Positions 1-64,000 are shown, counted from the first letter of the stretch. The stretch: 64,000 bases of DNA from a virus (IMGVR_UViG_3300042402_002841:32001-96000); one strand, 5' to 3'. A program made the numbers and translations. The notes: generated by a model not told the origin, from the letters alone.

Positions 1-3000
1 CGAACTGCTTGGTTGGCTAGTTCTTCTGTTGGGTAGTCACCGAGATAGTCACGACCACGGTAAGCGCCCCATGACGGCTTGCCACCAACCGTGTAGCGAC
101 GGACATGGTGCTCGTCACCGCTCTTCATCAGGTTGCGAAGGTTTTGTATCGCTGTTCTGCGAGCAAACGCAGTACCCGCATCAACATCTCTGTTCAGGTG
201 CTCGTCTACTATTTGTGTGAATGCCTTGTAGACACCAACTAATTCCATGTGGTTCATCTTGACTGGTAGTTGCTTTGACCGCTCAAGGAAGTCGTCTATC
301 CACGGCAAATCAATTGTCTGACCGTAAACATCATCTCTGATTGGGTTAACGAGCAGGTAATCCCTACTCTCGTTAACCAACTTCATGAAATCGTCTCTAA
401 TTTCTAGGGGGATATCTATGTTTCTATCAAAACTAGAGGCACTCACAAGACCAGTGCGAATACCTTCTGTTGTTGTTCTGTATGGTTCTGACGGGTTTGG
501 CATTTCACCGAACTCTTTTGCGCCCATCTCTTTGCGCTTAGCGTCAATCTTCTTAATTAAGCGTTGATTGCGAACCCGTGATGCTTCTGCGAGCACAGCA
601 AAACGCGGACCCAATACTGGGTCGTCAGCAAACGACTCCGCAAGCCAAGATGCGTGCCCGAATGCTATTGGGTATTCACCCCTTGAGAGTTCCTCAACAT
701 CAATCCAGTTGAATTGGCTGGCGTCGTCGCCTGCCCGTACAACACTTGATTGTTCGTCACTTATGTCAAAACGAATACCCGCAACACGACCACCCTCTAC
801 GAAGCGAGGGTCCCAGTCTCTAGCGTCTATCTGTCCGAGTATTCTTCTGTCGGTTGCGTCTGTTGGTGAGATATTTACTTCTTCAAGCATCTCTCGTTCC
901 GCTGTGTCGTAGAGGTCTTCGTTTTCGTCTTGTAGACCGCCAGGTAATGATAGTGCGCCACGGAATGGTCCTCTTTTGCGCTCAATAGTGAGGATTTCTT
1001 TCTTTCCGTCATTGCGTGTGCGTACAACAACTACATCGCCAGCCATAACCTTGTCGGTTTTTGACAAAGACCACTCGTTTGTTGACCATTCAATGTCGTC
1101 ATTATCCATACTTTCATCATTAAATGCTTCCAATGAGACCTCGTGACGCTTTGCTCTATCTTCTATCCGTGAAGACGAAGCAAGACCACCAATTCTTGTC
1201 GGAATGTCAAACTTGTCTATTGCGTCATTGTCTGAACGAAGTTGGCGTGTGATTGATGAATATCTGTGTGTCTCAAAAGCAATATCGTCAATTGCTCTAG
1301 TCTTTTCGCCATATGTAGTGGCTTGCTCAAGGTTTTGACGGGCTTGTTTCACGCTGTTTAGCGACTCCGTCATATTGGCTGTTAGTACGGCGTTGCGTTT
1401 GTTCTTTCTCACCAGAGCGTCACTACCATCAAAACTTGAACCCAATGTTGGGTGGATAACCCGTGATTGTTCCAATTCAATAACTTCTAGACCGTTTTTG
1501 GTCTTGACGCTCTTGACGGTGAATTCACCCGCAGTCAATGCCTCAATCGGCATATCTACTATTCTTCCGTCTCTGTCTTTGGCTGGCTTGGTCACGGGTG
1601 CGTTTGCTACAGCAACACCTTCACGCAGTTTAAGTACGACATTTTTCTTGGTAGATGACAGACCTGATGAAATAGCGTCTGGTAAAGAAACTAAATCATC
1701 GGTTTTTGAGTATTTTACAATGTCGTCGTAGTTAGGACTAAATGAGGTTAACGGCATTGAGATTACAGAACCAATTTGTGGTTCAAATAAACCAGAACCC
1801 GTGTCAACATTTCTCACCGAACGATACAGTGGTGCGTCAGAGGAGTATCCGCCCTCTGCGATTTCCTTCATTGCGGAAATGGTGAACATAGTAGAGCGTT
1901 GTACTTCTTCTTTTGATTGTTCGTTTGCGCTGTTTACTGAACCCGAAAGCAGGTATTGGTTCGTATCCGACCCGTAAGAGTTGTCCCTATCTTCTCTGTC
2001 AATGCCATCAATGCCCATTATTTGACTTGAAATAAAACGCATTCTCCAGTTTTCTACCCCATCAACCCATTGTTCGTAAACCTTATCCATAGCCAAAGGT
2101 TTTTCGTTCATTGAGAATGTGTAGTCGCCAATTGTTGCTGTGGTTAGTCCGTCTCGTACATACACTGAATCTTTTTGCGAGTGAGCCCGCTGAGCCTTCG
2201 GGAATGAGTCTTTATGAGAAGAAACTCTCTTATCAACACTAGATATCGCTATTTGTTTCTTTGCGCTACTTGAAGCGAGTCCTTGTCTTGCTTCCCACGG
2301 CTTTTGGTACGGAGAAATATCAGGACTTGATTTCAACCCGAAAACATATGCCATTGCGTGTTCAAGTTCTGGTGTTAGATACTGCGCTCTTATGTTTTGA
2401 TTTGGTGTTGTAAAAAGTACATTTAGTTCCGCAAATTGTTCCTGACGGTTGAAGTTTCCGTACTGAACACGAAGCAAAGGCAATAGGTCGCTTGTTAAAA
2501 ACGGATAAAGAGTATTTATTTCTTCAAGAAGGTCATCACCGAAACTTGGTCTCCACCTATCACGACCACTGCTTCTATCTATAAGCGTAGCGGTGTAGGT
2601 ATTCATCATATCTTCAAAGTCTTGGGCTGCCTTATCACCTAGTGTGCGTTGAACTTGTTTTTTTGCGTTAGCAATGATGTAACCAGAACTTTTTGCTGAT
2701 GAGTAAGGAATAAAAGATGTTTTATCAAAGGAATCTTTAATAAACTTTCCAATATTCATTGCTTCTGGGTTACCAGGAAATAGATACGACATTCTGTCGG
2801 CTCTACTTCCAAGAACTCCACTTTTCTTTGCGTAAGAAAGTCCGACCACCCGACTCCAGAAAGAGTGAGCCCATTCGTGATGAATAATTCCTTCTGGTGA
2901 CAAATCAACATTGAGCAAATACGGAGTGCTACCTGGCTCTGGTACACCATAAGCAATGCGATTGTCAGCAGTTTCAAACATTGAAAGATATGGACTTACT

Positions 3001-5672
3001 TCTCCTGATTGTGAAGGACTCCTAAACGGGCTTGAATCAAAGTTTAAAAATATTCCGAAAGGACCCATTGACCACCCACCAGTTTCACCACTCCTAACAA
3101 GGGGTGACAAAACGGTAGGACCTAGTAATTTTTCTAACTCCCGTGCTTGCTCAATAGCATCAGGGTCTGTGCCAATGAAACCCGAAGAACCAAATGTTCT
3201 GATTTGCCAAGCGAATAATGGAGATGCGTCTAACGCTCTTTTCAAATACTCTCTTACCCTGTCAACACCTTTTGGTGAAAAATCAGGAAACAACATACCA
3301 TTAGGAGAACCATATCCAAGAAATTGTTCTTCAAAAATATCTTTCAATACAGCAAGTTGAGTAGGCGTGAATTGCGAAGCGTCTTGACCGTAAAGAAGGT
3401 TCATCAAGAAAAGATTGAAGGCATCAGTCTCGCTTCTTACGGAAAGAATGTCTGAAATCTCATCATTTGTTGCGTCTTTCAGATAATCACGACCACCTAT
3501 TGGGCTCAACTCTGATTCTGCGCTAAACAAGTTCGGTATTATTCTGTCGCCCGAACTGTCTCGTGGAATAGAGAATGACGCCAAGCCTGCCCGTGACTCG
3601 TCTATGCCACCTGCGATATCACGCTCATACGAGTACGGCTTACCGATAATGTCAAAAATGTCCTCCCGTAAGGCAGGGCTAACTTTGTCTCTGAAACTTG
3701 CGTCGTTAATAAGTATGCCCGAAACGCCCTCTGCGAACGCTTCTGCTGGCATTGTTTGACCGTATTGAGTCATTGCGTGTGGATAGCCGTTCCATCTTTG
3801 TTGTTTGCCGTCTGCGACTCTTTTGCCAAACTTTTTTGCGCCGATTAGGCGACTTGTGAACTTATCTTTTCCGACATCTACGCCTAAGTCGCCGAGAACT
3901 TTCCATACACCCGTGAGACCTGCGTCGTGTTCCCAAGTGTTTGAAAACCAGAATGTAGCAAGCCTTCTTACTTCTGGGTCTGGGTGATTGGTTATTGCGA
4001 GTCTATTTATGTAGTGCCCCCATTCGTGAGCAAGTAACGCATCTTCACGAGTGGACATCATAAACTGTTCGGTGTTTTTTAGTTTAGGAGAGTTAGGTTC
4101 TACGGCGTTTGTAATTCTGCCTGCGACAAGTTCTTGACGAACATCTTGGTTCACAATGATTGCTGGGAAGCCTTCTATCATTGACACTGCGTTAGTGTTG
4201 TCGCCGTCGTCCCATTCGGCACCACGCTTGGTAATCAGTAGCGGTGGAAATCCGTGACGCTCTACTGCTTCTCTAAATAGTCGGTTGTTTGCGAGAGCAC
4301 CCGTGAGTGCTTGGCGCATTTCTTCCACAATTACTGGAGAAAAGTCAAGCGCCTCAACGCCGTCTTTTATGACACTCTTTATTGCGTCTGGTCTAACGCT
4401 CTTGTCGTCATCATCAAATGCCATAAGTGCTTGGTGTTCTTCTAACGCAAGCATTGCTTCCGCTATGTTTGACGGCACAATAAGGCTCGCCATTTCTGCT
4501 GGCTCAAGCCCTCTCATACCACTACCCGTGGTGCTCTGGCGATTTCCACTAGACGACGCTAGACCGCCACTGCGAACGCCTAAGAATACGCTCTCCACCA
4601 TTTCAGCGCCTGCTGTATTCAGTAGTTCTCTAGTCTTTTTGTTTGGAGAGAAGTAGGCGGCGATTGACTCTCCTACAAACTCAACGGGTGAGGTCGTGCC
4701 ATAACCTGTCTTGACAAACGGTATGTCATCAGTTGGTGGGTCTATCTTGTCATCACTAATAGAAGCGTCTGCGAAGTATCTGTAAAAGTCTCGCAGACCA
4801 CCTGTACGAAGCGACTCCTCTGTTTGCCATTGTGGCGTAAGGTAAGACCACGAGTCGCCATACAGAAGGCTTGCTATCTGTCTTGTCTCTGCGTTGGGGT
4901 GATAGTCCGATGTGAGCCTATGTAGGTAGTGTCCCCATTCGTGCGTTACCGTATCCTCTGCGCTTTCACCTGTGACCCACCGCTTGACTCCCCTGATAGG
5001 CAGTGCGTTCATAGTGTTCATAAACCTATTGCCACCTACTGCGCCAATCAACTTTGACAGTTTCTTGTTTGTAGATTTTGAGTCAATAAGTATTGAGTCG
5101 GTCATAAAGATACCTGAGAAACTATTGTCACCTGTAACCATTGCTATTGGTGGCGCACCAAACCTGTCCCACGAAGCCCGTAAGGCAGGGCGGTCATCTA
5201 GCATTTTCTCAACTATCTGACGCAGTTCTTCAACATCATCAGCGTCAAACGATACGGCATCATAGAGGTCATCAATTCGCAGTTGTCCTCTACTGTGTTG
5301 TAGGCGTTGCTCTGTGAATGCGATTGGAGTATCAGGCACGACACGCTCTGCTACTTCTCTATTACTAAGACCTACTAGTTGTGACTTGCCATTAGAAAAG
5401 ATACCCGTGGCACCTCCTGCGCTTGCGAGTCCTCCTCTAATTGTTGAGGCAATGTTAGATAATACTGCTGGTCTCTCAAACGGAGTTGAGTCTTGTACGA
5501 GACCGTCACCGTCGCCGTCTTCAGCGTTCGGGTCATAAACCGCTGCGCCTCTTGCTAGTGAACCAATGTTTGCGCCTAGTGCTTTGTACTGTACGCCTTT
5601 GTCGTTATCTCTTGACGAACGACGACGCATACGACTTGATTCATCAGGATTGATTTCATACGAGAAAGGCAT
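1..5672 (-). CDS. Giant multidomain polyprotein (>1890 aa, C-terminus beyond the window edge): DGDGDG tag, three HExxH zincin metallopeptidase domains, an R-S-E ADP-ribosyltransferase-like domain and a Nudix hydrolase, separated by GLAS motifs
   Basis: Translated manually; absent from the ORF track because no in-frame stop occurs before the edge. ATG at 5672 (MPFSYEINPDESS..). HEWGH ~4929-4943, HEWGH ~4014-4028 and HEWAH ~2865-2879 are each followed by YG-x4-5-E-x3-E. ART-like LYR..TSFS..IEALTAGEF ~1520-1830. Nudix box GLQDENEDLYDTAEREMLEE ~877-936. Confidence 0.88.
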   Translation of the reverse strand, partial: MPFSYEINPDESSRMRRRSSRDNDKGVQYKALGANIGSLARGAAVYDPNAEDGDGDGLVQDSTPFERPAVLSNIASTIRGGLASAGGATGIFSNGKSQLVGLSNREVAERVVPDTPIAFTEQRLQHSRGQLRIDDLYDAVSFDADDVEELRQIVEKMLDDRPALRASWDRFGAPPIAMVTGDNSFSGIFMTDSILIDSKSTNKKLSKLIGAVGGNRFMNTMNALPIRGVKRWVTGESAEDTVTHEWGHYLHRLTSDYHPNAETRQIASLLYGDSWSYLTPQWQTEESLRTGGLRDFYRYFADASISDDKIDPPTDDIPFVKTGYGTTSPVEFVGESIAAYFSPNKKTRELLNTAGAEMVESVFLGVRSGGLASSSGNRQSTTGSGMRGLEPAEMASLIVPSNIAEAMLALEEHQALMAFDDDDKSVRPDAIKSVIKDGVEALDFSPVIVEEMRQALTGALANNRLFREAVERHGFPPLLITKRGAEWDDGDNTNAVSMIEGFPAIIVNQDVRQELVAGRITNAVEPNSPKLKNTEQFMMSTREDALLAHEWGHYINRLAITNHPDPEVRRLATFWFSNTWEHDAGLTGVWKVLGDLGVDVGKDKFTSRLIGAKKFGKRVADGKQQRWNGYPHAMTQYGQTMPAEAFAEGVSGILINDASFRDKVSPALREDIFDIIGKPYSYERDIAGGIDESRAGLASFSIPRDSSGDRIIPNLFSAESELSPIGGRDYLKDATNDEISDILSVRSETDAFNLFLMNLLYGQDASQFTPTQLAVLKDIFEEQFLGYGSPNGMLFPDFSPKGVDRVREYLKRALDASPLFAWQIRTFGSSGFIGTDPDAIEQARELEKLLGPTVLSPLVRSGETGGWSMGPFGIFLNFDSSPFRSPSQSGEVSPYLSMFETADNRIAYGVPEPGSTPYLLNVDLSPEGIIHHEWAHSFWSRVVGLSYAKKSGVLGSRADRMSYLFPGNPEAMNIGKFIKDSFDKTSFIPYSSAKSSGYIIANAKKQVQRTLGDKAAQDFEDMMNTYTATLIDRSSGRDRWRPSFGDDLLEEINTLYPFLTSDLLPLLRVQYGNFNRQEQFAELNVLFTTPNQNIRAQYLTPELEHAMAYVFGLKSSPDISPYQKPWEARQGLASSSAKKQIAISSVDKRVSSHKDSFPKAQRAHSQKDSVYVRDGLTTATIGDYTFSMNEKPLAMDKVYEQWVDGVENWRMRFISSQIMGIDGIDREDRDNSYGSDTNQYLLSGSVNSANEQSKEEVQRSTMFTISAMKEIAEGGYSSDAPLYRSVRNVDTGSGLFEPQIGSVISMPLTSFSPNYDDIVKYSKTDDLVSLPDAISSGLSSTKKNVVLKLREGVAVANAPVTKPAKDRDGRIVDMPIEALTAGEFTVKSVKTKNGLEVIELEQSRVIHPTLGSSFDGSDALVRKNKRNAVLTANMTESLNSVKQARQNLEQATTYGEKTRAIDDIAFETHRYSSITRQLRSDNDAIDKFDIPTRIGGLASSSRIEDRAKRHEVSLEAFNDESMDNDDIEWSTNEWSLSKTDKVMAGDVVVVRTRNDGKKEILTIERKRGPFRGALSLPGGLQDENEDLYDTAEREMLEEVNISPTDATDRRILGQIDARDWDPRFVEGGRVAGIRFDISDEQSSVVRAGDDASQFNWIDVEELSRGEYPIAFGHASWLAESFADDPVLGPRFAVLAEASRVRNQRLIKKIDAKRKEMGAKEFGEMPNPSEPYRTTTEGIRTGLVSASSFDRNIDIPLEIRDDFMKLVNESRDYLLVNPIRDDVYGQTIDLPWIDDFLERSKQLPVKMNHMELVGVYKAFTQIVDEHLNRDVDAGTAFARRTAIQNLRNLMKSGDEHHVRRYTVGGKPSWGAYRGRDYLGDYPTEELANQAV

Positions 5673-5678
5673 TGACTT

Positions 5679-5684
5679 ATTGTA
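5679..5684 (-). promoter_or_regulatory. -10 element (TACAAT) of a probable leaderless promoter for the polyprotein gene
   Basis: TACAAT lies 6 nt upstream of ATG 5672, with no Shine-Dalgarno sequence. Confidence 0.55.
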
Positions 5685-5912
5685 GAACACCTATCACGAT
5701 AGTGTATGAAGGTGTTACGAATGACTAGTGATTGTGTGTGTATTTGTTTGTGTGTGTGTTTTTGTTTGTGTCGTGAGCAGTGCCATACGAGCGTGTGCGG
5801 TTGCGATTACGAATCACTCTTAGCACATCTGTAATCGTTTGTCAAGTATTAGGTGAAACTATTTTTTGACCTCGTGAGCAGGTATCGTTATGCCACTGTC
5901 GTTGGCTTGACT

Positions 5913-5980
5913 TTATCCACAGACTTGTTCACAGCCTGTGGATAACTTTGTCCACACCCTTATACACAGCCTGTGGACAA
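5913..5980. promoter_or_regulatory. Cluster of six DnaA boxes (oriC/datA-like element)
   Basis: TTATCCACA 5913, TTGTTCACA 5925, TGTGGATAA 5937, TTGTCCACA 5948, TTATACACA 5960, TGTGGACAA 5972; 11-12 bp period in non-coding DNA. Confidence 0.8.
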
Positions 5981-6320
5981 CCACACTGAGTGGCTGGCGG
6001 TCACTGTCCGTAACCCACATCTCGGGGCTTTTTCTGGACACATAGGGCGCGCGTGGGGGGACCAGTACAGGTTTTTGAGGTTCCCTCATCATCAGAAAGA
6101 TTTATCTAAACCGCATGGGGTCTGGCGTGGTATTTAAGTCGTGTGTGCGGCGAGCGTGTATGACTCTCGTGTCGTAGTTGTTGTTCTCCACTACCGTATT
6201 CTTGCCGTTTTAGCGTACATGGTAGGGATTACAGGGCCGTTTATCCGTTTTCGCATTTTACAGGGACCCCCTAAAATACAAAATAGCGTTGTGTGGTGGT
6301 GGATAAATTTATCTAATGTG

Positions 6321-6349
6321 TTGTGAAAAAACATCATGAATGGTAGAGT
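6321..6349 (+). promoter_or_regulatory. Sigma70-type promoter, leaderless
   Basis: TTGTGA-17 nt-TAGAGT with a TG extension; ATG 6356 is 6 nt downstream. Confidence 0.55.
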
Positions 6350-6355
6350 ATGTGA

Positions 6356-6868
6356 ATGGCTATTAGAACTTTTGTTATTGCAGATACCCACTGGAGCCAA
6401 GAGAGCGTGTGCGAGTATTCAAAGAAGCACGACAACAAGATGCGTCCGTGGGATTCCGCCGAAGAGATGGACGAGGCGATGATTGAGTTGTGGAACGAAA
6501 CTGTGCGCCCCAAGGATAAGGTGATTCATCTTGGTGATGTGTCGCCCTATGAGAGCGGTGTGCGGATTACTGGCTATTTACATGGTAGGCACACTCTAAT
6601 AAAGGGCAACTACGACAGACTTTCTCTTTCACTGTATGCCGAGTACTTTGATGACATATTTGGCTGCTTGTCTCTGGATAGATTTATCTTAAGTCACATA
6701 CCAGTATCCGACCATCAGAAGTACAGGTATAGAGGGAACATCCATGGACATCTTCACTGCGAGTCCTTAGAAGACCCTTGGTATCAGTGTGTAAGCGTTG
6801 AGCAGACAGAATTTAAACCAATCTTGCTTGATGAGGTAAAAGCACGATACGATGTCCGCAATGCCTGA
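6356..6868 (+). CDS. Calcineurin-like metallophosphoesterase
   Basis: Motifs ADTHW, HLGD, GNYD (GNHD variant), SHIP, HGHLH. Confidence 0.85.
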   Translation: MAIRTFVIADTHWSQESVCEYSKKHDNKMRPWDSAEEMDEAMIELWNETVRPKDKVIHLGDVSPYESGVRITGYLHGRHTLIKGNYDRLSLSLYAEYFDDIFGCLSLDRFILSHIPVSDHQKYRYRGNIHGHLHCESLEDPWYQCVSVEQTEFKPILLDEVKARYDVRNA

Positions 6869-7505
6869 ATTAAACGCTAACACGCCACCCATTCACTGTT
6901 ATGTGAGAGGGAACTTCCTGACAAACCAAAAACATAGTCACGACCTAAAGTTTCCTGTTGTTATCTTTGGTGTTGCGTCTATAACCGACAGGGCACCAGT
7001 TTTCCACTTCTTGATGGAAGATGGGGGGATTTGGTGGAGAGCGCCAATTAATGCTTTCTGCATGTACGAGGACAGCCCTATTGTGGACATTCATGACTTA
7101 GTAATGTGGAACTGCTTCTCTCCGTACATCACCGTTACAACATTTGAACATATGCGAGGTAGGTCAATGACTTATGTTGACCGCCACAGAAAAGATGTGA
7201 ATGGTAAGTACATGTTCACTCTTGACTGGCACCACCCAGATAACAACATTGTTGACTCTAATTACTCAATAAATTCAGCCAACCACAAGTGCGGTCATGT
7301 TATTGAGCGTGAAGATGGCAACTTTGCTATCCAACCAAACAATCGTGTCCACCTTTGGGACCCCTCCCACACAACCAAGAAGGGCGTTCATCTAATTGAC
7401 CGTGAAGTAAGTGACTATATTTGGGGCGTAGAAGACGGCTCTAAATGGCTCACCTCTGACGATAATTTGTATCACTACGACATTCAGGATGTGGAAAATG
7501 GCTGA
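6852..7505 (+). CDS. Hypothetical phage protein
   Basis: 217-aa ORF overlapping both neighbours; no motif recognised. Confidence 0.7.
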   Translation: MSAMPELNANTPPIHCYVRGNFLTNQKHSHDLKFPVVIFGVASITDRAPVFHFLMEDGGIWWRAPINAFCMYEDSPIVDIHDLVMWNCFSPYITVTTFEHMRGRSMTYVDRHRKDVNGKYMFTLDWHHPDNNIVDSNYSINSANHKCGHVIEREDGNFAIQPNNRVHLWDPSHTTKKGVHLIDREVSDYIWGVEDGSKWLTSDDNLYHYDIQDVENG

Positions 7506-7701
7506 TTACGATTTTGGCTCCACTGGAATCCAAATTAAAGGCGGAGATTCCTACCATGTTGTTAAAGTCTTCAACAAAGATGAGTGGCTTCTTCTTCGTA
7601 AGCGAGATGGGCAGTTCTATCAGGCTGCATCCTTTGTTTCCCCAGATGAGGCTCGTGCATTTATAAATGCATGCGATTTGACTCTGGATAAAATTAAATG
7701 A
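7489..7701 (+). CDS. Small hypothetical protein (likely start ATG 7498)
   Basis: Overlaps the upstream stop; coherent with the operon. Confidence 0.55.
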   Translation: MWKMADYDFGSTGIQIKGGDSYHVVKVFNKDEWLLLRKRDGQFYQAASFVSPDEARAFINACDLTLDKIK

Positions 7702-7761
7702 AATACGCTGTTTATGTGTATTCAAAAAAAAAAATCTTACAATAGATAAGGAAAATAAAAA

Positions 7762-8154
7762 ATGAAAAAATTACTTGCAGTTGCTCTTATTACATTAAGT
7801 GTTTCCGCTTGTGGAACCAGAACGGTTGTCGTTGAAAAGGAGCCAGAAATTACTACGGCACCTGTTCAGGATGTGCCGCAAAGCAGTTCAGAGAGAGAGC
7901 AAAACTTTCTTAATGGATTAACCTCTAGCCACCCAACACAGGTGTCACGACTTGGTAAAGCAGGTGTGCTGAATCTCGGTCTCTTGACATGCGAGACAAT
8001 TGATGAAGGCTCTACGCTCGCAGATTTTGTTCAAATGGCTGAGGACACTGGTGTTGATGCTGGATTTATTGGTGCACTAATTCGTGAAGCGGTTGAAAAC
8101 TTTTGCCCCCAAAACCAATGGTTTATTGATTCCGCACTAAATAGCGGAGCCTAA
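7762..8154 (+). CDS. Lipoprotein with DUF732-like C-terminal domain
   Basis: Signal peptide with lipobox LSVSAC; EQNFL..G..TC...A..NFCP pattern resembling actinobacterial DUF732. Confidence 0.7.
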   Translation: MKKLLAVALITLSVSACGTRTVVVEKEPEITTAPVQDVPQSSSEREQNFLNGLTSSHPTQVSRLGKAGVLNLGLLTCETIDEGSTLADFVQMAEDTGVDAGFIGALIREAVENFCPQNQWFIDSALNSGA

Positions 8155-8160
8155 AAACTG

Positions 8161-8247
8161 GGAGAGGTGACCGAGTGGCCGAAGGTACTTGTCTTGAAAA
8201 CAAGCGTAGGTTTACGCCTACCGTGGGTTCAAATCCCACTCTCTCCG
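8161..8247 (+). tRNA. tRNA-Ser(TGA)
   Basis: Acceptor GGAGAGG/TCTCTCC, anticodon arm CTTGT-CTTGAAA-ACAAG, long variable arm, GGTTCAAATCC; CCA not encoded. Confidence 0.92.
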
Positions 8248-8251
8248 CATT

Positions 8252-8422
8252 ATGAACAAAGAATACGAACAAGCATTAAAAATGATTGCAGACGCAATCA
8301 CCAATAAAGAATTAACTCCTAAGCAACACAAGATGATGGACGACAAACTTAGGTCTGGATGGCCAGAGTTGTGGCGTGCAGTTCACTATGCTGCTGATGT
8401 TTATAAGGAAAACAATGATTAG
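8252..8422 (+). CDS. Small hypothetical protein (56 aa)
   Basis: Manual translation MNKEYEQALKMIADAI..KENND; below the ORF-track cutoff. Confidence 0.5.
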   Translation: MNKEYEQALKMIADAITNKELTPKQHKMMDDKLRSGWPELWRAVHYAADVYKENND

Positions 8423-8496
8423 TATTCTTGTAGACCTTGAGCCCGTAATCCAAATTTGGGTTTTGGGTACTTTAATATTCTATAAATACATGAAAT

Positions 8497-9021
8497 TTAC
8501 TGGCATTTTTTCAACTGCAAACCAAGCAAATAGGTAACGAGTTCATCCATGCTACGCAAATCAGACTTACTGACAATATAAAAATTGTCGGTCAGTTTCT
8601 GTTTTTTATCATACAGACTTTTTTTAGCCCATCTATTTTTTGATGATGGTCCAACTGCAAGCATCGCTCCAGTCGGTTTGCTTCTGAGTATGTAGGCAAC
8701 TGGCTTAGTTATCTTGTCTTCATAACTACTAACTGTGTCAACAATTGTTGTTGGAAACGGAAACTCTTTTGGTTCCCAGGAAAAATTAATGCTGACATTT
8801 TTTACTTCAAGAACATGTGGGATAAGGTTCAAGATTATGTCCTGCTCCTCAAGTGTCAATTTTCTACGCTCTTCTGCTGTTTTTGCAATTTGAAGTTCTG
8901 GAACCGTACATGGAATACCTCTATCGGTTAAGTATTTGGCAACAATTTTATTGTAAGAGTGACCTTCCGTAAAGGCTTTTATATAGTCGTAAGTCATGTT
9001 TCTGTCCTTGATTCCTGACAC
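8497..9021 (-). CDS. Putative PD-(D/E)XK-type nuclease (likely start ATG 8997)
   Basis: QDII...LEVK motif. Confidence 0.5.
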   Translation of the reverse strand: MSGIKDRNMTYDYIKAFTEGHSYNKIVAKYLTDRGIPCTVPELQIAKTAEERRKLTLEEQDIILNLIPHVLEVKNVSINFSWEPKEFPFPTTIVDTVSSYEDKITKPVAYILRSKPTGAMLAVGPSSKNRWAKKSLYDKKQKLTDNFYIVSKSDLRSMDELVTYLLGLQLKKCQ

Positions 9022-9046
9022 AGTTTATGTGTATTGTTTCATACAT

Positions 9047-9119
9047 GCCCTCGTGGCGCAATGGATAGCGCAACGGACTTCTAATCCGCAGGTTGTAGGT
9101 TCAAATCCTGCCGAGGGCG
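9047..9119 (+). tRNA. tRNA-Arg(TCT)
   Basis: GCCCTCG/CGAGGGC acceptor, CGGA-CTTCTAA-TCCG anticodon arm, GGTTCAAATCC. Confidence 0.92.
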
Positions 9120-9125
9120 CGAATA

Positions 9126-9356
9126 TCACTTAGAAAGAAGTTTCTTGCCTATTGGTGTAACCTTTATACCTCTAGAGATACCTTCGGTAATAACTATGAT
9201 TCCATCGTCATGATATTTACGAAGAATCTTATAAATGGTTGAAGATGAAGAAACACCAACAAAAGAACCTATTTCCCGCATAGTGGGAGGATATCCATTT
9301 TCTTTTGTGTATTTACCAATGAATTCAACTACCTGTTTTTGCCGATTGTTTTGCAC
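9126..9356 (-). CDS. LexA-like DNA-binding domain only (no peptidase domain)
   Basis: RQKQVVEFI...GYPPTMREIG..VGVSSSSTI...RGIKV matches the LexA N-terminal wHTH. Confidence 0.8.
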   Translation of the reverse strand: MQNNRQKQVVEFIGKYTKENGYPPTMREIGSFVGVSSSSTIYKILRKYHDDGIIVITEGISRGIKVTPIGKKLLSK

Positions 9357-9723
9357 TTTGTAATTCCTTTCTAAGGTTTTCTCGTTTTATTGTTCTACGA
9401 ATAGATGCTCTTTTTGAGCGTAGATTGTCAACAAACTTTTCACGATGTTCATTCATGTAAACGGCAATATGGTATTCAGGTCCCCATATGTATGCTGGAT
9501 GAAGACCAAGTTTTGCTGAAAGATTTTCGGCATGATAGAGAGTTATTCCCTCTTGCATCCATCTATATATTGACTTTCTGGGTACGGAAATAGTTAGGGC
9601 TAAATGCGCTATTGCATGCTCAGTGTCTTGTAGTTGTTCTTCTCTCAGAAGTCTAAACATAGGTTCAATAGATAAAAGTATTTGTGGGGGGACTGGGGGT
9701 AGATGTTTGTATATGTCTTTCAC
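9325..9723 (-). CDS. HTH DNA-binding protein
   Basis: LALTISVPRKSIYRW...AENLSAKLGLHPAYIW, XRE/Ner-like pattern. Confidence 0.55.
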   Translation of the reverse strand: MKDIYKHLPPVPPQILLSIEPMFRLLREEQLQDTEHAIAHLALTISVPRKSIYRWMQEGITLYHAENLSAKLGLHPAYIWGPEYHIAVYMNEHREKFVDNLRSKRASIRRTIKRENLRKELQSAKQSAKTGS

Positions 9724-9983
9724 TATTTTCCTAAATCTATGCCATATATTTTGCGAAAATCAGACTTGATTGGTTTGATTGCTTTTGGAGTTCCGTGCGT
9801 GGTATAGATGCGCCCACCTATATTGGAAGGTGGATAAATTCGGTAAACATTAGATTTTGTAACTTCAACACGAAATCCAATGCTTTCAATCTCTTTTAGA
9901 AGGGCTTTAAATTCTTTATTCCCGTGAGTTCTTGCCATTTTCTTTCCTTTACGCAGTAAAAAGAAGGGTACAAACGGGGGCAA
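9723..9983 (-). CDS. HicA-like small protein (likely start ATG 9938)
   Basis: EFKALLKEIESIGFRVEVTK..YRIYPP...THGTP resembles the HicA fold; the usual GSH His is absent. Confidence 0.45.
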   Translation of the reverse strand: MPPFVPFFLLRKGKKMARTHGNKEFKALLKEIESIGFRVEVTKSNVYRIYPPSNIGGRIYTTHGTPKAIKPIKSDFRKIYGIDLGK

Positions 9984-9984
9984 T

Positions 9985-10031
9985 AAAAAACAACCCTCAA
10001 GCGAACAAATTTTCGCCTAAGGGTTGTTTTT
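9985..10031. terminator. Hairpin, probable intrinsic terminator
   Basis: AAAAACAACCCT...GCGAA...TTCGC...AGGGTTGTTTTT inverted repeat just downstream of 10042..10383. Confidence 0.65.
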
Positions 10032-10041
10032 GTTGAGATAT

Positions 10042-10383
10042 TTACTTTTTAAGCCAAGAAAACAGTTTCTTGAGAAGTCCCTTTTTGTTCTTTGCAATCT
10101 CTTTTGAAATTTTTTCTGCAATTTCGTTCACGACTTCTTCGGCCTTGTCTGCAGCATCTTCAATGATTTCAATAGCCTTATCTTCGTAGGCGTCAACATC
10201 AATACCGTGCTCTTCGGCAATCGCTTCCACTTTCGCATAAGCCTTCTTGACTGCATCCTTTTTAGGTGCAGTCTTCTTTGCTGTTGGCTTCTTCTTGGGG
10301 GCAGCCTTCTTTGCTGAAGTCTTCTTCTTCGCTGGAGCCTTCTTGGCTGCCTTCTTCTTTTCGGTTGGTTTTTGTACTGCCAT
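10042..10383 (-). CDS. Histone-H1-like Lys/Ala-rich protein with an acidic C-terminal half
   Basis: AKKAPAKKK/AKKAAPKKK repeats followed by an E/D-rich helix. Confidence 0.7.
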   Translation of the reverse strand: MAVQKPTEKKKAAKKAPAKKKTSAKKAAPKKKPTAKKTAPKKDAVKKAYAKVEAIAEEHGIDVDAYEDKAIEIIEDAADKAEEVVNEIAEKISKEIAKNKKGLLKKLFSWLKK

Positions 10384-10454
10384 TTTCCTGTCCTGTGATG
10401 TTGAAATTTTTACACTTATGTATCACAAACTATAGCATGTTCATGAACTAGTGT

Positions 10455-11090
10455 ATGTACATGGACGACACCTATCCAGATGAATTTTCAAAAATTGCAC
10501 TAGCATTGACATCCGCTCAATTAGCCAAACAAGACTTTGTTGGCGAATCGGGAATCGGTGAAGATTTGGCATTTAATTTCATAGGCTGGAAAAGCGGAAA
10601 AATATTAACTATCGCTCAATTGGGTAAAGACCACATGAAAGAACCGCCAATTGACAGACTTCAAAGATGCGCTGGCATGTTAAGAGTTATGAAAGGTTTT
10701 TGGGAGATAGATAGCATCTCAATGGTGGCCGAAGGTTACTGTTCGCCAGATATTGAGAAAACAAGAGGTTTAGATTTGCAGAAAGCATATCTTGATGATT
10801 CAACTGGTGTTGCGGAATGCATAACCATAACCCATGCTGAACCAGATGATTTTGGTGATGTTGAACTCACTCTTGTGTCAACAAGTTATGAGTACAGGGC
10901 TAATAGTAAAATGCACTTTAAGCCAATAACGGTTTATCCAAATGGAGCAGTAAAAACACTTCGTGACAAGAGTTATCCAGCATTACTGTACAAAACAGTA
11001 CTAGAGGATTATGTGGTTAACGAAAAAGACGAAGATGAAGCAGCGGAATCAATAAATAAAATGGGATTTCATCTTCAAGTGTTTTATTAG
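10455..11090 (+). CDS. Hypothetical protein (likely leaderless start ATG 10461)
   Basis: 211-aa ORF; TAGTGT 6 nt upstream of ATG 10461. Confidence 0.7.
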   Translation: MYMDDTYPDEFSKIALALTSAQLAKQDFVGESGIGEDLAFNFIGWKSGKILTIAQLGKDHMKEPPIDRLQRCAGMLRVMKGFWEIDSISMVAEGYCSPDIEKTRGLDLQKAYLDDSTGVAECITITHAEPDDFGDVELTLVSTSYEYRANSKMHFKPITVYPNGAVKTLRDKSYPALLYKTVLEDYVVNEKDEDEAAESINKMGFHLQVFY

Positions 11091-11162
11091 TACCCCTGGG
11101 TGGAATTGAACCACCTTAACGACCTTATAAGAGTCGCGTCTTAACCAGTAGACGACAGGGGC
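11091..11162 (-). tRNA. tRNA-Ile(TAT)
   Basis: Reverse strand GCCCCTG/CAGGGGT acceptor, CGACT-CTTATAA-GGTCG anticodon arm, GGTTCAATTCC. Confidence 0.85.
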
Positions 11163-11480
11163 GTGTTAAAATTGGCTATGTTTAGAGATTCATCTGTGGA
11201 AAAACTTGGGGATAACATTTCCATTTTAAGAGCAACTCGTGAGGCTTGTCCAGTGTGTGGACATCCTACTGGTGATTGCGATGGAGACAGTGGGCCACCA
11301 CAGAAAATTGTTGGTCTTGGAAATGTTATTGAATCATTAAAAGAGTCACAGACAGTTCTTGTTGAAGAAAATATTTATGAAGACCGCCAAATTACACCGT
11401 TTACAAAAGCAAAAGTAATAATTCATCACAAGGGTTCCTACATAACCCTTGAGCAAGCAAAAAATTTGGGCATTGCTTAG
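11163..11480 (+). CDS. Small Zn-finger-like protein (likely start ATG 11178)
   Basis: CPVCGHPTGDC motif; TAAAAT 5 nt upstream of ATG 11178. Confidence 0.65.
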   Translation: MLKLAMFRDSSVEKLGDNISILRATREACPVCGHPTGDCDGDSGPPQKIVGLGNVIESLKESQTVLVEENIYEDRQITPFTKAKVIIHHKGSYITLEQAKNLGIA

Positions 11481-13599
11481 ACAGGGGCAATTGCTCATCT
11501 ACCTGTATCATATACTTCTCGCAAGTTTAAAAAACAGAAAGTGGAGTATCAAGGTGTCTTCCTTTTTTTCATTCCGTCTATCAGAAGATTTCATAAACAG
11601 TTACAAAGATAAGAAATCTCCATTTGGTTATGTTGATGCGGGTGGAAATTCCGTTGGGGAAATTACTTTTCTTCGCACATACTCACGCTTAAAAGAAGAT
11701 GGCACAAAAGAAACATGGGTTGATGTTTGTGAGCGTGTTATTAACGGCATGTACTCACTTCAAAAAGACCATTGCAAATCAAATCGTCTTCCGTGGAATG
11801 ATTCAAAAGCGCAAGCCAGCGCAAAAGAAGCCTTTGAACGCCTCTTTCAGTTGAAGTGGACTCCACCAGGTCGTGGTCTTTGGGTTATGGGAACACCTTT
11901 GGTGAATGTTCAAAAGAACTCCGCTGCTCTTCAGAACTGTGCGTTTGTTTCAACTACCGAAATGACAAAGAACAACCCTGCAAAACCTTTTGCTTTTCTC
12001 ATGGAAGCATCAATGCTTGGTGTTGGCGTTGGGTTTGACAATAAGGGCGCAGACAAAGACTTCACCATCTACGAACCAACAAAGCCAGCAGTTACCGAGG
12101 TGATTGAAGATAGCCGTGAAGGATGGGTTGCTTCACTTGTATCCATCATTAACTCATATTTAAAGGCCGACCAGAGTCCTGTTGAATTTGATTACTCTCT
12201 TATCCGTCCTGCTGGAACACCAATCAAAACATTTGGTGGAACAGCCGCAGGGCATGCGTCTCTTGAGCGCTTACATAACCACATTCGTTCAATGTTTAAG
12301 GGTCGCAACGGAGAAAAGTTAACACGAGTAGATATTGCTGATATCGGAAACATGATTGGTGTTTGTGTTGTTTCTGGAAATGTTCGTCGCTCTGCTGAAT
12401 TACTAATTGGAAGTCTTGACGATAAAGATTTCTTAAACCTCAAAAACTCTGCAGTATTTCCTGAACGCAATTCATATGACGCAGATGCTCCAGGCTGGGG
12501 ATGGATGTCAAACAACTCTGTAGAAACATCTGTCGGGAAAGACCTTTCTGGAATTGTTGAAGGGATTGCACTTAATGGAGAGCCTGGAGTTATTTGGCTT
12601 GACATGTCTCGCAAGTACGGTCGTTTGGTTGACCCAGTAAACAACAAGGACTGGCGTGTTGCTGGTTACAATCCATGTGCAGAGCAGTCTCTTGAGTCTT
12701 ACGAATGTTGCACTCTTGTTGAAACATATCTGAACCGACATGAATCTTTGGACGACTACAAGCGCACACTCAAGTTTGCTTACTTGTACGCAAAGACCGT
12801 GACTCTTCTTCCTACACACTGGGAGGAGACAAACGCAATCATGCAGCGCAACCGTCGCATCGGTGCGTCAATGTCTGGTGTTGCAAACTTTGCTGACCGT
12901 GTAGGTATGCCAGTTCTTCGTGAATGGATGGATACTGGATACAACACGGTGAAAGCATACGATGTTTCTTACTCTGAGTGGCTTGGGATTCGTGAGTCAA
13001 TCAAGATGACGACAGTAAAGCCTTCAGGGACTGTTTCAATCCTTGCTGGTGAGTCTCCTGGAGTTCACTGGACACCAGGCGGAAAGTTCTTCAACCGAGC
13101 AATCCGCTTCGCAAATGATGACCCAATGCTTCCTTTGTTCAAGATGGCTAACTACCGTGTTGAGCCAGCATCAGAGTCTCCAGATACAACCTCTGTCGTA
13201 TTTTTTCCAATCAAGTCAGATGCGGAACGAGCAGAGAACGATGTAACTATCTTTGAGAAGATGTCTCTTGCTGCAGTTGCTCAGCGTTACTGGTCAGATA
13301 ATTCGGTGTCGGTTACTATTTCTTTTGATGCAGAAAAAGAAAAAGAACATATAGGCACTGTTCTTCATATGTATGACGGTCAACTTAAGACTGTTTCATT
13401 TTTACCTCAAGGTAATTTCACTTATCCGCAAATGCCTTATACGCAGATAACTGAAGAGGAATATCTTGAAGAAACCAATAATCTTTTCCCTATTGACTTT
13501 ACAGGTGTATACGCTGGAATGGCTGCCGATGCAATTGGGGAGTCTTATTGCACTACGGACTCCTGTGAGATAAAATTAATCAAGGACAATCAGGGGTAA
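11449..13599 (+). CDS. nrdJ: Class II (adenosylcobalamin-dependent) ribonucleotide reductase, monomeric RTPR type (likely start GTG 11554)
   Basis: PPGRGLW, LQNC, GVGVG, GNVRRSAE, NPCAEQ, TTVKPSGT, C-terminal CTTDSC; GGAG before GTG 11554. Confidence 0.93.
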   Translation: MSKQKIWALLRQGQLLIYLYHILLASLKNRKWSIKVSSFFSFRLSEDFINSYKDKKSPFGYVDAGGNSVGEITFLRTYSRLKEDGTKETWVDVCERVINGMYSLQKDHCKSNRLPWNDSKAQASAKEAFERLFQLKWTPPGRGLWVMGTPLVNVQKNSAALQNCAFVSTTEMTKNNPAKPFAFLMEASMLGVGVGFDNKGADKDFTIYEPTKPAVTEVIEDSREGWVASLVSIINSYLKADQSPVEFDYSLIRPAGTPIKTFGGTAAGHASLERLHNHIRSMFKGRNGEKLTRVDIADIGNMIGVCVVSGNVRRSAELLIGSLDDKDFLNLKNSAVFPERNSYDADAPGWGWMSNNSVETSVGKDLSGIVEGIALNGEPGVIWLDMSRKYGRLVDPVNNKDWRVAGYNPCAEQSLESYECCTLVETYLNRHESLDDYKRTLKFAYLYAKTVTLLPTHWEETNAIMQRNRRIGASMSGVANFADRVGMPVLREWMDTGYNTVKAYDVSYSEWLGIRESIKMTTVKPSGTVSILAGESPGVHWTPGGKFFNRAIRFANDDPMLPLFKMANYRVEPASESPDTTSVVFFPIKSDAERAENDVTIFEKMSLAAVAQRYWSDNSVSVTISFDAEKEKEHIGTVLHMYDGQLKTVSFLPQGNFTYPQMPYTQITEEEYLEETNNLFPIDFTGVYAGMAADAIGESYCTTDSCEIKLIKDNQG

Positions 13600-13677
13600 T
13601 TACGCATCCTGACCCCGTGTTGATGTATTATTTACAGAGAGCGCCGAAAGGCTAAAAAGAGAACATTAGGAGTTCAA

Positions 13678-14064
13678 ATGTCAGCAATTATTGCACCACA
13701 AACCATTACCCTTACCATCCCAGGAACGCTTAGCACCAGCAGCATCGTTTCAGCAGTAATGCCTTTTAAGGGTGTTATTCTTGACGCTTATGTGGCTGTT
13801 ACTACTGCTCCAGTAGGTTCCGCCTTGACTGCAGACCTCAAGGTTGGCAACGATGTGGCAGCAGCGTTTTCAATCGCAGCCGCTGGAACATCTGACCAAG
13901 GAACGCTTACTGCAGCAAATGTTGACTTCGCAAAGGGCGATATTGTGAGCCTTGATGTGTCAGCGGTTGGCTCAAGCACCGCAGGCGCAAACATGACTGT
14001 CACATTTACTGTTACCGAGGCTTCAGAGGCAACAAAGACCGCTGACCCTTCATACAACGACTAA
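13678..14064 (+). CDS. Small beta-rich protein, possibly a capsid decoration or minor structural protein
   Basis: Ala/Thr/Val-rich, strong AGGAG RBS, own terminator, leader shared with the head protease gene. Confidence 0.55.
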   Translation: MSAIIAPQTITLTIPGTLSTSSIVSAVMPFKGVILDAYVAVTTAPVGSALTADLKVGNDVAAAFSIAAAGTSDQGTLTAANVDFAKGDIVSLDVSAVGSSTAGANMTVTFTVTEASEATKTADPSYND

Positions 14065-14079
14065 TAATCAAAACTAAAG

Positions 14080-14119
14080 AAAAACCCCGCCCTCTTAATT
14101 GAGTGGCGGGTTTTTTTTT
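14080..14119. terminator. Bidirectional intrinsic terminator
   Basis: AAAAACCCCGCC-CTCTTAATTGAGT-GGCGGG-T-tract between convergent genes. Confidence 0.85.
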
Positions 14120-14120
14120 A

Positions 14121-14816
14121 TTATTTCTTTTTCTTAGAGTTTTCGTATCTCTCTAAAAGTCTTCTTCCTTTAGCGGCTAACGCTGCTGCGTCCGACCTGT
14201 CCTGAGGCACTGGTTCGCCCCATGCTGCGGCTGAAAGTGCAAGGCGCGTAGGACGACCCTTTTCGTCTTTCATGGGCCCAGAAGGGTTTGTGAAGAATCT
14301 GGTGAGGAATGAGCCTTTTCTGCGCAACTTCTCTGGCGTATCCGCTCTTCCTTTTACCCCAGGCTTAAGGTTTGCACCTTCTTTTCTCTTGAAGTATCTT
14401 CTACCAGCGGCAGTAAGGCCACCCTTGGGATTTTTTAATTTTGCCGATTTTGTCCCTAGTCCCATTTTTTGTCTTGCGTGCAGTTTGGAGACCTCATTAT
14501 TAATGCTCTTTTTTTGAAATGCTTCACCATCAAATGACTCAACCAACCATTTGACTTGAGCAATATTTCCTATTGCTGTTCTGTCTTCAAAATGTCTATT
14601 AGCCCAAGACTCGCGAAGATTCAATACTTCAACCTGTTCTGGCGTTAATGCATAACCATCATTTCCTAGAATTTCCATTAAAATCTCATGGGCTTCGTCA
14701 GATTTTTGTCCGCCAGACATTGACCAAACTTCTGGATATTGATGCTTTAAGTCAAGGGAATAGTTAATGTCAAAAAAGGCCCACTTGCTTTCCGATACAT
14801 GGTAGATGTCTTGCAT
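14121..14816 (-). CDS. Phage protein with a basic DUF6321-like C-terminal domain
   Basis: KNPKGGLTAAGR..NLKPGV..RRKGSF..RF..RLALSAAAW. Confidence 0.65.
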   Translation of the reverse strand: MQDIYHVSESKWAFFDINYSLDLKHQYPEVWSMSGGQKSDEAHEILMEILGNDGYALTPEQVEVLNLRESWANRHFEDRTAIGNIAQVKWLVESFDGEAFQKKSINNEVSKLHARQKMGLGTKSAKLKNPKGGLTAAGRRYFKRKEGANLKPGVKGRADTPEKLRRKGSFLTRFFTNPSGPMKDEKGRPTRLALSAAAWGEPVPQDRSDAAALAAKGRRLLERYENSKKKK

Positions 14817-14980
14817 TATTTACCTTCTCCATAAACGGCTTTTTTGGCTTCTTCAAAAGAATTTTCTGAATCCGAATTAAGAGCAATAGTCATAAAGTCG
14901 TGAAAGTCTTGTTGCCTTTTTCTGTCTGCTTGTATTGCTTTTTCAAACTCTTCAGGGCTTGCGTTAGGCGAAATCTTCAT
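14816..14980 (-). CDS. Small hypothetical protein (54 aa)
   Basis: Manual translation MKISPNASPEEFEK..EGK; TAATG coupling to the next gene. Confidence 0.5.
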   Translation of the reverse strand: MKISPNASPEEFEKAIQADRKRQQDFHDFMTIALNSDSENSFEEAKKAVYGEGK

Positions 14981-15176
14981 TACCCGACTCCCTGTCTTCC
15001 TGCTCTTTTTTTAGTTGATTCCACGGGTTATTGGGCGATTCGTGAAATGGCTTTGAAGGGCGTTTCAGGGATTCCATCATCTGTTCCCGACTAAACCCTA
15101 TTGAGTTCTTTTTTACAAACTTAGCAAAACTATCTTTGTCTTTGAATGCGTCTCTATTCGGAGTCGTCATATCCAT
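14964..15176 (-). CDS. Small hypothetical protein
   Basis: 70-aa ORF overlapping both neighbours in the operon. Confidence 0.5.
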   Translation of the reverse strand: MDMTTPNRDAFKDKDSFAKFVKKNSIGFSREQMMESLKRPSKPFHESPNNPWNQLKKEQEDRESGNEDFA

Positions 15177-15321
15177 CCTCGTGTTTTATCGTTTTTCTTT
15201 TTGTCGGCAATTTTATATTATTGTCAACAGCCCAATCTTCAAAATCTTCAGGCGTTCCTCTTAGTTTACTAGCGTACTTAATGTACTCGTCAAGAGGCTC
15301 TTCTTCGTCTTTTCTAGGCAT
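15154..15321 (-). CDS. Small hypothetical protein (55 aa)
   Basis: Manual translation MPRKDEEEPLDEYIKY..DDSE; AGGA RBS and TACAAT upstream. Confidence 0.5.
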   Translation of the reverse strand: MPRKDEEEPLDEYIKYASKLRGTPEDFEDWAVDNNIKLPTKRKTIKHEDGYDDSE

Positions 15322-15361
15322 AACAATTCCTATTTGTCATAAACAAATTGTAGTCCATAAA

Positions 15362-15406
15362 TGCGAAAGGCTCGGGTACTACTCTTTTCAGAGTTTCCCC
15401 GAGCCC
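15362..15406 (-). terminator. Stem-loop downstream of the major capsid gene
   Basis: GGCTCGGG...CCCGAGCC followed by TTT on the minus strand. Confidence 0.55.
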
Positions 15407-15439
15407 ACGCCTAAGGTAGCGTTAGGTCGCTGTTATTGA

Positions 15440-16798
15440 TTATGCCGATGGGGCAGCGTCAAAGTCAACTTTCACGAACGACTCTGGACGCTTCACTGCA
15501 AGTGCCAAGCGCTGCTCTGCGAGCACCACGATGGCGTTGCGTACGAAGAAGTCTGAGTGCTGTTCCGAAATGCGGATTGAAGCCTGCTCGCGGTCGTACA
15601 ACTGGGCACCTGTACCGAATGCGCCGACAAGTGCGGTGCCTTCTGGGATTGCAGGGGTCTCAACGACTGGCAAACGCCAAACCTTTGGCTCGCCACCCAT
15701 TGCAACTGAAACTGCAACGAGGTACTGGCCATTGCCATCCTTGGTCAACTCAATGTCTTCCCAGTCGTTCGGGTGCAACACGACGCCTGATGGCTCGTAG
15801 TAAGCAAGGAATGAAAGGGTTGCTGCACGGCGGATTGCGTCTGCCTTGGTGTCTGACATGCCTGCTGTTGGTGAGTAGAAACCATCTGACCATGCGTATT
15901 CCTGGATACCAGTGGTCTGAAGAACACCAGTCAAGTTTTCGCCTGTGCCGTCGCCGTTAAGGATTTGAGCATCTTCCTGAAGACGGAGACCGTACATCAG
16001 TTCGTTGTCAATGATTGAACGCAACTGTGGCTCGTCTGCGAGCACATTGCGGTGTGCTGCTTCCCAGTGAGCGATGGTGCGAACTGGAGCCTGGTGGCCT
16101 TCAAACACCATTGACGACTGTGGCTTAGCAGCGAATGCTGTATTGCCAGAGTTACGCTCAGCAACGGTACCTGCGTTGTTCGTGCCACCACCAGCAGTGG
16201 TGAAGCCGAGCATGCGGAAGTATTCAATAACTGCAGCGGTTGTCGTACGGGTTGGGAAAAGGTCACGGACTCGCTTCACACGCTGTGGTGGGATAACGAT
16301 TGGGTCACGCTGGATTGTTCCGAATTGTGCGTCTGCACCACGGCCCATTGTGCCTGATGGAAGGGCTGAGTAAACATCCTTCACATTAAATGCACCGTGT
16401 GTGGTGAGTGATGAGCCCAATTGGAATGGCGATGGCATGTTTGCACCATTGCGTCCACCTGCGAGGGCCTTGAATTCTGCTGAATCAAGGAACAATTGGC
16501 CGATTGAGTTTGAAGAACCAAGGCTCTTCACTGAGTATCCAGCGGCTGCTGCTGCTGCGATTGACTCTGCTGGTGCCTGTGAGCCCCAGTTGTCAACGGT
16601 GTTCATTGCCTCAAGACCCTCAATGAGGCCCTTGATTTCCTTGATGTCTTGCATGTTCTTGTCAAATGCGCTCTTTTGCTGAGCGTTGACAACAACAGTT
16701 CCATCTTCAATACGGAATGAGTCTGCAATTGCCTTGTTGTCGGCCATCTTGGCACGAAGGGCGGATTGCAATTCTGTAAGTCTTGCTTGGTCTGACAT
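15440..16798 (-). CDS. Major capsid protein, HK97 fold, with N-terminal delta/scaffold region
   Basis: Coiled-coil N-terminus; VRTIAHW..LADEPQLRSII..EDAQILNGDGTG; LHPNDW; FVRNAIVVLAEQRLALAVKRPESF. Confidence 0.95.
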   Translation of the reverse strand: MSDQARLTELQSALRAKMADNKAIADSFRIEDGTVVVNAQQKSAFDKNMQDIKEIKGLIEGLEAMNTVDNWGSQAPAESIAAAAAAGYSVKSLGSSNSIGQLFLDSAEFKALAGGRNGANMPSPFQLGSSLTTHGAFNVKDVYSALPSGTMGRGADAQFGTIQRDPIVIPPQRVKRVRDLFPTRTTTAAVIEYFRMLGFTTAGGGTNNAGTVAERNSGNTAFAAKPQSSMVFEGHQAPVRTIAHWEAAHRNVLADEPQLRSIIDNELMYGLRLQEDAQILNGDGTGENLTGVLQTTGIQEYAWSDGFYSPTAGMSDTKADAIRRAATLSFLAYYEPSGVVLHPNDWEDIELTKDGNGQYLVAVSVAMGGEPKVWRLPVVETPAIPEGTALVGAFGTGAQLYDREQASIRISEQHSDFFVRNAIVVLAEQRLALAVKRPESFVKVDFDAAPSA

Positions 16799-17000
16799 TA
16801 TATTTTTTTCTCCTGGTAAAGGTTGTTTTTTTGGATATAGGAACGGCCCAGGTAAGCACCAAGCCCTGTATTAAAAATGATAACGCTAATTATGGTTGAG
16901 TAGTGGAAGTATGGTGTCTTTATTGTTGTTTTTTACTATTATGACATTAAGGGTAAAAATATAGTTTTGCTATACTTTTGTTAAAGAATTGTGTTAATTT

Positions 17001-19385
17001 TTATTCTTCATCTTCAATTGCATCTAGTAATTCTTTTATTTCTTCCTCTGACATTTTTGCAATTTCTTCTAGAGTAAACCCCTCGTTTGTTAGTTTTGAA
17101 ATTTCCATTTCTGAAAATCCAATTTTTTTAGCAATTTCTTCTATTGTTACTTTGTCAGTTTCAATGCTAAATCTTCCAGATGTTAACTCTTCAAATCTTG
17201 ATTCACCATTTGGTCCGTCAATCGGCGCTTTGGCAAACAATTTTTCTAAAACTTTAGGGTCGCTTGACAAAACCAGTTGTCTTAAATTTTTTGTATATCT
17301 TTTATCTGTTATTTTCTTTTTGTCAACATCTACGCCAAGAATCCATAATATGTCACCAACAATAGGGATGCCAGGCTTTCCTAGCCTTGATTGATGTGTA
17401 TTTGTTCTACCAGATTTATACTTCATAAATGGCAAAACTTTTTCCTTAAAGAACTTTTGTATTTCGCTTCCTTCTGGAAAAGAAACCTTTATAACAGGAC
17501 CGTATTCAACTGTGAACCCAGCGTTTTCTAGTCCCTTATATGCTTCGGCACCTGTGTAGGTGGAGGCGAGACCGCTACGACTATTTCCGTTTGCTGTTTC
17601 AACCCATCTATCTGCCCATTTTTTACCACCAGCAAACTCTTCAAACTTTCTGCTGTCAAATACCTCAAAATCTTCATCTCTTACTTTTTTGGCAATAAGT
17701 TTTGGTGAAGAGCCTTCTGGTATATCGTTATCCCAGAGATAAAATTCATCAAGTAAATCTTCTTCAAAAGCAGAACTTATAATTCTTGGAAGTGTGGCAG
17801 CCATATGGGATGTGTTATCTGGTATGTATCTACCTGTTTCTTCTGTTCTTTTTCTTATTCTTTGTGAGGCAACTCTTTGTGGAACATGAACCCAATGACC
17901 TCTTACCGACTCGCCTCGCGACCTGGCTTCTCTCATATGTTGAATTTGACGACGCGCTCCAGCACCCATGATTACCATGTTTAAATTATCGGCTGCTGAG
18001 TCGGATATAACTTTGTCTGTAACTACCTGAGACTCCCTGTGTACGGCACCTGCGCCAGCACCATCGTTGTATCCAACAAGTCCTTTTTTAATAAAATCAG
18101 GGTCAATAACCGCCGCTTCTTCGGAAGAAGGAACTAAACCTTTAGGAACCAGGTGTCCATCAAAGACAGTGCTTTTACCAGAACCTGTGTTTCCACCAAT
18201 AATGTAGGTCACTCTCTGTTCGCTGCCATCATTCTTGGATTTAACCATGCTTCTGATAATTTTACCCATTGCTCTTCCACCTAGATTTCTAAATGGATTT
18301 GTTGGGCTTGCTTCTGGATTGTTTAGCCCATCAATGGTTACAGATTTTTGCGGTTTCGTCATTCGTTGTGGGCCTCTTCTTTGGCCTGCAACAGTTGTTC
18401 CAGTTCTTGATGCTAAGCCAGAAGCATTCCCAGGACCATCATATGCCCCAATTGGTTCTGCCCTAAAGTCATCAATTTCCGAAGGAGACATTGATGACAT
18501 CCACTTTCTAATGGCGGAAATTTCTGAATTATCAAATTCTCTGTCTTGCACTTTCGGTTGACCAGAGGGGGGCTTTGGCGCGCCAGGAACATTAGGTCTT
18601 TCAAATGGCGTTCCATCTTGCAGTAAGCCGTCTTCATCTCCGTCAAAAGCATTAGGGTCAAATCGTGCAGAAACAAATCTTGCGGTATTACGCAGTTTGG
18701 GGCCTAGAGATTTTCCAAGCAGTTCTTCTGGAATGCTTTTTTTTCTTCTTTTTAATTCTTCGCGAACAACAGTTCTTACAACAGTGTTTCTTTTTTTTCC
18801 TTGATTTAATCTGCCAAGTGCAGTCATTCCCGTAAGATTGTTGTAATCACTCAAGTTTGTGCATGGCATCCAAACGGTTTTGCCACCTTTTGACATCCTT
18901 CTGCTAACACCAATACATCCAAGTTGTCGTGACCTTTTGCGAGCAGATTCAATATCAACAAAAACATCTGGGTCATTGTCTCTAGGCATATAAGCAGGCT
19001 GAATGCTCTTTGTTGACATATTGGGAGGAGTAGTGTTCCCGTATGTCATTGGTGGAATACTTCCTCCGCTTATTGCGTTTGCAGATGTCCTTGAGTTCCC
19101 AGAAACAAGCCCACCGCCTTCAAGAGTGTCAATACCGAGAATTCTTCGTTCTCTTAATTTTTCCCATCTTTTTTTGCGCTTCTTGCCTTTTGCTTTTCTT
19201 GCCGAAGACCATTTTTGAACATCGTCAAGAGACATTCTTGACTTTATTTCATTTGTCAGAATTAAAAATTGCTTAGTTGAAGAGCATGGCATCCATTCTC
19301 CAGTAGGCAATCTATGGGCACCAAAACATCCAAGTTCAGCAGATGCTCTTACTGCTGCAATCTGTTTAGAAAGTTCGCTTTCCAT
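17001..19385 (-). CDS. Multidomain head-cluster protein: two LGCxG..WMPC motifs, DGDEDG tag, GLAS-flanked zeta-toxin-like P-loop kinase
   Basis: GGNTGSGKS Walker A, IDPDFIK, VHRES, RIRKRTEETGRYIP, LWDN. Confidence 0.8.
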   Translation of the reverse strand: MESELSKQIAAVRASAELGCFGAHRLPTGEWMPCSSTKQFLILTNEIKSRMSLDDVQKWSSARKAKGKKRKKRWEKLRERRILGIDTLEGGGLVSGNSRTSANAISGGSIPPMTYGNTTPPNMSTKSIQPAYMPRDNDPDVFVDIESARKRSRQLGCIGVSRRMSKGGKTVWMPCTNLSDYNNLTGMTALGRLNQGKKRNTVVRTVVREELKRRKKSIPEELLGKSLGPKLRNTARFVSARFDPNAFDGDEDGLLQDGTPFERPNVPGAPKPPSGQPKVQDREFDNSEISAIRKWMSSMSPSEIDDFRAEPIGAYDGPGNASGLASRTGTTVAGQRRGPQRMTKPQKSVTIDGLNNPEASPTNPFRNLGGRAMGKIIRSMVKSKNDGSEQRVTYIIGGNTGSGKSTVFDGHLVPKGLVPSSEEAAVIDPDFIKKGLVGYNDGAGAGAVHRESQVVTDKVISDSAADNLNMVIMGAGARRQIQHMREARSRGESVRGHWVHVPQRVASQRIRKRTEETGRYIPDNTSHMAATLPRIISSAFEEDLLDEFYLWDNDIPEGSSPKLIAKKVRDEDFEVFDSRKFEEFAGGKKWADRWVETANGNSRSGLASTYTGAEAYKGLENAGFTVEYGPVIKVSFPEGSEIQKFFKEKVLPFMKYKSGRTNTHQSRLGKPGIPIVGDILWILGVDVDKKKITDKRYTKNLRQLVLSSDPKVLEKLFAKAPIDGPNGESRFEELTSGRFSIETDKVTIEEIAKKIGFSEMEISKLTNEGFTLEEIAKMSEEEIKELLDAIEDEE

Positions 19386-19744
19386 TACAGGACACCAAAT
19401 GGGACTCCAGGAGAATCTTCGTCAAGTCCTTCTAACTCAAGAGCCTTTTCAAATGCTTCTACTTTTCCCTCATAGTCTTTTCCGTATCTTTTTTGATACA
19501 AACGAGCCTCTTCTATGTCATCTTCCCATTTGACATTAACAGTAGAAAACATTCTTTCAAATGCGTCTTCGTCTCCAGAACGCATCTTTGAAATGATTCT
19601 TTGTTCTTCTTTTAAAACATCATCCATAAACCCGTCACGCTTTTTGCGCGAGATGGTAAAAGGAGGAAAATCCATATATGAACTGTATTCTTCATGCTTT
19701 GTTTTCCACAAATCAAGTTGTTCTTTTGAGTATTTATTTTCCAT
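19385..19744 (-). CDS. Acidic hypothetical protein
   Basis: 119 aa, translationally coupled (TAATG) to the zeta-domain gene. Confidence 0.7.
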   Translation of the reverse strand: MENKYSKEQLDLWKTKHEEYSSYMDFPPFTISRKKRDGFMDDVLKEEQRIISKMRSGDEDAFERMFSTVNVKWEDDIEEARLYQKRYGKDYEGKVEAFEKALELEGLDEDSPGVPFGVL

Positions 19745-19749
19745 TTTAA

Positions 19750-22700
19750 CTACTTCTTAACTCCAGTTCCCCATGTTTGGACCAGATAGTCTCTTCTTGC
19801 TATAAGAGTATCTGCCAAATTCTTTGCTTCCGCACTGTCTGTTACGACATCGTTAACCATTTTTCTAATATCTGCGTCAGAAAGTGCTCCAATTGATGCT
19901 ACTTGTCTAGCGATTTCTTGCGCTGGAATATCGCTAAAGTACATGGCACCCAAAGAATTAATGCCTGGAGCACGCAATGACTCCATTTCTCCAACTATTG
20001 GTCCAAACGCTGAGCCCTTTGAATCACCTCTTGCTCGGAAAAGACCAGCACCACCAGTATCAATGATGTACGCCTCCCCATCTGCGCCCATCTTAATATT
20101 GTCGCCATTGCCAGTACCGTCCCAGTTAGCCAACCATGCGCTTGCTACAAAAGTATCTTGAACAGACTTCTTCCACTTAGGATTTCTAACCTCGGCGCTA
20201 TGATTAACGCTCCTTGAACCATCAAGCCATTCACTAAATACGCCTGGTCCAGATGATTGACCCGAAATGTGTGCAGTTCCTCCGCTATTTTTCGCAGCGC
20301 GGACACCTAGTCTTTCGTAAAGTTTTGACATCAGAACCTCGTTTTCAGCATGAAGTTGTGATTTTTGTTTCTTTACATAGAATTTTTTTCCATTTGGGTC
20401 TTCAAATTCTGCCCCAGGCTGAGAACCGCCTTGAGGCCCTACCTGTTTCCATGACTTGTTGTCAAGACTGCCAGAAGAACCGCCACCTTTGCGACTAGAT
20501 TTTTTCACCTTGGTCTTTTTATCAGTTGCTTTAACACGCTCGCCCTTGCCAACCTTCTTGATATCAGCAAGAATCATTGGCTGATTTACTGCAACCATTG
20601 CGCCTCTGTTGTGCATAACAATTCTTCCATCTCCAAACCCAAAGTCAATTCCATCGTATCCCAGAAATCCAGCATGAACAGTTGCGTCAGCATCGGCCAT
20701 TCTGTTTAAAAATTTCAAAGTCTCAATCGCTTGGTCTTTTTTAGCCGTTTCCTTGGGGCCAACTGTTTTCATCCAACTGAATACGCCTTGGTAAAGTTTG
20801 CCCCATTCCGTATTCCACACATCACTATCTGCTGGAATCATTTTACTAAGCGTCTCTTCAATTTCTTGAGCAAGTTCTTGAGCGTTGAGTTCTTTGTCCC
20901 ATCTTCCGCCGCTTCCAGGCCCAGTTATATATGCATCAACAGCATTGTTTAAGATTCTATGGTGCTCTCTGAAAGAATTTGCTTGAGCGCTTGTTGCTAT
21001 TCTGTCTTTTTTAACCATTCCTATAACGCCGTCAGCCTGTTTTCCGTCTTTACCACCGAAGTATGATTCCCATCCGCCGTCTTGATATGACCAGTATTCT
21101 CCAGCGCCAACAACTGCCATTCCTTGCCCTGGAACATGTCTTTTAGGACTGTTTAGCCAAATATCTGCGTAGGCTTCTTTTTCAAAGCCTCTTTTAATTG
21201 GAATCCATCCTTGTTCAATTAAGTCTGGAATTTCATCTTCTCTAATCCATGTTGGCAGCGCATTGTATGCGTTTCCGTTCCATAAACCCTTAAGTACTTT
21301 TTTGGCTCCCTCGTTTGTTACTACTGCTTCGCCTTTTGCACCCTTTCTCTTGGAAACTTTAAATTTTCCTGACATTCCAGCAAGAATTGAAACTGCTTTA
21401 TCATCAATAACAATAGAACCATCTGGTTTTCTAAATGCGTGAAAATTCTTATTAAGCGTTGAGTTTACTTTTGACTCAATTGCTTCAGCATCTCGTCTTT
21501 TCTTAACATTGAGAAGGAATTGGTTTTTGGCTCTTCTTATTCTTCTCTTTAATGGAGAAGCCTTATCTGATGCCTCTTCAATGTCTTCAACAGCAACACC
21601 TCTACCAGTCTTGCGAAGTCTTCTTCTTTCGGCTCTTTCTGGATTTGGTCGGGTAATTCTTCTTGCAAAGTCGGCAAGTTTAGTATCGGCTTTTTTTCCG
21701 AGTCTTGCTTTTTGTCTTTTTGCTCCGCCAACTTCTTCAAAAATTGTTGAAGGTTCACCAGTTGGCAATGCTTGCTTTACCTCTTCATAATTGCCTTTTT
21801 TGGCTGTTGGTATCTTTTTGCCAAAAGATTTTTGTCTAGTTTCTGGATGCAAGTGCTCAAGCAATGACCAGTCATCACTTTTTTGCATTTGGTCAAATGT
21901 TCTTAAATCATCAAGAGCCTTTTGTTCTCTTTCAAAATCTTTTTTAAGTTTATCTATTTTTTTCTGAATCTTTGGTGCTTCTTCAGGGCTTGCGCTTGAA
22001 AGAGTACCTTCAAGTCTTGATACTTCAAGACGCACATCATCTGAGGCATCTTCAATTGCTAAAGTTAAAGAAGTAAGAGCCTCTCCAGCGATTCTTGAAT
22101 CTTGTGACCATTCTTTTCCATCAGCATCTATTGCCGCAGTTTTCTTTTGTTTAGTGTTTTGCGAAAGAAAAGAAGACCACCAATCACCGTTTCTCTTCTT
22201 GATATCTTCCATCAGGTCTTGATATGCCTGTTTTGTGTTTTTTTCTACAACATCTTTTTGTTCTGGTGTCAAAGATTCCCACAACTGGCCATCTTTGTCA
22301 TCAACTCTGTCACGACCAGGAGTGCCTTTTAATTTTGACTTCTTCTTTGCTTTTGAACTTCTTGAAGCAAGACCGTCTACTTGTCTTTGTGTTCTTGCGG
22401 TTGAAACACGGGAACGCATACCAGACTGACCAGGCTTTTTTGCGCCAGAAGGTCTATTCTGAAGAACATTGACAACATCCGACATGAAATCTTCCATGTT
22501 TTCGTATTCACCATTATCAAAATCGTCAATATGTTCGTTGATTCTATCTTTCTGGTTTTTAGTTAATTTTGTTGACCCATCAGAACCACGGGAATTAACT
22601 AGAGAACGCAAGTCATCTGATGTTGATTTTTTGGACAGGACATCCCTGACCATATCTGTAATTTCTTTATTTGCTTGTGTTCTTGATGCAAGACCAGACC

Positions 22701-23646
22701 TGTTGGCATCAGAAGGGCTAGATGTTACGGTTCTTTGGGCGTTCTGTCCTCTGGTTCTTTTCGCAGCACCTGCACCAGCCTCCCTCAGTACACTGCGAAC
22801 ATCAACACGACCACCAGTAGAGCGGTCATTTACGCCAGGAATAGCGGGTCTTTGGTATGGGGTTCCTTCTTGAACTAGGCCGTCACCGTCTCCGTCCCAT
22901 GCTTTGGGGTCAAAATTACCTGCCCTTCTTGCAAGCCTTGCAGCGCCACCAATTCTTTGGCCAATACCTTTTTGCTCAAGGGATTCTCCAAGGCTCTTCG
23001 TTTCAAGACCGTAGATAACTCCAATGTTTTTTCTTTCATCAGTTTGAATAATTGCGTTCTTTAACTTAATGCCCAATCTTCTTTCTGTTGAGCGACCTAA
23101 GTTGTTGTCAATTCTTTGTCTAAGTGATTTAATTTCCGCTTTTGAAGGCATTGAGTTATACATTGATTTTTCAAAGTTGAATGCGTAATTATTCGCTCTT
23201 GCCTCAAAAAGAAAACTACCTTCTTTGATTTGAGTTCTCATAGTAAGCGCCTTGTAATCAACTGCGCTTGAGTATTGAGTTGTTGTAAAATGACTTATCG
23301 GTGTGTCCATTACTGCTGGAACACGAGCACTATTATCTACTGAAAAAAAACCTTTATACAAATATGACTTTGATGAAAAAATGTCATTAGATGTAGATTC
23401 TTGATAACCAAGGGAATTAATTAAAGATTTTAATGAAATTTCGTTAATATTTTTAAATGGTCCTTGAATAACTCCAGCAGGAATTTGTGATGATTCAAGA
23501 CTTTTTGTATCAACAGAGTTTGCCCACTGTGCCCATTCTCTTCCAGCACCTTCAACTCCGTAGTGCCTAATGGACATACCATCTTTGACAACGATGGCAA
23601 ATTTTTCATTACGCAGAGCGTCAAATAGTATAGATACTTGTTTCAT
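19750..23646 (-). CDS. Multidomain protein: DGDGDG tag, GLAS motifs, ART-like region, C-terminal HipA/PI3-4K-like kinase domain
   Basis: GGSQPG..FYVK..ENEVL..LYERLGV..WLANWD..DNI..IIDTG kinase pattern; KRG..GAGEYWS..GYDGI ART-like pattern. Confidence 0.75.
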   Translation of the reverse strand: MKQVSILFDALRNEKFAIVVKDGMSIRHYGVEGAGREWAQWANSVDTKSLESSQIPAGVIQGPFKNINEISLKSLINSLGYQESTSNDIFSSKSYLYKGFFSVDNSARVPAVMDTPISHFTTTQYSSAVDYKALTMRTQIKEGSFLFEARANNYAFNFEKSMYNSMPSKAEIKSLRQRIDNNLGRSTERRLGIKLKNAIIQTDERKNIGVIYGLETKSLGESLEQKGIGQRIGGAARLARRAGNFDPKAWDGDGDGLVQEGTPYQRPAIPGVNDRSTGGRVDVRSVLREAGAGAAKRTRGQNAQRTVTSSPSDANRSGLASRTQANKEITDMVRDVLSKKSTSDDLRSLVNSRGSDGSTKLTKNQKDRINEHIDDFDNGEYENMEDFMSDVVNVLQNRPSGAKKPGQSGMRSRVSTARTQRQVDGLASRSSKAKKKSKLKGTPGRDRVDDKDGQLWESLTPEQKDVVEKNTKQAYQDLMEDIKKRNGDWWSSFLSQNTKQKKTAAIDADGKEWSQDSRIAGEALTSLTLAIEDASDDVRLEVSRLEGTLSSASPEEAPKIQKKIDKLKKDFEREQKALDDLRTFDQMQKSDDWSLLEHLHPETRQKSFGKKIPTAKKGNYEEVKQALPTGEPSTIFEEVGGAKRQKARLGKKADTKLADFARRITRPNPERAERRRLRKTGRGVAVEDIEEASDKASPLKRRIRRAKNQFLLNVKKRRDAEAIESKVNSTLNKNFHAFRKPDGSIVIDDKAVSILAGMSGKFKVSKRKGAKGEAVVTNEGAKKVLKGLWNGNAYNALPTWIREDEIPDLIEQGWIPIKRGFEKEAYADIWLNSPKRHVPGQGMAVVGAGEYWSYQDGGWESYFGGKDGKQADGVIGMVKKDRIATSAQANSFREHHRILNNAVDAYITGPGSGGRWDKELNAQELAQEIEETLSKMIPADSDVWNTEWGKLYQGVFSWMKTVGPKETAKKDQAIETLKFLNRMADADATVHAGFLGYDGIDFGFGDGRIVMHNRGAMVAVNQPMILADIKKVGKGERVKATDKKTKVKKSSRKGGGSSGSLDNKSWKQVGPQGGSQPGAEFEDPNGKKFYVKKQKSQLHAENEVLMSKLYERLGVRAAKNSGGTAHISGQSSGPGVFSEWLDGSRSVNHSAEVRNPKWKKSVQDTFVASAWLANWDGTGNGDNIKMGADGEAYIIDTGGAGLFRARGDSKGSAFGPIVGEMESLRAPGINSLGAMYFSDIPAQEIARQVASIGALSDADIRKMVNDVVTDSAEAKNLADTLIARRDYLVQTWGTGVKK

Positions 23647-25652
23647 TTTTTGGCTCCAAGAATGTCCATGAGTGTGTCTCTGCTGTCTGCGTATTTACGA
23701 ATTCTCATATCAAGAATTCTCCCAATAATATTTAAGTGGGCTTTTTCTGCGTCTGTTAATTTTCCATCGCTGTAAAGGCGATTTTTGAATTGTGTAAAAT
23801 TAAATTGTCTAGCCCTTAATAGTAGAGCGTCAATCTCTCTTCTAAAGGCAAATCTTTGCTCTTGTTTTAATTTTTGAAAATATGCGGCATATGTATCGCC
23901 GTTCGGTCCATCAAGAAATTCAGAAATTGCCAACTTTTGTCTCTCCACTATTTTTACATTGTCAAGGTCAGTAAGTCCAGATGTAAAGTTGTTGGTTACG
24001 ACTGGTTTTGTTTCCGAGCCATTAGAGAGTGAAATTATTGAACCTGGGTCTCTGACTCTTTGGTCCGTAAGCCAATCAGAAACAAGCATTTTTGCCACAT
24101 CTTGAGGTTTATAGTCTGACATGGTTTTTTTTCTATCAACATTAAAACCTCTAATAAGTGTTGACGGGTCCTCAACTAAATATTTTCTTTTTTCACCAGT
24201 TCCAACAAAAAAGACATCTGGAGAATCAAGACCAAGATGCTGCTGCATATCTGATGCAAACTTTTGTCCAATATGTTCATACTTCATGGCTGGTGTGTAA
24301 AGAGTAAAACGAGACTTTGAAGGTGTTTCAAGTATTTCTCTTCTATTGTCAAGTTTTTGTTTTTTAAATACATTTGCTTTAGTTATTGCCTGCTGGAGGA
24401 TTGCGGGGTCAATATCTGCCAACGAGCGACCAGCAGTAATGTGCTCAATTGCTTCCGCAATACTTGTAATTTCCTTGCCAATTGCAGAATCTGAATCTGT
24501 TTCTCTGTCTGCATTTGTTTTTGGCTTGGCTTTTCTTCCTTTCCCAAATAATTCATCAGCCCATTTTGGAATGGCTTTTCCGCCTGGTTTTGAAACAACA
24601 TCATTTGGATTTTTGATATTTGTAAAGTTTTCTGAGTACCCAATACCATCGCCAGTTTGAAGAACAACTTCTTTTAACCTTGCTGTTGGGTCTTTAGAAA
24701 TATCAATTTGTGCAGCAGAGTTTACTGTTCTTCCAAGTTTTCTTCTTTCACCAACTGTTAACTGTCTTTTTTTCTCAAGAGATAGCGTGGAGCCACCAGG
24801 TAAAACATATGTAAGTTTTGTTACTCCAGTATTTGAAAGAAGACCAAGTTCCTGACCTCCAAGTTGAGGTAAATCTTGAACAGTTAAGATAAAGTCGGCA
24901 CCTTCCATATCCCTGTTGTCTGGAATCGCTCTGAGAACTTGCGCTGGAACTACTGGTTCCAGAACAAAGCCGTCTCTTCTAACCATTCTTGTAATTGGTT
25001 CACTAACTTGACCCATTTGAGAAACAATATTTTTTGCTGCGCTTGCTTTCGCTGCTGGGTTTGGGTTTCCAACTCTTGGAATCTGCGGTCTTCTTGACTG
25101 CACTATTGACTCTGGCGCAGTTTCTCCCGTAATTGGCGTTGAAGCACCAGCAGTTACTGCACGAGCACCACGAGCAAGCCTTCTTAAAGCACCGATAGCG
25201 GCTCCGAGTGGCGAAGGAATGTCAAACAATTTTTGTCCACACGACGAATATCTACTATCAGTAAATCTTCCACCGTACTGATAACCCTCTGGACATCTGT
25301 GTGTTCTATTTGTCCCCCCAGTGCCGCCAGGAATTCTTGGTTTACCAGGAGTAATTGCGCCCCACAAACCAGAACGAATCGGACTTCTAATTGGACTCAG
25401 GTTTCCTGGTGTGGCAGCAGAAACAACAGATTGCGCCGCTTGTCCTATGGTGGAGTGGGTTCCAAGAAGACCAACTTTTACTTCATAATTTCTTGTTAAA
25501 CCTGAACGCTTTGCTAACGCTTTAAATTCAATAATGTTTTGATTTCCATTTAAGCGCATGCGGATTACAGGGTTTGCCCTTTGAGCACTTTTAGAAGATA
25601 GTAAAGTCACCCTTCTTCTAATAAAAGAAATTTCAGAACCGTTCAACAGCAT
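23643..25652 (-). CDS. Head-cluster protein with RCPxG..RFT..C tag and degenerate kinase-like C-terminus
   Basis: RCPEGYQYGGRFTDSRYSSC; LGLDSPDV..SDWLTDQRVRDPGSII resembles HipA-like DxxxxNxDR with altered catalytic residues. Confidence 0.65.
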   Translation of the reverse strand: MLLNGSEISFIRRRVTLLSSKSAQRANPVIRMRLNGNQNIIEFKALAKRSGLTRNYEVKVGLLGTHSTIGQAAQSVVSAATPGNLSPIRSPIRSGLWGAITPGKPRIPGGTGGTNRTHRCPEGYQYGGRFTDSRYSSCGQKLFDIPSPLGAAIGALRRLARGARAVTAGASTPITGETAPESIVQSRRPQIPRVGNPNPAAKASAAKNIVSQMGQVSEPITRMVRRDGFVLEPVVPAQVLRAIPDNRDMEGADFILTVQDLPQLGGQELGLLSNTGVTKLTYVLPGGSTLSLEKKRQLTVGERRKLGRTVNSAAQIDISKDPTARLKEVVLQTGDGIGYSENFTNIKNPNDVVSKPGGKAIPKWADELFGKGRKAKPKTNADRETDSDSAIGKEITSIAEAIEHITAGRSLADIDPAILQQAITKANVFKKQKLDNRREILETPSKSRFTLYTPAMKYEHIGQKFASDMQQHLGLDSPDVFFVGTGEKRKYLVEDPSTLIRGFNVDRKKTMSDYKPQDVAKMLVSDWLTDQRVRDPGSIISLSNGSETKPVVTNNFTSGLTDLDNVKIVERQKLAISEFLDGPNGDTYAAYFQKLKQEQRFAFRREIDALLLRARQFNFTQFKNRLYSDGKLTDAEKAHLNIIGRILDMRIRKYADSRDTLMDILGAKK

Positions 25653-26239
25653 TCTCCGTCATTGCTTGTGTAGGGAAGAGATTTTGTCTCGCCATTATTA
25701 TCTTCGCCAACTATTTCCCAGTTTGAATCTTCTGATATAACTTTACAAAAGTTTGGTTCCATGTCTGAGAAATCTCTCATAACAAGTATTGCATGCTTTT
25801 CGTCTTCGTTTGTGACTACAGAATTTTCGTATTGTTCAACTTCTTCGGCTAATGATTTCTTTTTTGAACCAGACATTTTGCGAACTCTTTTACCGAATTC
25901 AGCATCAGACCAAATAGAACCACCCTTTACTCCTTTTAACTTTTTCTTACAATTCTTCATACCAGGATGGTGACAGCCTTCGTTGGGCCACAAGCCAGTA
26001 GTTTCATGATGCAACCATGCGCAGATATTATTGAGTGGATAAAGTTCTGGGTGGTCCGCAAGAATGACTTTACATCTGCGAAATCCACCTGGTTTTTTCA
26101 TGATTGGACGCCAGTAGCGAAGAAGTCTTTCAAGATTTCCTCTTCTGGGGCCACGGCCTTTAAGAACATCGCCAGTGAATTTTTCTTGCGGTAGGTCAAG
26201 CAGGATATCCTGTGGCGCTTTGTATTCATATTCGCTCAC
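25643..26239 (-). CDS. Conserved-looking phage protein with Cys/His motif
   Basis: LLRYW..PGGFRRC..CAWLHHETTGLWP. Confidence 0.7.
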   Translation of the reverse strand: MSEYEYKAPQDILLDLPQEKFTGDVLKGRGPRRGNLERLLRYWRPIMKKPGGFRRCKVILADHPELYPLNNICAWLHHETTGLWPNEGCHHPGMKNCKKKLKGVKGGSIWSDAEFGKRVRKMSGSKKKSLAEEVEQYENSVVTNEDEKHAILVMRDFSDMEPNFCKVISEDSNWEIVGEDNNGETKSLPYTSNDGECC

Positions 26240-26646
26240 TGCCTACCAACCTTATTTCTAATAATGTTTAAATTCTGTGTATGTTTTAGAGTTTTGAATT
26301 CCATGGCTCTATGATTTATTGATTTTTCTTTTGCTTTAGATTTCATAACATCTCTTGAAATCGTTAAACCCGATGTCATTGACTTTTCTATTTCTTGATT
26401 TTTTCTCAAGAATATACGCTCCCATGTTTCTGGGTCTTCGCCAGAAGCCCCATCCCACAAGTAGTCATGAAATTTCCCTAAACGCAATGGTACTAGATTA
26501 TTGGCTTTCATGGCGGTTCGCCAAAAACTAACCACCCTTGGCTTAACTCCGTCGTCAAGAACTCCGTCTTTTTGTTCGTCTTTTGAATCAAGCAAATAGT
26601 AAAGATTTTTTTCACCGTCAATAGTTGCAACTAAAACAGCCTTCAT
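26236..26646 (-). CDS. Hypothetical protein
   Basis: 136-aa ORF coupled to both neighbours. Confidence 0.7.
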   Translation of the reverse strand: MKAVLVATIDGEKNLYYLLDSKDEQKDGVLDDGVKPRVVSFWRTAMKANNLVPLRLGKFHDYLWDGASGEDPETWERIFLRKNQEIEKSMTSGLTISRDVMKSKAKEKSINHRAMEFKTLKHTQNLNIIRNKVGRQ

Positions 26647-28496
26647 TATCCCTCCTTCTTTTTAGGAAGTTTTTTTAGAACTGGCTTGGGTGCGTATTTG
26701 TCAATAATTGACTCTATTTCTTTTCTTGCTATTTCTTTTAGCGCATCAAGTCCGTACTTTTTCTTTGGTCCTGGTGTTTGCCATGTGTTTTCAGTCATTA
26801 TGTCAATGCCTTCCCTGTTGGTAAACACGACATCTTGAACACCAAAAGAGACAAGTCTTTTCTTGAGTTCAATCGCTGCCTCATATTCAAGAAGATATGA
26901 CAAATACTTGGGCGTATGGCCACCGCCTATTGTTCCATCTTTTTCAAAAAAATCTCTTATTTTGTCTTCGCTAAGTTTTCTTGAACGCATCATTAGTGTC
27001 AGTCGTGACTGACCACCAATTCTATTCCCATCAGACACTTTCTTTTTTCTTATATTAAATATTGATAAAGGTATTTTTATATGCTCAATATCGTTGAGTG
27101 ATATTTCTCCAACAATAAACGCCTCAATAGAATCATCATCGTTTCTTACCAAAAGACTTGAAGGGTCTCCGCTTATGTAGGCATCCAATATCTCTATGAG
27201 GCCTGATTGACCAATATTTCCATCTCCACCAAATATTGCTAATTCAATTATTCTTTCGTCTTCTTCCGTTATGAACGAGAATACTCCACCATCTTCGTAT
27301 GAGTTTTTCTTTCCGTAACCTATTCGTGGTGCATTTTCTGCTCTTAAAACAATTTCAATACCGCGACCCGAATCCGTGAACTCTTCCGAACCGACTCTTG
27401 TTCCATAAGAGTAAAGCATTTCTTCTGTTTTTCTTACAAATGTTCCATGCATCAATTCAACTGGCACAAGAGAAAATCTAGATATTTCTCTTTTGTTACC
27501 CAATCTTCTATCTCTTTGTTTTTTTAACAATTCCAAAGACTGACTATTTACATTAATATTTAATATGGTGCCATTGTCCAAAAAATCTTCAAGAGAAGAC
27601 TTGGTCATGCTTACCCTGGCTCTCCTGTCAATATCTTGATGAATAAGTAGTGCAACGGCCTTAACTGCGAGTCTTATTTCATTTTCTGAACTAGAAGAAA
27701 TAAGTTTTCTGACCTTAGGGTTAATGTCTTCAAAAATTTTTGTTCTAATATCTGTTTTTATCTCTTTAATTGATTCTTTCAAATTAAATTCGTAATTACT
27801 GTAATACTCTTGAATTGGTATTCTTTTTTCGTTATATTTAACATATTCTGGTGTAAACATAGACAGGCCAGCATCTCTTGCTGCCTCAATTATTGACTCG
27901 GATTTTTCAAGAGTCATTTTTCCTATTTCGCTTTGTGAATTTGATGTACCAGAAGAAAGTAGTATGTTTTTTCTTTCTTTTCTTGCTTTGTCTGCTCTTT
28001 GTTTTGCAGCAAGTGAAATTTTCTTATCACCTGTAGTTTTTTCAATGCCTCTAGCAGTATCTTCTATTGCCTTCATGTAATCAGATGCGGACATTTGACT
28101 AACAAGTTCTGCTTCAAGTTGACCGTCTTCACTAACACCAGTAAATTTTATTTTTCCTGGTGGTATAACTAATTCGCTTGATGAAGATTTTCCATCTTTA
28201 AATTTTCCTTTAGAGCCAGCAGGAATAGCGACTCTAACTTTTGATTTTTTCTTAACCTCTGGCTTTTGGCCGCCCAATGTTTGACCTAATTGTTTTACAA
28301 AAACACCATCAGAAAGTCTGTTTATTGATTTTACTGCTGGTTCTTTGTTCTCTTTTTGTTCAGCATTTATTCTTGTAAGTTTTTTAATTAAAAGCAATAT
28401 TCTTTCAATCATTTCTTGGTCTTCAGTAGATGAAAGCATTGTTTTTAATTCGTTTATTTGAATTAAAATTTGGTCTTCTGGTGAATTGGGTATCAT
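26646..28496 (-). CDS. Hypothetical head-cluster protein, possibly with degenerate ART-like segments
   Basis: 616 aa; VKQLGQTLGG; VRVAIPAGSKG..ELVIPPG. Confidence 0.7.
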   Translation of the reverse strand: MIPNSPEDQILIQINELKTMLSSTEDQEMIERILLLIKKLTRINAEQKENKEPAVKSINRLSDGVFVKQLGQTLGGQKPEVKKKSKVRVAIPAGSKGKFKDGKSSSSELVIPPGKIKFTGVSEDGQLEAELVSQMSASDYMKAIEDTARGIEKTTGDKKISLAAKQRADKARKERKNILLSSGTSNSQSEIGKMTLEKSESIIEAARDAGLSMFTPEYVKYNEKRIPIQEYYSNYEFNLKESIKEIKTDIRTKIFEDINPKVRKLISSSSENEIRLAVKAVALLIHQDIDRRARVSMTKSSLEDFLDNGTILNINVNSQSLELLKKQRDRRLGNKREISRFSLVPVELMHGTFVRKTEEMLYSYGTRVGSEEFTDSGRGIEIVLRAENAPRIGYGKKNSYEDGGVFSFITEEDERIIELAIFGGDGNIGQSGLIEILDAYISGDPSSLLVRNDDDSIEAFIVGEISLNDIEHIKIPLSIFNIRKKKVSDGNRIGGQSRLTLMMRSRKLSEDKIRDFFEKDGTIGGGHTPKYLSYLLEYEAAIELKKRLVSFGVQDVVFTNREGIDIMTENTWQTPGPKKKYGLDALKEIARKEIESIIDKYAPKPVLKKLPKKKEG

Positions 28497-28505
28497 TTTG
28501 AAATC

Positions 28506-31500
28506 CTATAAAAACTTAATGTCTGATGACTTGTAGTGTAATTGTTTTAATTGCTCAATTGGAACATCAAGAAATTCTGAAAGCATTTTAAAGTGCTCCT
28601 CTTTAGGCATAAAAAACTTTGTTTTTTTGCCAGGAAACATATATGTCATCAGTTCTGCAATATATTCACTTTTCTTTGTCATTGCGTATCTGCTAATTTC
28701 TCCAGCCAATTCCTGGTCTTCTGCGCTTAGCGAATAATTAATCAAATCAATTTTTTCAATGCCATTTCTCTCTGCATAAGAAATTGCTTCTTCTAGCCTG
28801 TCAATTTGTTCAGCAGTATCTTGTTCATACTTTTTTCTTGCTTTTCGGTTTTTACCCATAGCCATTGCATGAATAGTGTGACTGAGTTCGTGTCTCAAGA
28901 TGTCATCTGTAGGGATGGGCCAGTCAACGGCTTTTGATACAACCTCTTCTTGGTTCACCACTCTTGGTGGAAAAGCCAAAAATCCATATTCTGGGAAATA
29001 CTCTCCTTCAATAGATTCCCACCTGTAAGGGTCTTGATACATTTGTTCCCTATTAAATCTTCCAGGTGCGGCTCCATTTTTTGTAACAATCATTGGAGGT
29101 ATGTCAAATTCTCCAAGAAGTTCTTCAAAACCTGGAGAATCATTTAATGTTTTGTCCAACTTGGCGTTCAATCTGGATTGAGCCTCCCAGTCAATTTCCA
29201 TAATATTTATTAAATCAAGTATCTCTTGTTCACTCTTTTTGCCTTGAGTAAATGGAGATTCCTTGAGAATACTGAGCAACTCTGAGGTGTTTGTTGGTAT
29301 TGCTCTTGAAATAAGTTCTTGCCTTGTTTTAGGTTTTTCGCGAGGCTTACTATCTACTCTAAATTTTTTTGTAATTTTTTTACCAGAGCGTCTTGCTGCC
29401 GAAGATGACGCAAGACCAGTTCTTCCTGATTCTTCAAACATGTCTTCAAACGGGTCGCTGTATGGAACAGATGGAACACTTGGCGCTTCTGGTGAATAAT
29501 CTTCAAATGGGTCAGAAATAGATGGACTAGAAAATGCGGCAGGTACTGTCTCTTCAGCAAATGGGTCATTGAGTGAACCCCCAGACCTTGACGCTAAAAG
29601 ACCAGTCTGATATTCGGACCACCCTGGCTGATTTGCTAAAGCAGGATTATTGTCAACCGACTGGTTGCCCGAAGAATCACTTACATGTTCAGTCCATACT
29701 TGACCGTTAAAGTACCTAAACTGACCTGGCTTAGATGGGTCTGGACTCCACCCTGCTGAAGCACCAGGTCCAACTGCATCTGGTTTTTCTCTTCCCTCTC
29801 TCCGACGCCTAAGGCGCTCTCTAGCGCTTCCAGCAATTTCAAAAGCCTGTCCTCTTGCCGATTCTGTTAGTTCTGATACTTTTTCTCTAGTTGCTTCCGC
29901 TAGTTCTAAAGAACGCTCCTGAAATGCGGAACCCATTTCAAGTGCTTTTCTTCTGTTTTCTTCTGTCAGTAGTCTGTCTCTGGTTGCTTCTGCTGCTTGA
30001 ATAATTTCATCTGGCAAACCTTCTGATGCAATCCTATTTAATCCATGCTTTATTATTTTGTCCGCAACAGATTGGTCAATCATTCCACGCTCAACCATTA
30101 CCTCTAGTGCTTTTTCTCCCGCATCTCTACCACCTCTTCTTGCGAGTGGGACTATTGCTCCAGCAGGTCCACCAGCGGAAAATCCAATTGCCATTTCTCC
30201 AATTAGTTGAACAACATCTGCTTGTTCTGGGTTGACCCCAACTCTTTCAATAAGTTTTCTTCCAGTCCTACTTCCAAGCATTCTGCCCACCGCAGTGGCG
30301 GTCATGCTTCCACTAGGTGTAAAACTCGCAAGACCACCTCTGTCGTCTTGTTCCTCACCCATGATTTTTGCAGACTGAATTGAAGGAATGGAATACATGG
30401 AGCCAGGTTCGGTGTCTGCGATTGAATCAATTTCAATTTCTACAACAATGTCTTCCTCTATAACCGTTTTTTCAAGCGCTTGCATTGCTGGGGATGCAGA
30501 ATCAATATCGCTATCAGTTACAGAATCAGGAGGGGTAATGCCATGCCTTCTAAATGCACTCAAAACTTCTGCATTTGATTCAAGTTCAAACTCTAAATCT
30601 GGAGCAGAACGAGAAGCCAGATAAGAAATGGGAGGATTATCGGAAACAAAATCAATTGCTTCTATTTCTTCTGCGCTTAATCTTGCTTCTTGAGAAGATT
30701 TTCTTAATGCATTTCTTCCTACTGAAGCACCAAGCCTGTCAGGATATGGCCCATTTTCTACAATCGTAAGAATGTCATGAACTGCTGGTGCAAAACCACG
30801 ACCTACTCTCTGAAAGAGTGATTCATACATTTCAATTTCTTCTTGGATTTGTTCAAGGTCTGCTCGGAATTCACTAATATCATCATATGTGTCTGTAGTG
30901 CTTGTGTTTCCTTGTTGTCTTCTTTCTTCGTATCTTCTTCTTGCTTCTTCTGACTTTATTTTAAACTCATTTGCCCCATTACGAAGATGAGTAATAGCAG
31001 ACATAAGTTTTCTTTTTTCTTCTGGGGTTATGTTTTCCCCTCTTTGTGCCTTTTGTCCAATTTCTTCAAGTTCCTCAAAAGACATACCCATTGTGTCTAC
31101 AAGGTTGTTTAAAAGTTCTTTTTTCTGCGTATCTCTAAGGCGGTGTCCTTTTCTGATGCGCATATTTCTCGCACTTCTAAACATTCCCCACAAGCCACCT
31201 TTGCCATCTTCTCCGTAAAGATGCTCCTCAATGTCTTGGTTGGTAAATCTTTCTTCCTTAATCATTCGTGGAACTTTGCCGTGTCTATCCTTTTCAAATG
31301 GGTCAACAGGACCACGGGGTGTTCTTCCTGTGGGTGCCGAAGGACGACGGGGTGTCTTTATTACTCCTGCGCCTTCGGGAAGCGTCGGCTCAACCAACAC
31401 TCCTGGAGTGATTGGTCTCTTAGGTTTAACTGGCTTAGGTGAATCAATCGGAGCATCTGGTCTTCTCCCAGGAATAATTAAATCACCATCTGGCACTGGT

Positions 31501-33740
31501 GGTGCTCCAGGAACTATTAATGGACCCCAGTGAGGAGATGTTGAGCCAGGAATAATAAGCCCACTTGGTGAGGGCGGTACAGAATCTATTATTTCTATTT
31601 CTTTTTCTGGCAAGAAAGCGTCAAGGACTTCATCAACTTCTGGATTATCTCCTATTAATCCAACTTCTCTGTTTGCAACAAGTTCTGCGTGCGTTTCAAA
31701 AAACGCCAAATTTCTAGCCTGATTAAACGCACGAGGGTTTCTTGTGTCCGCAAGTACACCGAGAGCCTCTTGTTGCTTGACTTGAGAATATTGGCCTGCA
31801 AGAGCATCAAGTCTTCTATCAATTAAATCATTAAAACTTATTCCAAAAACTTGAGCAATGTTTTCATCAGAAGCAGTGTCAATAAATTCTTGCACTACAG
31901 ACATGAGTTCACTGTTAGTTAATGCGTCAAAGTTTTCATCAGGATAAGAAAGTTTGAACCATTCAAATACTGCGTCGTATTGTTTTTTGTGGGTCATTTC
32001 GTGTGCGCCAACTTGGGCACCAAAGTCTTCCCATCCGTTCCCAGCCTCAGCCGCAAGGTCTGTTGAATATGTTTCAACCCACCTTCTTGATTTTTCGTCA
32101 CCACTCATGGCTTCCGTGATTGCTCTCCATTGGTCATCAATGTCGCCACCAGTAGCCTCATAAAGGTCCATGTATCCAGGACCTGGACCTTCTCTGTACC
32201 CCTGTATTGCTGGACCAGAACCTATGTAGATATCTGTCGGGCGAGCGACACCGCCTAACCCTTCAAAATCAAAGTTGCTCCTCCCTTTACTATCAACAAA
32301 GTAACCGAAGTCAACATATATTTCAAAAGGCTTACCGTTTTCAGTTTTAAAAGTTTCTGGATTTTTTGATGCTTCAACAAGTATTTGTTTAAAAGCACCA
32401 ATTCTGAATTTTTTTTCTCTTTCAATTGCTGCGTCAATAAAATTTGTTATGGTGTCGGGTATTCCATCTCTCTTTGCTTCTTCATATGCTGCAATAATTG
32501 CATCTTTGTCTAGCAAGCCAGTTTTTCTTCTTATGGCATCAAGATGCATTTCTACCGTTGTATCAATTACCCACTTTTCATGTTCTTCTGGGGACCCGCC
32601 CATAAATAATTTTTCAAATTGACCAGGAAGAGATGGCGCATCTGGGTCTTCGCTTTGACCAGAACTAAATGGCGCATCTGGGTCTTCGCTCATCGCTCTA
32701 AAAATTTCACCTAAAGCAAGGTATTCGTCTGGCTCCGTAATGCCGTATTTTGTTTTTAAGTCGTTGATGACTTTGTTTTTTTCATCCCTAACCCTGTTCA
32801 TTCTTGCTTCTGCGCCTCTTGTTGCATCCATGACATCTCTCACTCTTGCAACCACGCTTGAAACATAGGAAGGGTCATCTTCTCCTGCGTCGCCAACTAG
32901 TCCTTCCCCTATTCCAGCCCTTGATGCAAGACTCCTCAAGCCATCAATACCGTTCTCCTTGTAGGCTTTTCTAATCTCATAAGCAGACACACCTATATTC
33001 ATAAGCGATTCTGTGACACGAGACCTATTGCCTGGAGCGCTCATGATATTGCTTAAAGAACTGGCAATGTTTTGTATTTGGCTCGCAGAAATACCAAAGC
33101 AACCCTCTCCTCTTTCGTTGGTAAACCTGTTTGCGGCAGGCGTTCCTGGTGGACACCTAAACTTACCGAGTGAGTCAATAACTAACCCCATGGCTCTTGC
33201 CGCTCTTGCCGCAAGTTTTCCTGCAGGGTTTCTTTCACCAATAGTTTTTCCCAAAGATTTTATTTCTGGCTCAAAACCCTGAGACTTCATTGGTTCTCCA
33301 GTTTTTGGATTTACTGGATATCTAGTAACTTTTGCTACTGCTGTTTTTGGTTTTGGAAGACTATTTGTTGGTGCATTGCGGTCCATCCAACCCCAGTTTG
33401 GTACTGGGTCTGGAGAACGAAGCGCTTCAATTCTTTCTGACTCTGTTACATAGTGTTTAAAATACTGACCTTCTTTTTTAGTTGCGTCAGGGTCATAAAC
33501 AACGCCATTAATATTTTTGTAATTTGTTCCCTTTTCTAGTCCACGCTTTTTTCCGTCAGTATTGGGACTAGTAGGCATGGCGACCTTGACTGATACATCG
33601 GCAATTAATCTCTCTGATGTAGAGATAATTTTATTGCCAGCCTTGAATGTCAATGCAGCAGCGTCTGCGTCAAGGCGTGTTGTTCTGCTATTGAACCCAG
33701 GTGCGTAATGGCGAATTTTATTGATGTTCACCCCCGTCAT
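28506..33740 (-). CDS. Giant multidomain protein: RCPxG tag, two HExxH metallopeptidase domains, DUF2510-like motif, GLAS motifs
   Basis: AHEMTH; RHELSH..SRYAMTKKSEYIAE; AGWSPDPSKPGQFRYFNGQVWTEH. Confidence 0.8.
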   Translation of the reverse strand: MTGVNINKIRHYAPGFNSRTTRLDADAAALTFKAGNKIISTSERLIADVSVKVAMPTSPNTDGKKRGLEKGTNYKNINGVVYDPDATKKEGQYFKHYVTESERIEALRSPDPVPNWGWMDRNAPTNSLPKPKTAVAKVTRYPVNPKTGEPMKSQGFEPEIKSLGKTIGERNPAGKLAARAARAMGLVIDSLGKFRCPPGTPAANRFTNERGEGCFGISASQIQNIASSLSNIMSAPGNRSRVTESLMNIGVSAYEIRKAYKENGIDGLRSLASRAGIGEGLVGDAGEDDPSYVSSVVARVRDVMDATRGAEARMNRVRDEKNKVINDLKTKYGITEPDEYLALGEIFRAMSEDPDAPFSSGQSEDPDAPSLPGQFEKLFMGGSPEEHEKWVIDTTVEMHLDAIRRKTGLLDKDAIIAAYEEAKRDGIPDTITNFIDAAIEREKKFRIGAFKQILVEASKNPETFKTENGKPFEIYVDFGYFVDSKGRSNFDFEGLGGVARPTDIYIGSGPAIQGYREGPGPGYMDLYEATGGDIDDQWRAITEAMSGDEKSRRWVETYSTDLAAEAGNGWEDFGAQVGAHEMTHKKQYDAVFEWFKLSYPDENFDALTNSELMSVVQEFIDTASDENIAQVFGISFNDLIDRRLDALAGQYSQVKQQEALGVLADTRNPRAFNQARNLAFFETHAELVANREVGLIGDNPEVDEVLDAFLPEKEIEIIDSVPPSPSGLIIPGSTSPHWGPLIVPGAPPVPDGDLIIPGRRPDAPIDSPKPVKPKRPITPGVLVEPTLPEGAGVIKTPRRPSAPTGRTPRGPVDPFEKDRHGKVPRMIKEERFTNQDIEEHLYGEDGKGGLWGMFRSARNMRIRKGHRLRDTQKKELLNNLVDTMGMSFEELEEIGQKAQRGENITPEEKRKLMSAITHLRNGANEFKIKSEEARRRYEERRQQGNTSTTDTYDDISEFRADLEQIQEEIEMYESLFQRVGRGFAPAVHDILTIVENGPYPDRLGASVGRNALRKSSQEARLSAEEIEAIDFVSDNPPISYLASRSAPDLEFELESNAEVLSAFRRHGITPPDSVTDSDIDSASPAMQALEKTVIEEDIVVEIEIDSIADTEPGSMYSIPSIQSAKIMGEEQDDRGGLASFTPSGSMTATAVGRMLGSRTGRKLIERVGVNPEQADVVQLIGEMAIGFSAGGPAGAIVPLARRGGRDAGEKALEVMVERGMIDQSVADKIIKHGLNRIASEGLPDEIIQAAEATRDRLLTEENRRKALEMGSAFQERSLELAEATREKVSELTESARGQAFEIAGSARERLRRRREGREKPDAVGPGASAGWSPDPSKPGQFRYFNGQVWTEHVSDSSGNQSVDNNPALANQPGWSEYQTGLLASRSGGSLNDPFAEETVPAAFSSPSISDPFEDYSPEAPSVPSVPYSDPFEDMFEESGRTGLASSSAARRSGKKITKKFRVDSKPREKPKTRQELISRAIPTNTSELLSILKESPFTQGKKSEQEILDLINIMEIDWEAQSRLNAKLDKTLNDSPGFEELLGEFDIPPMIVTKNGAAPGRFNREQMYQDPYRWESIEGEYFPEYGFLAFPPRVVNQEEVVSKAVDWPIPTDDILRHELSHTIHAMAMGKNRKARKKYEQDTAEQIDRLEEAISYAERNGIEKIDLINYSLSAEDQELAGEISRYAMTKKSEYIAELMTYMFPGKKTKFFMPKEEHFKMLSEFLDVPIEQLKQLHYKSSDIKFL
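32633..32690. repeat. In-frame direct repeat, 36-nt period (SEDPDAP x2)
   Basis: ATGGCGCATCTGGGTCTTCGCT at 32633 and 32669. Confidence 0.85.
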
Positions 33741-33757
33741 AGCGGGCCACGCTTTCT

Positions 33758-35212
33758 CTAGATTGTTGGGTCTGTATCTTTGACCTCTGCCTCAAGAAGT
33801 TCAAACTCAATGAGTGATGCCATAAGGTCTGAATCTACTTCACCAGACTTTTCTTCAACTACTTTTGCTCCACCAGTAACCCAGTTGGCAGGAATCAACT
33901 TCTCTTGTCCAAGAGCCTTTGCTCTCTTCATGATGTGCTTTTTGGCTGCTTCTTTGTCTTTGGCGCGACCAAATGCGCTAATTGCATTCTTTAGGTCGTC
34001 AGTGTTGGAAATTGGATAAGAACCGTCTGGAAGAGCAGTTCCTTCTTTTGCCATCTGTGTACGAACATCCTCACTGAATGCTCTCTTAAGGGCGATTTCT
34101 GCGGCTTCTGCCTCAATTGCTTCTGCCTCTTCTGGCTCGTACTTGTCGTATCCAAGAACTTCGCCATCAAGTGAAACGAAAACATCGTAGGACTTTCCGT
34201 CAACGCCTTCAATTTCAACGGCGTATGAATCAAATCCTTCAAAAATGTCTGGCTCAACAGCGATTACTTCACCCTCAATTGACTTAACAGCAATTTCTGC
34301 TGCTTCATGGAAATCAATAACCATCATTGAGTCAAGAGCGGACTTTTGTTCAAAAGCGTTGTCATCAAGTTTATGGAAACCAAGAACTTCTGCAGTTGTT
34401 CCATCAATGTAAACCTCAACGGCTCTTCCGTCTTTTGCCTGAACATCAACAACAAACATGTCCGCATCAGACGAGTAGCCAGAGTCAAGAACCTTGCCCT
34501 TAAACATCTGCTCTGCAATACCCTCTACTGAAAGCAAGCCTGGCATTCCACGCTCTGGAACACATCCACCAGGACAATCGTCACAAACTCCCGAACCACC
34601 AGGGTAAACCTTGCGCTCAATTGCACACATGTAGGCGTTTCTTCCGAGTTCAGCAGACTTTTCCCCAAGGCTCATCAGACGCTTTTTTCTGGCTGCCTCA
34701 AGGTCTGTGCCACCCATGTCCGACATATCGTCGTCTTCTTCCTCTTCTTCGTCCTCTTCTTCCTCTTCGTCGTCATCTTCGTCGTCTGCATCCATATCAA
34801 CAGGCATTTTTTTCTTAGAGGTTGGCATTGAGGTCATTTCCTCATCGTCTTCATCTTCTTCTTCGTCGTCGCCAGGCATTCCCATTCCCATGCCCTTTTG
34901 GCGCTTTTTCATCTCTTCCATCATCATGCCGTCGTCCCAGTCTTTACCACCTTTTTCGTAGTAATCGTCGGACTCCGTGACGGGAACCATTTTCATTTGC
35001 ACTGGCATTGCACCGCACTTGCCGCAAACCTTTGCTCCTGGCGTATAACCGCAGTCGGCAGCGTTTGCGCCTTTTGCGCACTTGAGAACATTGCCGTCTG
35101 CATCAACGCTGACTTCAACTTTTTCGTCCATTATGAACTCCTGTTGTCGGTGAGTAAGGACACGAATGTCAATACCAAGTGTGAATCTGTTTGTAAAAGT
35201 ATAACTTAGCAC
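33758..35212 (-). CDS. Acidic protein with Cys clusters, PepSY-like repeats and a DUF6582-like C-terminus (likely start ATG 35131)
   Basis: CGKC, CDDC; D/E tract; EAAEIA..EGEVIAVE..YAVEI..GKSYDVFV..DGEVL; ALPDGSYPI..DLKNAI..GRA; AGGAG before ATG 35131. Confidence 0.75.
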   Translation of the reverse strand: MLSYTFTNRFTLGIDIRVLTHRQQEFIMDEKVEVSVDADGNVLKCAKGANAADCGYTPGAKVCGKCGAMPVQMKMVPVTESDDYYEKGGKDWDDGMMMEEMKKRQKGMGMGMPGDDEEEDEDDEEMTSMPTSKKKMPVDMDADDEDDDEEEEEDEEEEEDDDMSDMGGTDLEAARKKRLMSLGEKSAELGRNAYMCAIERKVYPGGSGVCDDCPGGCVPERGMPGLLSVEGIAEQMFKGKVLDSGYSSDADMFVVDVQAKDGRAVEVYIDGTTAEVLGFHKLDDNAFEQKSALDSMMVIDFHEAAEIAVKSIEGEVIAVEPDIFEGFDSYAVEIEGVDGKSYDVFVSLDGEVLGYDKYEPEEAEAIEAEAAEIALKRAFSEDVRTQMAKEGTALPDGSYPISNTDDLKNAISAFGRAKDKEAAKKHIMKRAKALGQEKLIPANWVTGGAKVVEEKSGEVDSDLMASLIEFELLEAEVKDTDPTI

Positions 35213-35281
35213 GCCGTTCCCCGAGAGGACGGCTACTAATTTGACTATAAAATGATGTTATTCCTGTTGTGTTCTATGTTT

Positions 35282-38200
35282 CTAATTTTTATTAATAAAT
35301 GTAGACATTGCGGCTTCGGAAACTTTTTCAAGCAGTTTTGAATACCAATCAATTCTCTTGTCTCCGCCTATTTCAATTTGGTTATCAAGAGCAAACATCA
35401 AACCTTCAAGAACAAGGTCTGCTTCATCGTCTGTCAAGTAGATACTTCCAACATTGGTTCTTCTGCTGCCAGTCTTTGATGCTTCATTTCTTCTAATAAC
35501 TTCTTGAAGTTTGCTTAGACCATCTTCAGCCTTTTTGTTCTTTGCTTTTTGTGCTGCTCTAATTTCTTTTTGTAAAGAAGTTTCAATATCTTTAAAGAAT
35601 GTGGCTTCATCGGTAATCATTGCTTTTGGTCTTGATGTGGAAGCAAGTCCAACTCTTGACCTCTTACCTTTGTCTGCCTCCTGCTTGCTTCTCATTTCTT
35701 CAATAACTTGACGAGCAACTTCGCTGATTTTCCTCATCTCGTTATCGCGTCTGGCGTTAGATTGAGGCATTTCTCTAGTTCCAGGTCTTGGTCTGTCAGC
35801 ATCTCTTGAGCGTGAGCGCGAGGCGAGACCACCAGAACGAGGTAAGTCATCAATAATCCATGGGTCCTCGGCATACTTGGCTTGCGTTTTGGAAAGTTGT
35901 CCAAGAAGTCTATTTGCTGAAGAAACACTAAGTTTTTCGTACTTATTTTCGCCAGGAGAGTTTGTCTCAATGTAATCCTCAAGTGCTTCAATTGCGTCAT
36001 TAATTGACTTCTTTGTCATATCCCTATCGCCAAGTAAGTCGTTAACTGTTTCCCAAATATCTTCAGAAACAATGTCAATTTCGCCATCAAAATCAAGTTC
36101 ATTAAGTTTATTTTTAATGTCTTGAATTTTTTCTTGGTAAGACTGTAACTCTTCTTCTCTTTGTTCTTTGCCTTCTTTGGCGCTTGCTTTTGGCTTGTAT
36201 GTTTTTTGTGAACCTTGAGTTTTTTCTTTTTCTTGTTGACGCTTTTTTCTTGCGTCACCTTGTCTTTCAATCTCTCTTGGGGAAATTTCTCTTGCCTGCT
36301 CTTCTCTTTCTTCGTTTCTCCGAGCACGACGCTGTTCTGGAGTCATAGAGCGTCTTTCTTCACGCTCCATGTCTTCCATAACTTTTTTAATTGCTCCCTG
36401 ATATGCGGCTTGAGACATCTTTTCGTTTTTGTCTTTAACTTTTTCTGGGTTACCTTCGTACATTAACCATTCAAATTTTTCATCATTTGTCAATTCATCC
36501 CAGTTATCTGGTTTTGCATCATCAAGGGAAAGTCCATCAAATTTAGTATTTTCTGCACCCCTAGTTGAGCCCCTGCCAGTGCCAAAATTGCCTCTTTCGT
36601 TGGCTGAAAGACCAACATCTCCGAGCCCTCTTGCACCAATTCCTCCTGGTCGCGCAGTTCTTCTCTCTTTATCGTTGTCACCAAATCCACCAGAAGATTC
36701 AAGACCAACTCTTCCCCTTCTTCCAGAACCACTGGCAGAACCAGGCCCAAAGTTTTGGTACATGGTGCGGAGTCGTTTCCACTTTGATGCTGCCAATTGA
36801 CCATCGTTTGCTTCAAAATCCCTAAGAGCATCTTGTACGAGTTGTAGATTGTTCGCTCTACCACTTCTTGCCCAGAAAATATAATCTTTCTGCATTGCTT
36901 CAGTTATGTCTGCTGGTGCACCGTTATTGGGTTTTCTTCCTTTATTGGTTGATGCAAGCCCTCCGCCCCTAATATTGAGGCTGGAGTATTCACCGTCATT
37001 GGATTCTGCTGCCTGTTCAAGAACACCAAGAAGGTCTGATGAAACCATTCCGCTTCTTGACTTTGATTGCTCAATTGCTTTAATCAAATCTTCGTACTCG
37101 TTATCATCAATTGAGAATTTGCCATTATTTGATTTTTCAAGTTTTTCAGAAACCGCTTTAAGAATATTTTTGTTTTCAGCAGTACGAGAAAGAAGTTCAA
37201 CCTCGTCCCTGAGTGAACCGATTTCGTCTTCCGTAAGTTCAATATCAAGTTTCTTGTGAGGATTTATTGTTCCACTTTGACTGGAGAATGCTCTTGTTTT
37301 TTTAATACGCCTTGCCCCTGCTTGTCCTGAAAGCCTTGTTCCAGACCTCTCAAGTGCTTCAGTGCTGTAATAACCATCTTTTGATTTCTTTGTTTTCTTC
37401 AAAGAATCAATCAGTTCGTCAATCGCTTTTTTATCGCCTTCATTATCAACTGCACCAAAGTTATTCATTCTGGTCAAAGTGTCAACATAATTATCAATTT
37501 CATCATCAGTCATTGGGATTGCATCATTTGCAACACTACTGTCATCAATTTTGTCAATTATATTTTTAAGGATTTCCATATCCTCATCTGAGCCAACACC
37601 GCCAACTTGCGAATCATCAAGATATTTTTCTAAAACATTTTGAAGTTCGCCATACTCTTCAAGAGTCATATCCATCTGTCGGTTTTCGGAAGCCAAACCT
37701 TCTCTTACCGCACGAGCATTTCTTCCTCTGTCTATGTTTTCGGATGCTGCATCGCCGACTGGGTCGTCAGCCATTCCTCTTCGTGCGCCTGGATTTCTTG
37801 GTCCAAATGCTTCGTCATAGTCTGTGTCGTCATCAAAATTTGAACTAGAGGCAAGACCTGAACGACCTTCTCTATCTTGTCGCTCTTGTCTTTTCTTTCT
37901 AGTAATTCCAATTTCACGCTGACGAAGTTTTGATGGCTCCATCTTGAGTAATTCTCCAGTTTGCTCAAGCGTTAGTCCACTTCTTAAATAAAGAAGGTCA
38001 TCTTCATCGTTTTCTTTTCTTAATTTTGCTGTCAATCTTCTCTCTGTTCTGCGAACTTCTCTCGGCGACATTCCAAATAGTTCAGCAGTATCACGAACAC
38101 TCAAGCCAGAGGCTCTGTACATGAGAAGGTCCATGTCTGAATTTGCCCCAGACTCAGAGTTTTGACTTAGTCTTCTAAATTCTCTATTTGCAGAAGATTT

Positions 38201-41200
38201 TGCAACCCTTGCACCACTCAGGTTGTACTTTTCAGCAATTTCTTTTGCTGACATTCCAGATAGAAAATCTCTAAAAATATCATTATCAGGAATTTGAGTA
38301 CCGTCTTCTGAAACGGTGCGAACTGGTCTTTGCAGGTTTCTTTCACCCCGTGTAGATGCTCTACTCTGTGAAGCCAATCCACCTCTACGGATATCATCTG
38401 GAACATATTGAGCAGGTTTTCCGCCTTCTCTAATAACACCACCGTCAGGAACGCCAGTTAGTTGTTCAATTTCATCATCGCTTAAACCAAGTTCTCTAAG
38501 TTTTTTGAAAACATTTTGGTCAAATTGCGCTCTTCTTTCGCGAGCCTCAGTTGGGTCAACATTTCCTCTTTCATCTCTCTGAATCTGACCATCTCGGCCA
38601 AGCATTGTGCCGTCTCCACGGCGAGATGTTGAAGCAAGACCTCCAGTAAGTGTCCGTTTTGCTCTTACTCTTTCTTGTAAGAATTCAGAATTTAGCCTTG
38701 CATCTTCAAGTTCATCCATAACCCCCTCATTTAGCCCGTTTTTAAAATAATCTTCCCAAAGCGAATTGATTTGTGGGTCGTTTGGATTTTCTTCAAATCC
38801 TTTTTTAGTTGCTCTTTGCAACTCTTTAGAAAAATCCTCTAAATCAATTGATGGGTCTAGTTCTATTATGTTTTCAACTTCAAACCAAAAATCCGCTTCG
38901 CTCATATCTGGCTCTCCGCTTTGAAGTGCCTGAATTAAATTTTCTTTTTTCTGAGACGATTCTTTTTTAGCGTCTTGAATTTCCTTATCAGTTGGTGGTT
39001 TGTTTGCCGACAGGCGACGAGCAGTTTTAAATACCGAATCTGACCATTCATCAACCGTTTCTTCAATCAGTTCATTAATTTTGTCTTCTTGTTTTCTAGA
39101 AGCGTTTTTAGGCATCATTCTTTCTGCAAGCATGCCTCTAACTGCGTCTGTTAAAGCCCTACCAACATCTTCGGATATATATCTATCAAAATTTCTTTCG
39201 CTGCTTTGCAGATTGAGATAATCATCAAAATCTCCGTTTTTTATTGCATCAAGGAAATTTTTTTTAGTTTCAGACAGCATTTCTTCGTCGTCATCAAGAT
39301 TTGAAATTATGTTTTTAAGTATGTCTGCATGTTTATCTGGGATACCGCTTCTATCAATAAATTTGTCCGACACGGGCTTTGAACCAGGACCGCTAACAAT
39401 TTCTCCCCTAAGAACTTCTGGTTTTTTTTCTACAGAAGTTGAAGCAAGTCCGCTTCTTCTCTTTTTTGCGAAGATGGATTCTGGATTCCATGAATCTGGG
39501 TTTTCCCAAGTTCTTTCGCTAAAAAAATCATAAACTTCGTCGTCAAATACTTTTTCTAAGCCCGCCTTACTGACAACCCCTTCATATTTTTCGTTAACCG
39601 CTACACCATATTGTTCTAGCAATCCAGCAAGAATATCTGAATCTTTTTCGGTGCCGTTTGCTAATTCAGTAAGTTTTTCTTTCATCTTTGTTTTGTCTTT
39701 AAGATTTAAGATGTCTAAAACTTCTTTTGAATTTTCTAAATCAAACTCTAAATCGTCTTGATAAAACTTACGAAGACCTTCAGCACTTTCAACGATGTCG
39801 TCAAGAAGTTTTTCATCAGAGCGAACAGCGTCAAGCATCGTTGTGCCCACTCTGCTTCCTGGTTCTCCCCCTGAATAATGAAAAAACGCTCTAGCCAACT
39901 CTTCGTTAGTTCTGTCTTCAAACCATTCTTCGTGGTCTTGTTCACGGGGGGTTAAACCTCTATATGAGGCTAGACCTTGTCTTTTTGGCTCTTTGGGAGT
40001 AGGGGTTTGTCTTCCTTGATTAAATGCACGAGTTGCTGCTTCAGCATCTACTCGGCCACCAGTGGACCTGTCGTTAACACCTGGGATTGCAGGGCGCTTA
40101 AATGGTGTTCCTTCTTGGACTACACCGTCTCCGTCACCATCCCATGCGTTTGGGTCAAACCTTGCCGCCCCTCTGGCGGCTCTGCCCAATTTTCCCAAGC
40201 CTCCGCTTAGCGTGCGCCCCAGGGCTTTTTCGGCCACGCTAATGGCCTCTATAAATTCGCTAGTGACACCAGATGTAACCACGATTCCGTCTTCTGTTAC
40301 ATGCGATTCAACTCTGTGGTAATCAAAAATTGGGTCAAGAAGTTGTTTTGTTTGAAAAGCGTTCTCAATAGGAACTGGGATTATATAGTCGCTCTTAACT
40401 TCAACATCTTTTTCTGCGGACGCAATTACTTCTTGCAGGTTTTCAAGAATGGCCTTGAGTCTTGACATGTTCTTACCACTAAGGGCACGCCCAACTTTTA
40501 CATCAAGTGAGTCAGAAATAATATTTGCTAGGTCTGCAAAATCTTCATCAAAAGACCATTTTTCGTCATTCTCGTAAGACTTTGGCATAATTATGCCATT
40601 CTCACCCATGTCGTCGCCCATATAGGCATTTCCTTGAGGTTTTACCTGCATTGGCATTGAAGGCATTTGTGAAGGAACAACGACTCGTGAGCCAGATTCT
40701 TCCGAAGATGGCATGTAAACGGTTTGCACAGAAACCTTTTCTGGCTTACCAAACATGAACTCTCTACCTGTGTAGTGGTACGCAACTCTGTAGGTTGTAG
40801 GCGCACCGTCTGGTGTCATTCTGTCAAAAATTACTGTATTTTCTTCTGCGAGACGAACTTTTACTGGAGCACCAGCACGGACAGCCAATTCAATCTCTAA
40901 TTGATTCTTGCGCTCATCTCCCACTCTTGGCTTATTTGCTTCAAGAATGTTAGGGGTTGGCCTTTGGTGTCTGTGCGGTATTCCACGGTTGCTTTGCAAC
41001 ATCAACATTCCGCCCTTGGAATCATCAATCATGGTTGAATCATCTGACTTTACTGAAATTGTTCCAGTCAACTGGTTGGCACCATGTAGAACTGGCGAAA
41101 CTTCGTAAAGTTCTACTTCTTTTAAGATGTTGGCCTGAAGATTGGGGTCAAAAATTGAATCAAGAGTCTTATAGCCGATTGACCATTCTTGTTCTTGTCC

Positions 41201-41551
41201 AAAAAAAGCCACATTGGCAAATGCTTCTCGTCCTTTTTCGGAACCTAAATTAAATTGAACTTTCGCATAAAGTCCACCAATTCCAGCCGTAAGCATTTTT
41301 GAAGGAAGTCTTCTGTCTCCAGGAGCAACTTCGTAGATTTCTAGCACCTTACCAATAGGGTCATTCCAGTTGTGCCCCCAAACAACACGAGGCTTTCTTC
41401 TTGTAAGGCTCTTTGTGAAGGCTCCAGAAACAAGAACATCTCCAACAGAATCTTTATTTCCAATACCAGCCACAAAGCATTCAACCATACCCTGTGCTTC
41501 GTCAATGTTGAACTGGCCTGGAATAGCCTTGAATTCAATGTTCTGGTTCAT
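35282..41551 (-). CDS. HK97-family prohead protease fused to a ~1900-aa GLAS-punctuated extension
   Basis: N-terminal DSVGD..GAF, WGHNW..PIG, WSIGY, LKEVELYEVSPV..GAN; then DGDGDG tag, 9 GLAS plus 1 GLES, and tandem sigma-region-4-like HTHs. Confidence 0.9.
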   Translation of the reverse strand: MNQNIEFKAIPGQFNIDEAQGMVECFVAGIGNKDSVGDVLVSGAFTKSLTRRKPRVVWGHNWNDPIGKVLEIYEVAPGDRRLPSKMLTAGIGGLYAKVQFNLGSEKGREAFANVAFFGQEQEWSIGYKTLDSIFDPNLQANILKEVELYEVSPVLHGANQLTGTISVKSDDSTMIDDSKGGMLMLQSNRGIPHRHQRPTPNILEANKPRVGDERKNQLEIELAVRAGAPVKVRLAEENTVIFDRMTPDGAPTTYRVAYHYTGREFMFGKPEKVSVQTVYMPSSEESGSRVVVPSQMPSMPMQVKPQGNAYMGDDMGENGIIMPKSYENDEKWSFDEDFADLANIISDSLDVKVGRALSGKNMSRLKAILENLQEVIASAEKDVEVKSDYIIPVPIENAFQTKQLLDPIFDYHRVESHVTEDGIVVTSGVTSEFIEAISVAEKALGRTLSGGLGKLGRAARGAARFDPNAWDGDGDGVVQEGTPFKRPAIPGVNDRSTGGRVDAEAATRAFNQGRQTPTPKEPKRQGLASYRGLTPREQDHEEWFEDRTNEELARAFFHYSGGEPGSRVGTTMLDAVRSDEKLLDDIVESAEGLRKFYQDDLEFDLENSKEVLDILNLKDKTKMKEKLTELANGTEKDSDILAGLLEQYGVAVNEKYEGVVSKAGLEKVFDDEVYDFFSERTWENPDSWNPESIFAKKRRSGLASTSVEKKPEVLRGEIVSGPGSKPVSDKFIDRSGIPDKHADILKNIISNLDDDEEMLSETKKNFLDAIKNGDFDDYLNLQSSERNFDRYISEDVGRALTDAVRGMLAERMMPKNASRKQEDKINELIEETVDEWSDSVFKTARRLSANKPPTDKEIQDAKKESSQKKENLIQALQSGEPDMSEADFWFEVENIIELDPSIDLEDFSKELQRATKKGFEENPNDPQINSLWEDYFKNGLNEGVMDELEDARLNSEFLQERVRAKRTLTGGLASTSRRGDGTMLGRDGQIQRDERGNVDPTEARERRAQFDQNVFKKLRELGLSDDEIEQLTGVPDGGVIREGGKPAQYVPDDIRRGGLASQSRASTRGERNLQRPVRTVSEDGTQIPDNDIFRDFLSGMSAKEIAEKYNLSGARVAKSSANREFRRLSQNSESGANSDMDLLMYRASGLSVRDTAELFGMSPREVRRTERRLTAKLRKENDEDDLLYLRSGLTLEQTGELLKMEPSKLRQREIGITRKKRQERQDREGRSGLASSSNFDDDTDYDEAFGPRNPGARRGMADDPVGDAASENIDRGRNARAVREGLASENRQMDMTLEEYGELQNVLEKYLDDSQVGGVGSDEDMEILKNIIDKIDDSSVANDAIPMTDDEIDNYVDTLTRMNNFGAVDNEGDKKAIDELIDSLKKTKKSKDGYYSTEALERSGTRLSGQAGARRIKKTRAFSSQSGTINPHKKLDIELTEDEIGSLRDEVELLSRTAENKNILKAVSEKLEKSNNGKFSIDDNEYEDLIKAIEQSKSRSGMVSSDLLGVLEQAAESNDGEYSSLNIRGGGLASTNKGRKPNNGAPADITEAMQKDYIFWARSGRANNLQLVQDALRDFEANDGQLAASKWKRLRTMYQNFGPGSASGSGRRGRVGLESSGGFGDNDKERRTARPGGIGARGLGDVGLSANERGNFGTGRGSTRGAENTKFDGLSLDDAKPDNWDELTNDEKFEWLMYEGNPEKVKDKNEKMSQAAYQGAIKKVMEDMEREERRSMTPEQRRARRNEEREEQAREISPREIERQGDARKKRQQEKEKTQGSQKTYKPKASAKEGKEQREEELQSYQEKIQDIKNKLNELDFDGEIDIVSEDIWETVNDLLGDRDMTKKSINDAIEALEDYIETNSPGENKYEKLSVSSANRLLGQLSKTQAKYAEDPWIIDDLPRSGGLASRSRSRDADRPRPGTREMPQSNARRDNEMRKISEVARQVIEEMRSKQEADKGKRSRVGLASTSRPKAMITDEATFFKDIETSLQKEIRAAQKAKNKKAEDGLSKLQEVIRRNEASKTGSRRTNVGSIYLTDDEADLVLEGLMFALDNQIEIGGDKRIDWYSKLLEKVSEAAMSTFINKN

Positions 41552-41662
41552 TATGCTCCTAATGTTCTTAGACGATAATAAAGCATCAAGGACTGATGTT
41601 TATGCAAGTATTAAATACAGATATTGAGTTTCTGTAAATTCAATGCAATTAGTTTAAAGAAA

Positions 41663-43708
41663 CTAAATTATATGAGACCCCATCGCCCATGCTCTCCTGG
41701 TCTCATCTTCTGCTATTTGTGATTTCTTTTTAGCAAGGAGGTTTGTAAATGTACCAACAAGCGATGTTCTCAAAGTCGTTGCTTTGTCTTCCTCGCCAAC
41801 GACGCCAAGTGTTGCAAAAATTGCGTTATTAATTTCTTGAGCAGTTTCTTCGTTTATTGACTTAATTCTTAACATTTGAGAGTTAATATGAGCAATAATG
41901 TCCTCTTTTTCAAGAGAGGTCTTAATAAGAGACTTTTCAGAATATGTACTTTGAGCATCATTGATAATTGCATTCAAGACTGGCCTGATGTCTTCATCCA
42001 TTTGTTTGGCCCAAATATCTGAACTAAATATAGATTCAACATCAAGTGCTCCAATAGCCAACTGCTTTCTTGCTTTTACGCCAGATGCTTTTTCAAGAAC
42101 AACACGCTGTTGTCTTTCAAAGATTCTTTCAAGACTTCTGTCAAGAATCTCAGTCCATCTATTAAATGTTGTTTCAACTCGCAATTCCCAATCCTTATTG
42201 GATTTTGTAGAAACAACCGAGTAGTTGGCGGAGGCCTGTGCTGGCGCTGTAGGCATGGCTGCTTGTTCTGGGGGCCCAACATTCGGCAACCCAGCACCTT
42301 GAGCCATTTCTTGCCCTTGCTGAGCCAAGGCCATTGCGCCTTCCATTGTGGTTGGGTCTGGGGGCATTGCTCCAGCATCTGCTCCTGGAGGCATTCCTGG
42401 GTCTCCTGGAGGCATTCCTGGCATCCCTGGTGCTCCGCCCATCACTCCAGCCTGAGGTGGTTCTTCCATCTTCTTCTTCGTGTTGGCAATAGGGGTTAGG
42501 TTTGGGTTCATCAAGAGAGAATCAGCAAGGTCGCTATCCACTTCTTTTCTTCCAGAGCCAATTCTGTATTCGTTTGTACTAATTAGACCTTGACTGAGTT
42601 CTTCTTTTAGATATCTTTGTCTTTCCTGTTCGTAAAGAATTAAAACAGGAACTTGCGAAGTATTAAAATCAATATAGTGGTCTTCATCAAGTTCATCTAA
42701 AGCACGAGCAATTGGTTCAAGATGAGGGAGCATTGTTTCGTTCCAAAAAACTCTAATCTCTTCTCCAGCGTTGGAAAATGTGCGACCAGCGGCATTTCCA
42801 ATAACTGATTCAGGTACACCGAAAGATGCAAGAATTTCTTCTTTTGTTATTTGTCGCATCTGAATGTAGGCAGCGTCTCTTGGGTTCGCTGATGTATCAA
42901 CAAAGTCTGCGCCATCATCGGAAGAAATAACCGTAGTTGCGCCAGCGCGAGCAATATTTCCTCTAAATCTGCTTTTCAACTCTTCTTTGTCGTCGTCATC
43001 AATTTCCCCACGAAGCACAAGAAGACCACCAGGTCTGCCGTCATTAAGAAGGTAATTACGATTATATACTTTTGCTAAATTCTCAATTTCAATAGCAATA
43101 CCAGCAGACTCAAGTGGAGTCATTGAAAGATAAGGGTCCAATGGATGAGGTCTGCGAATCCAAACCACATCTTTAGCCTTCATGTTTATAACACTGCCGT
43201 TGGGCATTCTCACTTCATATCCAGCAACAAAGTTTTTAGGGTCTGGAATCGGAGAGGTTGATTGTGGCGGTAATAGGTTGAGACCAATAACACCACCATC
43301 TCGCCCATAAATTTTTTCAATAAACACGCCTCTTGTGCTCATTAACAGTTGGGAAGACAACCTGTATCGGAATATAAAAGAATTTTCTCCGATGTTTGAC
43401 TTTGTGTTTAGTAATTTAAGTATTTCTGAATTTTTGGCTTTAGAGCCAGTAACAATCTCGCCGTCTGGTGAATTGTTTTTTCTTAAAACAATAGGCAAGC
43501 GTGCTTGATTTCCAGCGATTGCGTCAATACATCTAGCCACCCATGTGACCTTCTGCATGCCTTCTTTGTAGACACGCTCAATATCCCATGAATCATTATA
43601 TGCCTTACCAGCGAACCCAGGATTGTGGGCGATAGGCGCACCAGGACCAACGCTCTTGGAGGATTGATTACCGTTTAATGATTTATTTTGAAAATTATTC
43701 CAAGCCAT
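41663..43708 (-). CDS. Portal protein (HK97 family) with Pro/Gly linker and a MuF-like C-terminal extension
   Basis: VARCIDAIA, NDGRPGGLL, EILASFGVP, STNEYR; C-terminal RIKSINEET..SQIAEDETRRAWAMG. Confidence 0.92.
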   Translation of the reverse strand: MAWNNFQNKSLNGNQSSKSVGPGAPIAHNPGFAGKAYNDSWDIERVYKEGMQKVTWVARCIDAIAGNQARLPIVLRKNNSPDGEIVTGSKAKNSEILKLLNTKSNIGENSFIFRYRLSSQLLMSTRGVFIEKIYGRDGGVIGLNLLPPQSTSPIPDPKNFVAGYEVRMPNGSVINMKAKDVVWIRRPHPLDPYLSMTPLESAGIAIEIENLAKVYNRNYLLNDGRPGGLLVLRGEIDDDDKEELKSRFRGNIARAGATTVISSDDGADFVDTSANPRDAAYIQMRQITKEEILASFGVPESVIGNAAGRTFSNAGEEIRVFWNETMLPHLEPIARALDELDEDHYIDFNTSQVPVLILYEQERQRYLKEELSQGLISTNEYRIGSGRKEVDSDLADSLLMNPNLTPIANTKKKMEEPPQAGVMGGAPGMPGMPPGDPGMPPGADAGAMPPDPTTMEGAMALAQQGQEMAQGAGLPNVGPPEQAAMPTAPAQASANYSVVSTKSNKDWELRVETTFNRWTEILDRSLERIFERQQRVVLEKASGVKARKQLAIGALDVESIFSSDIWAKQMDEDIRPVLNAIINDAQSTYSEKSLIKTSLEKEDIIAHINSQMLRIKSINEETAQEINNAIFATLGVVGEEDKATTLRTSLVGTFTNLLAKKKSQIAEDETRRAWAMGSHII

Positions 43709-43710
43709 CT

Positions 43711-43935
43711 CTACTCAAGACCTAGTAAGAAACCGAAAATTCCACATGTAATACCCGCCGCAATAAAACCAAAAGCAGGGGAGATTAGACTCACCCCAAC
43801 GCTTGTGAATACAATAAATCCTACCATCAATAGGTTGGTAAAGAATGAGCGTGTTGCTAATTGTTTCAATGCTCTGAAAAAAATAGAGATACTCTTTACA
43901 ACAGAAGCCTTTGCTTTAATGATGAAATTATTCAT
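43711..43935 (-). CDS. Small membrane protein upstream of portal
   Basis: Two hydrophobic segments; start placed at ATG 43935 to avoid overlap with terminase. Confidence 0.65.
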   Translation of the reverse strand: MNNFIIKAKASVVKSISIFFRALKQLATRSFFTNLLMVGFIVFTSVGVSLISPAFGFIAAGITCGIFGFLLGLE

Positions 43936-43969
43936 ACGCACACACCGTAGCGCATAAAGTGCACTCAAT

Positions 43970-45304
43970 GTGCAATTACCTACGAGAGAGAAAAACATGA
44001 CTACAGACTGGATAAAGGTTCTTGAATATCTTGAACCCAAAAAACCTCCGTTTTGTCCAGAAGAGCCCTCAATGCCTCAAAAAGTGTTTTTGAGAACAAA
44101 TGCAATTGAGGCTTTATTCGGAGGAGCAGCAGGAGGTGGAAAGTCTTCTGCTTTGCTTATGGCTGCACTTCAGTATGTTGATATTCCTGGATATTCAGCA
44201 ATTCTTTTTCGTCGTACATTTGCTGACCTTTCTCTTCCAGGTGCTCTTATGGACAGATTTAAGGCGTGGGTTGATGAATATGAAGATGTTCACTGGAATG
44301 CAAACAGTTATGTGGCCACCTTCCCCTCTGGGGCAAGAATCTCATTCGGGTATCTAAATAACACTAATGACTATCTCCGATACAAGGGCTCTGAATTTCA
44401 GTTCATCGGCATGGATGAGGTTACTGAAATCCGTGAATCCGACTACAGATATCTCTTTTCCCGTCTTCGTCGTCCTGCTTCTGGTCCCTTATCTCAGGTT
44501 CCCCTCAGGATGAGGGCTGCTTCAAACCCTGCCCCCAACTGGGTTAGGCAGAGATTTATTGTAGAAGGCCTAGAAAAAAACAGAATATTTGTGCCATCAA
44601 AATTGACGGACAACCCTGGCATTGACGCTGATTCTTACCGTCAAGCGCTTCAGGCTCTTGACCCGATTGAACGAAGAAGGCTGGAAGAAGGAGATTGGTG
44701 GTCAACGACCTTAGGAACACTTTTTGAGAGAGAGTCTGTGGTCATTATTGACTCAGACGAAGTTCCTGTTGTTTCTTCAGCAGCCCGTGTGGTCAGATTT
44801 TGGGACCTTGCGGCGACGGAGCCTTCTGCGGTAACTCCAAACCCAGACTGGACCGTTGGTACATTAATGCTTTTTGATGGTGGTGTTTCTTATATTCTTG
44901 ACATCAAAAAGGCACGAGTTCGTGGAGAAAAGGTTGAGCAATTAATCGCACAGACCGCCTATGAAGATGGTCGTGGGGTAGCCATCAGGATGGAAATGGA
45001 GCCAGGCTCCTCTGGAAAGGCTTTGGTTGACCAGTACGCCAGGTATGTAGTTCCTGGTTATGACTTTCAAGGCATAAGGTCAACTGGAGATAAGGTCACC
45101 AGGGCTAGACCGTTTGCGGCAGCCGTAGCCAACGGTAATGTCAGGATTGTGCGAGGAACATGGCTTAGTGACTGGCTTGATGAACTTTCTTCATTCCCTG
45201 AAGCATGTGACCATGACGACCAAGTGGACTCCGCAGTCGGTGCCTTTACATATTTAACTGGCCTGGGGTTGCCACAACGAAAAATTGTCAGTATCATCGT
45301 CTAG
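43970..45304 (+). CDS. terL: Terminase large subunit (likely start ATG 43997)
   Basis: GGAAGGGKS Walker A, IGMDE Walker B, ASNP, WDLAA, HDDQVD nuclease motifs. Confidence 0.95.
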   Translation: MQLPTREKNMTTDWIKVLEYLEPKKPPFCPEEPSMPQKVFLRTNAIEALFGGAAGGGKSSALLMAALQYVDIPGYSAILFRRTFADLSLPGALMDRFKAWVDEYEDVHWNANSYVATFPSGARISFGYLNNTNDYLRYKGSEFQFIGMDEVTEIRESDYRYLFSRLRRPASGPLSQVPLRMRAASNPAPNWVRQRFIVEGLEKNRIFVPSKLTDNPGIDADSYRQALQALDPIERRRLEEGDWWSTTLGTLFERESVVIIDSDEVPVVSSAARVVRFWDLAATEPSAVTPNPDWTVGTLMLFDGGVSYILDIKKARVRGEKVEQLIAQTAYEDGRGVAIRMEMEPGSSGKALVDQYARYVVPGYDFQGIRSTGDKVTRARPFAAAVANGNVRIVRGTWLSDWLDELSSFPEACDHDDQVDSAVGAFTYLTGLGLPQRKIVSIIV

Positions 45305-45331
45305 GTACTTACTACTTTACAGGAGACAACC

Positions 45332-45829
45332 TTGTTAACACCTAAGGAAATTAGGGCACAACTAATTGGTCTTGATGACTTTTTAAACAACGAAAAAACA
45401 CTCAATTCTGAACTGGAAGAGGCTTTGGGGCATCTTGTTGAACTTAACAAGTTAAAAAAAGAAATTTCAGAACTTTACGATTCGTATTCTTCTAAAATGA
45501 TTGACAGAATGGAATCTGTTAACGAAAAAGAAGTAAAACTTCAATCTGGAGCCGAACTCAAGTGTAAATCAGGTGCGCCCAGAAAAGCGTGGGATAGCGA
45601 GAATCTCATGAAAACAGTCTATTCCAGACTTCGTCAATCTTCAGTTGACATGGATACAGGTGAGGTCGGGTTGTCGGATGAAGAAATTGTCATTAAACTA
45701 CTTGACTACTTACAGCCGTCATATTGGCGAGTTGGAGCACTAAATGACCTCGGCATCAACGCAGACCAATACTGCGAAGTTGGCGAACCAAAAACAAACA
45801 TTGCTATTTATACAAAGGATGAAAAATAA
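45332..45829 (+). CDS. Hypothetical protein in the recombination module
   Basis: AGGAG RBS, TTG start; VDMDTGEV motif. Confidence 0.7.
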   Translation: MLTPKEIRAQLIGLDDFLNNEKTLNSELEEALGHLVELNKLKKEISELYDSYSSKMIDRMESVNEKEVKLQSGAELKCKSGAPRKAWDSENLMKTVYSRLRQSSVDMDTGEVGLSDEEIVIKLLDYLQPSYWRVGALNDLGINADQYCEVGEPKTNIAIYTKDEK

Positions 45830-46569
45830 TGGCTACTAAGAAAATTGACCCCACTGAACAAGAAGTTGCTTACTCTCCAAGTGGAGTTAGTTGGGAAGAA
45901 GTGTATAAAAAAGAAACAAAGGAAAATCAAGAGCGCGTTTCAAAAATGCACCATGACCTTTCTGAACAATTCCCCAAAGAAGTTGAGCGTCAACTTAAAA
46001 AGGGTGGAACCAGCCTCACATACATCCCAGTTAGCGAAGTAATTAATCGCCTTAATAAGGTTCTTGGTTTTGACGCATGGTCATATGAAATTATCAAGTG
46101 CGAGCGAGATGCGCTTGACCCTGACTTCATCGTTGCTCATGTTCGCATGACTGTTTATCCTAGTTCTGATAAATTCGTCAGTGTTGTAAAAGACGGTTTC
46201 GGTGGTCAAAAGATTAAGCGAACCAAGAATGGCGACATCGTTGACCTTGGTGATGAATTTAAGGGTGCTGTTTCTGATGCCCTAAAAAAGGCGGCTCAGT
46301 CTCTTGGTGTTGGTCTTTATCTTGCTCGCACGGAAGAAGCGATAGGAATTGAACAAGAAGAATCAATTGACCCAGTTATTGAGTCAATGTGGGAACAGTT
46401 TGTGGACCTTTCTCGCAGTCTTGATTCTGAAAAGAAGGCTCAACTTGGAGAGTTTTGGAAGTCATACGCTGGAGAGCGACCAAAGCCAACAAAGGCAACC
46501 GCAACAAAGGTAGACCTAGAAGCGCTTATTAATCAGTGTGCAATTCTTCACTTGACAGAAGGTGAGTGA
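45829..46569 (+). CDS. Rad52/Rad22-family single-strand annealing protein (Sak-like)
   Basis: LTYIP..VINRLNKVLG..WS..KGAVSDALKKAA..LGVGLYL. Confidence 0.88.
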   Translation: MATKKIDPTEQEVAYSPSGVSWEEVYKKETKENQERVSKMHHDLSEQFPKEVERQLKKGGTSLTYIPVSEVINRLNKVLGFDAWSYEIIKCERDALDPDFIVAHVRMTVYPSSDKFVSVVKDGFGGQKIKRTKNGDIVDLGDEFKGAVSDALKKAAQSLGVGLYLARTEEAIGIEQEESIDPVIESMWEQFVDLSRSLDSEKKAQLGEFWKSYAGERPKPTKATATKVDLEALINQCAILHLTEGE

Positions 46570-47328
46570 GTGTTAATTCCACCGCCACACCTGTCCCCAT
46601 CTTCAATAGGCACATTTAATCAATGCCCGTTGAAATTTAAATATTCTAAAATTGATGGAAAACAAGAAAACCCTACAGAAGCAACTTTGATGGGTAATTT
46701 TGTCCACGATGTTATTGAAGAGTTCTATAAACACGACCCAGAGGCTAGAAGTATTCTTCTTGCTAAAAATCTTGCATCTCAATTGTGGGAAGAAAAATGG
46801 CAAATCCAGGCAGAACCATGGGTTAGAGGTCAAGACAATCTCAAGATGTTCCGATGGAAATCATGGTGGTGTATTGAAAATCTATGGAAGATAGAGAACC
46901 CTAAGGTTATTTCTCCAACTGGTTTAGAGCATGAACTAAATGGAGAAATAGGTGGCGTTAGAATCAAAGGTTTTATAGATAGATTCAGCGAAGCCAAGGG
47001 CGAAGGTTTTGTCATATCTGATTATAAAACTGGTAAAACTCCTAAAAAAACATGGATAGACGACAAGTTTTTTCAACTTCTTGTTTACTCTCATTTGCTT
47101 GAGTCAACGGGGGTTGGTAAGGCGGTTAAAGTTGAACTTCTTTATCTTAAAGATGGGGTCAAGTTCCACAAGAGCGTTACAGATGAAGAACTTCAATCTG
47201 TAGAAAAAACAATAGTAGAAACCAAAGCAGAGATTGACAAACGCTGTGAAACAGAAGAGTTTGAAGCAGTTAAATCAATTCTCTGTAACTGGTGTTCATT
47301 TAAAAAGGAATGTCCTGCATGGCGGTAA
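46570..47328 (+). CDS. RecB/AddB-like PD-(D/E)XK exonuclease with four-Cys Fe-S staple
   Basis: LSPSSI..QCP, GNFVH, GFIDR, SDYKTG, QLLVY, CNWC..C. Confidence 0.88.
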   Translation: MLIPPPHLSPSSIGTFNQCPLKFKYSKIDGKQENPTEATLMGNFVHDVIEEFYKHDPEARSILLAKNLASQLWEEKWQIQAEPWVRGQDNLKMFRWKSWWCIENLWKIENPKVISPTGLEHELNGEIGGVRIKGFIDRFSEAKGEGFVISDYKTGKTPKKTWIDDKFFQLLVYSHLLESTGVGKAVKVELLYLKDGVKFHKSVTDEELQSVEKTIVETKAEIDKRCETEEFEAVKSILCNWCSFKKECPAWR

Positions 47329-47834
47329 TGATGAATGATGATGTTTTTGCACGAATGGTTTCTGAAGAGGTGAAAAATAAACTTTCTACTTCTCAGAAAA
47401 AAATACTTCTTGAACCCGAAAACTGGGGTAGATGGAAAGATGCTCTTTTGTTTTTAGTTGAAAGCCTTGACAGGCAGATAGAAAACATCAAAGAGGACGC
47501 AGATGCTGATGCTGAGAAGTACTCAACAATGGGTTTGAGCGGTAAAAAACTGGCAGTAGAAGCAGCCCGTGAATATCAGCATAGAATTAAAAAAATTGAC
47601 AGATTTAAATTTCATGTAAATCGTCGGATTGACGAAGTAATGATGATGATTGAGACTGGAAATGTTGAATCATCAGACGGATGGGATAGAGTTGCTTTTT
47701 TGGAAAATGCAATTGTTAAGCATCGTGAATTATTGCGTGAATTTGATTTAGAAGATACTGCTGTTGATAGGGCTCTGTGGTCTGCGCTTGCGGGGAACTG
47801 GGATTTTGATTCAATTAATGAAGGGAATCTATAA
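47310..47834 (+). CDS. Hypothetical protein
   Basis: 174-aa ORF in the operon. Confidence 0.7.
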   Translation: MSCMAVMMNDDVFARMVSEEVKNKLSTSQKKILLEPENWGRWKDALLFLVESLDRQIENIKEDADADAEKYSTMGLSGKKLAVEAAREYQHRIKKIDRFKFHVNRRIDEVMMMIETGNVESSDGWDRVAFLENAIVKHRELLREFDLEDTAVDRALWSALAGNWDFDSINEGNL

Positions 47835-48013
47835 TGAATGTAGATATTGACAAAGTAATTTCTATGCTCTCCGACCAAATTGGAGTGCTTACTAAAGACA
47901 ACATTATTTTGCGTGTTCTTGTGCAACAGTTGGAAGATGAACTACAATCTGCTCGTGCGCCACAGGTCAAAGAAAAAGGAAGCAGAGTACAAACTCCGCC
48001 GTCCATTAGTTGA
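47834..48013 (+). CDS. Small coiled-coil protein (59 aa)
   Basis: Manual translation MNVDIDKVISMLSDQIG..; TAATG coupling. Confidence 0.55.
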   Translation: MNVDIDKVISMLSDQIGVLTKDNIILRVLVQQLEDELQSARAPQVKEKGSRVQTPPSIS

Positions 48014-48254
48014 AAAACTTTTAAACGAAAGACCCTTGTGTGAGGCTTGTCCTGTTTTTGCCGAATATGACGGCAAGGCAACATACTCTCGTAATCGTTC
48101 AGTAGATATTCATGAAGTAGTTAGACGCTCTCAGGGCGGTTCAATTCTTGATGAAGAAAACCTTATGGCGGTATGTCGCCCGTGTCATAACAGGATAGGA
48201 AACTACCCACAACTTGCATTTGATTTAGGCTTGGCAAAACACTCATGGGGGTAG
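47955..48254 (+). CDS. HNH-type endonuclease
   Basis: CEAC..DIHE..RSQGG..NL..CRPCHN; start placed at GTG 47955. Confidence 0.8.
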   Translation: MRHRSKKKEAEYKLRRPLVEKLLNERPLCEACPVFAEYDGKATYSRNRSVDIHEVVRRSQGGSILDEENLMAVCRPCHNRIGNYPQLAFDLGLAKHSWG

Positions 48255-48781
48255 TTTTTATGGGTGTTGACCTGTCTTTAACATCAACTGGATTGTCGGT
48301 AAATGGGGAGACAAGTGCATTTAAGTCAAAAAACAAGGGAGCGGCAAGGCTTTACGAGATTTCCAACCATGTACTAACAGACTTATCTGTAAAGGGTGCC
48401 AACTGTGTGATTATTGAGAGTTACTCCTATGCGTCTAGAAACTCTCAGGCTCACAGTATTGGAGAATTGGGAGGGTGTGTTCGGATGACCCTATGGCAAC
48501 ATGGAATACCTTTTATAGAAGTGCCACCAACATCCAGGGCAAAGTTTGCTACTGGAAAAGGGAATGCTGGAAAAACTGAAGTTATTTCTGCTGTCTCATC
48601 AAAGACTGGAAAACTGTTTTCTGGCTCTAGTGCAGATGACGAATGTGATGCCTGGGTTCTTGAACAAATGGGATTGGCAAAAATTAATAATTCTGATTAC
48701 TCATGGACAAAAGAGCAACTATCTGCTTTGGACAAGATAGATTGGTCGCCACTAGATACTTTAGTTATTGGAGAAAAATGA
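48245..48781 (+). CDS. RuvC-like Holliday junction resolvase
   Basis: GVDLSLTSTG, IIE, ATGKGNAGK, DDECDA. Confidence 0.85.
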   Translation: MGVVFMGVDLSLTSTGLSVNGETSAFKSKNKGAARLYEISNHVLTDLSVKGANCVIIESYSYASRNSQAHSIGELGGCVRMTLWQHGIPFIEVPPTSRAKFATGKGNAGKTEVISAVSSKTGKLFSGSSADDECDAWVLEQMGLAKINNSDYSWTKEQLSALDKIDWSPLDTLVIGEK

Positions 48782-49125
48782 TTTCACGCAATGCGCCGAT
48801 TAGTCAAGTAGATATTGAGCATGAATTACTCCGTCTTATGGAGATGCTTGAGACGGAGACTGAAGCATTTGAAACACTCGCTGAGGATTCTGCAAAGAAA
48901 GAAGCCTTGTATAAATCTAATTGGGCAAAAGAATACCTCTCTGCAAAAGGCTCAATCAAGGAGCGAGAGGCTTGGGCGGATTACAAGTTGGCTGATGAGA
49001 ACTTTGACTACAAAATTGCTGAGGCTCTACTAAAGTCAAAGCGTGAAAAATTGCTTTCGCTTCGTACATCAATTGACGCAATGCGAACGCTTAATGCAAA
49101 TGTCAGGGTTCAGGTAAACCAATGA
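48778..49125 (+). CDS. Helical hypothetical protein
   Basis: ATGA overlap with the resolvase stop, GGAG RBS. Confidence 0.7.
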   Translation: MISRNAPISQVDIEHELLRLMEMLETETEAFETLAEDSAKKEALYKSNWAKEYLSAKGSIKEREAWADYKLADENFDYKIAEALLKSKREKLLSLRTSIDAMRTLNANVRVQVNQ

Positions 49126-49904
49126 GAGAGAAAATATCCCAAGACTTAATGCCTTTAGCATTAAATGTTGACGACCTAATTCCGCTTGAAAAGAATCCTA
49201 GAAAAGGCAACATTGAAGCAATTATGTCTTCGTATGAAGAGTTCGGTCAGATGAAGCCGATTGTTGTTCGCCCAAACAATGATGGGACATTCACGGTGAT
49301 TGCTGGCAACCATCAACTGCAAGCGGCTAAAAAACTTGGATGGACACAGATTGCCGCTGTTCAGATGAATGCCGATGACGACCGTGCTGTTGCGTTTGCA
49401 TTGGCAGACAACAGAACGATGGAACTCGGACATACCGACCCAGCAATCCTGAATGAAATGGTCATAGACCTGTACGAAGATTTTCCAGAACTATTTGAGG
49501 GACTTGGGTGGGATGAATTTGAAATTGCTGCAATTGAAGAAACTCAGTATGTTTCAGAAATAGTTTCACCCATTGCTGAAGCGTACTTCACCCCAGTTAT
49601 TCAAAAACCTGTTGAGCCGAGCGCGCCAGTCAATATCAATGTTGAGGAATCCGAAGATGGTGTCAGACGGATTGTTGCTGGCAATGATATTGACCACAAC
49701 AGAGTAGCAGTCTCTGGAAGCACAATCGTATCTCCTGGCTCATCTCCGCAGGCAGTTGTCCAGTACACCATTGTTTTTGACAACCCAGAACAGCAACGAA
49801 AATGGTATGACTTTGTTCGTTACCTTCGTAATGACCCAGGTATTTCTGGGACAACAACAGCAGAAAAGTTGATGGATTTTATTGACATGCATACGGAGGT
49901 TTGA
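49122..49904 (+). CDS. ParB/Srx N-terminal domain protein
   Basis: NPRKG..FGQMKPIVV..VIAGNHQLQAAKKLG..LADNR. Confidence 0.85.
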   Translation: MREKISQDLMPLALNVDDLIPLEKNPRKGNIEAIMSSYEEFGQMKPIVVRPNNDGTFTVIAGNHQLQAAKKLGWTQIAAVQMNADDDRAVAFALADNRTMELGHTDPAILNEMVIDLYEDFPELFEGLGWDEFEIAAIEETQYVSEIVSPIAEAYFTPVIQKPVEPSAPVNINVEESEDGVRRIVAGNDIDHNRVAVSGSTIVSPGSSPQAVVQYTIVFDNPEQQRKWYDFVRYLRNDPGISGTTTAEKLMDFIDMHTEV

Positions 49905-50098
49905 TAATGAACATTCATTCACCTGAAAATATTGAGTCATATCTTTCTTTAGTTAGCAAACTAAATAAAAAATACAAAGGTAGAGATTGGTCGGATAGGC
50001 ATTCAATTATTTTAACAAGTGCTTTATTTTATGAAGTTGCTTCCAAAATTGTTGAACTTCAGAATCGCATTGAAGAACTAGAAGCAGATAATGACTAA
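49901..50098 (+). CDS. Small hypothetical protein
   Basis: Coupled ORF between the ParB and PAPS-reductase-like genes. Confidence 0.55.
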   Translation: MIMNIHSPENIESYLSLVSKLNKKYKGRDWSDRHSIILTSALFYEVASKIVELQNRIEELEADND

Positions 50099-51233
50099 GC
50101 AGAGAATGTTTCTAGATATATCCTGTGTTGATGCTGCTCGGCAAAGGATAAGACATGTCTATGATACTTTTGATACTGTTTGCGTTCAGTTTTCTGGAGG
50201 AAAAGACAGCACAGCAGTTCTTTACTTGGCTAAAGAAATTCATGAAGAGCGAGGACTAGGTCCAGTAAAAGTAATCTTCAGAGACCAGGAAATGGTAAGC
50301 CCTCTTGTTTATGACTATGTAGAAAAAGTTATGAATTATGACTGGGTGGATATGGAGTGGTACTGCCTTCCGTATGCTCAAGAAATTTGGGTGCTTGGGG
50401 TTAGGGAAAACATATTGGCTTGGGACCCATACAGGGAAAAGGCTGGCATGCTTGCACGCCCCATGCCTCCGTGGGCTATTAATGCATCTCATTTTGGGAT
50501 GCCTATGGACCAAACTCTTCCAGAAGGAATTGATTACTACACAATGCAGGGAAAAACGGGAAGCGTGGCTTTTATAACTGGAGTTCGTGCAAACGAATCT
50601 ATGGTTCGCTATCGCTCCTTGGTTCAAAAGGTGCACGAAAATTATATTGTTAGTCCGTACAAAATGAAAAAGTCAATACCTTTAAAGTTTGCAAAAGTTA
50701 TCTATGACTGGCAAATGGATGATGTATTAAAATTTATTTCAGAAGAACATGATGCTGAATATTGTGAGTACTACGACCTTGCATCAATGACTGGCTCAAA
50801 TACCAGGGTTGGTGTTCCTCTTCATGCTGTTGCAATTAGACGCATTGGAGACCTTGTCGCAACTGAGCCAGATTTTTACGACACACTATGGTCAGTATGG
50901 CCAAATATTGATGCTCAGAGACGCTGGTGGCCAGAGTTTGATATTGAAAAATTTATTGAAAATTATGCTGCTGATGGATTTAGGGGCGCAAAGCGATGCA
51001 TAGAGGAAAACATGCTTGACGATTTTGACAAGCGTCGCGCTCGTGCTTATGTTGCTGATTTTAGAAAAAAACATTTAAAAGACCCATATTCATATCCAAT
51101 GAATTGGCTTATAAGAAACTTGTTGTTAAATGAAATAACTATTTCTGCAGCAGCGCCAGTTGGTCCCAAAACCAAAGCAGACACTCTTAGAAAAAAACTT
51201 GCAGAACAGGAATTAAATAATGCAGAAAATTGA
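50091..51233 (+). CDS. PAPS-reductase-family PP-loop protein, IbrA/DUF3440-like
   Basis: AARQRI..FD..FSGGKDS..FRDQE..GVRANES..R..IYDW..D. Confidence 0.85.
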   Translation: MTKQRMFLDISCVDAARQRIRHVYDTFDTVCVQFSGGKDSTAVLYLAKEIHEERGLGPVKVIFRDQEMVSPLVYDYVEKVMNYDWVDMEWYCLPYAQEIWVLGVRENILAWDPYREKAGMLARPMPPWAINASHFGMPMDQTLPEGIDYYTMQGKTGSVAFITGVRANESMVRYRSLVQKVHENYIVSPYKMKKSIPLKFAKVIYDWQMDDVLKFISEEHDAEYCEYYDLASMTGSNTRVGVPLHAVAIRRIGDLVATEPDFYDTLWSVWPNIDAQRRWWPEFDIEKFIENYAADGFRGAKRCIEENMLDDFDKRRARAYVADFRKKHLKDPYSYPMNWLIRNLLLNEITISAAAPVGPKTKADTLRKKLAEQELNNAEN

Positions 51234-51771
51234 TTATGTACCTTTTGCCGAATTAAATATTGCTCCATTTAAGGCAACATACATACTTAGACCAGACCTG
51301 TTGACCCTCTCCAAGTCGCTTATTGATTTTGGTTTCATGCTTCCAATAGTTGTTCAAAAAGAAACAAACATTGTTATTGACGGTAATGAGCGAGTGTCTC
51401 TTGCAAAAATCAATAAATATGTCAAAAAAGCCGTAGGGGATTTGTGTCCTGTCGTTTATGTTGAATGCGATACTCTTGAAGCACAAATGATGCATCTGAG
51501 ACTAAATCGTTCCAGAGGAAATCTTTTAGCAAAACCAACATCAGGTATTATTAGAAATCTTGTCAAATCAAAAAAGTATTCAAAAGAAGACCTTGAAGAA
51601 TTTTTGCAAATGAAGCATGACGAGTTTTATCTTCTTCTTGATGGTTCTTTGCTTAAACATAGAAAAATTTCAGAACATAGTTACTCCCGTGCATGGGTGC
51701 CAGTTGAGGCCGACCCGAAGGCTACTGATTCCTCAATATCAATTGAGAGACCGCCTAATTCCGATAGATAA
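51220..51771 (+). CDS. ParB/Srx-like protein, IbrB-like
   Basis: GFMLPIVV..VIDGNER..RLNRSRG, adjacent to the IbrA-like gene. Confidence 0.75.
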   Translation: MQKIDYVPFAELNIAPFKATYILRPDLLTLSKSLIDFGFMLPIVVQKETNIVIDGNERVSLAKINKYVKKAVGDLCPVVYVECDTLEAQMMHLRLNRSRGNLLAKPTSGIIRNLVKSKKYSKEDLEEFLQMKHDEFYLLLDGSLLKHRKISEHSYSRAWVPVEADPKATDSSISIERPPNSDR

Positions 51772-51829
51772 GTAACCAATAGTCCTGTAATGATACAATT
51801 TTTTAAACGCTCAATTAAGGAGTAAAACA

Positions 51830-52021
51830 ATGGACATACCAAGACGAGGGTTTCTCAGAGGTGGTAGAGATGCGGTCAGAACTAACAGGTTCCGCCGAAC
51901 GGCTCGTTCACTAGCACAGCAAGCCCGCAGAGCAGTGGGTTTTGGTGGTGTGCCAGATGAAAGAGTGCGAGACATCATCGGTGAAGGTCGCAGGGCTCGC
52001 CGTTTCGCTCGCGAGCGCTAA
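51830..52021 (+). CDS. Small, very Arg-rich basic protein
   Basis: AAGGAG RBS, TGATACAAT upstream; protamine-like composition. Confidence 0.65.
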   Translation: MDIPRRGFLRGGRDAVRTNRFRRTARSLAQQARRAVGFGGVPDERVRDIIGEGRRARRFARER

Positions 52022-52040
52022 TTAACCCTTAAGGGCAATA

Positions 52041-52928
52041 ATGCTCGTCACAGTACAAGACCTCGTAACCTACATGGACATTTCTTTGTCTTTAAGGCAG
52101 CAAGATGCTGCCGATATTGTGCTGTCTGGTCTTCAAAGCGAACTTGATGCGTACCTGGGGAGACCTGTTGAAATAACGGAGTTTACCGAGGAGTACAAAG
52201 TTCCAAGCAATCACTTAGCCACTCCGATGTCGTCATTCTTTTATCAAAACAGCCTTGAGTCTTCTTTTTATACGGCTAATGGTAATTCCAATCAATCTTC
52301 AATGAACTATGCGCTTCCTCCAGAGACGGTCTATTTAAGAAACTCTCCAGTAGTAAAAGTTCATAGCGTACAAATTCAAAATCAGTGGACAACGCCCACT
52401 TACTTAGGTGAAGCAATAACCAGAACAGCGGTAGTAACAGGTGCTACAAAATCTGGAATTAGGATTACTTTTACTGCCAATAATCACGGATTCACGGTCG
52501 GACAGTATGTGACAGTGACTGGAATTACTCCAACTGTATACAATGTTTCAAATAAAAAAATAGTTGAGGTTACAACCAATTCTTTTATCGTTGAGGTTGA
52601 ACCTGGCGCATTGAGTGCGTATGTTTCTGGTGGCGAAGCAGAGGCTATTGGGACCAACTATTCTGTCCGCCGATACGGGATTGACATCTTCAATATTGTT
52701 GCTGATGACACTATCACGGTGAACTATGAGGCTGGATTAGATGGTCAATCAATTCCCATTTTTAAACTTTTAATTCTTCGTGCAGCGACAAGAGAAATGC
52801 AAAATATGCACGACGATGTTGTTGGTATTAAAGACCTTGAATCAAGGAATGTTGCTCCTCTTGAGACTGGCTTTTCAGACAGAGAACTGGCTTCCGTTAA
52901 GCAGTACAAGCGCCAAAGGATTGCGTAA
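52041..52928 (+). CDS. Head-tail adaptor with an inserted beta domain
   Basis: LVTVQDL..Y..YLGR..LRNSPV..V..VNYEAG; insert NHGFTVGQYVTVTG. Confidence 0.75.
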   Translation: MLVTVQDLVTYMDISLSLRQQDAADIVLSGLQSELDAYLGRPVEITEFTEEYKVPSNHLATPMSSFFYQNSLESSFYTANGNSNQSSMNYALPPETVYLRNSPVVKVHSVQIQNQWTTPTYLGEAITRTAVVTGATKSGIRITFTANNHGFTVGQYVTVTGITPTVYNVSNKKIVEVTTNSFIVEVEPGALSAYVSGGEAEAIGTNYSVRRYGIDIFNIVADDTITVNYEAGLDGQSIPIFKLLILRAATREMQNMHDDVVGIKDLESRNVAPLETGFSDRELASVKQYKRQRIA

Positions 52929-53364
52929 AATGCGCATTCAAATACATGTTGATAAAAATAAAGTTGAAGATGCTTTAGAAAACATGCAGGACGCAGTAAA
53001 AGACCTTCGTCCTGTTTTTAGAAAAGCAGAAAAAGACCTTTCAGATATTTATACAAAACACTTTACATCTAATGGTAGTGGAAGATGGAAACCACTTGAT
53101 GCCGAGTATGGTGCATGGAAGTCAGCAAATTACCCTGGAAGACCGACTCTTGTTCAGAGCGGAGCGCTTTTTAGAACCATTAGAAAATTCAGCGTTAGGG
53201 AAATAAATAAAACATCAGCATCATTTGGTACGGATGCGAAAGTAGCCAAATTTCATCAGTACGGTACATGGAGCATGCCTAAGCGAGAAATAATATTTGA
53301 GCCACCGATGTTTGCTAAGAAACTTGCAGAAGACATTGCTGACCATATTGAGGATGCTGCCTAA
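52929..53364 (+). CDS. Virion morphogenesis (neck / tail-completion) protein
   Basis: WKPL..Y..K..LVQSGAL..FGT..AKFHQYGT..MPKR; start placed at MRIQIH. Confidence 0.8.
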
Positions 53365-53948
53365 TGGAACTCATGTTTGGTGCTCACTATGCAAAGCAAT
53401 ATGTAAATAATTATTTAAGAAATGATATTCCAGTAAGAATTGTGGATTACAGAAATGGCTGGAATCTTGACGATGCAACCCTCCCTACTCCTGTATCTTT
53501 TTTTACATACGAACCAATTGCCTTAGATACATGGCCCACAATCATTACGGTCGCCATGTCAACAAACAGGATGGAAAGAATTGGTTATGCAGGAATTAAC
53601 CCTCTGTATAGGGTCAATTATTCAATGAGGACATATGTTTGGGTGCGTGATATTGGTTCCGAAGAAGCAACTCTAATGAGGGACAGATTAACCACTGTCG
53701 TTCGTTCTGCCCTTCTTGACTATCCATGCATGAAAGCAACAGACCCTCAGGACTCATTTAAAGCAATGATTGATGAGTCAACGATGCAAGAGCAATTTTC
53801 AGACTTAACTCTTTTAAAAGGTGACAGAGTTATGGCTGGCGCATATTTATCTTATGACTTGTCAATTGATGAAGTCGTGGACAGACGACCACTGGGAACG
53901 GTGAGCAATGTTGAACTTGAATATACCAATCTAGACAGAACCCCATAA
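53364..53948 (+). CDS. Putative tail terminator / completion protein
   Basis: Position between neck and sheath genes; size. Confidence 0.55.
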   Translation: MELMFGAHYAKQYVNNYLRNDIPVRIVDYRNGWNLDDATLPTPVSFFTYEPIALDTWPTIITVAMSTNRMERIGYAGINPLYRVNYSMRTYVWVRDIGSEEATLMRDRLTTVVRSALLDYPCMKATDPQDSFKAMIDESTMQEQFSDLTLLKGDRVMAGAYLSYDLSIDEVVDRRPLGTVSNVELEYTNLDRTP

Positions 53949-53987
53949 GGGGATGATGTAAACTAAATGTGATTTACAGGAGAAAAA

Positions 53988-54353
53988 ATGACTCATATTC
54001 ATAAAATTGAAAAAATCAAAGACGAAAAAGAGTTTGATTCAAACGGCTCTGGGTATGTAATTGTGTCAAATGTTGCTGGAAGACCAATAGTTATTGGTTC
54101 GCCAGCGGTCACTCTTTATCCAGGAGATAAAGCATTTTCATGTGAAGACAACGATTCCGTACTTCGGGCAGTAAAAGCCAAAAAACTTGCAATCGTTGAA
54201 ATCTTTGAATCAAAACCGAAAACAAAGAAGCAAAAGCCAGAAGAACCAAAACAAGAAGAAACTTTAGCAACAGTTGCAGATATAGAAGAAGAAGTTTCTG
54301 TACAATTGGGGTTGTCCGATGAAGGCGATTCTCCGCTGAGCGACAAACTGTAA
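53988..54353 (+). CDS. Hypothetical protein upstream of sheath
   Basis: AGGAG RBS; 121 aa. Confidence 0.65.
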   Translation: MTHIHKIEKIKDEKEFDSNGSGYVIVSNVAGRPIVIGSPAVTLYPGDKAFSCEDNDSVLRAVKAKKLAIVEIFESKPKTKKQKPEEPKQEETLATVADIEEEVSVQLGLSDEGDSPLSDKL

Positions 54354-54371
54354 GACACTAAGAGAGGTCCA

Positions 54372-55847
54372 ATGCCAGGCGTAACAATTACCACAGCAGT
54401 AAGAACAGGCCCAACAAGCGCTACTGTTCGTGAATCATCACAGGCTTTTTTTATTGGTCTTGCTCAGCGAGGACCAGTTGATGAGGCAGTTCTCGTAAGA
54501 AGCCTTGCCGAGTTTGAGGAGACATTTGGTACATATGTTACCTATGCCTACCTGCATCCAACTGTTCAAACTTTCTTTGAAGAGGGTGGCACGCAGTGTT
54601 ACATCGCCAGAGTCGTTGGACCAGGAGCAACCACTGCAAATGTAATCTTGGATGACGGTGGCCCAAGCGCGGATGAACTTATTGAATTGACAGCAAATGG
54701 CCCTGGAAACTGGGCGCACAGCATGCAAATTCAAGTAACCGCATCAGGTTCTCTTCGTAATATTAAATTGACCTACAATGGTGACCTTGTTTACCAAACA
54801 GGAAACAGAGCAAGCGCATCAGCCCTGGTAAGCGCAATCAACAACAGCGCAATTGCATCACAATACATGACTGCAACTCTATTGATTGACGAACTTCCAG
54901 GTGCTTCTGCAGCAGTAGCCTTTGGAGCAGGTACTTATACTGACGGCAATGACGACATTGGAGATTCCACAGTTGACACAACATTTACAGCATATGTTTC
55001 TGCTCTTGATTTGTTTCTTGACTCGTATGGAACTGGTGCAGTTGTTTGTCCAGAAACACACCAAATCAATACGCAATTGATTGCTCATGCAAATTCTTAT
55101 AACAGAATTGCACTATTGCATCTTGAAGAAGGCACGAGTGACCCTGCTGATGATGCAGCAACACTGAGTGCAGAAGACCACTCGGAGCATGCAGCAGTTT
55201 ATTACCCATGGGTTTTTATTCCAACCGATGTTAATGGAGTTAATAAGTTAATTCCGCCAACAGGATTTGTTGCTGGTAAGCGTGCTCTTGCGCACAACCA
55301 GACAGGCCCTCATCAGCCATATGCTGGTCTTGTATCTAGTGCAAGATTCGTAAATGGAGTTGAAGTTGATGTTAATAGAACACTCGGTGACTCACTTGAT
55401 GCTGAGTATGTAAACGCAATTCGTTTTATTGCTAACTCTATTAGAATCTATGGAGCACGCTCGTTGTCAACTGACACCGATAATTTCAGATTCATTACAA
55501 TTCAAGACACTGTCAATGGAGTTGTTATTGAAGCAAATGCTTCAATGGAAGACTTAGTCTTCTCTGTAATTGATGGTCGTGGTGGATTGTTTGCTTCAAT
55601 TGAAGGAAGATTGACCGCCATTTGTGAAAGAATGAAGGCAATCGGAGCGCTTTACGAGGCATACGATGCTAATGGAAAATTGCTTGACCCTGGCTACTCG
55701 GTTAAGTGCGACACTTCAATCAACACAACAGCACAACTTGCAGAAGGAACAATCAAGGCTCAACTTGGTGTCCGAGTGAGTTCAGTTGGCGACAAGATTG
55801 AAGTGACAATCATTAAGTCAAACCTAACATCCTCAATTACAGTCTAA
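54372..55847 (+). CDS. Contractile tail sheath protein
   Basis: MPGVTI, FIGLAQRGP, FFEEGG..YIARV, AVYYPW, PPTGFVAG, IYGARSL. Confidence 0.93.
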   Translation: MPGVTITTAVRTGPTSATVRESSQAFFIGLAQRGPVDEAVLVRSLAEFEETFGTYVTYAYLHPTVQTFFEEGGTQCYIARVVGPGATTANVILDDGGPSADELIELTANGPGNWAHSMQIQVTASGSLRNIKLTYNGDLVYQTGNRASASALVSAINNSAIASQYMTATLLIDELPGASAAVAFGAGTYTDGNDDIGDSTVDTTFTAYVSALDLFLDSYGTGAVVCPETHQINTQLIAHANSYNRIALLHLEEGTSDPADDAATLSAEDHSEHAAVYYPWVFIPTDVNGVNKLIPPTGFVAGKRALAHNQTGPHQPYAGLVSSARFVNGVEVDVNRTLGDSLDAEYVNAIRFIANSIRIYGARSLSTDTDNFRFITIQDTVNGVVIEANASMEDLVFSVIDGRGGLFASIEGRLTAICERMKAIGALYEAYDANGKLLDPGYSVKCDTSINTTAQLAEGTIKAQLGVRVSSVGDKIEVTIIKSNLTSSITV

Positions 55848-55860
55848 GTAGGAGCAAAAA

Positions 55861-56316
55861 ATGGCAAAACTATCTCAGAGGCAAATCCTTGCGGAAATTG
55901 TTCCGATTAGCGCTTCATCGCCTAAGTGGAACCTTTTCCAGTTTGCTCAAGTTTCTGGTGGCGAAATTACCGCTTCTGTTGAAAAGATTTACCCTGGTGG
56001 CGCAAAATTTCCAGAAGTTCTTTGTGCTCCAGCGGAAATTGGTGACATTACGCTAACTGCTCATTACGACGATGACAGAACTGCCGCAGAAGACGGAAAC
56101 GGAATTGCTGCAAAAATTAAAGCCCTCAGACCGCTTGTTGGTCGTGCTTACTACGACATTGTAGTAAAGACATATGACTGCGACATTGAGGTTAAGGGTC
56201 TTGACCGCACATATTCAAAGTGTCTTTTGGTTGGAATTACAGAGCCAGACGGTGACTCATCTTCGGGTGCCCCAGCAACATTTGCACTGACATTCTCAGT
56301 GCAAGGCGTGGTCTGA
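55861..56316 (+). CDS. Tail tube protein
   Basis: Follows sheath; 151 aa; F..VSGG..ITL pattern. Confidence 0.8.
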   Translation: MAKLSQRQILAEIVPISASSPKWNLFQFAQVSGGEITASVEKIYPGGAKFPEVLCAPAEIGDITLTAHYDDDRTAAEDGNGIAAKIKALRPLVGRAYYDIVVKTYDCDIEVKGLDRTYSKCLLVGITEPDGDSSSGAPATFALTFSVQGVV

Positions 56317-56378
56317 TTTAAAATAACATTTTACTAGTTACTTGCACTGCAAACCAATTGCTGTGCTAGTGTTCTGGC

Positions 56379-56918
56379 ATGACAGAAAATAACTCTCTCT
56401 ATTCAGAATCAGAACAACCTAAAAAGGCAGAGCCAAAACAGGCTTCTTTGCCGAAGGTTGAAGAACAAAATGTCCTTAACAAACTTAAAGAAGTAATTCA
56501 AAAAAAGGTTGAGCGTCCAGTTGTTCGTCTTGATGTCCCAGAACGCCCAGGCGTTTCTTTGCGAATCAGCCCAAATATTACCCAAAATCAACTTCGCAAT
56601 TGGCGAAAGAATTCTGGCGAGGACACAAAGGCTGGCATGGACTCCATTAAGTTTTCTTGCTATGTAATTGGTTCAACAACAGTTGGTGTATGCATTGACG
56701 AAGAAGAAGTGTTTGACGAGAGTGGTTACTCTCTTAACTTCGCATCATCGCACATCCTTGAGATGACAGAGGCTTCACGCCCTATCCCAGAGGCTGTTCG
56801 TGCGTTTTTTGGAGTTGACCCACACCTTGAGGCTGCCGCTTTGGCAATCCTTGATGCTTCTGGATACTCCGACACGATTGACACATCGGACCCTACGACG
56901 GAGTCTTCAACGAACTAG
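56379..56918 (+). CDS. Tail assembly chaperone
   Basis: Between tube and tape measure; ends in DPT.. Confidence 0.75.
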   Translation: MTENNSLYSESEQPKKAEPKQASLPKVEEQNVLNKLKEVIQKKVERPVVRLDVPERPGVSLRISPNITQNQLRNWRKNSGEDTKAGMDSIKFSCYVIGSTTVGVCIDEEEVFDESGYSLNFASSHILEMTEASRPIPEAVRAFFGVDPHLEAAALAILDASGYSDTIDTSDPTTESSTN

Positions 56919-57100
56919 TTGATGACTCCTTAGTTGTATCCGCTGCTCGGCTAGGAGAGTTGTTTGGGACTGACCCAATACAACTTTTAAACTGCAGTGA
57001 AGACGAATGGTTGATACGCCTTGCCTGTGCTAAAGTTATTAGTAACGACCGTGAAGACCAGGAAAAACAACGCCAAAAAGCGCAAAACTCTGGCCGTTAG
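56882..57100 (+). CDS. Probable -1 frameshift extension of the tail assembly chaperone
   Basis: 73-codon open -1 frame overlapping the chaperone end, with no ATG: ..YDGVFNELVDDSLVVSAARLGELFGTDP..NSGR. Confidence 0.65.
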   Translation, partial: HIGPYDGVFNELVDDSLVVSAARLGELFGTDPIQLLNCSEDEWLIRLACAKVISNDREDQEKQRQKAQNSGR

Positions 57101-57118
57101 CGAATTACTGGAGCATCA

Positions 57119-60100
57119 ATGGCTGAAGCGAAACTTACAATTGACATTGATGTTGATGGTGTAGCAAAAGCAGTAACAGGCCTAGCCAGTGTTAATAGGG
57201 CTGTAAGAAACATTGACAGCAGAACAAATGGTCTTGCTACAACCGCTCGTGGGGCTGGACAAACAATACAGACCAGCGTTAATAAGTGGAAAAAGTCTTT
57301 TGACCAGTTTGACAAAATGGTCAAGATGGTGGGAACCGTAGGCTTAAAAGGCCTTTCAATGGCGCTCAAATTTGCAACTTTTGAAATGGCCGCTATGGGT
57401 GCAGCCATGCTTGCCGTGCATGGTGCCTTTATCTTGGGTAATGCAGCAATGAAGGCTATGAAGGCCACCTTGGGGCCTCTTGCTGCTGGTATGACTGGGA
57501 TTGTCGCAGCAGCAGCCGCAGCATCTGCGGCAATCAGGGAGCAGCAAGCCGCAATGTGGGCTTACAAAAATAACTCCGCCCCCCAGTTTGGTTCTGGTTT
57601 AAATCAAGCAAGAATGGTGATGCGTGCCCTTCATACTGATGTTGAATTGTCAACAGTCGGCATTGAGAATTTAAACAAAGCCTATGGGACCATTTCAAAA
57701 TCTTCAACCTTTACAGCACAGAGTCAAAACCTTCTTAAAGGATTAATGGACTTTGCTTCAGCGGGTCAACCAATTGAAGAAGGAATAACAAAAGCAGCAG
57801 AATTGGTTGCTTTGCTCCAAGATTCAAAAAAGTCTTTTTCTGAAGCAAAATCATCAGCAGAACAACTTTTTCCAGATAAAAAAGCCGTTCAAAAAGCGAT
57901 GAAAGACTTAAAAATAAATACAAAAGAAGGTCTTCAAAAAGCAATCACAAGCGGTGAATTGGCAAAGGCTGCTGGTGTTGAAGGTCAGTTTGATGCAGTT
58001 TCTGGAACCTTGATGAACAGAGTAAAAGGCTATTTTACTATTTTGAGAAATCAATTAGGAGACCTTGGTCAACCACTTCTTGAACCAATAAAAGAAGCAG
58101 CAAATTCAATATTTAATATTCTTCGTCGTGGGTTTGTAAAAATTTCTGGTAACACACAAAAATTTGGCATGGGCTCAATGCTTGAAGGTTTAGTCAATAT
58201 GGTTGACAAACTCACTACATGGTCCACTGATTTGATTAATGAAAATATTTCATCAGTTGAAGGCATGTTTGAGAAAATGGCTGGATGGTGGAAGGATTTT
58301 AGATACGGCTGGAATGAAACGCTTGACAAATTAAGACCGTTTATTGATGGTGCTCGCGTAATTGAAAAAGCATTTGGTGAAGTGTGGCGACATGTAAAAG
58401 ATATTGTTGGTTCAGGTTTTGGTCAATTCAATGAATGGCTTCAACAAAATGAAGAAACGGTAGTTGAATTTGGTGGAAAAATCGGAGACCTTTTTACTTC
58501 AATTATGAAGTTTCAAATGGAAATGAAAAAAATCATTCAAGACCTAATGCCCTTTATCAACAATGTTATTGGTGGCGTGTCGCAAATGGTTGACCAGATG
58601 ACCAGTTTTATAAAAGCGCTTCGGTCAATTACTGGCGGTGGCGTTATTGGAGCGCTTGCTAGTCTTCTTGCAATTAGGGGCGCGTTTGGTGCAATGAAAA
58701 ACACCAAAGGCGGATGGATGGCAAAACAAACAATAACAACTCAACCAATAAACGCTCAGCAAGTTGTTATTAACACTCCATCTGTGGTCCCTGGCGGTGG
58801 AAGACTTGGAACCACTGGCGCTGCAATGCGTAATGGGGTACCAGCAGGACCTGGCGGTTTAGCAAGCGCTACTCCCCGATATGGCCTAGCCAGTAGTGGG
58901 TTTGGGCCAACAAATTATCCACAATATTATGCGCATGGAGGTCCTGGGGGCTTAGGTGGTACTCGTGGAGCGCCCCTTCCTGGACCCGCTATACCAATGG
59001 TTGGCCAACCAGGTTATCAACCAAGCCTTATTCATGGTCCGCAAAGAACCCGAGGAAGAAGAGCAGCCGTAGGCGCTTACAACAGGTTTAGAAACTTTTC
59101 TTACAACACATTTACGATGCCTGCCGAATCAGACGAAATGTATCAACAGAGACGGGCTACAGAAACAAGAATTGATAGACACGGAAACGAAGTTTATACT
59201 CGTTCAGCAAAGTTTAGACAAAGACAAGCAGCCCAAAGAGCGGCTCGTTCTGGACCGTTCATGTCTAAGGGGTATAAGGCTTTAGGGCAGTTTCAAGGTT
59301 CTCAAGGTGTGAAGATGGGAACTGGTCTTGCTCTTGGAGCAATGTCTCAATTTGCACCAGCAGAAGCACAGGGCGCGCTTGCTCTTGGTGGAATGGTTGG
59401 CATGATGAACCCGCTCGCTGGTATTGGTGTTGCTGGTCTTGGTACTGCTATGAAATCCAAAACAACAACAGGAGGAATGCTTTCTGGTGCTGCTGGTGGA
59501 GCAGCGATGGGTGCGATGGTTGGAAGTATTATCCCAGGACTTGGGACAGCGGCAGGTGCAGCGGCAGGCGCATTGATTGGTGCCGTAGGTGGCGGAATCA
59601 TGGGGTCTATTAATAAAAATAAAGAACAAGTAAAGGCCGCAAGGGAAGCAGCATCAAACGCTGGACAAAGCATTATTAATGGAGTTCTTTCTGGTGTTCT
59701 TGATGGAGTAAGGAAAGAAAGCGGCACTAAAGGTAGAACCGTTCTAAGAGATGCACTTCCAAATATTAGAGCAAAACAAGAATCAGCCCTCAGCATCATT
59801 AATCAAGCACCAGAAAAAAGAGGAAATTACTTCGGAATAATGCCAGACGCATTGGACCGTGGTGCAACTGGTGGTCAAATTGGTCTTGTTATGGAAAACT
59901 ACACCAAAAAAAGAATGCCAGGAATATTGAGAAAAGCAATTGGCGCAGCAACGATGAGTATGGATATTGCTGGAAATCTTGCTTATGGAACAGTTAGCAA
60001 ACTGGGTATGAAAAGCCTTACTGACAACCGTGTTCTCAACCCCCTTGGATACTCAACCAATAACCTTAAAGATGTTGATAAGAGAAAACAAGAAGAGGCT

Positions 60101-61672
60101 TTGAGAACCTTATATAGAAAACAAGATTCTTTAGGAATGAAAATTTCTGAAAAAGAACTCCAAGAAATGATGAAAAAACCTGGAGACGCACTTAAAAAAA
60201 TGCGCAAAGACATGGAGAATAACGAAAAAGCCATGGGACCAATTCAGGATTCCTACAACGCAAGAATGGATAAGTTAGGAAAAATTACTGGCAAGTCTGA
60301 CAGGGAGATTAATGATTTAGCAAAATCAATGGGCGTCAACCTCATGGATAATACTAAAGAATTTACAGAGGTATTAAAAGACCTTGGATTGGCAACAGTA
60401 AAAACAGTACAACAACTGCAGAGTGCCTTAACTAATGTCTATGTTGATGCTTTGTCAGAATTTGACAAAGCAATTAAAGCGCTCCAAACGCCACAAATCC
60501 TTGATGAATCAGCAGAGGCTTTCAGAAGACTTTATGATGCTCAGGGCGGAAGCGTAACAAAAGAGCAAGAACTTCAATATGTAAGTGATTTTTTTGAACA
60601 AACACTCACATACTTTGAAGGCGACCCAATGAAAGCGTACGCGCAAACTATTGAGTCTTTGCAGAAAAACGGAACTGCTTTTACTGACCCAAGAAGCCCG
60701 CTCTATGGAATGCAGAACATGGACTTGCTCGGCAGTGATGTTACTAAGGGTGTTTTGGAGAGAATGACTTCTGGATTTGGTGCCGAATATGGTGGGCGAC
60801 TGAACTCAATGCTCATGCAGTCAGGCGTATCTGTTAATCAAGAAGATTTTAACGCAAGATGGCAAGCCATGACCATGGACCAAAGAATGACTGCTGCTTC
60901 GGCTATTACTGGAGGAATTGGAACTGGAAAAGATAGGCAGATGGCTATCAATAAGTATGGTTCTGAATCGGCGGCACTGTTAGCGGTGGCAGGCTTGACT
61001 GATTTGACAACTAGCGCAGTTGAAACACCAGGAACAGAGGCAAAAGACCTTGCTGAAGTTTCAGAAGAAATAGCAACAGCAACAACTAGGTTGATTGACC
61101 AAATGTCTGAGTATTTTAAAGTAGCAGATAATGCAGTTCCTTCTTGGTACAACACTCCTCCATCTTGGTGGGACCCTAAAGATACTTCAACCCCTCGCGG
61201 TCAGGCTTTTGGTGACACAACCTCAAGTCGTCTCTCGCAGACAATGGCTCGCCACGCCTCTATGAATAGCATGTTGACGGGAACACGCACTGTCACTTCT
61301 GGCTATAGAAACTACGGTCTTGGTTCAATAAATTCCGACCATGTAACTGGAAGAGCATATGACCTTGTTGGTCAAAACCTGGGACAGTACCAATCCTTAG
61401 TCAGGGGAACTGGTGGTTTTGCAGAATTCCACGGAGTTAATGGAGCAAGACATCTTCATGTAGTTCCTGGTTCTGGGGCTATTGGAGATAGCCGTGTACC
61501 TGTATCTTCCTCTACTACACCAGGGCCGATAGTAATGTCTGGCGGTGGAGGTGGTGGAAATAACTACAACTTCTATGTGAGTGGAAATCAAAATGCCTCT
61601 GCTGGTGAAATAGCAGAAATAGTTATGCAAAAAGTTAAAGAAGTAGAACGCTCAAATAGGGAGAGAAGATAA
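57119..61672 (+). CDS. Tape measure protein with C-terminal M15-like peptidoglycan peptidase domain
   Basis: 1517 aa, helical and Gly/Ala-rich; VTSGYR..SDHVTGRAYD..HLHV. Confidence 0.88.
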   Translation: MAEAKLTIDIDVDGVAKAVTGLASVNRAVRNIDSRTNGLATTARGAGQTIQTSVNKWKKSFDQFDKMVKMVGTVGLKGLSMALKFATFEMAAMGAAMLAVHGAFILGNAAMKAMKATLGPLAAGMTGIVAAAAAASAAIREQQAAMWAYKNNSAPQFGSGLNQARMVMRALHTDVELSTVGIENLNKAYGTISKSSTFTAQSQNLLKGLMDFASAGQPIEEGITKAAELVALLQDSKKSFSEAKSSAEQLFPDKKAVQKAMKDLKINTKEGLQKAITSGELAKAAGVEGQFDAVSGTLMNRVKGYFTILRNQLGDLGQPLLEPIKEAANSIFNILRRGFVKISGNTQKFGMGSMLEGLVNMVDKLTTWSTDLINENISSVEGMFEKMAGWWKDFRYGWNETLDKLRPFIDGARVIEKAFGEVWRHVKDIVGSGFGQFNEWLQQNEETVVEFGGKIGDLFTSIMKFQMEMKKIIQDLMPFINNVIGGVSQMVDQMTSFIKALRSITGGGVIGALASLLAIRGAFGAMKNTKGGWMAKQTITTQPINAQQVVINTPSVVPGGGRLGTTGAAMRNGVPAGPGGLASATPRYGLASSGFGPTNYPQYYAHGGPGGLGGTRGAPLPGPAIPMVGQPGYQPSLIHGPQRTRGRRAAVGAYNRFRNFSYNTFTMPAESDEMYQQRRATETRIDRHGNEVYTRSAKFRQRQAAQRAARSGPFMSKGYKALGQFQGSQGVKMGTGLALGAMSQFAPAEAQGALALGGMVGMMNPLAGIGVAGLGTAMKSKTTTGGMLSGAAGGAAMGAMVGSIIPGLGTAAGAAAGALIGAVGGGIMGSINKNKEQVKAAREAASNAGQSIINGVLSGVLDGVRKESGTKGRTVLRDALPNIRAKQESALSIINQAPEKRGNYFGIMPDALDRGATGGQIGLVMENYTKKRMPGILRKAIGAATMSMDIAGNLAYGTVSKLGMKSLTDNRVLNPLGYSTNNLKDVDKRKQEEALRTLYRKQDSLGMKISEKELQEMMKKPGDALKKMRKDMENNEKAMGPIQDSYNARMDKLGKITGKSDREINDLAKSMGVNLMDNTKEFTEVLKDLGLATVKTVQQLQSALTNVYVDALSEFDKAIKALQTPQILDESAEAFRRLYDAQGGSVTKEQELQYVSDFFEQTLTYFEGDPMKAYAQTIESLQKNGTAFTDPRSPLYGMQNMDLLGSDVTKGVLERMTSGFGAEYGGRLNSMLMQSGVSVNQEDFNARWQAMTMDQRMTAASAITGGIGTGKDRQMAINKYGSESAALLAVAGLTDLTTSAVETPGTEAKDLAEVSEEIATATTRLIDQMSEYFKVADNAVPSWYNTPPSWWDPKDTSTPRGQAFGDTTSSRLSQTMARHASMNSMLTGTRTVTSGYRNYGLGSINSDHVTGRAYDLVGQNLGQYQSLVRGTGGFAEFHGVNGARHLHVVPGSGAIGDSRVPVSSSTTPGPIVMSGGGGGGNNYNFYVSGNQNASAGEIAEIVMQKVKEVERSNRERR

Positions 61673-63216
61673 TGACTAAAGAAGGAATTTCATATCAAAA
61701 TCCTATTAGGTTTCGGAATGCTTCAACGAATGCTGAAAACTACGAAAAAGCAAGTAAAATTTTTCAATCCCAAGTTCCTGGAAGATTTGTTCAAGATGCA
61801 CTTAATGTTTATTTTTGCACTACATACAAATCTACCAGAGGTGAACCTATCTGGAACAGAATAAATCAAGCAGACGGAAAACCTCTTAACGGTAAATATA
61901 TTTTAATAAATTTCGGAAAATCTGGAGAAACACCAGAATCCAAAACTTTAAATGGTCAAAAAATTTCTTACACAATTTCGTCAGTAAGGCTTCGTTTAAA
62001 TGCAAACAGAGCATACGACAAGAAAGCGCTTGGTAGTTTTGTTTTTGTCCTCTTGCCAAGCAACGACGCAGTAGCCCCAACATCCCCAACAGGAACAGTT
62101 GCAAATCCATTAGTTCAAACTGGTGATAGTTCAACATATGCATTAACGGCAAATATTCTTGAAGGAAAAGATAGAAATGCGCAAGCATACGCATATCTTT
62201 CTAAAGACACGAATGGAAGAAGTGGTTCTGGAACTGTAAGAAGAGGAACTACACCTGCAACAACAAGTTCAACTCCGAGCATCGCGTCTATTGTTGGACG
62301 ACAGGAGTCTGCAGCAATAACTGCTTCAACAGGAAGAACAAGTTCTACACCCCCAAGGCCAAATCCAAGCGGTTCAAGCCCATCTTCACGCAGAACTTCT
62401 GGGGGCAGGTCAAATACTCCTCCGAATGTCAGTAATTCTCCCAGTCTCTCTACGGTTGTCGTGAGGTTGCAACCAGATAGGAATATATTTAACGGCAGAG
62501 GACTCTACAACGGATATGTAGATAAGCCATATATTCAGCAAACAATTTCAGTTTTTAGCAATACCCGTGATGAAAGAAATCAAGAACAGCCAACACGGGA
62601 AAGAATTGTAAGAAGACATGTATTTGAAATAATTCCAAATACTTTTGAATTTTCTCAACTTTCTTCTACATGGAACGAAGTTGAAAGAAGTGGAAATTAT
62701 CCGCTAGTTGATTGGGCTAAATATAACTTGACAAAATGCAGTTTTAGATTTCTTGTTGCAAGCAGAAGAATAGATGAAATAGAACAGCAAAGAACTCTAG
62801 TAAATGATGGAATGGATGTTTCTATTGAACAAGAAATTGAAAACATCAGAATAATGGCTGGCTCACCCTCTCCAGTCACATTTTACAATTTTAATAAACT
62901 TCTCAGCACTTCCTATAGGTTCCCCTACCTTGAAAATACTAGAGGAATTCAGTGGGTAATTGCCGATTTATCTGTTACAGCCACAAGACTTACACCAAAT
63001 GGCCGAGGTATTGCTGCTGCTGAAGTTTCAATTACATTAAACGAATATCCAGAGATAGCACGAGATATTGTATTACTCCCACCTCTTGCGCCAGATAGAC
63101 CAATTCCTCAAATATGTAGACCTAATCCATGCCCACCGCCCACCCCTAGGGCAAGAGGGTTGTTGACCGATACATTTACTATTGATAGAAGTATCTACAC
63201 TCCAGAGAGCAAGTAA
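61672..63216 (+). CDS. Putative baseplate / tube-initiator protein with Ser/Thr/Pro linker
   Basis: Directly follows tape measure; C-terminal W.I..LSV...AEVSITLNEY. Confidence 0.55.
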   Translation: MTKEGISYQNPIRFRNASTNAENYEKASKIFQSQVPGRFVQDALNVYFCTTYKSTRGEPIWNRINQADGKPLNGKYILINFGKSGETPESKTLNGQKISYTISSVRLRLNANRAYDKKALGSFVFVLLPSNDAVAPTSPTGTVANPLVQTGDSSTYALTANILEGKDRNAQAYAYLSKDTNGRSGSGTVRRGTTPATTSSTPSIASIVGRQESAAITASTGRTSSTPPRPNPSGSSPSSRRTSGGRSNTPPNVSNSPSLSTVVVRLQPDRNIFNGRGLYNGYVDKPYIQQTISVFSNTRDERNQEQPTRERIVRRHVFEIIPNTFEFSQLSSTWNEVERSGNYPLVDWAKYNLTKCSFRFLVASRRIDEIEQQRTLVNDGMDVSIEQEIENIRIMAGSPSPVTFYNFNKLLSTSYRFPYLENTRGIQWVIADLSVTATRLTPNGRGIAAAEVSITLNEYPEIARDIVLLPPLAPDRPIPQICRPNPCPPPTPRARGLLTDTFTIDRSIYTPESK

Positions 63217-63222
63217 TTACAA

Positions 63223-64000
63223 ATGTTTAGTAAATCATCTTTGCAAATAGGGGACCTAACCCAACAAACAATGGCAATTATTGCCGAAAATTTATTAACA
63301 ATAAATGTTAATTACACAATGGATATGTCTTCTCAGTTGTCTTTTACAGTTATTGACCCTGGATTTGAAATGGCGTCCAATAATTATTTTCAAGTTGGAA
63401 GAGATGTTGTTTATGAGTCGTCAGTTTTTTTTCAATCAAGAATACCAACAACCAACACAGATACAGCCGTACCCGTCCGTGGAAGAATGCGCTACACATA
63501 CGAGATATCAAGCGCTTCTGTTCAGCAAAACGGAACAGCCTCTCCGCAGTGGACTATAGAAGCATTGCCAAAAGCAGTAATGCAAATGAAGAGAGATAAA
63601 AAACCAGGGAACATTGGGGGTTCTGGTTATGAGTTTGTGAGAAAAGCCGCCAACAAATATGGTCTTGCTTTTGTTGGTGAAAAAAGTTCACGAATTAAAA
63701 ACGCATCAAAAAACTCTGGAGACAATCAAGCCGATTCTGTATGGACTGTAATAACAAATATTGCTCAAAATTCTCAATATGTTGTTTTTGTTGCAGACGG
63801 AACACTTTATTTTGCATCAGAAAAATGGCTTTTATACAAATGGGGTTCAGAAAAAATAATTGGTAAACCAAAATTAGACAAAAATGGAAAACCAATAAGA
63901 AACAAGGATGGAACGCCACAAAAAAATCCAGACAAATTTTTTGTACCTCTTGATTATCCTGCAAAAAGTGAAGCAAATGCTCGTAAATTTGAAGTTTTAC
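63223..64000 (+). CDS. Putative baseplate hub protein (runs off the right edge)
   Basis: Manual translation MFSKSSLQIGD..SQLSFTVIDP..DSVWTVI..FVADGTLYF, open to the window end. Confidence 0.65.
   Translation, partial: MFSKSSLQIGDLTQQTMAIIAENLLTINVNYTMDMSSQLSFTVIDPGFEMASNNYFQVGRDVVYESSVFFQSRIPTTNTDTAVPVRGRMRYTYEISSASVQQNGTASPQWTIEALPKAVMQMKRDKKPGNIGGSGYEFVRKAANKYGLAFVGEKSSRIKNASKNSGDNQADSVWTVITNIAQNSQYVVFVADGTLYFASEKWLLYKWGSEKIIGKPKLDKNGKPIRNKDGTPQKNPDKFFVPLDYPAKSEANARKFEVL

Follow-up and report, generated by a model that had tools for sequence, protein, structure and literature searches.

The 2089-aa open reading frame P0001 encodes a prohead protease followed by a long modular extension, punctuated by a four-residue motif that recurs at the boundaries of exchangeable cassettes. 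It lies in the analyzed window, i.e. the whole stretch of 64,000 nucleotides that was examined, which is part of a 132-kb virus record represented by a single metagenomic contig. We consider it reasonably probable that P0001 is a protease-led polyvalent polyprotein, which would be packaged, would process itself at the motif and would carry accessory modules. The repeated four-residue mark is probably the protease's own cutting site.

Organization of P0001

The reading frame is open under the standard code, and the features distinguished within it are as follows.

35282..41551 (-): P0001, protease-led polyprotein ORF, 2089 aa, ATG start
41042..41551 (-): S78 (HK97 gp4-type) prohead serine protease, aa 1-170 (Pfam, PHROG, invariant columns, AF2 model)
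40721..40924 (-): domain D1, small conserved alpha/beta domain, aa 210-277 (AF2 pLDDT ~94; conserved across the family)
40217..40477 (-): domain D2, helix plus alpha/beta, aa 359-445 (AF2 pLDDT 91-95 over aa 391-440)
40040..40240 (-): DGDGDG box, FDPNAWDGDGDGvVQEGTPFkRPAIPG, aa 438-504 (BLASTP; phrog_7924)
37700..39976 (-): variable cassette region, aa 526-1284, modules s2-s6
37859..38380 (-): cassette A, three tandem sigma-70 region-4-like HTHs, aa 1058-1231
35285..37699 (-): conserved collinear C-terminal block, aa 1285-2089, s7-s11
35285..35650 (-): terminal domain s11, aa 1968-2089 (in 135 of 274 family proteins, C-terminal in 132)

The preliminary description of this DNA had proposed a 2089-aa ORF with GLAS-separated modules, and its motif positions coincide with those found here. 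It also reported segments of about 50-290 aa, several of them acidic; the computed lengths between sites are 525, 175, 270, 87, 174, 53, 246, 85, 292, 60 and 122 aa (53-292 aa downstream of the first), and the acidic segments carry net charges of -17, -21, -20 and -13.

The N-terminal HK97-type protease of that description was recovered both as Pfam Peptidase_S78 (PF04586; aa 22-165, 40.8 bits against a cut-off of 21, E 3.3e-10) and as phrog_80, 'head maturation protease' (E 1.4e-26). Two candidate catalytic residues, H60 and S124, do not vary among 38 aligned homologues or among 14 giants, and no sequence relative with a solved structure was found that would allow H60/S124 to be placed against the HK97 pair. 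The protease part of the AF2 model (pLDDT ~88) has an assemblin-like fold according to Foldseek. The best PDB match of the aa 1-525 model was T4 gp21 (5jbl, prob 0.99, E 0.024), and further matches were the EBV, PRV and HCMV proteases; these E-values (0.02-0.03) are weak because the query is a 525-aa multidomain model. The gene is located in the head module, with the portal gene directly upstream and the capsid gene (PF05065) downstream on the same strand. Three protease families were searched for in the record: PF04586 gave a single match, that in P0001, while MPTase-PolyVal and ClpP gave none.

The DGDGDG box is common to P0001 and three other giant ORFs (BLASTP E 1e-8 to 1e-23 between giants), and in the giants that carry it the box is always upstream of the first site.

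The punctuation motif within P0001

P0001 contains nine copies of GLAS and one of GLES, while its composition predicts 0.07 GLAS; shuffled versions of the protein (n = 2000) contained on average 0.066 and at most two.

39965..39976 (-): site 1, GLAS, aa 526-529
39440..39451 (-): site 2, GLAS, aa 701
38630..38641 (-): site 3, GLAS, aa 971
38369..38380 (-): site 4, GLAS, aa 1058
37847..37858 (-): site 5, GLAS, aa 1232
37688..37699 (-): site 6, GLAS, aa 1285
36950..36961 (-): site 7, GLAS, aa 1531, in a pLDDT<50 linker
36695..36706 (-): site 8, GLES, aa 1616, in a pLDDT<50 linker
35819..35830 (-): site 9, GLAS, aa 1908, in a pLDDT<50 linker
35639..35650 (-): site 10, GLAS, aa 1968, in a pLDDT<50 linker

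Site 8 is GLAS in P0002, a 96%-identical homologue. In the AF2 model of aa 1285-2089 all four sites fall in such linkers, between confident helical modules, and site 1 comes after the disordered tail of the aa 1-525 model. The ten sites delimit 11 segments, and at least eight confidently folded units are present in these two models.

A logo of 25 sites gave the extended consensus R-[GS]-G-L-A-S-[STR]-[ST], with R at -2 in 16 sites, G or S at -1 in 15, T/S/R at +4 in 19 and S/T at +5 in 19. The sites represent 22 distinct 12-mers, in which each of the six Leu codons and both families of Ser codons occur; selection therefore acts on the peptide rather than on the DNA.

Distribution of the motif in the genome

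GLAS is not restricted to P0001: 16 further copies are located in four other giants and three in a tape-measure-like ORF. The motif is a genome-wide code common to the giant virion proteins. Among the 31 G[LFM][AS]S sites of the 132-kb record, 29 lie within seven ORFs of at least 750 aa (2.45 per 1000 aa, against 0.07 in the 126 other ORFs, which have two sites), and 28 of these 29 are GLAS. Most are in five giant genes, mainly in the interval between the portal and capsid genes. The virion context within the window comprises TerL, portal, capsid protein and sheath.

41663..43708 (-): portal protein, 681 aa, no sites (Pfam, PHROG)
33758..35212 (-): acidic scaffold-like protein, 484 aa, no sites (PHROG, homology)
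28506..33740 (-): 1744-aa ORF, two GLAS (aa 1136, 1442), DUF2510
19750..23646 (-): 1298-aa ORF, DGDGDG box, two GLAS (aa 318, 425)
17001..19385 (-): 794-aa ORF, DUF3721, DGDGDG box, Zeta-toxin-like P-loop kinase domain
15440..16798 (-): HK97-fold major capsid protein, 452 aa (PF05065 at 6.2e-44)
3..5690 (-): 3112-aa ORF, N-terminal 1896 aa in the window, out of which it runs
57119..61672 (+): tape-measure/tail-lysin-like ORF, 1517 aa, three GLAS (aa 21, 580, 589)

In the 794-aa ORF the kinase domain (aa 386-530) is flanked by GLAS at aa 323 and 605. The 3112-aa ORF has a DGDGDG box at aa ~58, ten GLAS, a NUDIX domain and DUF3626.

Variation of the motif in the metagenomic family

At least 333 metagenomic homologues, 1148-3656 aa long, were found. 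Of the best 150 representatives, 84 reach 1000 aa or more and 24 reach 3000 aa or more; the longest has 5358 aa. In the cargo part of 121 proteins the median number of G[LFM]xS sites is 7 (0.76 expected), and 93 of them have five or more. The dominant motif differs by clade (GLAS, GF[AS]S, GMRS, RLSS or FSSG), and a neighbouring giant ORF has the matching variant. Thus GF[AS]S accounts for 16 of 26 sites in G001, and the copies in polyprotein and neighbour number 10 and 5 for RLSS (L047), 10 and 8 for FSSG (L050), and 15 and 4-5 for GMRS (L106-L109). The clade motif was absent from the portals and the ORFs shorter than 600 aa in the clade loci compared; in L039 and L043 the motif of the polyprotein does not recur exactly in a neighbouring partial ORF of 1526 aa. 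The protease domain is highly conserved and none of its alignment columns varies with the motif class; the alignment therefore does not demonstrate a changed specificity pocket. The protease may accept any hydrophobic-x-Ser sequence.

Exchangeable cassettes and a conserved frame

The modules of the central region are sparsely distributed: among 274 family proteins, s2 occurs in 5, s3 in 19 and s5 in 39. The whole region aa 526-1284 is replaced in L002, and the switches in homology between the two proteins coincide with sites. Cassette A is the sole cargo domain recognized in P0001; its HTH scores 25.2 bits with Pfam Sigma70_r4_2, just below the cut-off of 25.7, and relatives carry PF04545 and PF08281. 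Comparison of 16 close relatives showed cassette A in 13, as 19 copies at differing positions (0-2 per protein), and one further module duplicated inside a single protein. Modules B, D and E are present in all 16, the others in 2-15, and 15 are singletons. Cassettes bounded by sites have thus been gained, lost, duplicated, reordered and swapped among related phages. This modularity, with sites that bound swapped cassettes and sit in disordered linkers, differs from the single continuous fold that the preliminary description had named as the contrary case. Stand-alone homologues (95-305 aa) of the HTH cassette were not found, and the other P0001 modules had no match in Pfam, PADLOC, PDB, BFVD or the ESM Atlas.

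No Pfam domain is cut by a site, either in this genome (0 of 7) or in P0063, P0068 and P0024 (0 of 8). Among the latter three, a whole UvrD helicase lies between sites 1080 and 1934, a pentapeptide domain between 1094 and 1358, and ArdC-N/MPTase begins 11 aa past a site. The cargo of the family includes ArdC-N with MPTase, UvrD helicases, pentapeptide repeats and sigma-70 region-4 HTHs; in the 14 giants scanned, ArdC-N with MPTase-PolyVal was identified in seven, UvrD in five and KTSC in five. ArdC-N and MPTase are not present in P0001 itself. The earlier suggestion of anti-defence or DNA-mimic cargo is thus borne out in relatives by ArdC-N/MPTase and pentapeptide repeats, but P0001 offers only the sub-cut-off HTH.

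A string of small cargo proteins, as first envisaged, describes the extension in part: it is modular, but about half of it, aa 1285-2089, is conserved and collinear (in 74 of 274 family proteins, P0001 counted), as would be expected of an assembly role more than of effector cargo. The modules of this block are helical and partly acidic, and the AF2 model contains beta-alpha-alpha units, four in s7 and two in s11. The repeated unit is marked by a helix-cap motif; five copies had been reported, but the regular expression matches four (aa 1293, 1345, 1437 and 2037; 0.08 expected) and a looser form six. The block looks more like an assembly frame than like arms-race cargo, and the N-terminal 525 aa and C-terminal ~800 aa, about half of P0001, constitute a conserved frame, perhaps one for assembly.

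The capsid protein and the tape-measure-like ORF

The capsid protein resembles HK97 gp5 (chain 3qpr_A; phmmer E 6e-51). The HK97 maturation site S104-L-G-S107, where the mature HK97 chain starts, has A145-L-P-S148 as its aligned counterpart in this protein; these residues follow an N-terminal extension, and the stretch is kept in three related genomes. The HK97 site, K↓S-L-G-S, has the same small-L-small-S shape as the punctuation core. R-x-G-L-A-S is absent from the capsid protein, and the departure of its aligned A-L-P-S from that sequence counts against the proposed shared cleavage code.

The three sites of the tape-measure-like protein are at conserved positions and co-vary with the head motif (GLAS here, GFAS in G001). 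A protease confined to the head does not explain them.

On a bolder reading, the co-varying code in the tape measure would point to the code being read outside the prohead as well, e.g. during or after ejection into the host. It is conceivable, albeit rather unlikely, that this lineage uses a true polyprotein strategy for virion cargo, with one evolving hydrophobic-x-Ser code marking all the giants that travel with the DNA, and with the code, perhaps together with a co-delivered protease, acting outside the prohead too. The head-maturation protease would then be an injected enzyme, and the prohead protease would be both vehicle and processing enzyme for exchangeable effector cassettes.

Proposed processing and delivery, and alternative explanations

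To mature the HK97-fold capsid, the S78 protease of P0001 must get into the prohead while it assembles, and everything covalently attached to the protease would go in with it. From the fused protease and the gene context we infer packaging of P0001 and its delivery to the host. Inside the prohead the S78 enzyme would cut a bond of the linker motif, whose core across the family is hydrophobic-x-Ser, and would likewise process the other four giants of the head module at this motif, giving about ten folded modules per polyprotein. The conserved frame (the protease with D1/D2, the DGDGDG box, the collinear C-terminal helical modules and the terminal domain) probably serves incorporation or core/scaffold functions. 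The fast-changing middle modules would most likely be retained in the head and ejected into the host with the DNA; such cargo would comprise here the triple sigma-70 region-4-like HTH protein and several acidic helical proteins, and in relatives ArdC-N/MPTase, UvrD-type helicases and pentapeptide-repeat proteins.

The whole extension might instead be a giant internal scaffold or core, cut at the motif, whose pieces leave the prohead before DNA packaging and yield no stable or ejected products. The conserved, collinear, helical and partly acidic C-terminal 800 aa, with their repeated beta-alpha-alpha unit, are in line with this, as are the position of the last domain (terminal in 132 of 135 occurrences, as for a capsid-binding scaffold end) and the fusion of the protease to a scaffold-like C-terminal part in cultured relatives. 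A scaffold does not, however, account for the complete enzymes and the DNA-binding and anti-restriction domains of the family cargo, for NUDIX and the Zeta-like kinase in the sister giants, or for the cassette-wise turnover of the middle region; moreover, the phage already has a distinct scaffold-like gene (484 aa) and a capsid protein with an N-terminal extension. Pieces of 175-290 aa would also be large for passage through capsid pores. We regard this explanation as distinctly unlikely.

Unlikely too, if a little less so, is a role of the motif as a conserved linker or recognition element that S78 leaves uncut in the prohead. The motif would then either be cut later by a host or co-ejected protease or act as a docking, modification or export signal of proteins that travel through the tail, the tape measure included. 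The co-varying tape-measure sites and the lack of a protease column correlated with motif class favour this explanation, and relatives carry MPTase domains, which have been proposed as autoprocessing enzymes (Iyer et al. 2017, PMC5512222). Against it, this genome has no MPTase or ClpP match, the motif is similar to the HK97 capsid maturation site, and prohead proteases that read short motifs have a precedent in T4-like and phiKZ-like phages, e.g. AXE in SPN3US (PMC10052503). It is extremely improbable that the long ORF is an artefact of assembly or annotation, e.g. genes fused by sequencing errors. Nothing was found in its support except that the record is a single metagenomic contig; the open frame, the at least 333 independent long homologues of the same architecture from several sources, and the syntenic loci on many IMG/VR contigs all oppose it.

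Comparison with known systems

The polyprotein proposed here has a counterpart in the herpesvirus assemblin-scaffold precursor (pUL26 type), in which an N-terminal protease of the same fold is fused to a downstream assembly polypeptide. By cutting at short Ala-Ser-containing sites in the procapsid, that protease releases both itself and its partner, and the C-terminal end of the precursor binds the capsid protein. The herpesvirus precursor, however, has two sites with the consensus (V/L)-x-A↓S and one scaffold partner, whereas P0001 has at least ten sites, exchangeable cargo and a G-L-A-S register, and no homology between the proteases was detectable beyond the fold (Foldseek E ~0.03). P0001 shares the S78 family with HK97 gp4, and the phage shares the capsid fold with gp5; gp4 is a small protease without cargo, and HK97 is not known to have giant internal proteins. 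In RNA-virus polyproteins an embedded protease cuts one product at a short code into many functional proteins. This is a functional analogy only, as the proteases are unrelated and the strategy serves genome expression, not virion cargo.

Polyvalent proteins of phages and conjugative elements are large, have 2-15 domains and are predicted to be packaged and delivered with the DNA, with proteolytic release of domains also predicted (Iyer et al. 2017, PMC5512222). P0001 is similarly very large, multidomain and encoded among virion genes with portal-terminase packaging, and the signature domains ArdC-N and MPTase-PolyVal, helicases, HTHs and NUDIX occur in its family or in the sister giants. The cited sections of that study place assemblin-like peptidases at the C terminus of polyvalent proteins, so the fusion partners given earlier, scaffold and capsid only, are an incomplete list; the punctuation motif, its genome-wide co-variation, and the frame and cassette region seen for P0001 do not appear in those sections.

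In T4, phiKZ and SPN3US, according to the cited parts of PMC10052503, the prohead protease cuts many head-internal proteins at one short genome-wide motif (AXE in SPN3US), as is proposed here. Targeting of these proteins to the prohead may depend on N-terminal propeptides, and the host receives a large mass of ejected protein. In contrast to P0001 with its chain of many modules, these substrates are encoded by separate genes, the protease is a stand-alone S77-type enzyme and mostly a single N-terminal propeptide is removed.

The closest cultured relatives are Gordonia phages (Chidiebere, in which the 452-aa gp34 is a protease-scaffold fusion, and GMA6), whose protease and TerL are 40-44% and 43-44% identical, respectively. 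No punctuation motif was found in the head module of Chidiebere, the nearest cultured relative. The Gordonia phages are myoviruses too. Additional genes lie between their portal and capsid genes, among them one resembling ADP-ribosyltransferase toxins and one for a 971-aa HTH protein, but their cargo candidates are separate genes and their protease continues directly into a scaffold-like C-terminal part. In the virus analyzed here this part is found in the separate 484-aa ORF, of which aa 376-444 are homologous to the C-terminal part of the Gordonia-phage protease-scaffold genes.

Organization of the putative polyprotein

A single ATG-started ORF of 2089 aa (window 35282-41551, minus strand) encodes a protein that begins with a prohead protease domain (Pfam S78 at aa 22-165, 40.8 bits against a cut-off of 21; phrog_80, E 1.4e-26), as the preliminary description had recognized. 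Sequence and profile searches of the PDB with this protease retrieved no relative. The long extension is punctuated by the tetrapeptide GLAS, and the positions previously reported for the motif proved to be exactly those of the respective 12-nt stretches. The motif scan located the following sites, all encoded on the minus strand:

aa 526, 701, 971, 1058, 1232, 1285, 1531, 1908 and 1968: GLAS
aa 1616 (window 36695-36706): GLES

These sites divide the polyprotein into segments of 525, 175, 270, 87, 174, 53, 246, 85, 292, 60 and 122 aa (s1 to s11). Nine copies of GLAS were observed where amino-acid composition predicts 0.07, and 2000 shuffles of the sequence gave a mean of 0.066 and a maximum of 2. 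The deviating GLES reads GLAS in a 96%-identical homologue (P0002), and this site may have been weakened or lost in the present genome. Several segments are strongly acidic, in agreement with the initial reading of the sequence. The helix-cap pattern [IM]-x-[LMI]-[TD]-x-[DEN]-E, for which five copies had been claimed, occurs four times (0.08 expected); a slightly looser version occurs six times.

Distribution of the motif within the genome

The window belongs to an IMG/VR virus record of 132,392 bp, estimated to be 88% complete. The virus, a myovirus, has a large terminase of the T4 type and encodes, besides a tail sheath, a capsid protein with the HK97 fold. GLAS recurs in other long ORFs; the site-bearing ones of the head module, including the polyprotein gene, are referred to as giants. 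The relevant genes are as follows (window coordinates; GLAS counts in brackets):

41663-43708, minus strand: portal
35282-41551, minus strand: polyprotein
33758-35212, minus strand: acidic 484-aa protein
next on the minus strand, in this order: ORFs of 1744 aa (2), 616 aa, 198 aa, 669 aa and 1298 aa (2)
17001-19385, minus strand: 794-aa ORF (2)
15440-16798, minus strand: capsid protein
3-5690, minus strand: 3112-aa ORF (10), starting at window 5690 and continuing to genome position 28352
57119-61672, plus strand: tape-measure/tail-lysin-like ORF of 1517 aa (3)

The more general pattern G[LFM][AS]S has 29 sites in the seven ORFs of at least 750 aa (2.45 per 1000 aa) and only 2 in the 126 other ORFs (0.07 per 1000 aa). 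An extended consensus, built on 25 sites of the five head-module giants, comprises R at -2 (16/25) and G/S at -1 (15/25), followed, after G-L-A-S, by T/S/R at +4 and S/T at +5 (19/25 each). These 25 sites are encoded by 22 distinct 12-mers, in which each of the six Leu codons and both families of Ser codons occur; it is therefore the peptide that is constrained and not the DNA, and a DNA-level repeat is ruled out. Judged by its distribution, the motif is a genome-wide code common to the giant ORFs.

Sister giants also carry recognizable domains. The 3112-aa ORF, whose counterpart in the related genome G001 has 3222 aa and 11 sites, encodes a NUDIX domain (aa 1553-1682) and DUF3626 (aa 2915-3006). 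The 794-aa ORF encodes DUF3721 (aa 10-36) and a Zeta-toxin-like P-loop kinase domain (aa 386-530), the latter placed exactly between the GLAS sites at aa 323 and aa 605, which makes this kinase a candidate delivered enzyme.

Homologues and co-variation of the motif between genes

A word-indexed search with aa 1-525 yielded 333 proteins of 1148-3656 aa; those that bear a name in their source have no other than "HK97 family phage prohead protease". When 1.84 billion representatives were searched exhaustively with HMMER, 4026 matches reached E <= 1e-3 and 293 of them E <= 1e-30; among the best 150, the numbers of proteins with at least 1000, 2000 and 3000 aa are 84, 45 and 24, respectively, and the longest is P0164 with 5358 aa. 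The 15 closest homologues contain 8-15 copies of GLAS each. Distant clades have none or few and repeat other variants instead, i.e. GFSS, GFAS (21 copies in the 5358-aa protein), GMRS or GMAS, GLRS, [RK]LSSG and RFSSG. The common core of these variants is a hydrophobic residue (L, F, M), one further residue (A, S, R) and Ser. The cargo part of 121 family proteins contains a median of 7 copies of G[LFM]xS, as against 0.76 in shuffles, and 93 of these proteins have at least five.

Genome G001 (118 kb, approximately 67% identical in the N-terminal region) is syntenic with the present one and has 26 sites in giant ORFs versus 3 elsewhere. GF[AS]S accounts for 16 of these 26 sites, while 28 of the 29 sites in the present genome are GLAS. 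The dominant 4-mer of the polyprotein also recurs in the next giant ORF in three further clades: RLSS (10 copies in the polyprotein and 5 in the neighbour, locus L047), FSSG (10 and 8, L050) and GMRS (15 and 4-5, L106-L109). Within these loci it was found in no portal and in no ORF shorter than 600 aa. Two other loci on distinct contigs, L039 and L043, have a partial neighbouring ORF without an exact copy of the motif. Such co-variation is to be expected if one reader recognizes the motif in all of these proteins.

In the tape-measure-like ORF the sites are GLAS at aa 21, 580 and 589 (PGGLASATPRYGLASS). In its syntenic counterpart in G001 the site at aa 43 is GLAS and those at aa 608 and 619 read GFAS (GGGFASRTGAGGGGFASRTG), so that the tail protein shows co-variation with the motif of the head. 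When 137 proteins were aligned, no protease column was found to track the motif class, and no specificity determinant emerged; the columns that scored highest are mostly located in the variable linker that follows the protease, and reflect phylogeny. Since no column tracks the class, the protease possibly accepts a broad hydrophobic-x-Ser core, with lineages differing by habit.

Conserved frame and exchangeable cassettes

For a comparison of module content among relatives, as suggested in the preliminary description, the 16 closest proteins were split at their sites and the resulting pieces were clustered. Modules have been gained, lost, duplicated and reordered. All 16 proteins share the N-terminal unit and two C-terminal modules, and 13 have a helix-turn-helix (HTH) module (19 copies, at differing positions); the remaining shared modules occur in 2 to 15 proteins, one further module is doubled inside a single protein, and 15 pieces are singletons. 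The order of the pieces varies from protein to protein. In the 83%-identical homologue at locus L002, each switch between conserved and unrelated sequence falls at a site.

Of a wider set of 274 family proteins, 135 contain the terminal 122 aa (s11), in 132 cases at their C-terminus. Segments s7, s8 and s9 are present in 80-92 of the 274 proteins, and s2, s3 and s5 in only 5, 19 and 39, respectively. The block s7-s8-s9-(s10)-s11 is collinear in 74, the polyprotein itself counted. A conserved frame thus makes up about half of the extension. The variable region lies in the middle (aa 526-1284), and this cassette region behaves like an arms-race locus. A tblastn search of cultured phages with the terminal domain gave no match.

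Cargo domains were distinguished in 14 giant relatives: MPTase-PolyVal (7), ArdC-N (7), KTSC (5), UvrD helicase (5), sigma-70 region 4 (2) and pentapeptide repeats (1). The only recognizable cargo of the polyprotein is a triple sigma-70 region-4-like HTH (25.2 bits against a cut-off of 25.7), and no stand-alone homologues of 95-305 aa were found for this cassette.

Predicted structure and module borders

An AlphaFold2 model of aa 1-525 (38-row alignment) starts with the protease (pLDDT about 88). Two folded units follow, each preceded by a disordered stretch: a small alpha/beta domain (aa 210-277, pLDDT about 94), and a helix with an alpha/beta domain (aa 359-445, pLDDT 91-95 over aa 391-440). 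From there a disordered tail leads up to site 1. For aa 1285-2089 the model (33-row alignment, mean pLDDT 73) consists of helical modules, and all four of its sites lie in linkers with pLDDT below 50. It includes beta-alpha-alpha units, four in s7 and two in the terminal module, whose strand-to-helix junction corresponds to the helix-cap motif. A fold search with this model against the PDB and BFVD returned nothing at E <= 0.001, ESM Atlas searches with aa 200-450 and aa 701-970 gave scores below 0.9 or no usable match, and PADLOC matched no families in the four giants lying whole within the window.

None of the seven Pfam domains of this genome (S78, HTH, NUDIX, DUF3626, DUF3721, Zeta-like kinase and DUF2510) is cut by a site, nor is any of eight domains in three relatives. 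In these relatives, a complete UvrD-type helicase lies between sites at 1080 and 1934, a pentapeptide-repeat domain lies between 1094 and 1358, and ArdC-N plus MPTase begins 11 residues past a site. The linkers between modules and the cassettes swapped at sites rule out a single continuous fold, and the modular organization proposed at the outset stands.

A conserved box upstream of the first site

Four of the five site-bearing giants resemble one another in a single stretch only, of about 50-100 aa and with the consensus FDPNAWDGDGDGxVQEGTPFxRPAIPG (pairwise BLASTP E 1e-8 to 1e-23). Its positions are:

40040-40240, minus strand: conserved stretch with DGDGDG box
approximately 22815-22896, minus strand: conserved stretch with DGDGDG box
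approximately 18560-18644, minus strand: conserved stretch with DGDGDG box
approximately 5440-5519, minus strand: conserved stretch with DGDGDG box

The box always precedes the first site in the giants of this genome and of G001, and was found in 95 of 121 family proteins. It matches phrog_7924 weakly, and a tblastn search of cultured phages with it gave no match. It may form a Ca-binding-type loop. We suspect, by analogy with the targeting propeptides of T4-type internal proteins, that it could be a common incorporation or anchoring signal for the giants. Complex prediction for the portal (681 aa, 7-row alignment) and aa 438-525 scored 0.01 against a mark of 0.32, which speaks neither for nor against binding.

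Comparison with known maturation systems

In the PDB, the mature capsid chain of HK97 (282 aa) begins 103 residues into the 385-aa precursor, at S-L-G-S, and the punctuation core is thus shaped like a known S78 maturation site. S-L-G-S aligns with A145-L-P-S148 of the capsid protein of this phage, in a stretch kept in three related genomes (YSALPSG, aa 143-149); about 144 residues precede the aligned position. The same protein contains KSLGSS (aa 91-96), which has exactly the shape of the HK97 site but is not conserved in relatives. If the register is that of HK97, cleavage would occur just before the G of GLAS. The herpesvirus-type consensus is cut between A and S, and a herpesvirus-like cut between A and S of GLAS would be the alternative.

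Polyvalent proteins were defined by Iyer et al. (2017), who predicted their packaging and proteolytic processing; in the accessible text, assemblin-like peptidases are rare in such proteins and always C-terminal (PMC5512222), in contrast to the N-terminal S78 protease of the polyprotein. For SPN3US, phiKZ and T4, the accessible account describes a prohead protease that reads one short motif in many head proteins (PMC10052503). We found no description in the literature of the N-terminal-protease family and its punctuation motif, nor of the combination of an N-terminal S78 fusion, an evolving genome-wide code, a frame-plus-cassette architecture and this family size and abundance, although supplementary architecture lists might contain such architectures.

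We consider it reasonably probable that the ORF encodes a protease-led polyvalent polyprotein which is loaded with its protease and cut at the motif together with its sister giants. The polyprotein would enter the prohead, since its protease must enter; it and the sister giants would then be cut at the motif, one part serving assembly and the other being delivered cargo. A pure scaffold, degraded in the course of assembly, is rather unlikely as an explanation of the extension; the recurrent frame would suit it, and the enzymatic domains of the relatives speak against it. It also seems unlikely, if a little less so, that the reader of the motif is not the head protease, or that reading takes place after ejection: this explanation draws on the co-varying tape-measure sites, which a head-confined protease would not explain. 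An artefactual ORF is highly improbable and was rejected in view of the many independent homologues.

Should the motif be a cut site, it would provide a readable code for splitting hundreds of giant metagenomic phage proteins (up to 5358 aa) into functional units, and a large catalogue of candidate capsid-delivered proteins at natural boundaries, many of unknown fold. It would also provide an example of an S78 protease that has a defined recognition motif and acts on many substrates, and join HK97-type maturation to the polyvalent-protein concept by a fusion through which cargo is loaded automatically. The cassette region is an obvious target in the search for new anti-defence proteins, and a GLAS-type linker to the protease offers a possible route for loading foreign proteins into capsids.

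Relationship to cultured phages

The closest cultured phages are the Gordonia myoviruses Chidiebere and GMA6 (protease 40-44% and TerL 43-44% identical). Their protease gene encodes a 452-aa protease-scaffold fusion, whereas here the scaffold-like part is located in the separate 484-aa ORF, whose aa 376-444 are homologous to the scaffold-like C-terminal piece of the Gordonia fusions. The arrangement looks as though cargo had split an ancestral protease-scaffold gene. Between portal and capsid the Gordonia phages have separate genes, including those for an ADP-ribosyltransferase toxin-like protein and a 971-aa HTH protein. In Chidiebere (L031, 7796-40320), in which two genes are annotated as "head maturation protease" (gp28, 218 aa; gp34, 452 aa), this interval also holds an RNA ligase, and its gene set is likely the unfused counterpart of the cargo array.

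The 484-aa ORF shares the reading frame of the polyprotein, with two stops between them, i.e. that of the polyprotein itself and one in the gap of about 70 nt. Its true start is likely a downstream ATG (MDEKVE...), and its product has two Cys clusters, a hyper-acidic tract and two PepSY-like repeats. The hosts of the closest cultured relatives, as found with the protease, TerL and the scaffold-like motif, are all Actinomycetota (Gordonia, Arthrobacter, Microbacterium and Streptomyces). DUF2510 is located in the 1744-aa ORF, and the GC content of the window is 36-48%.
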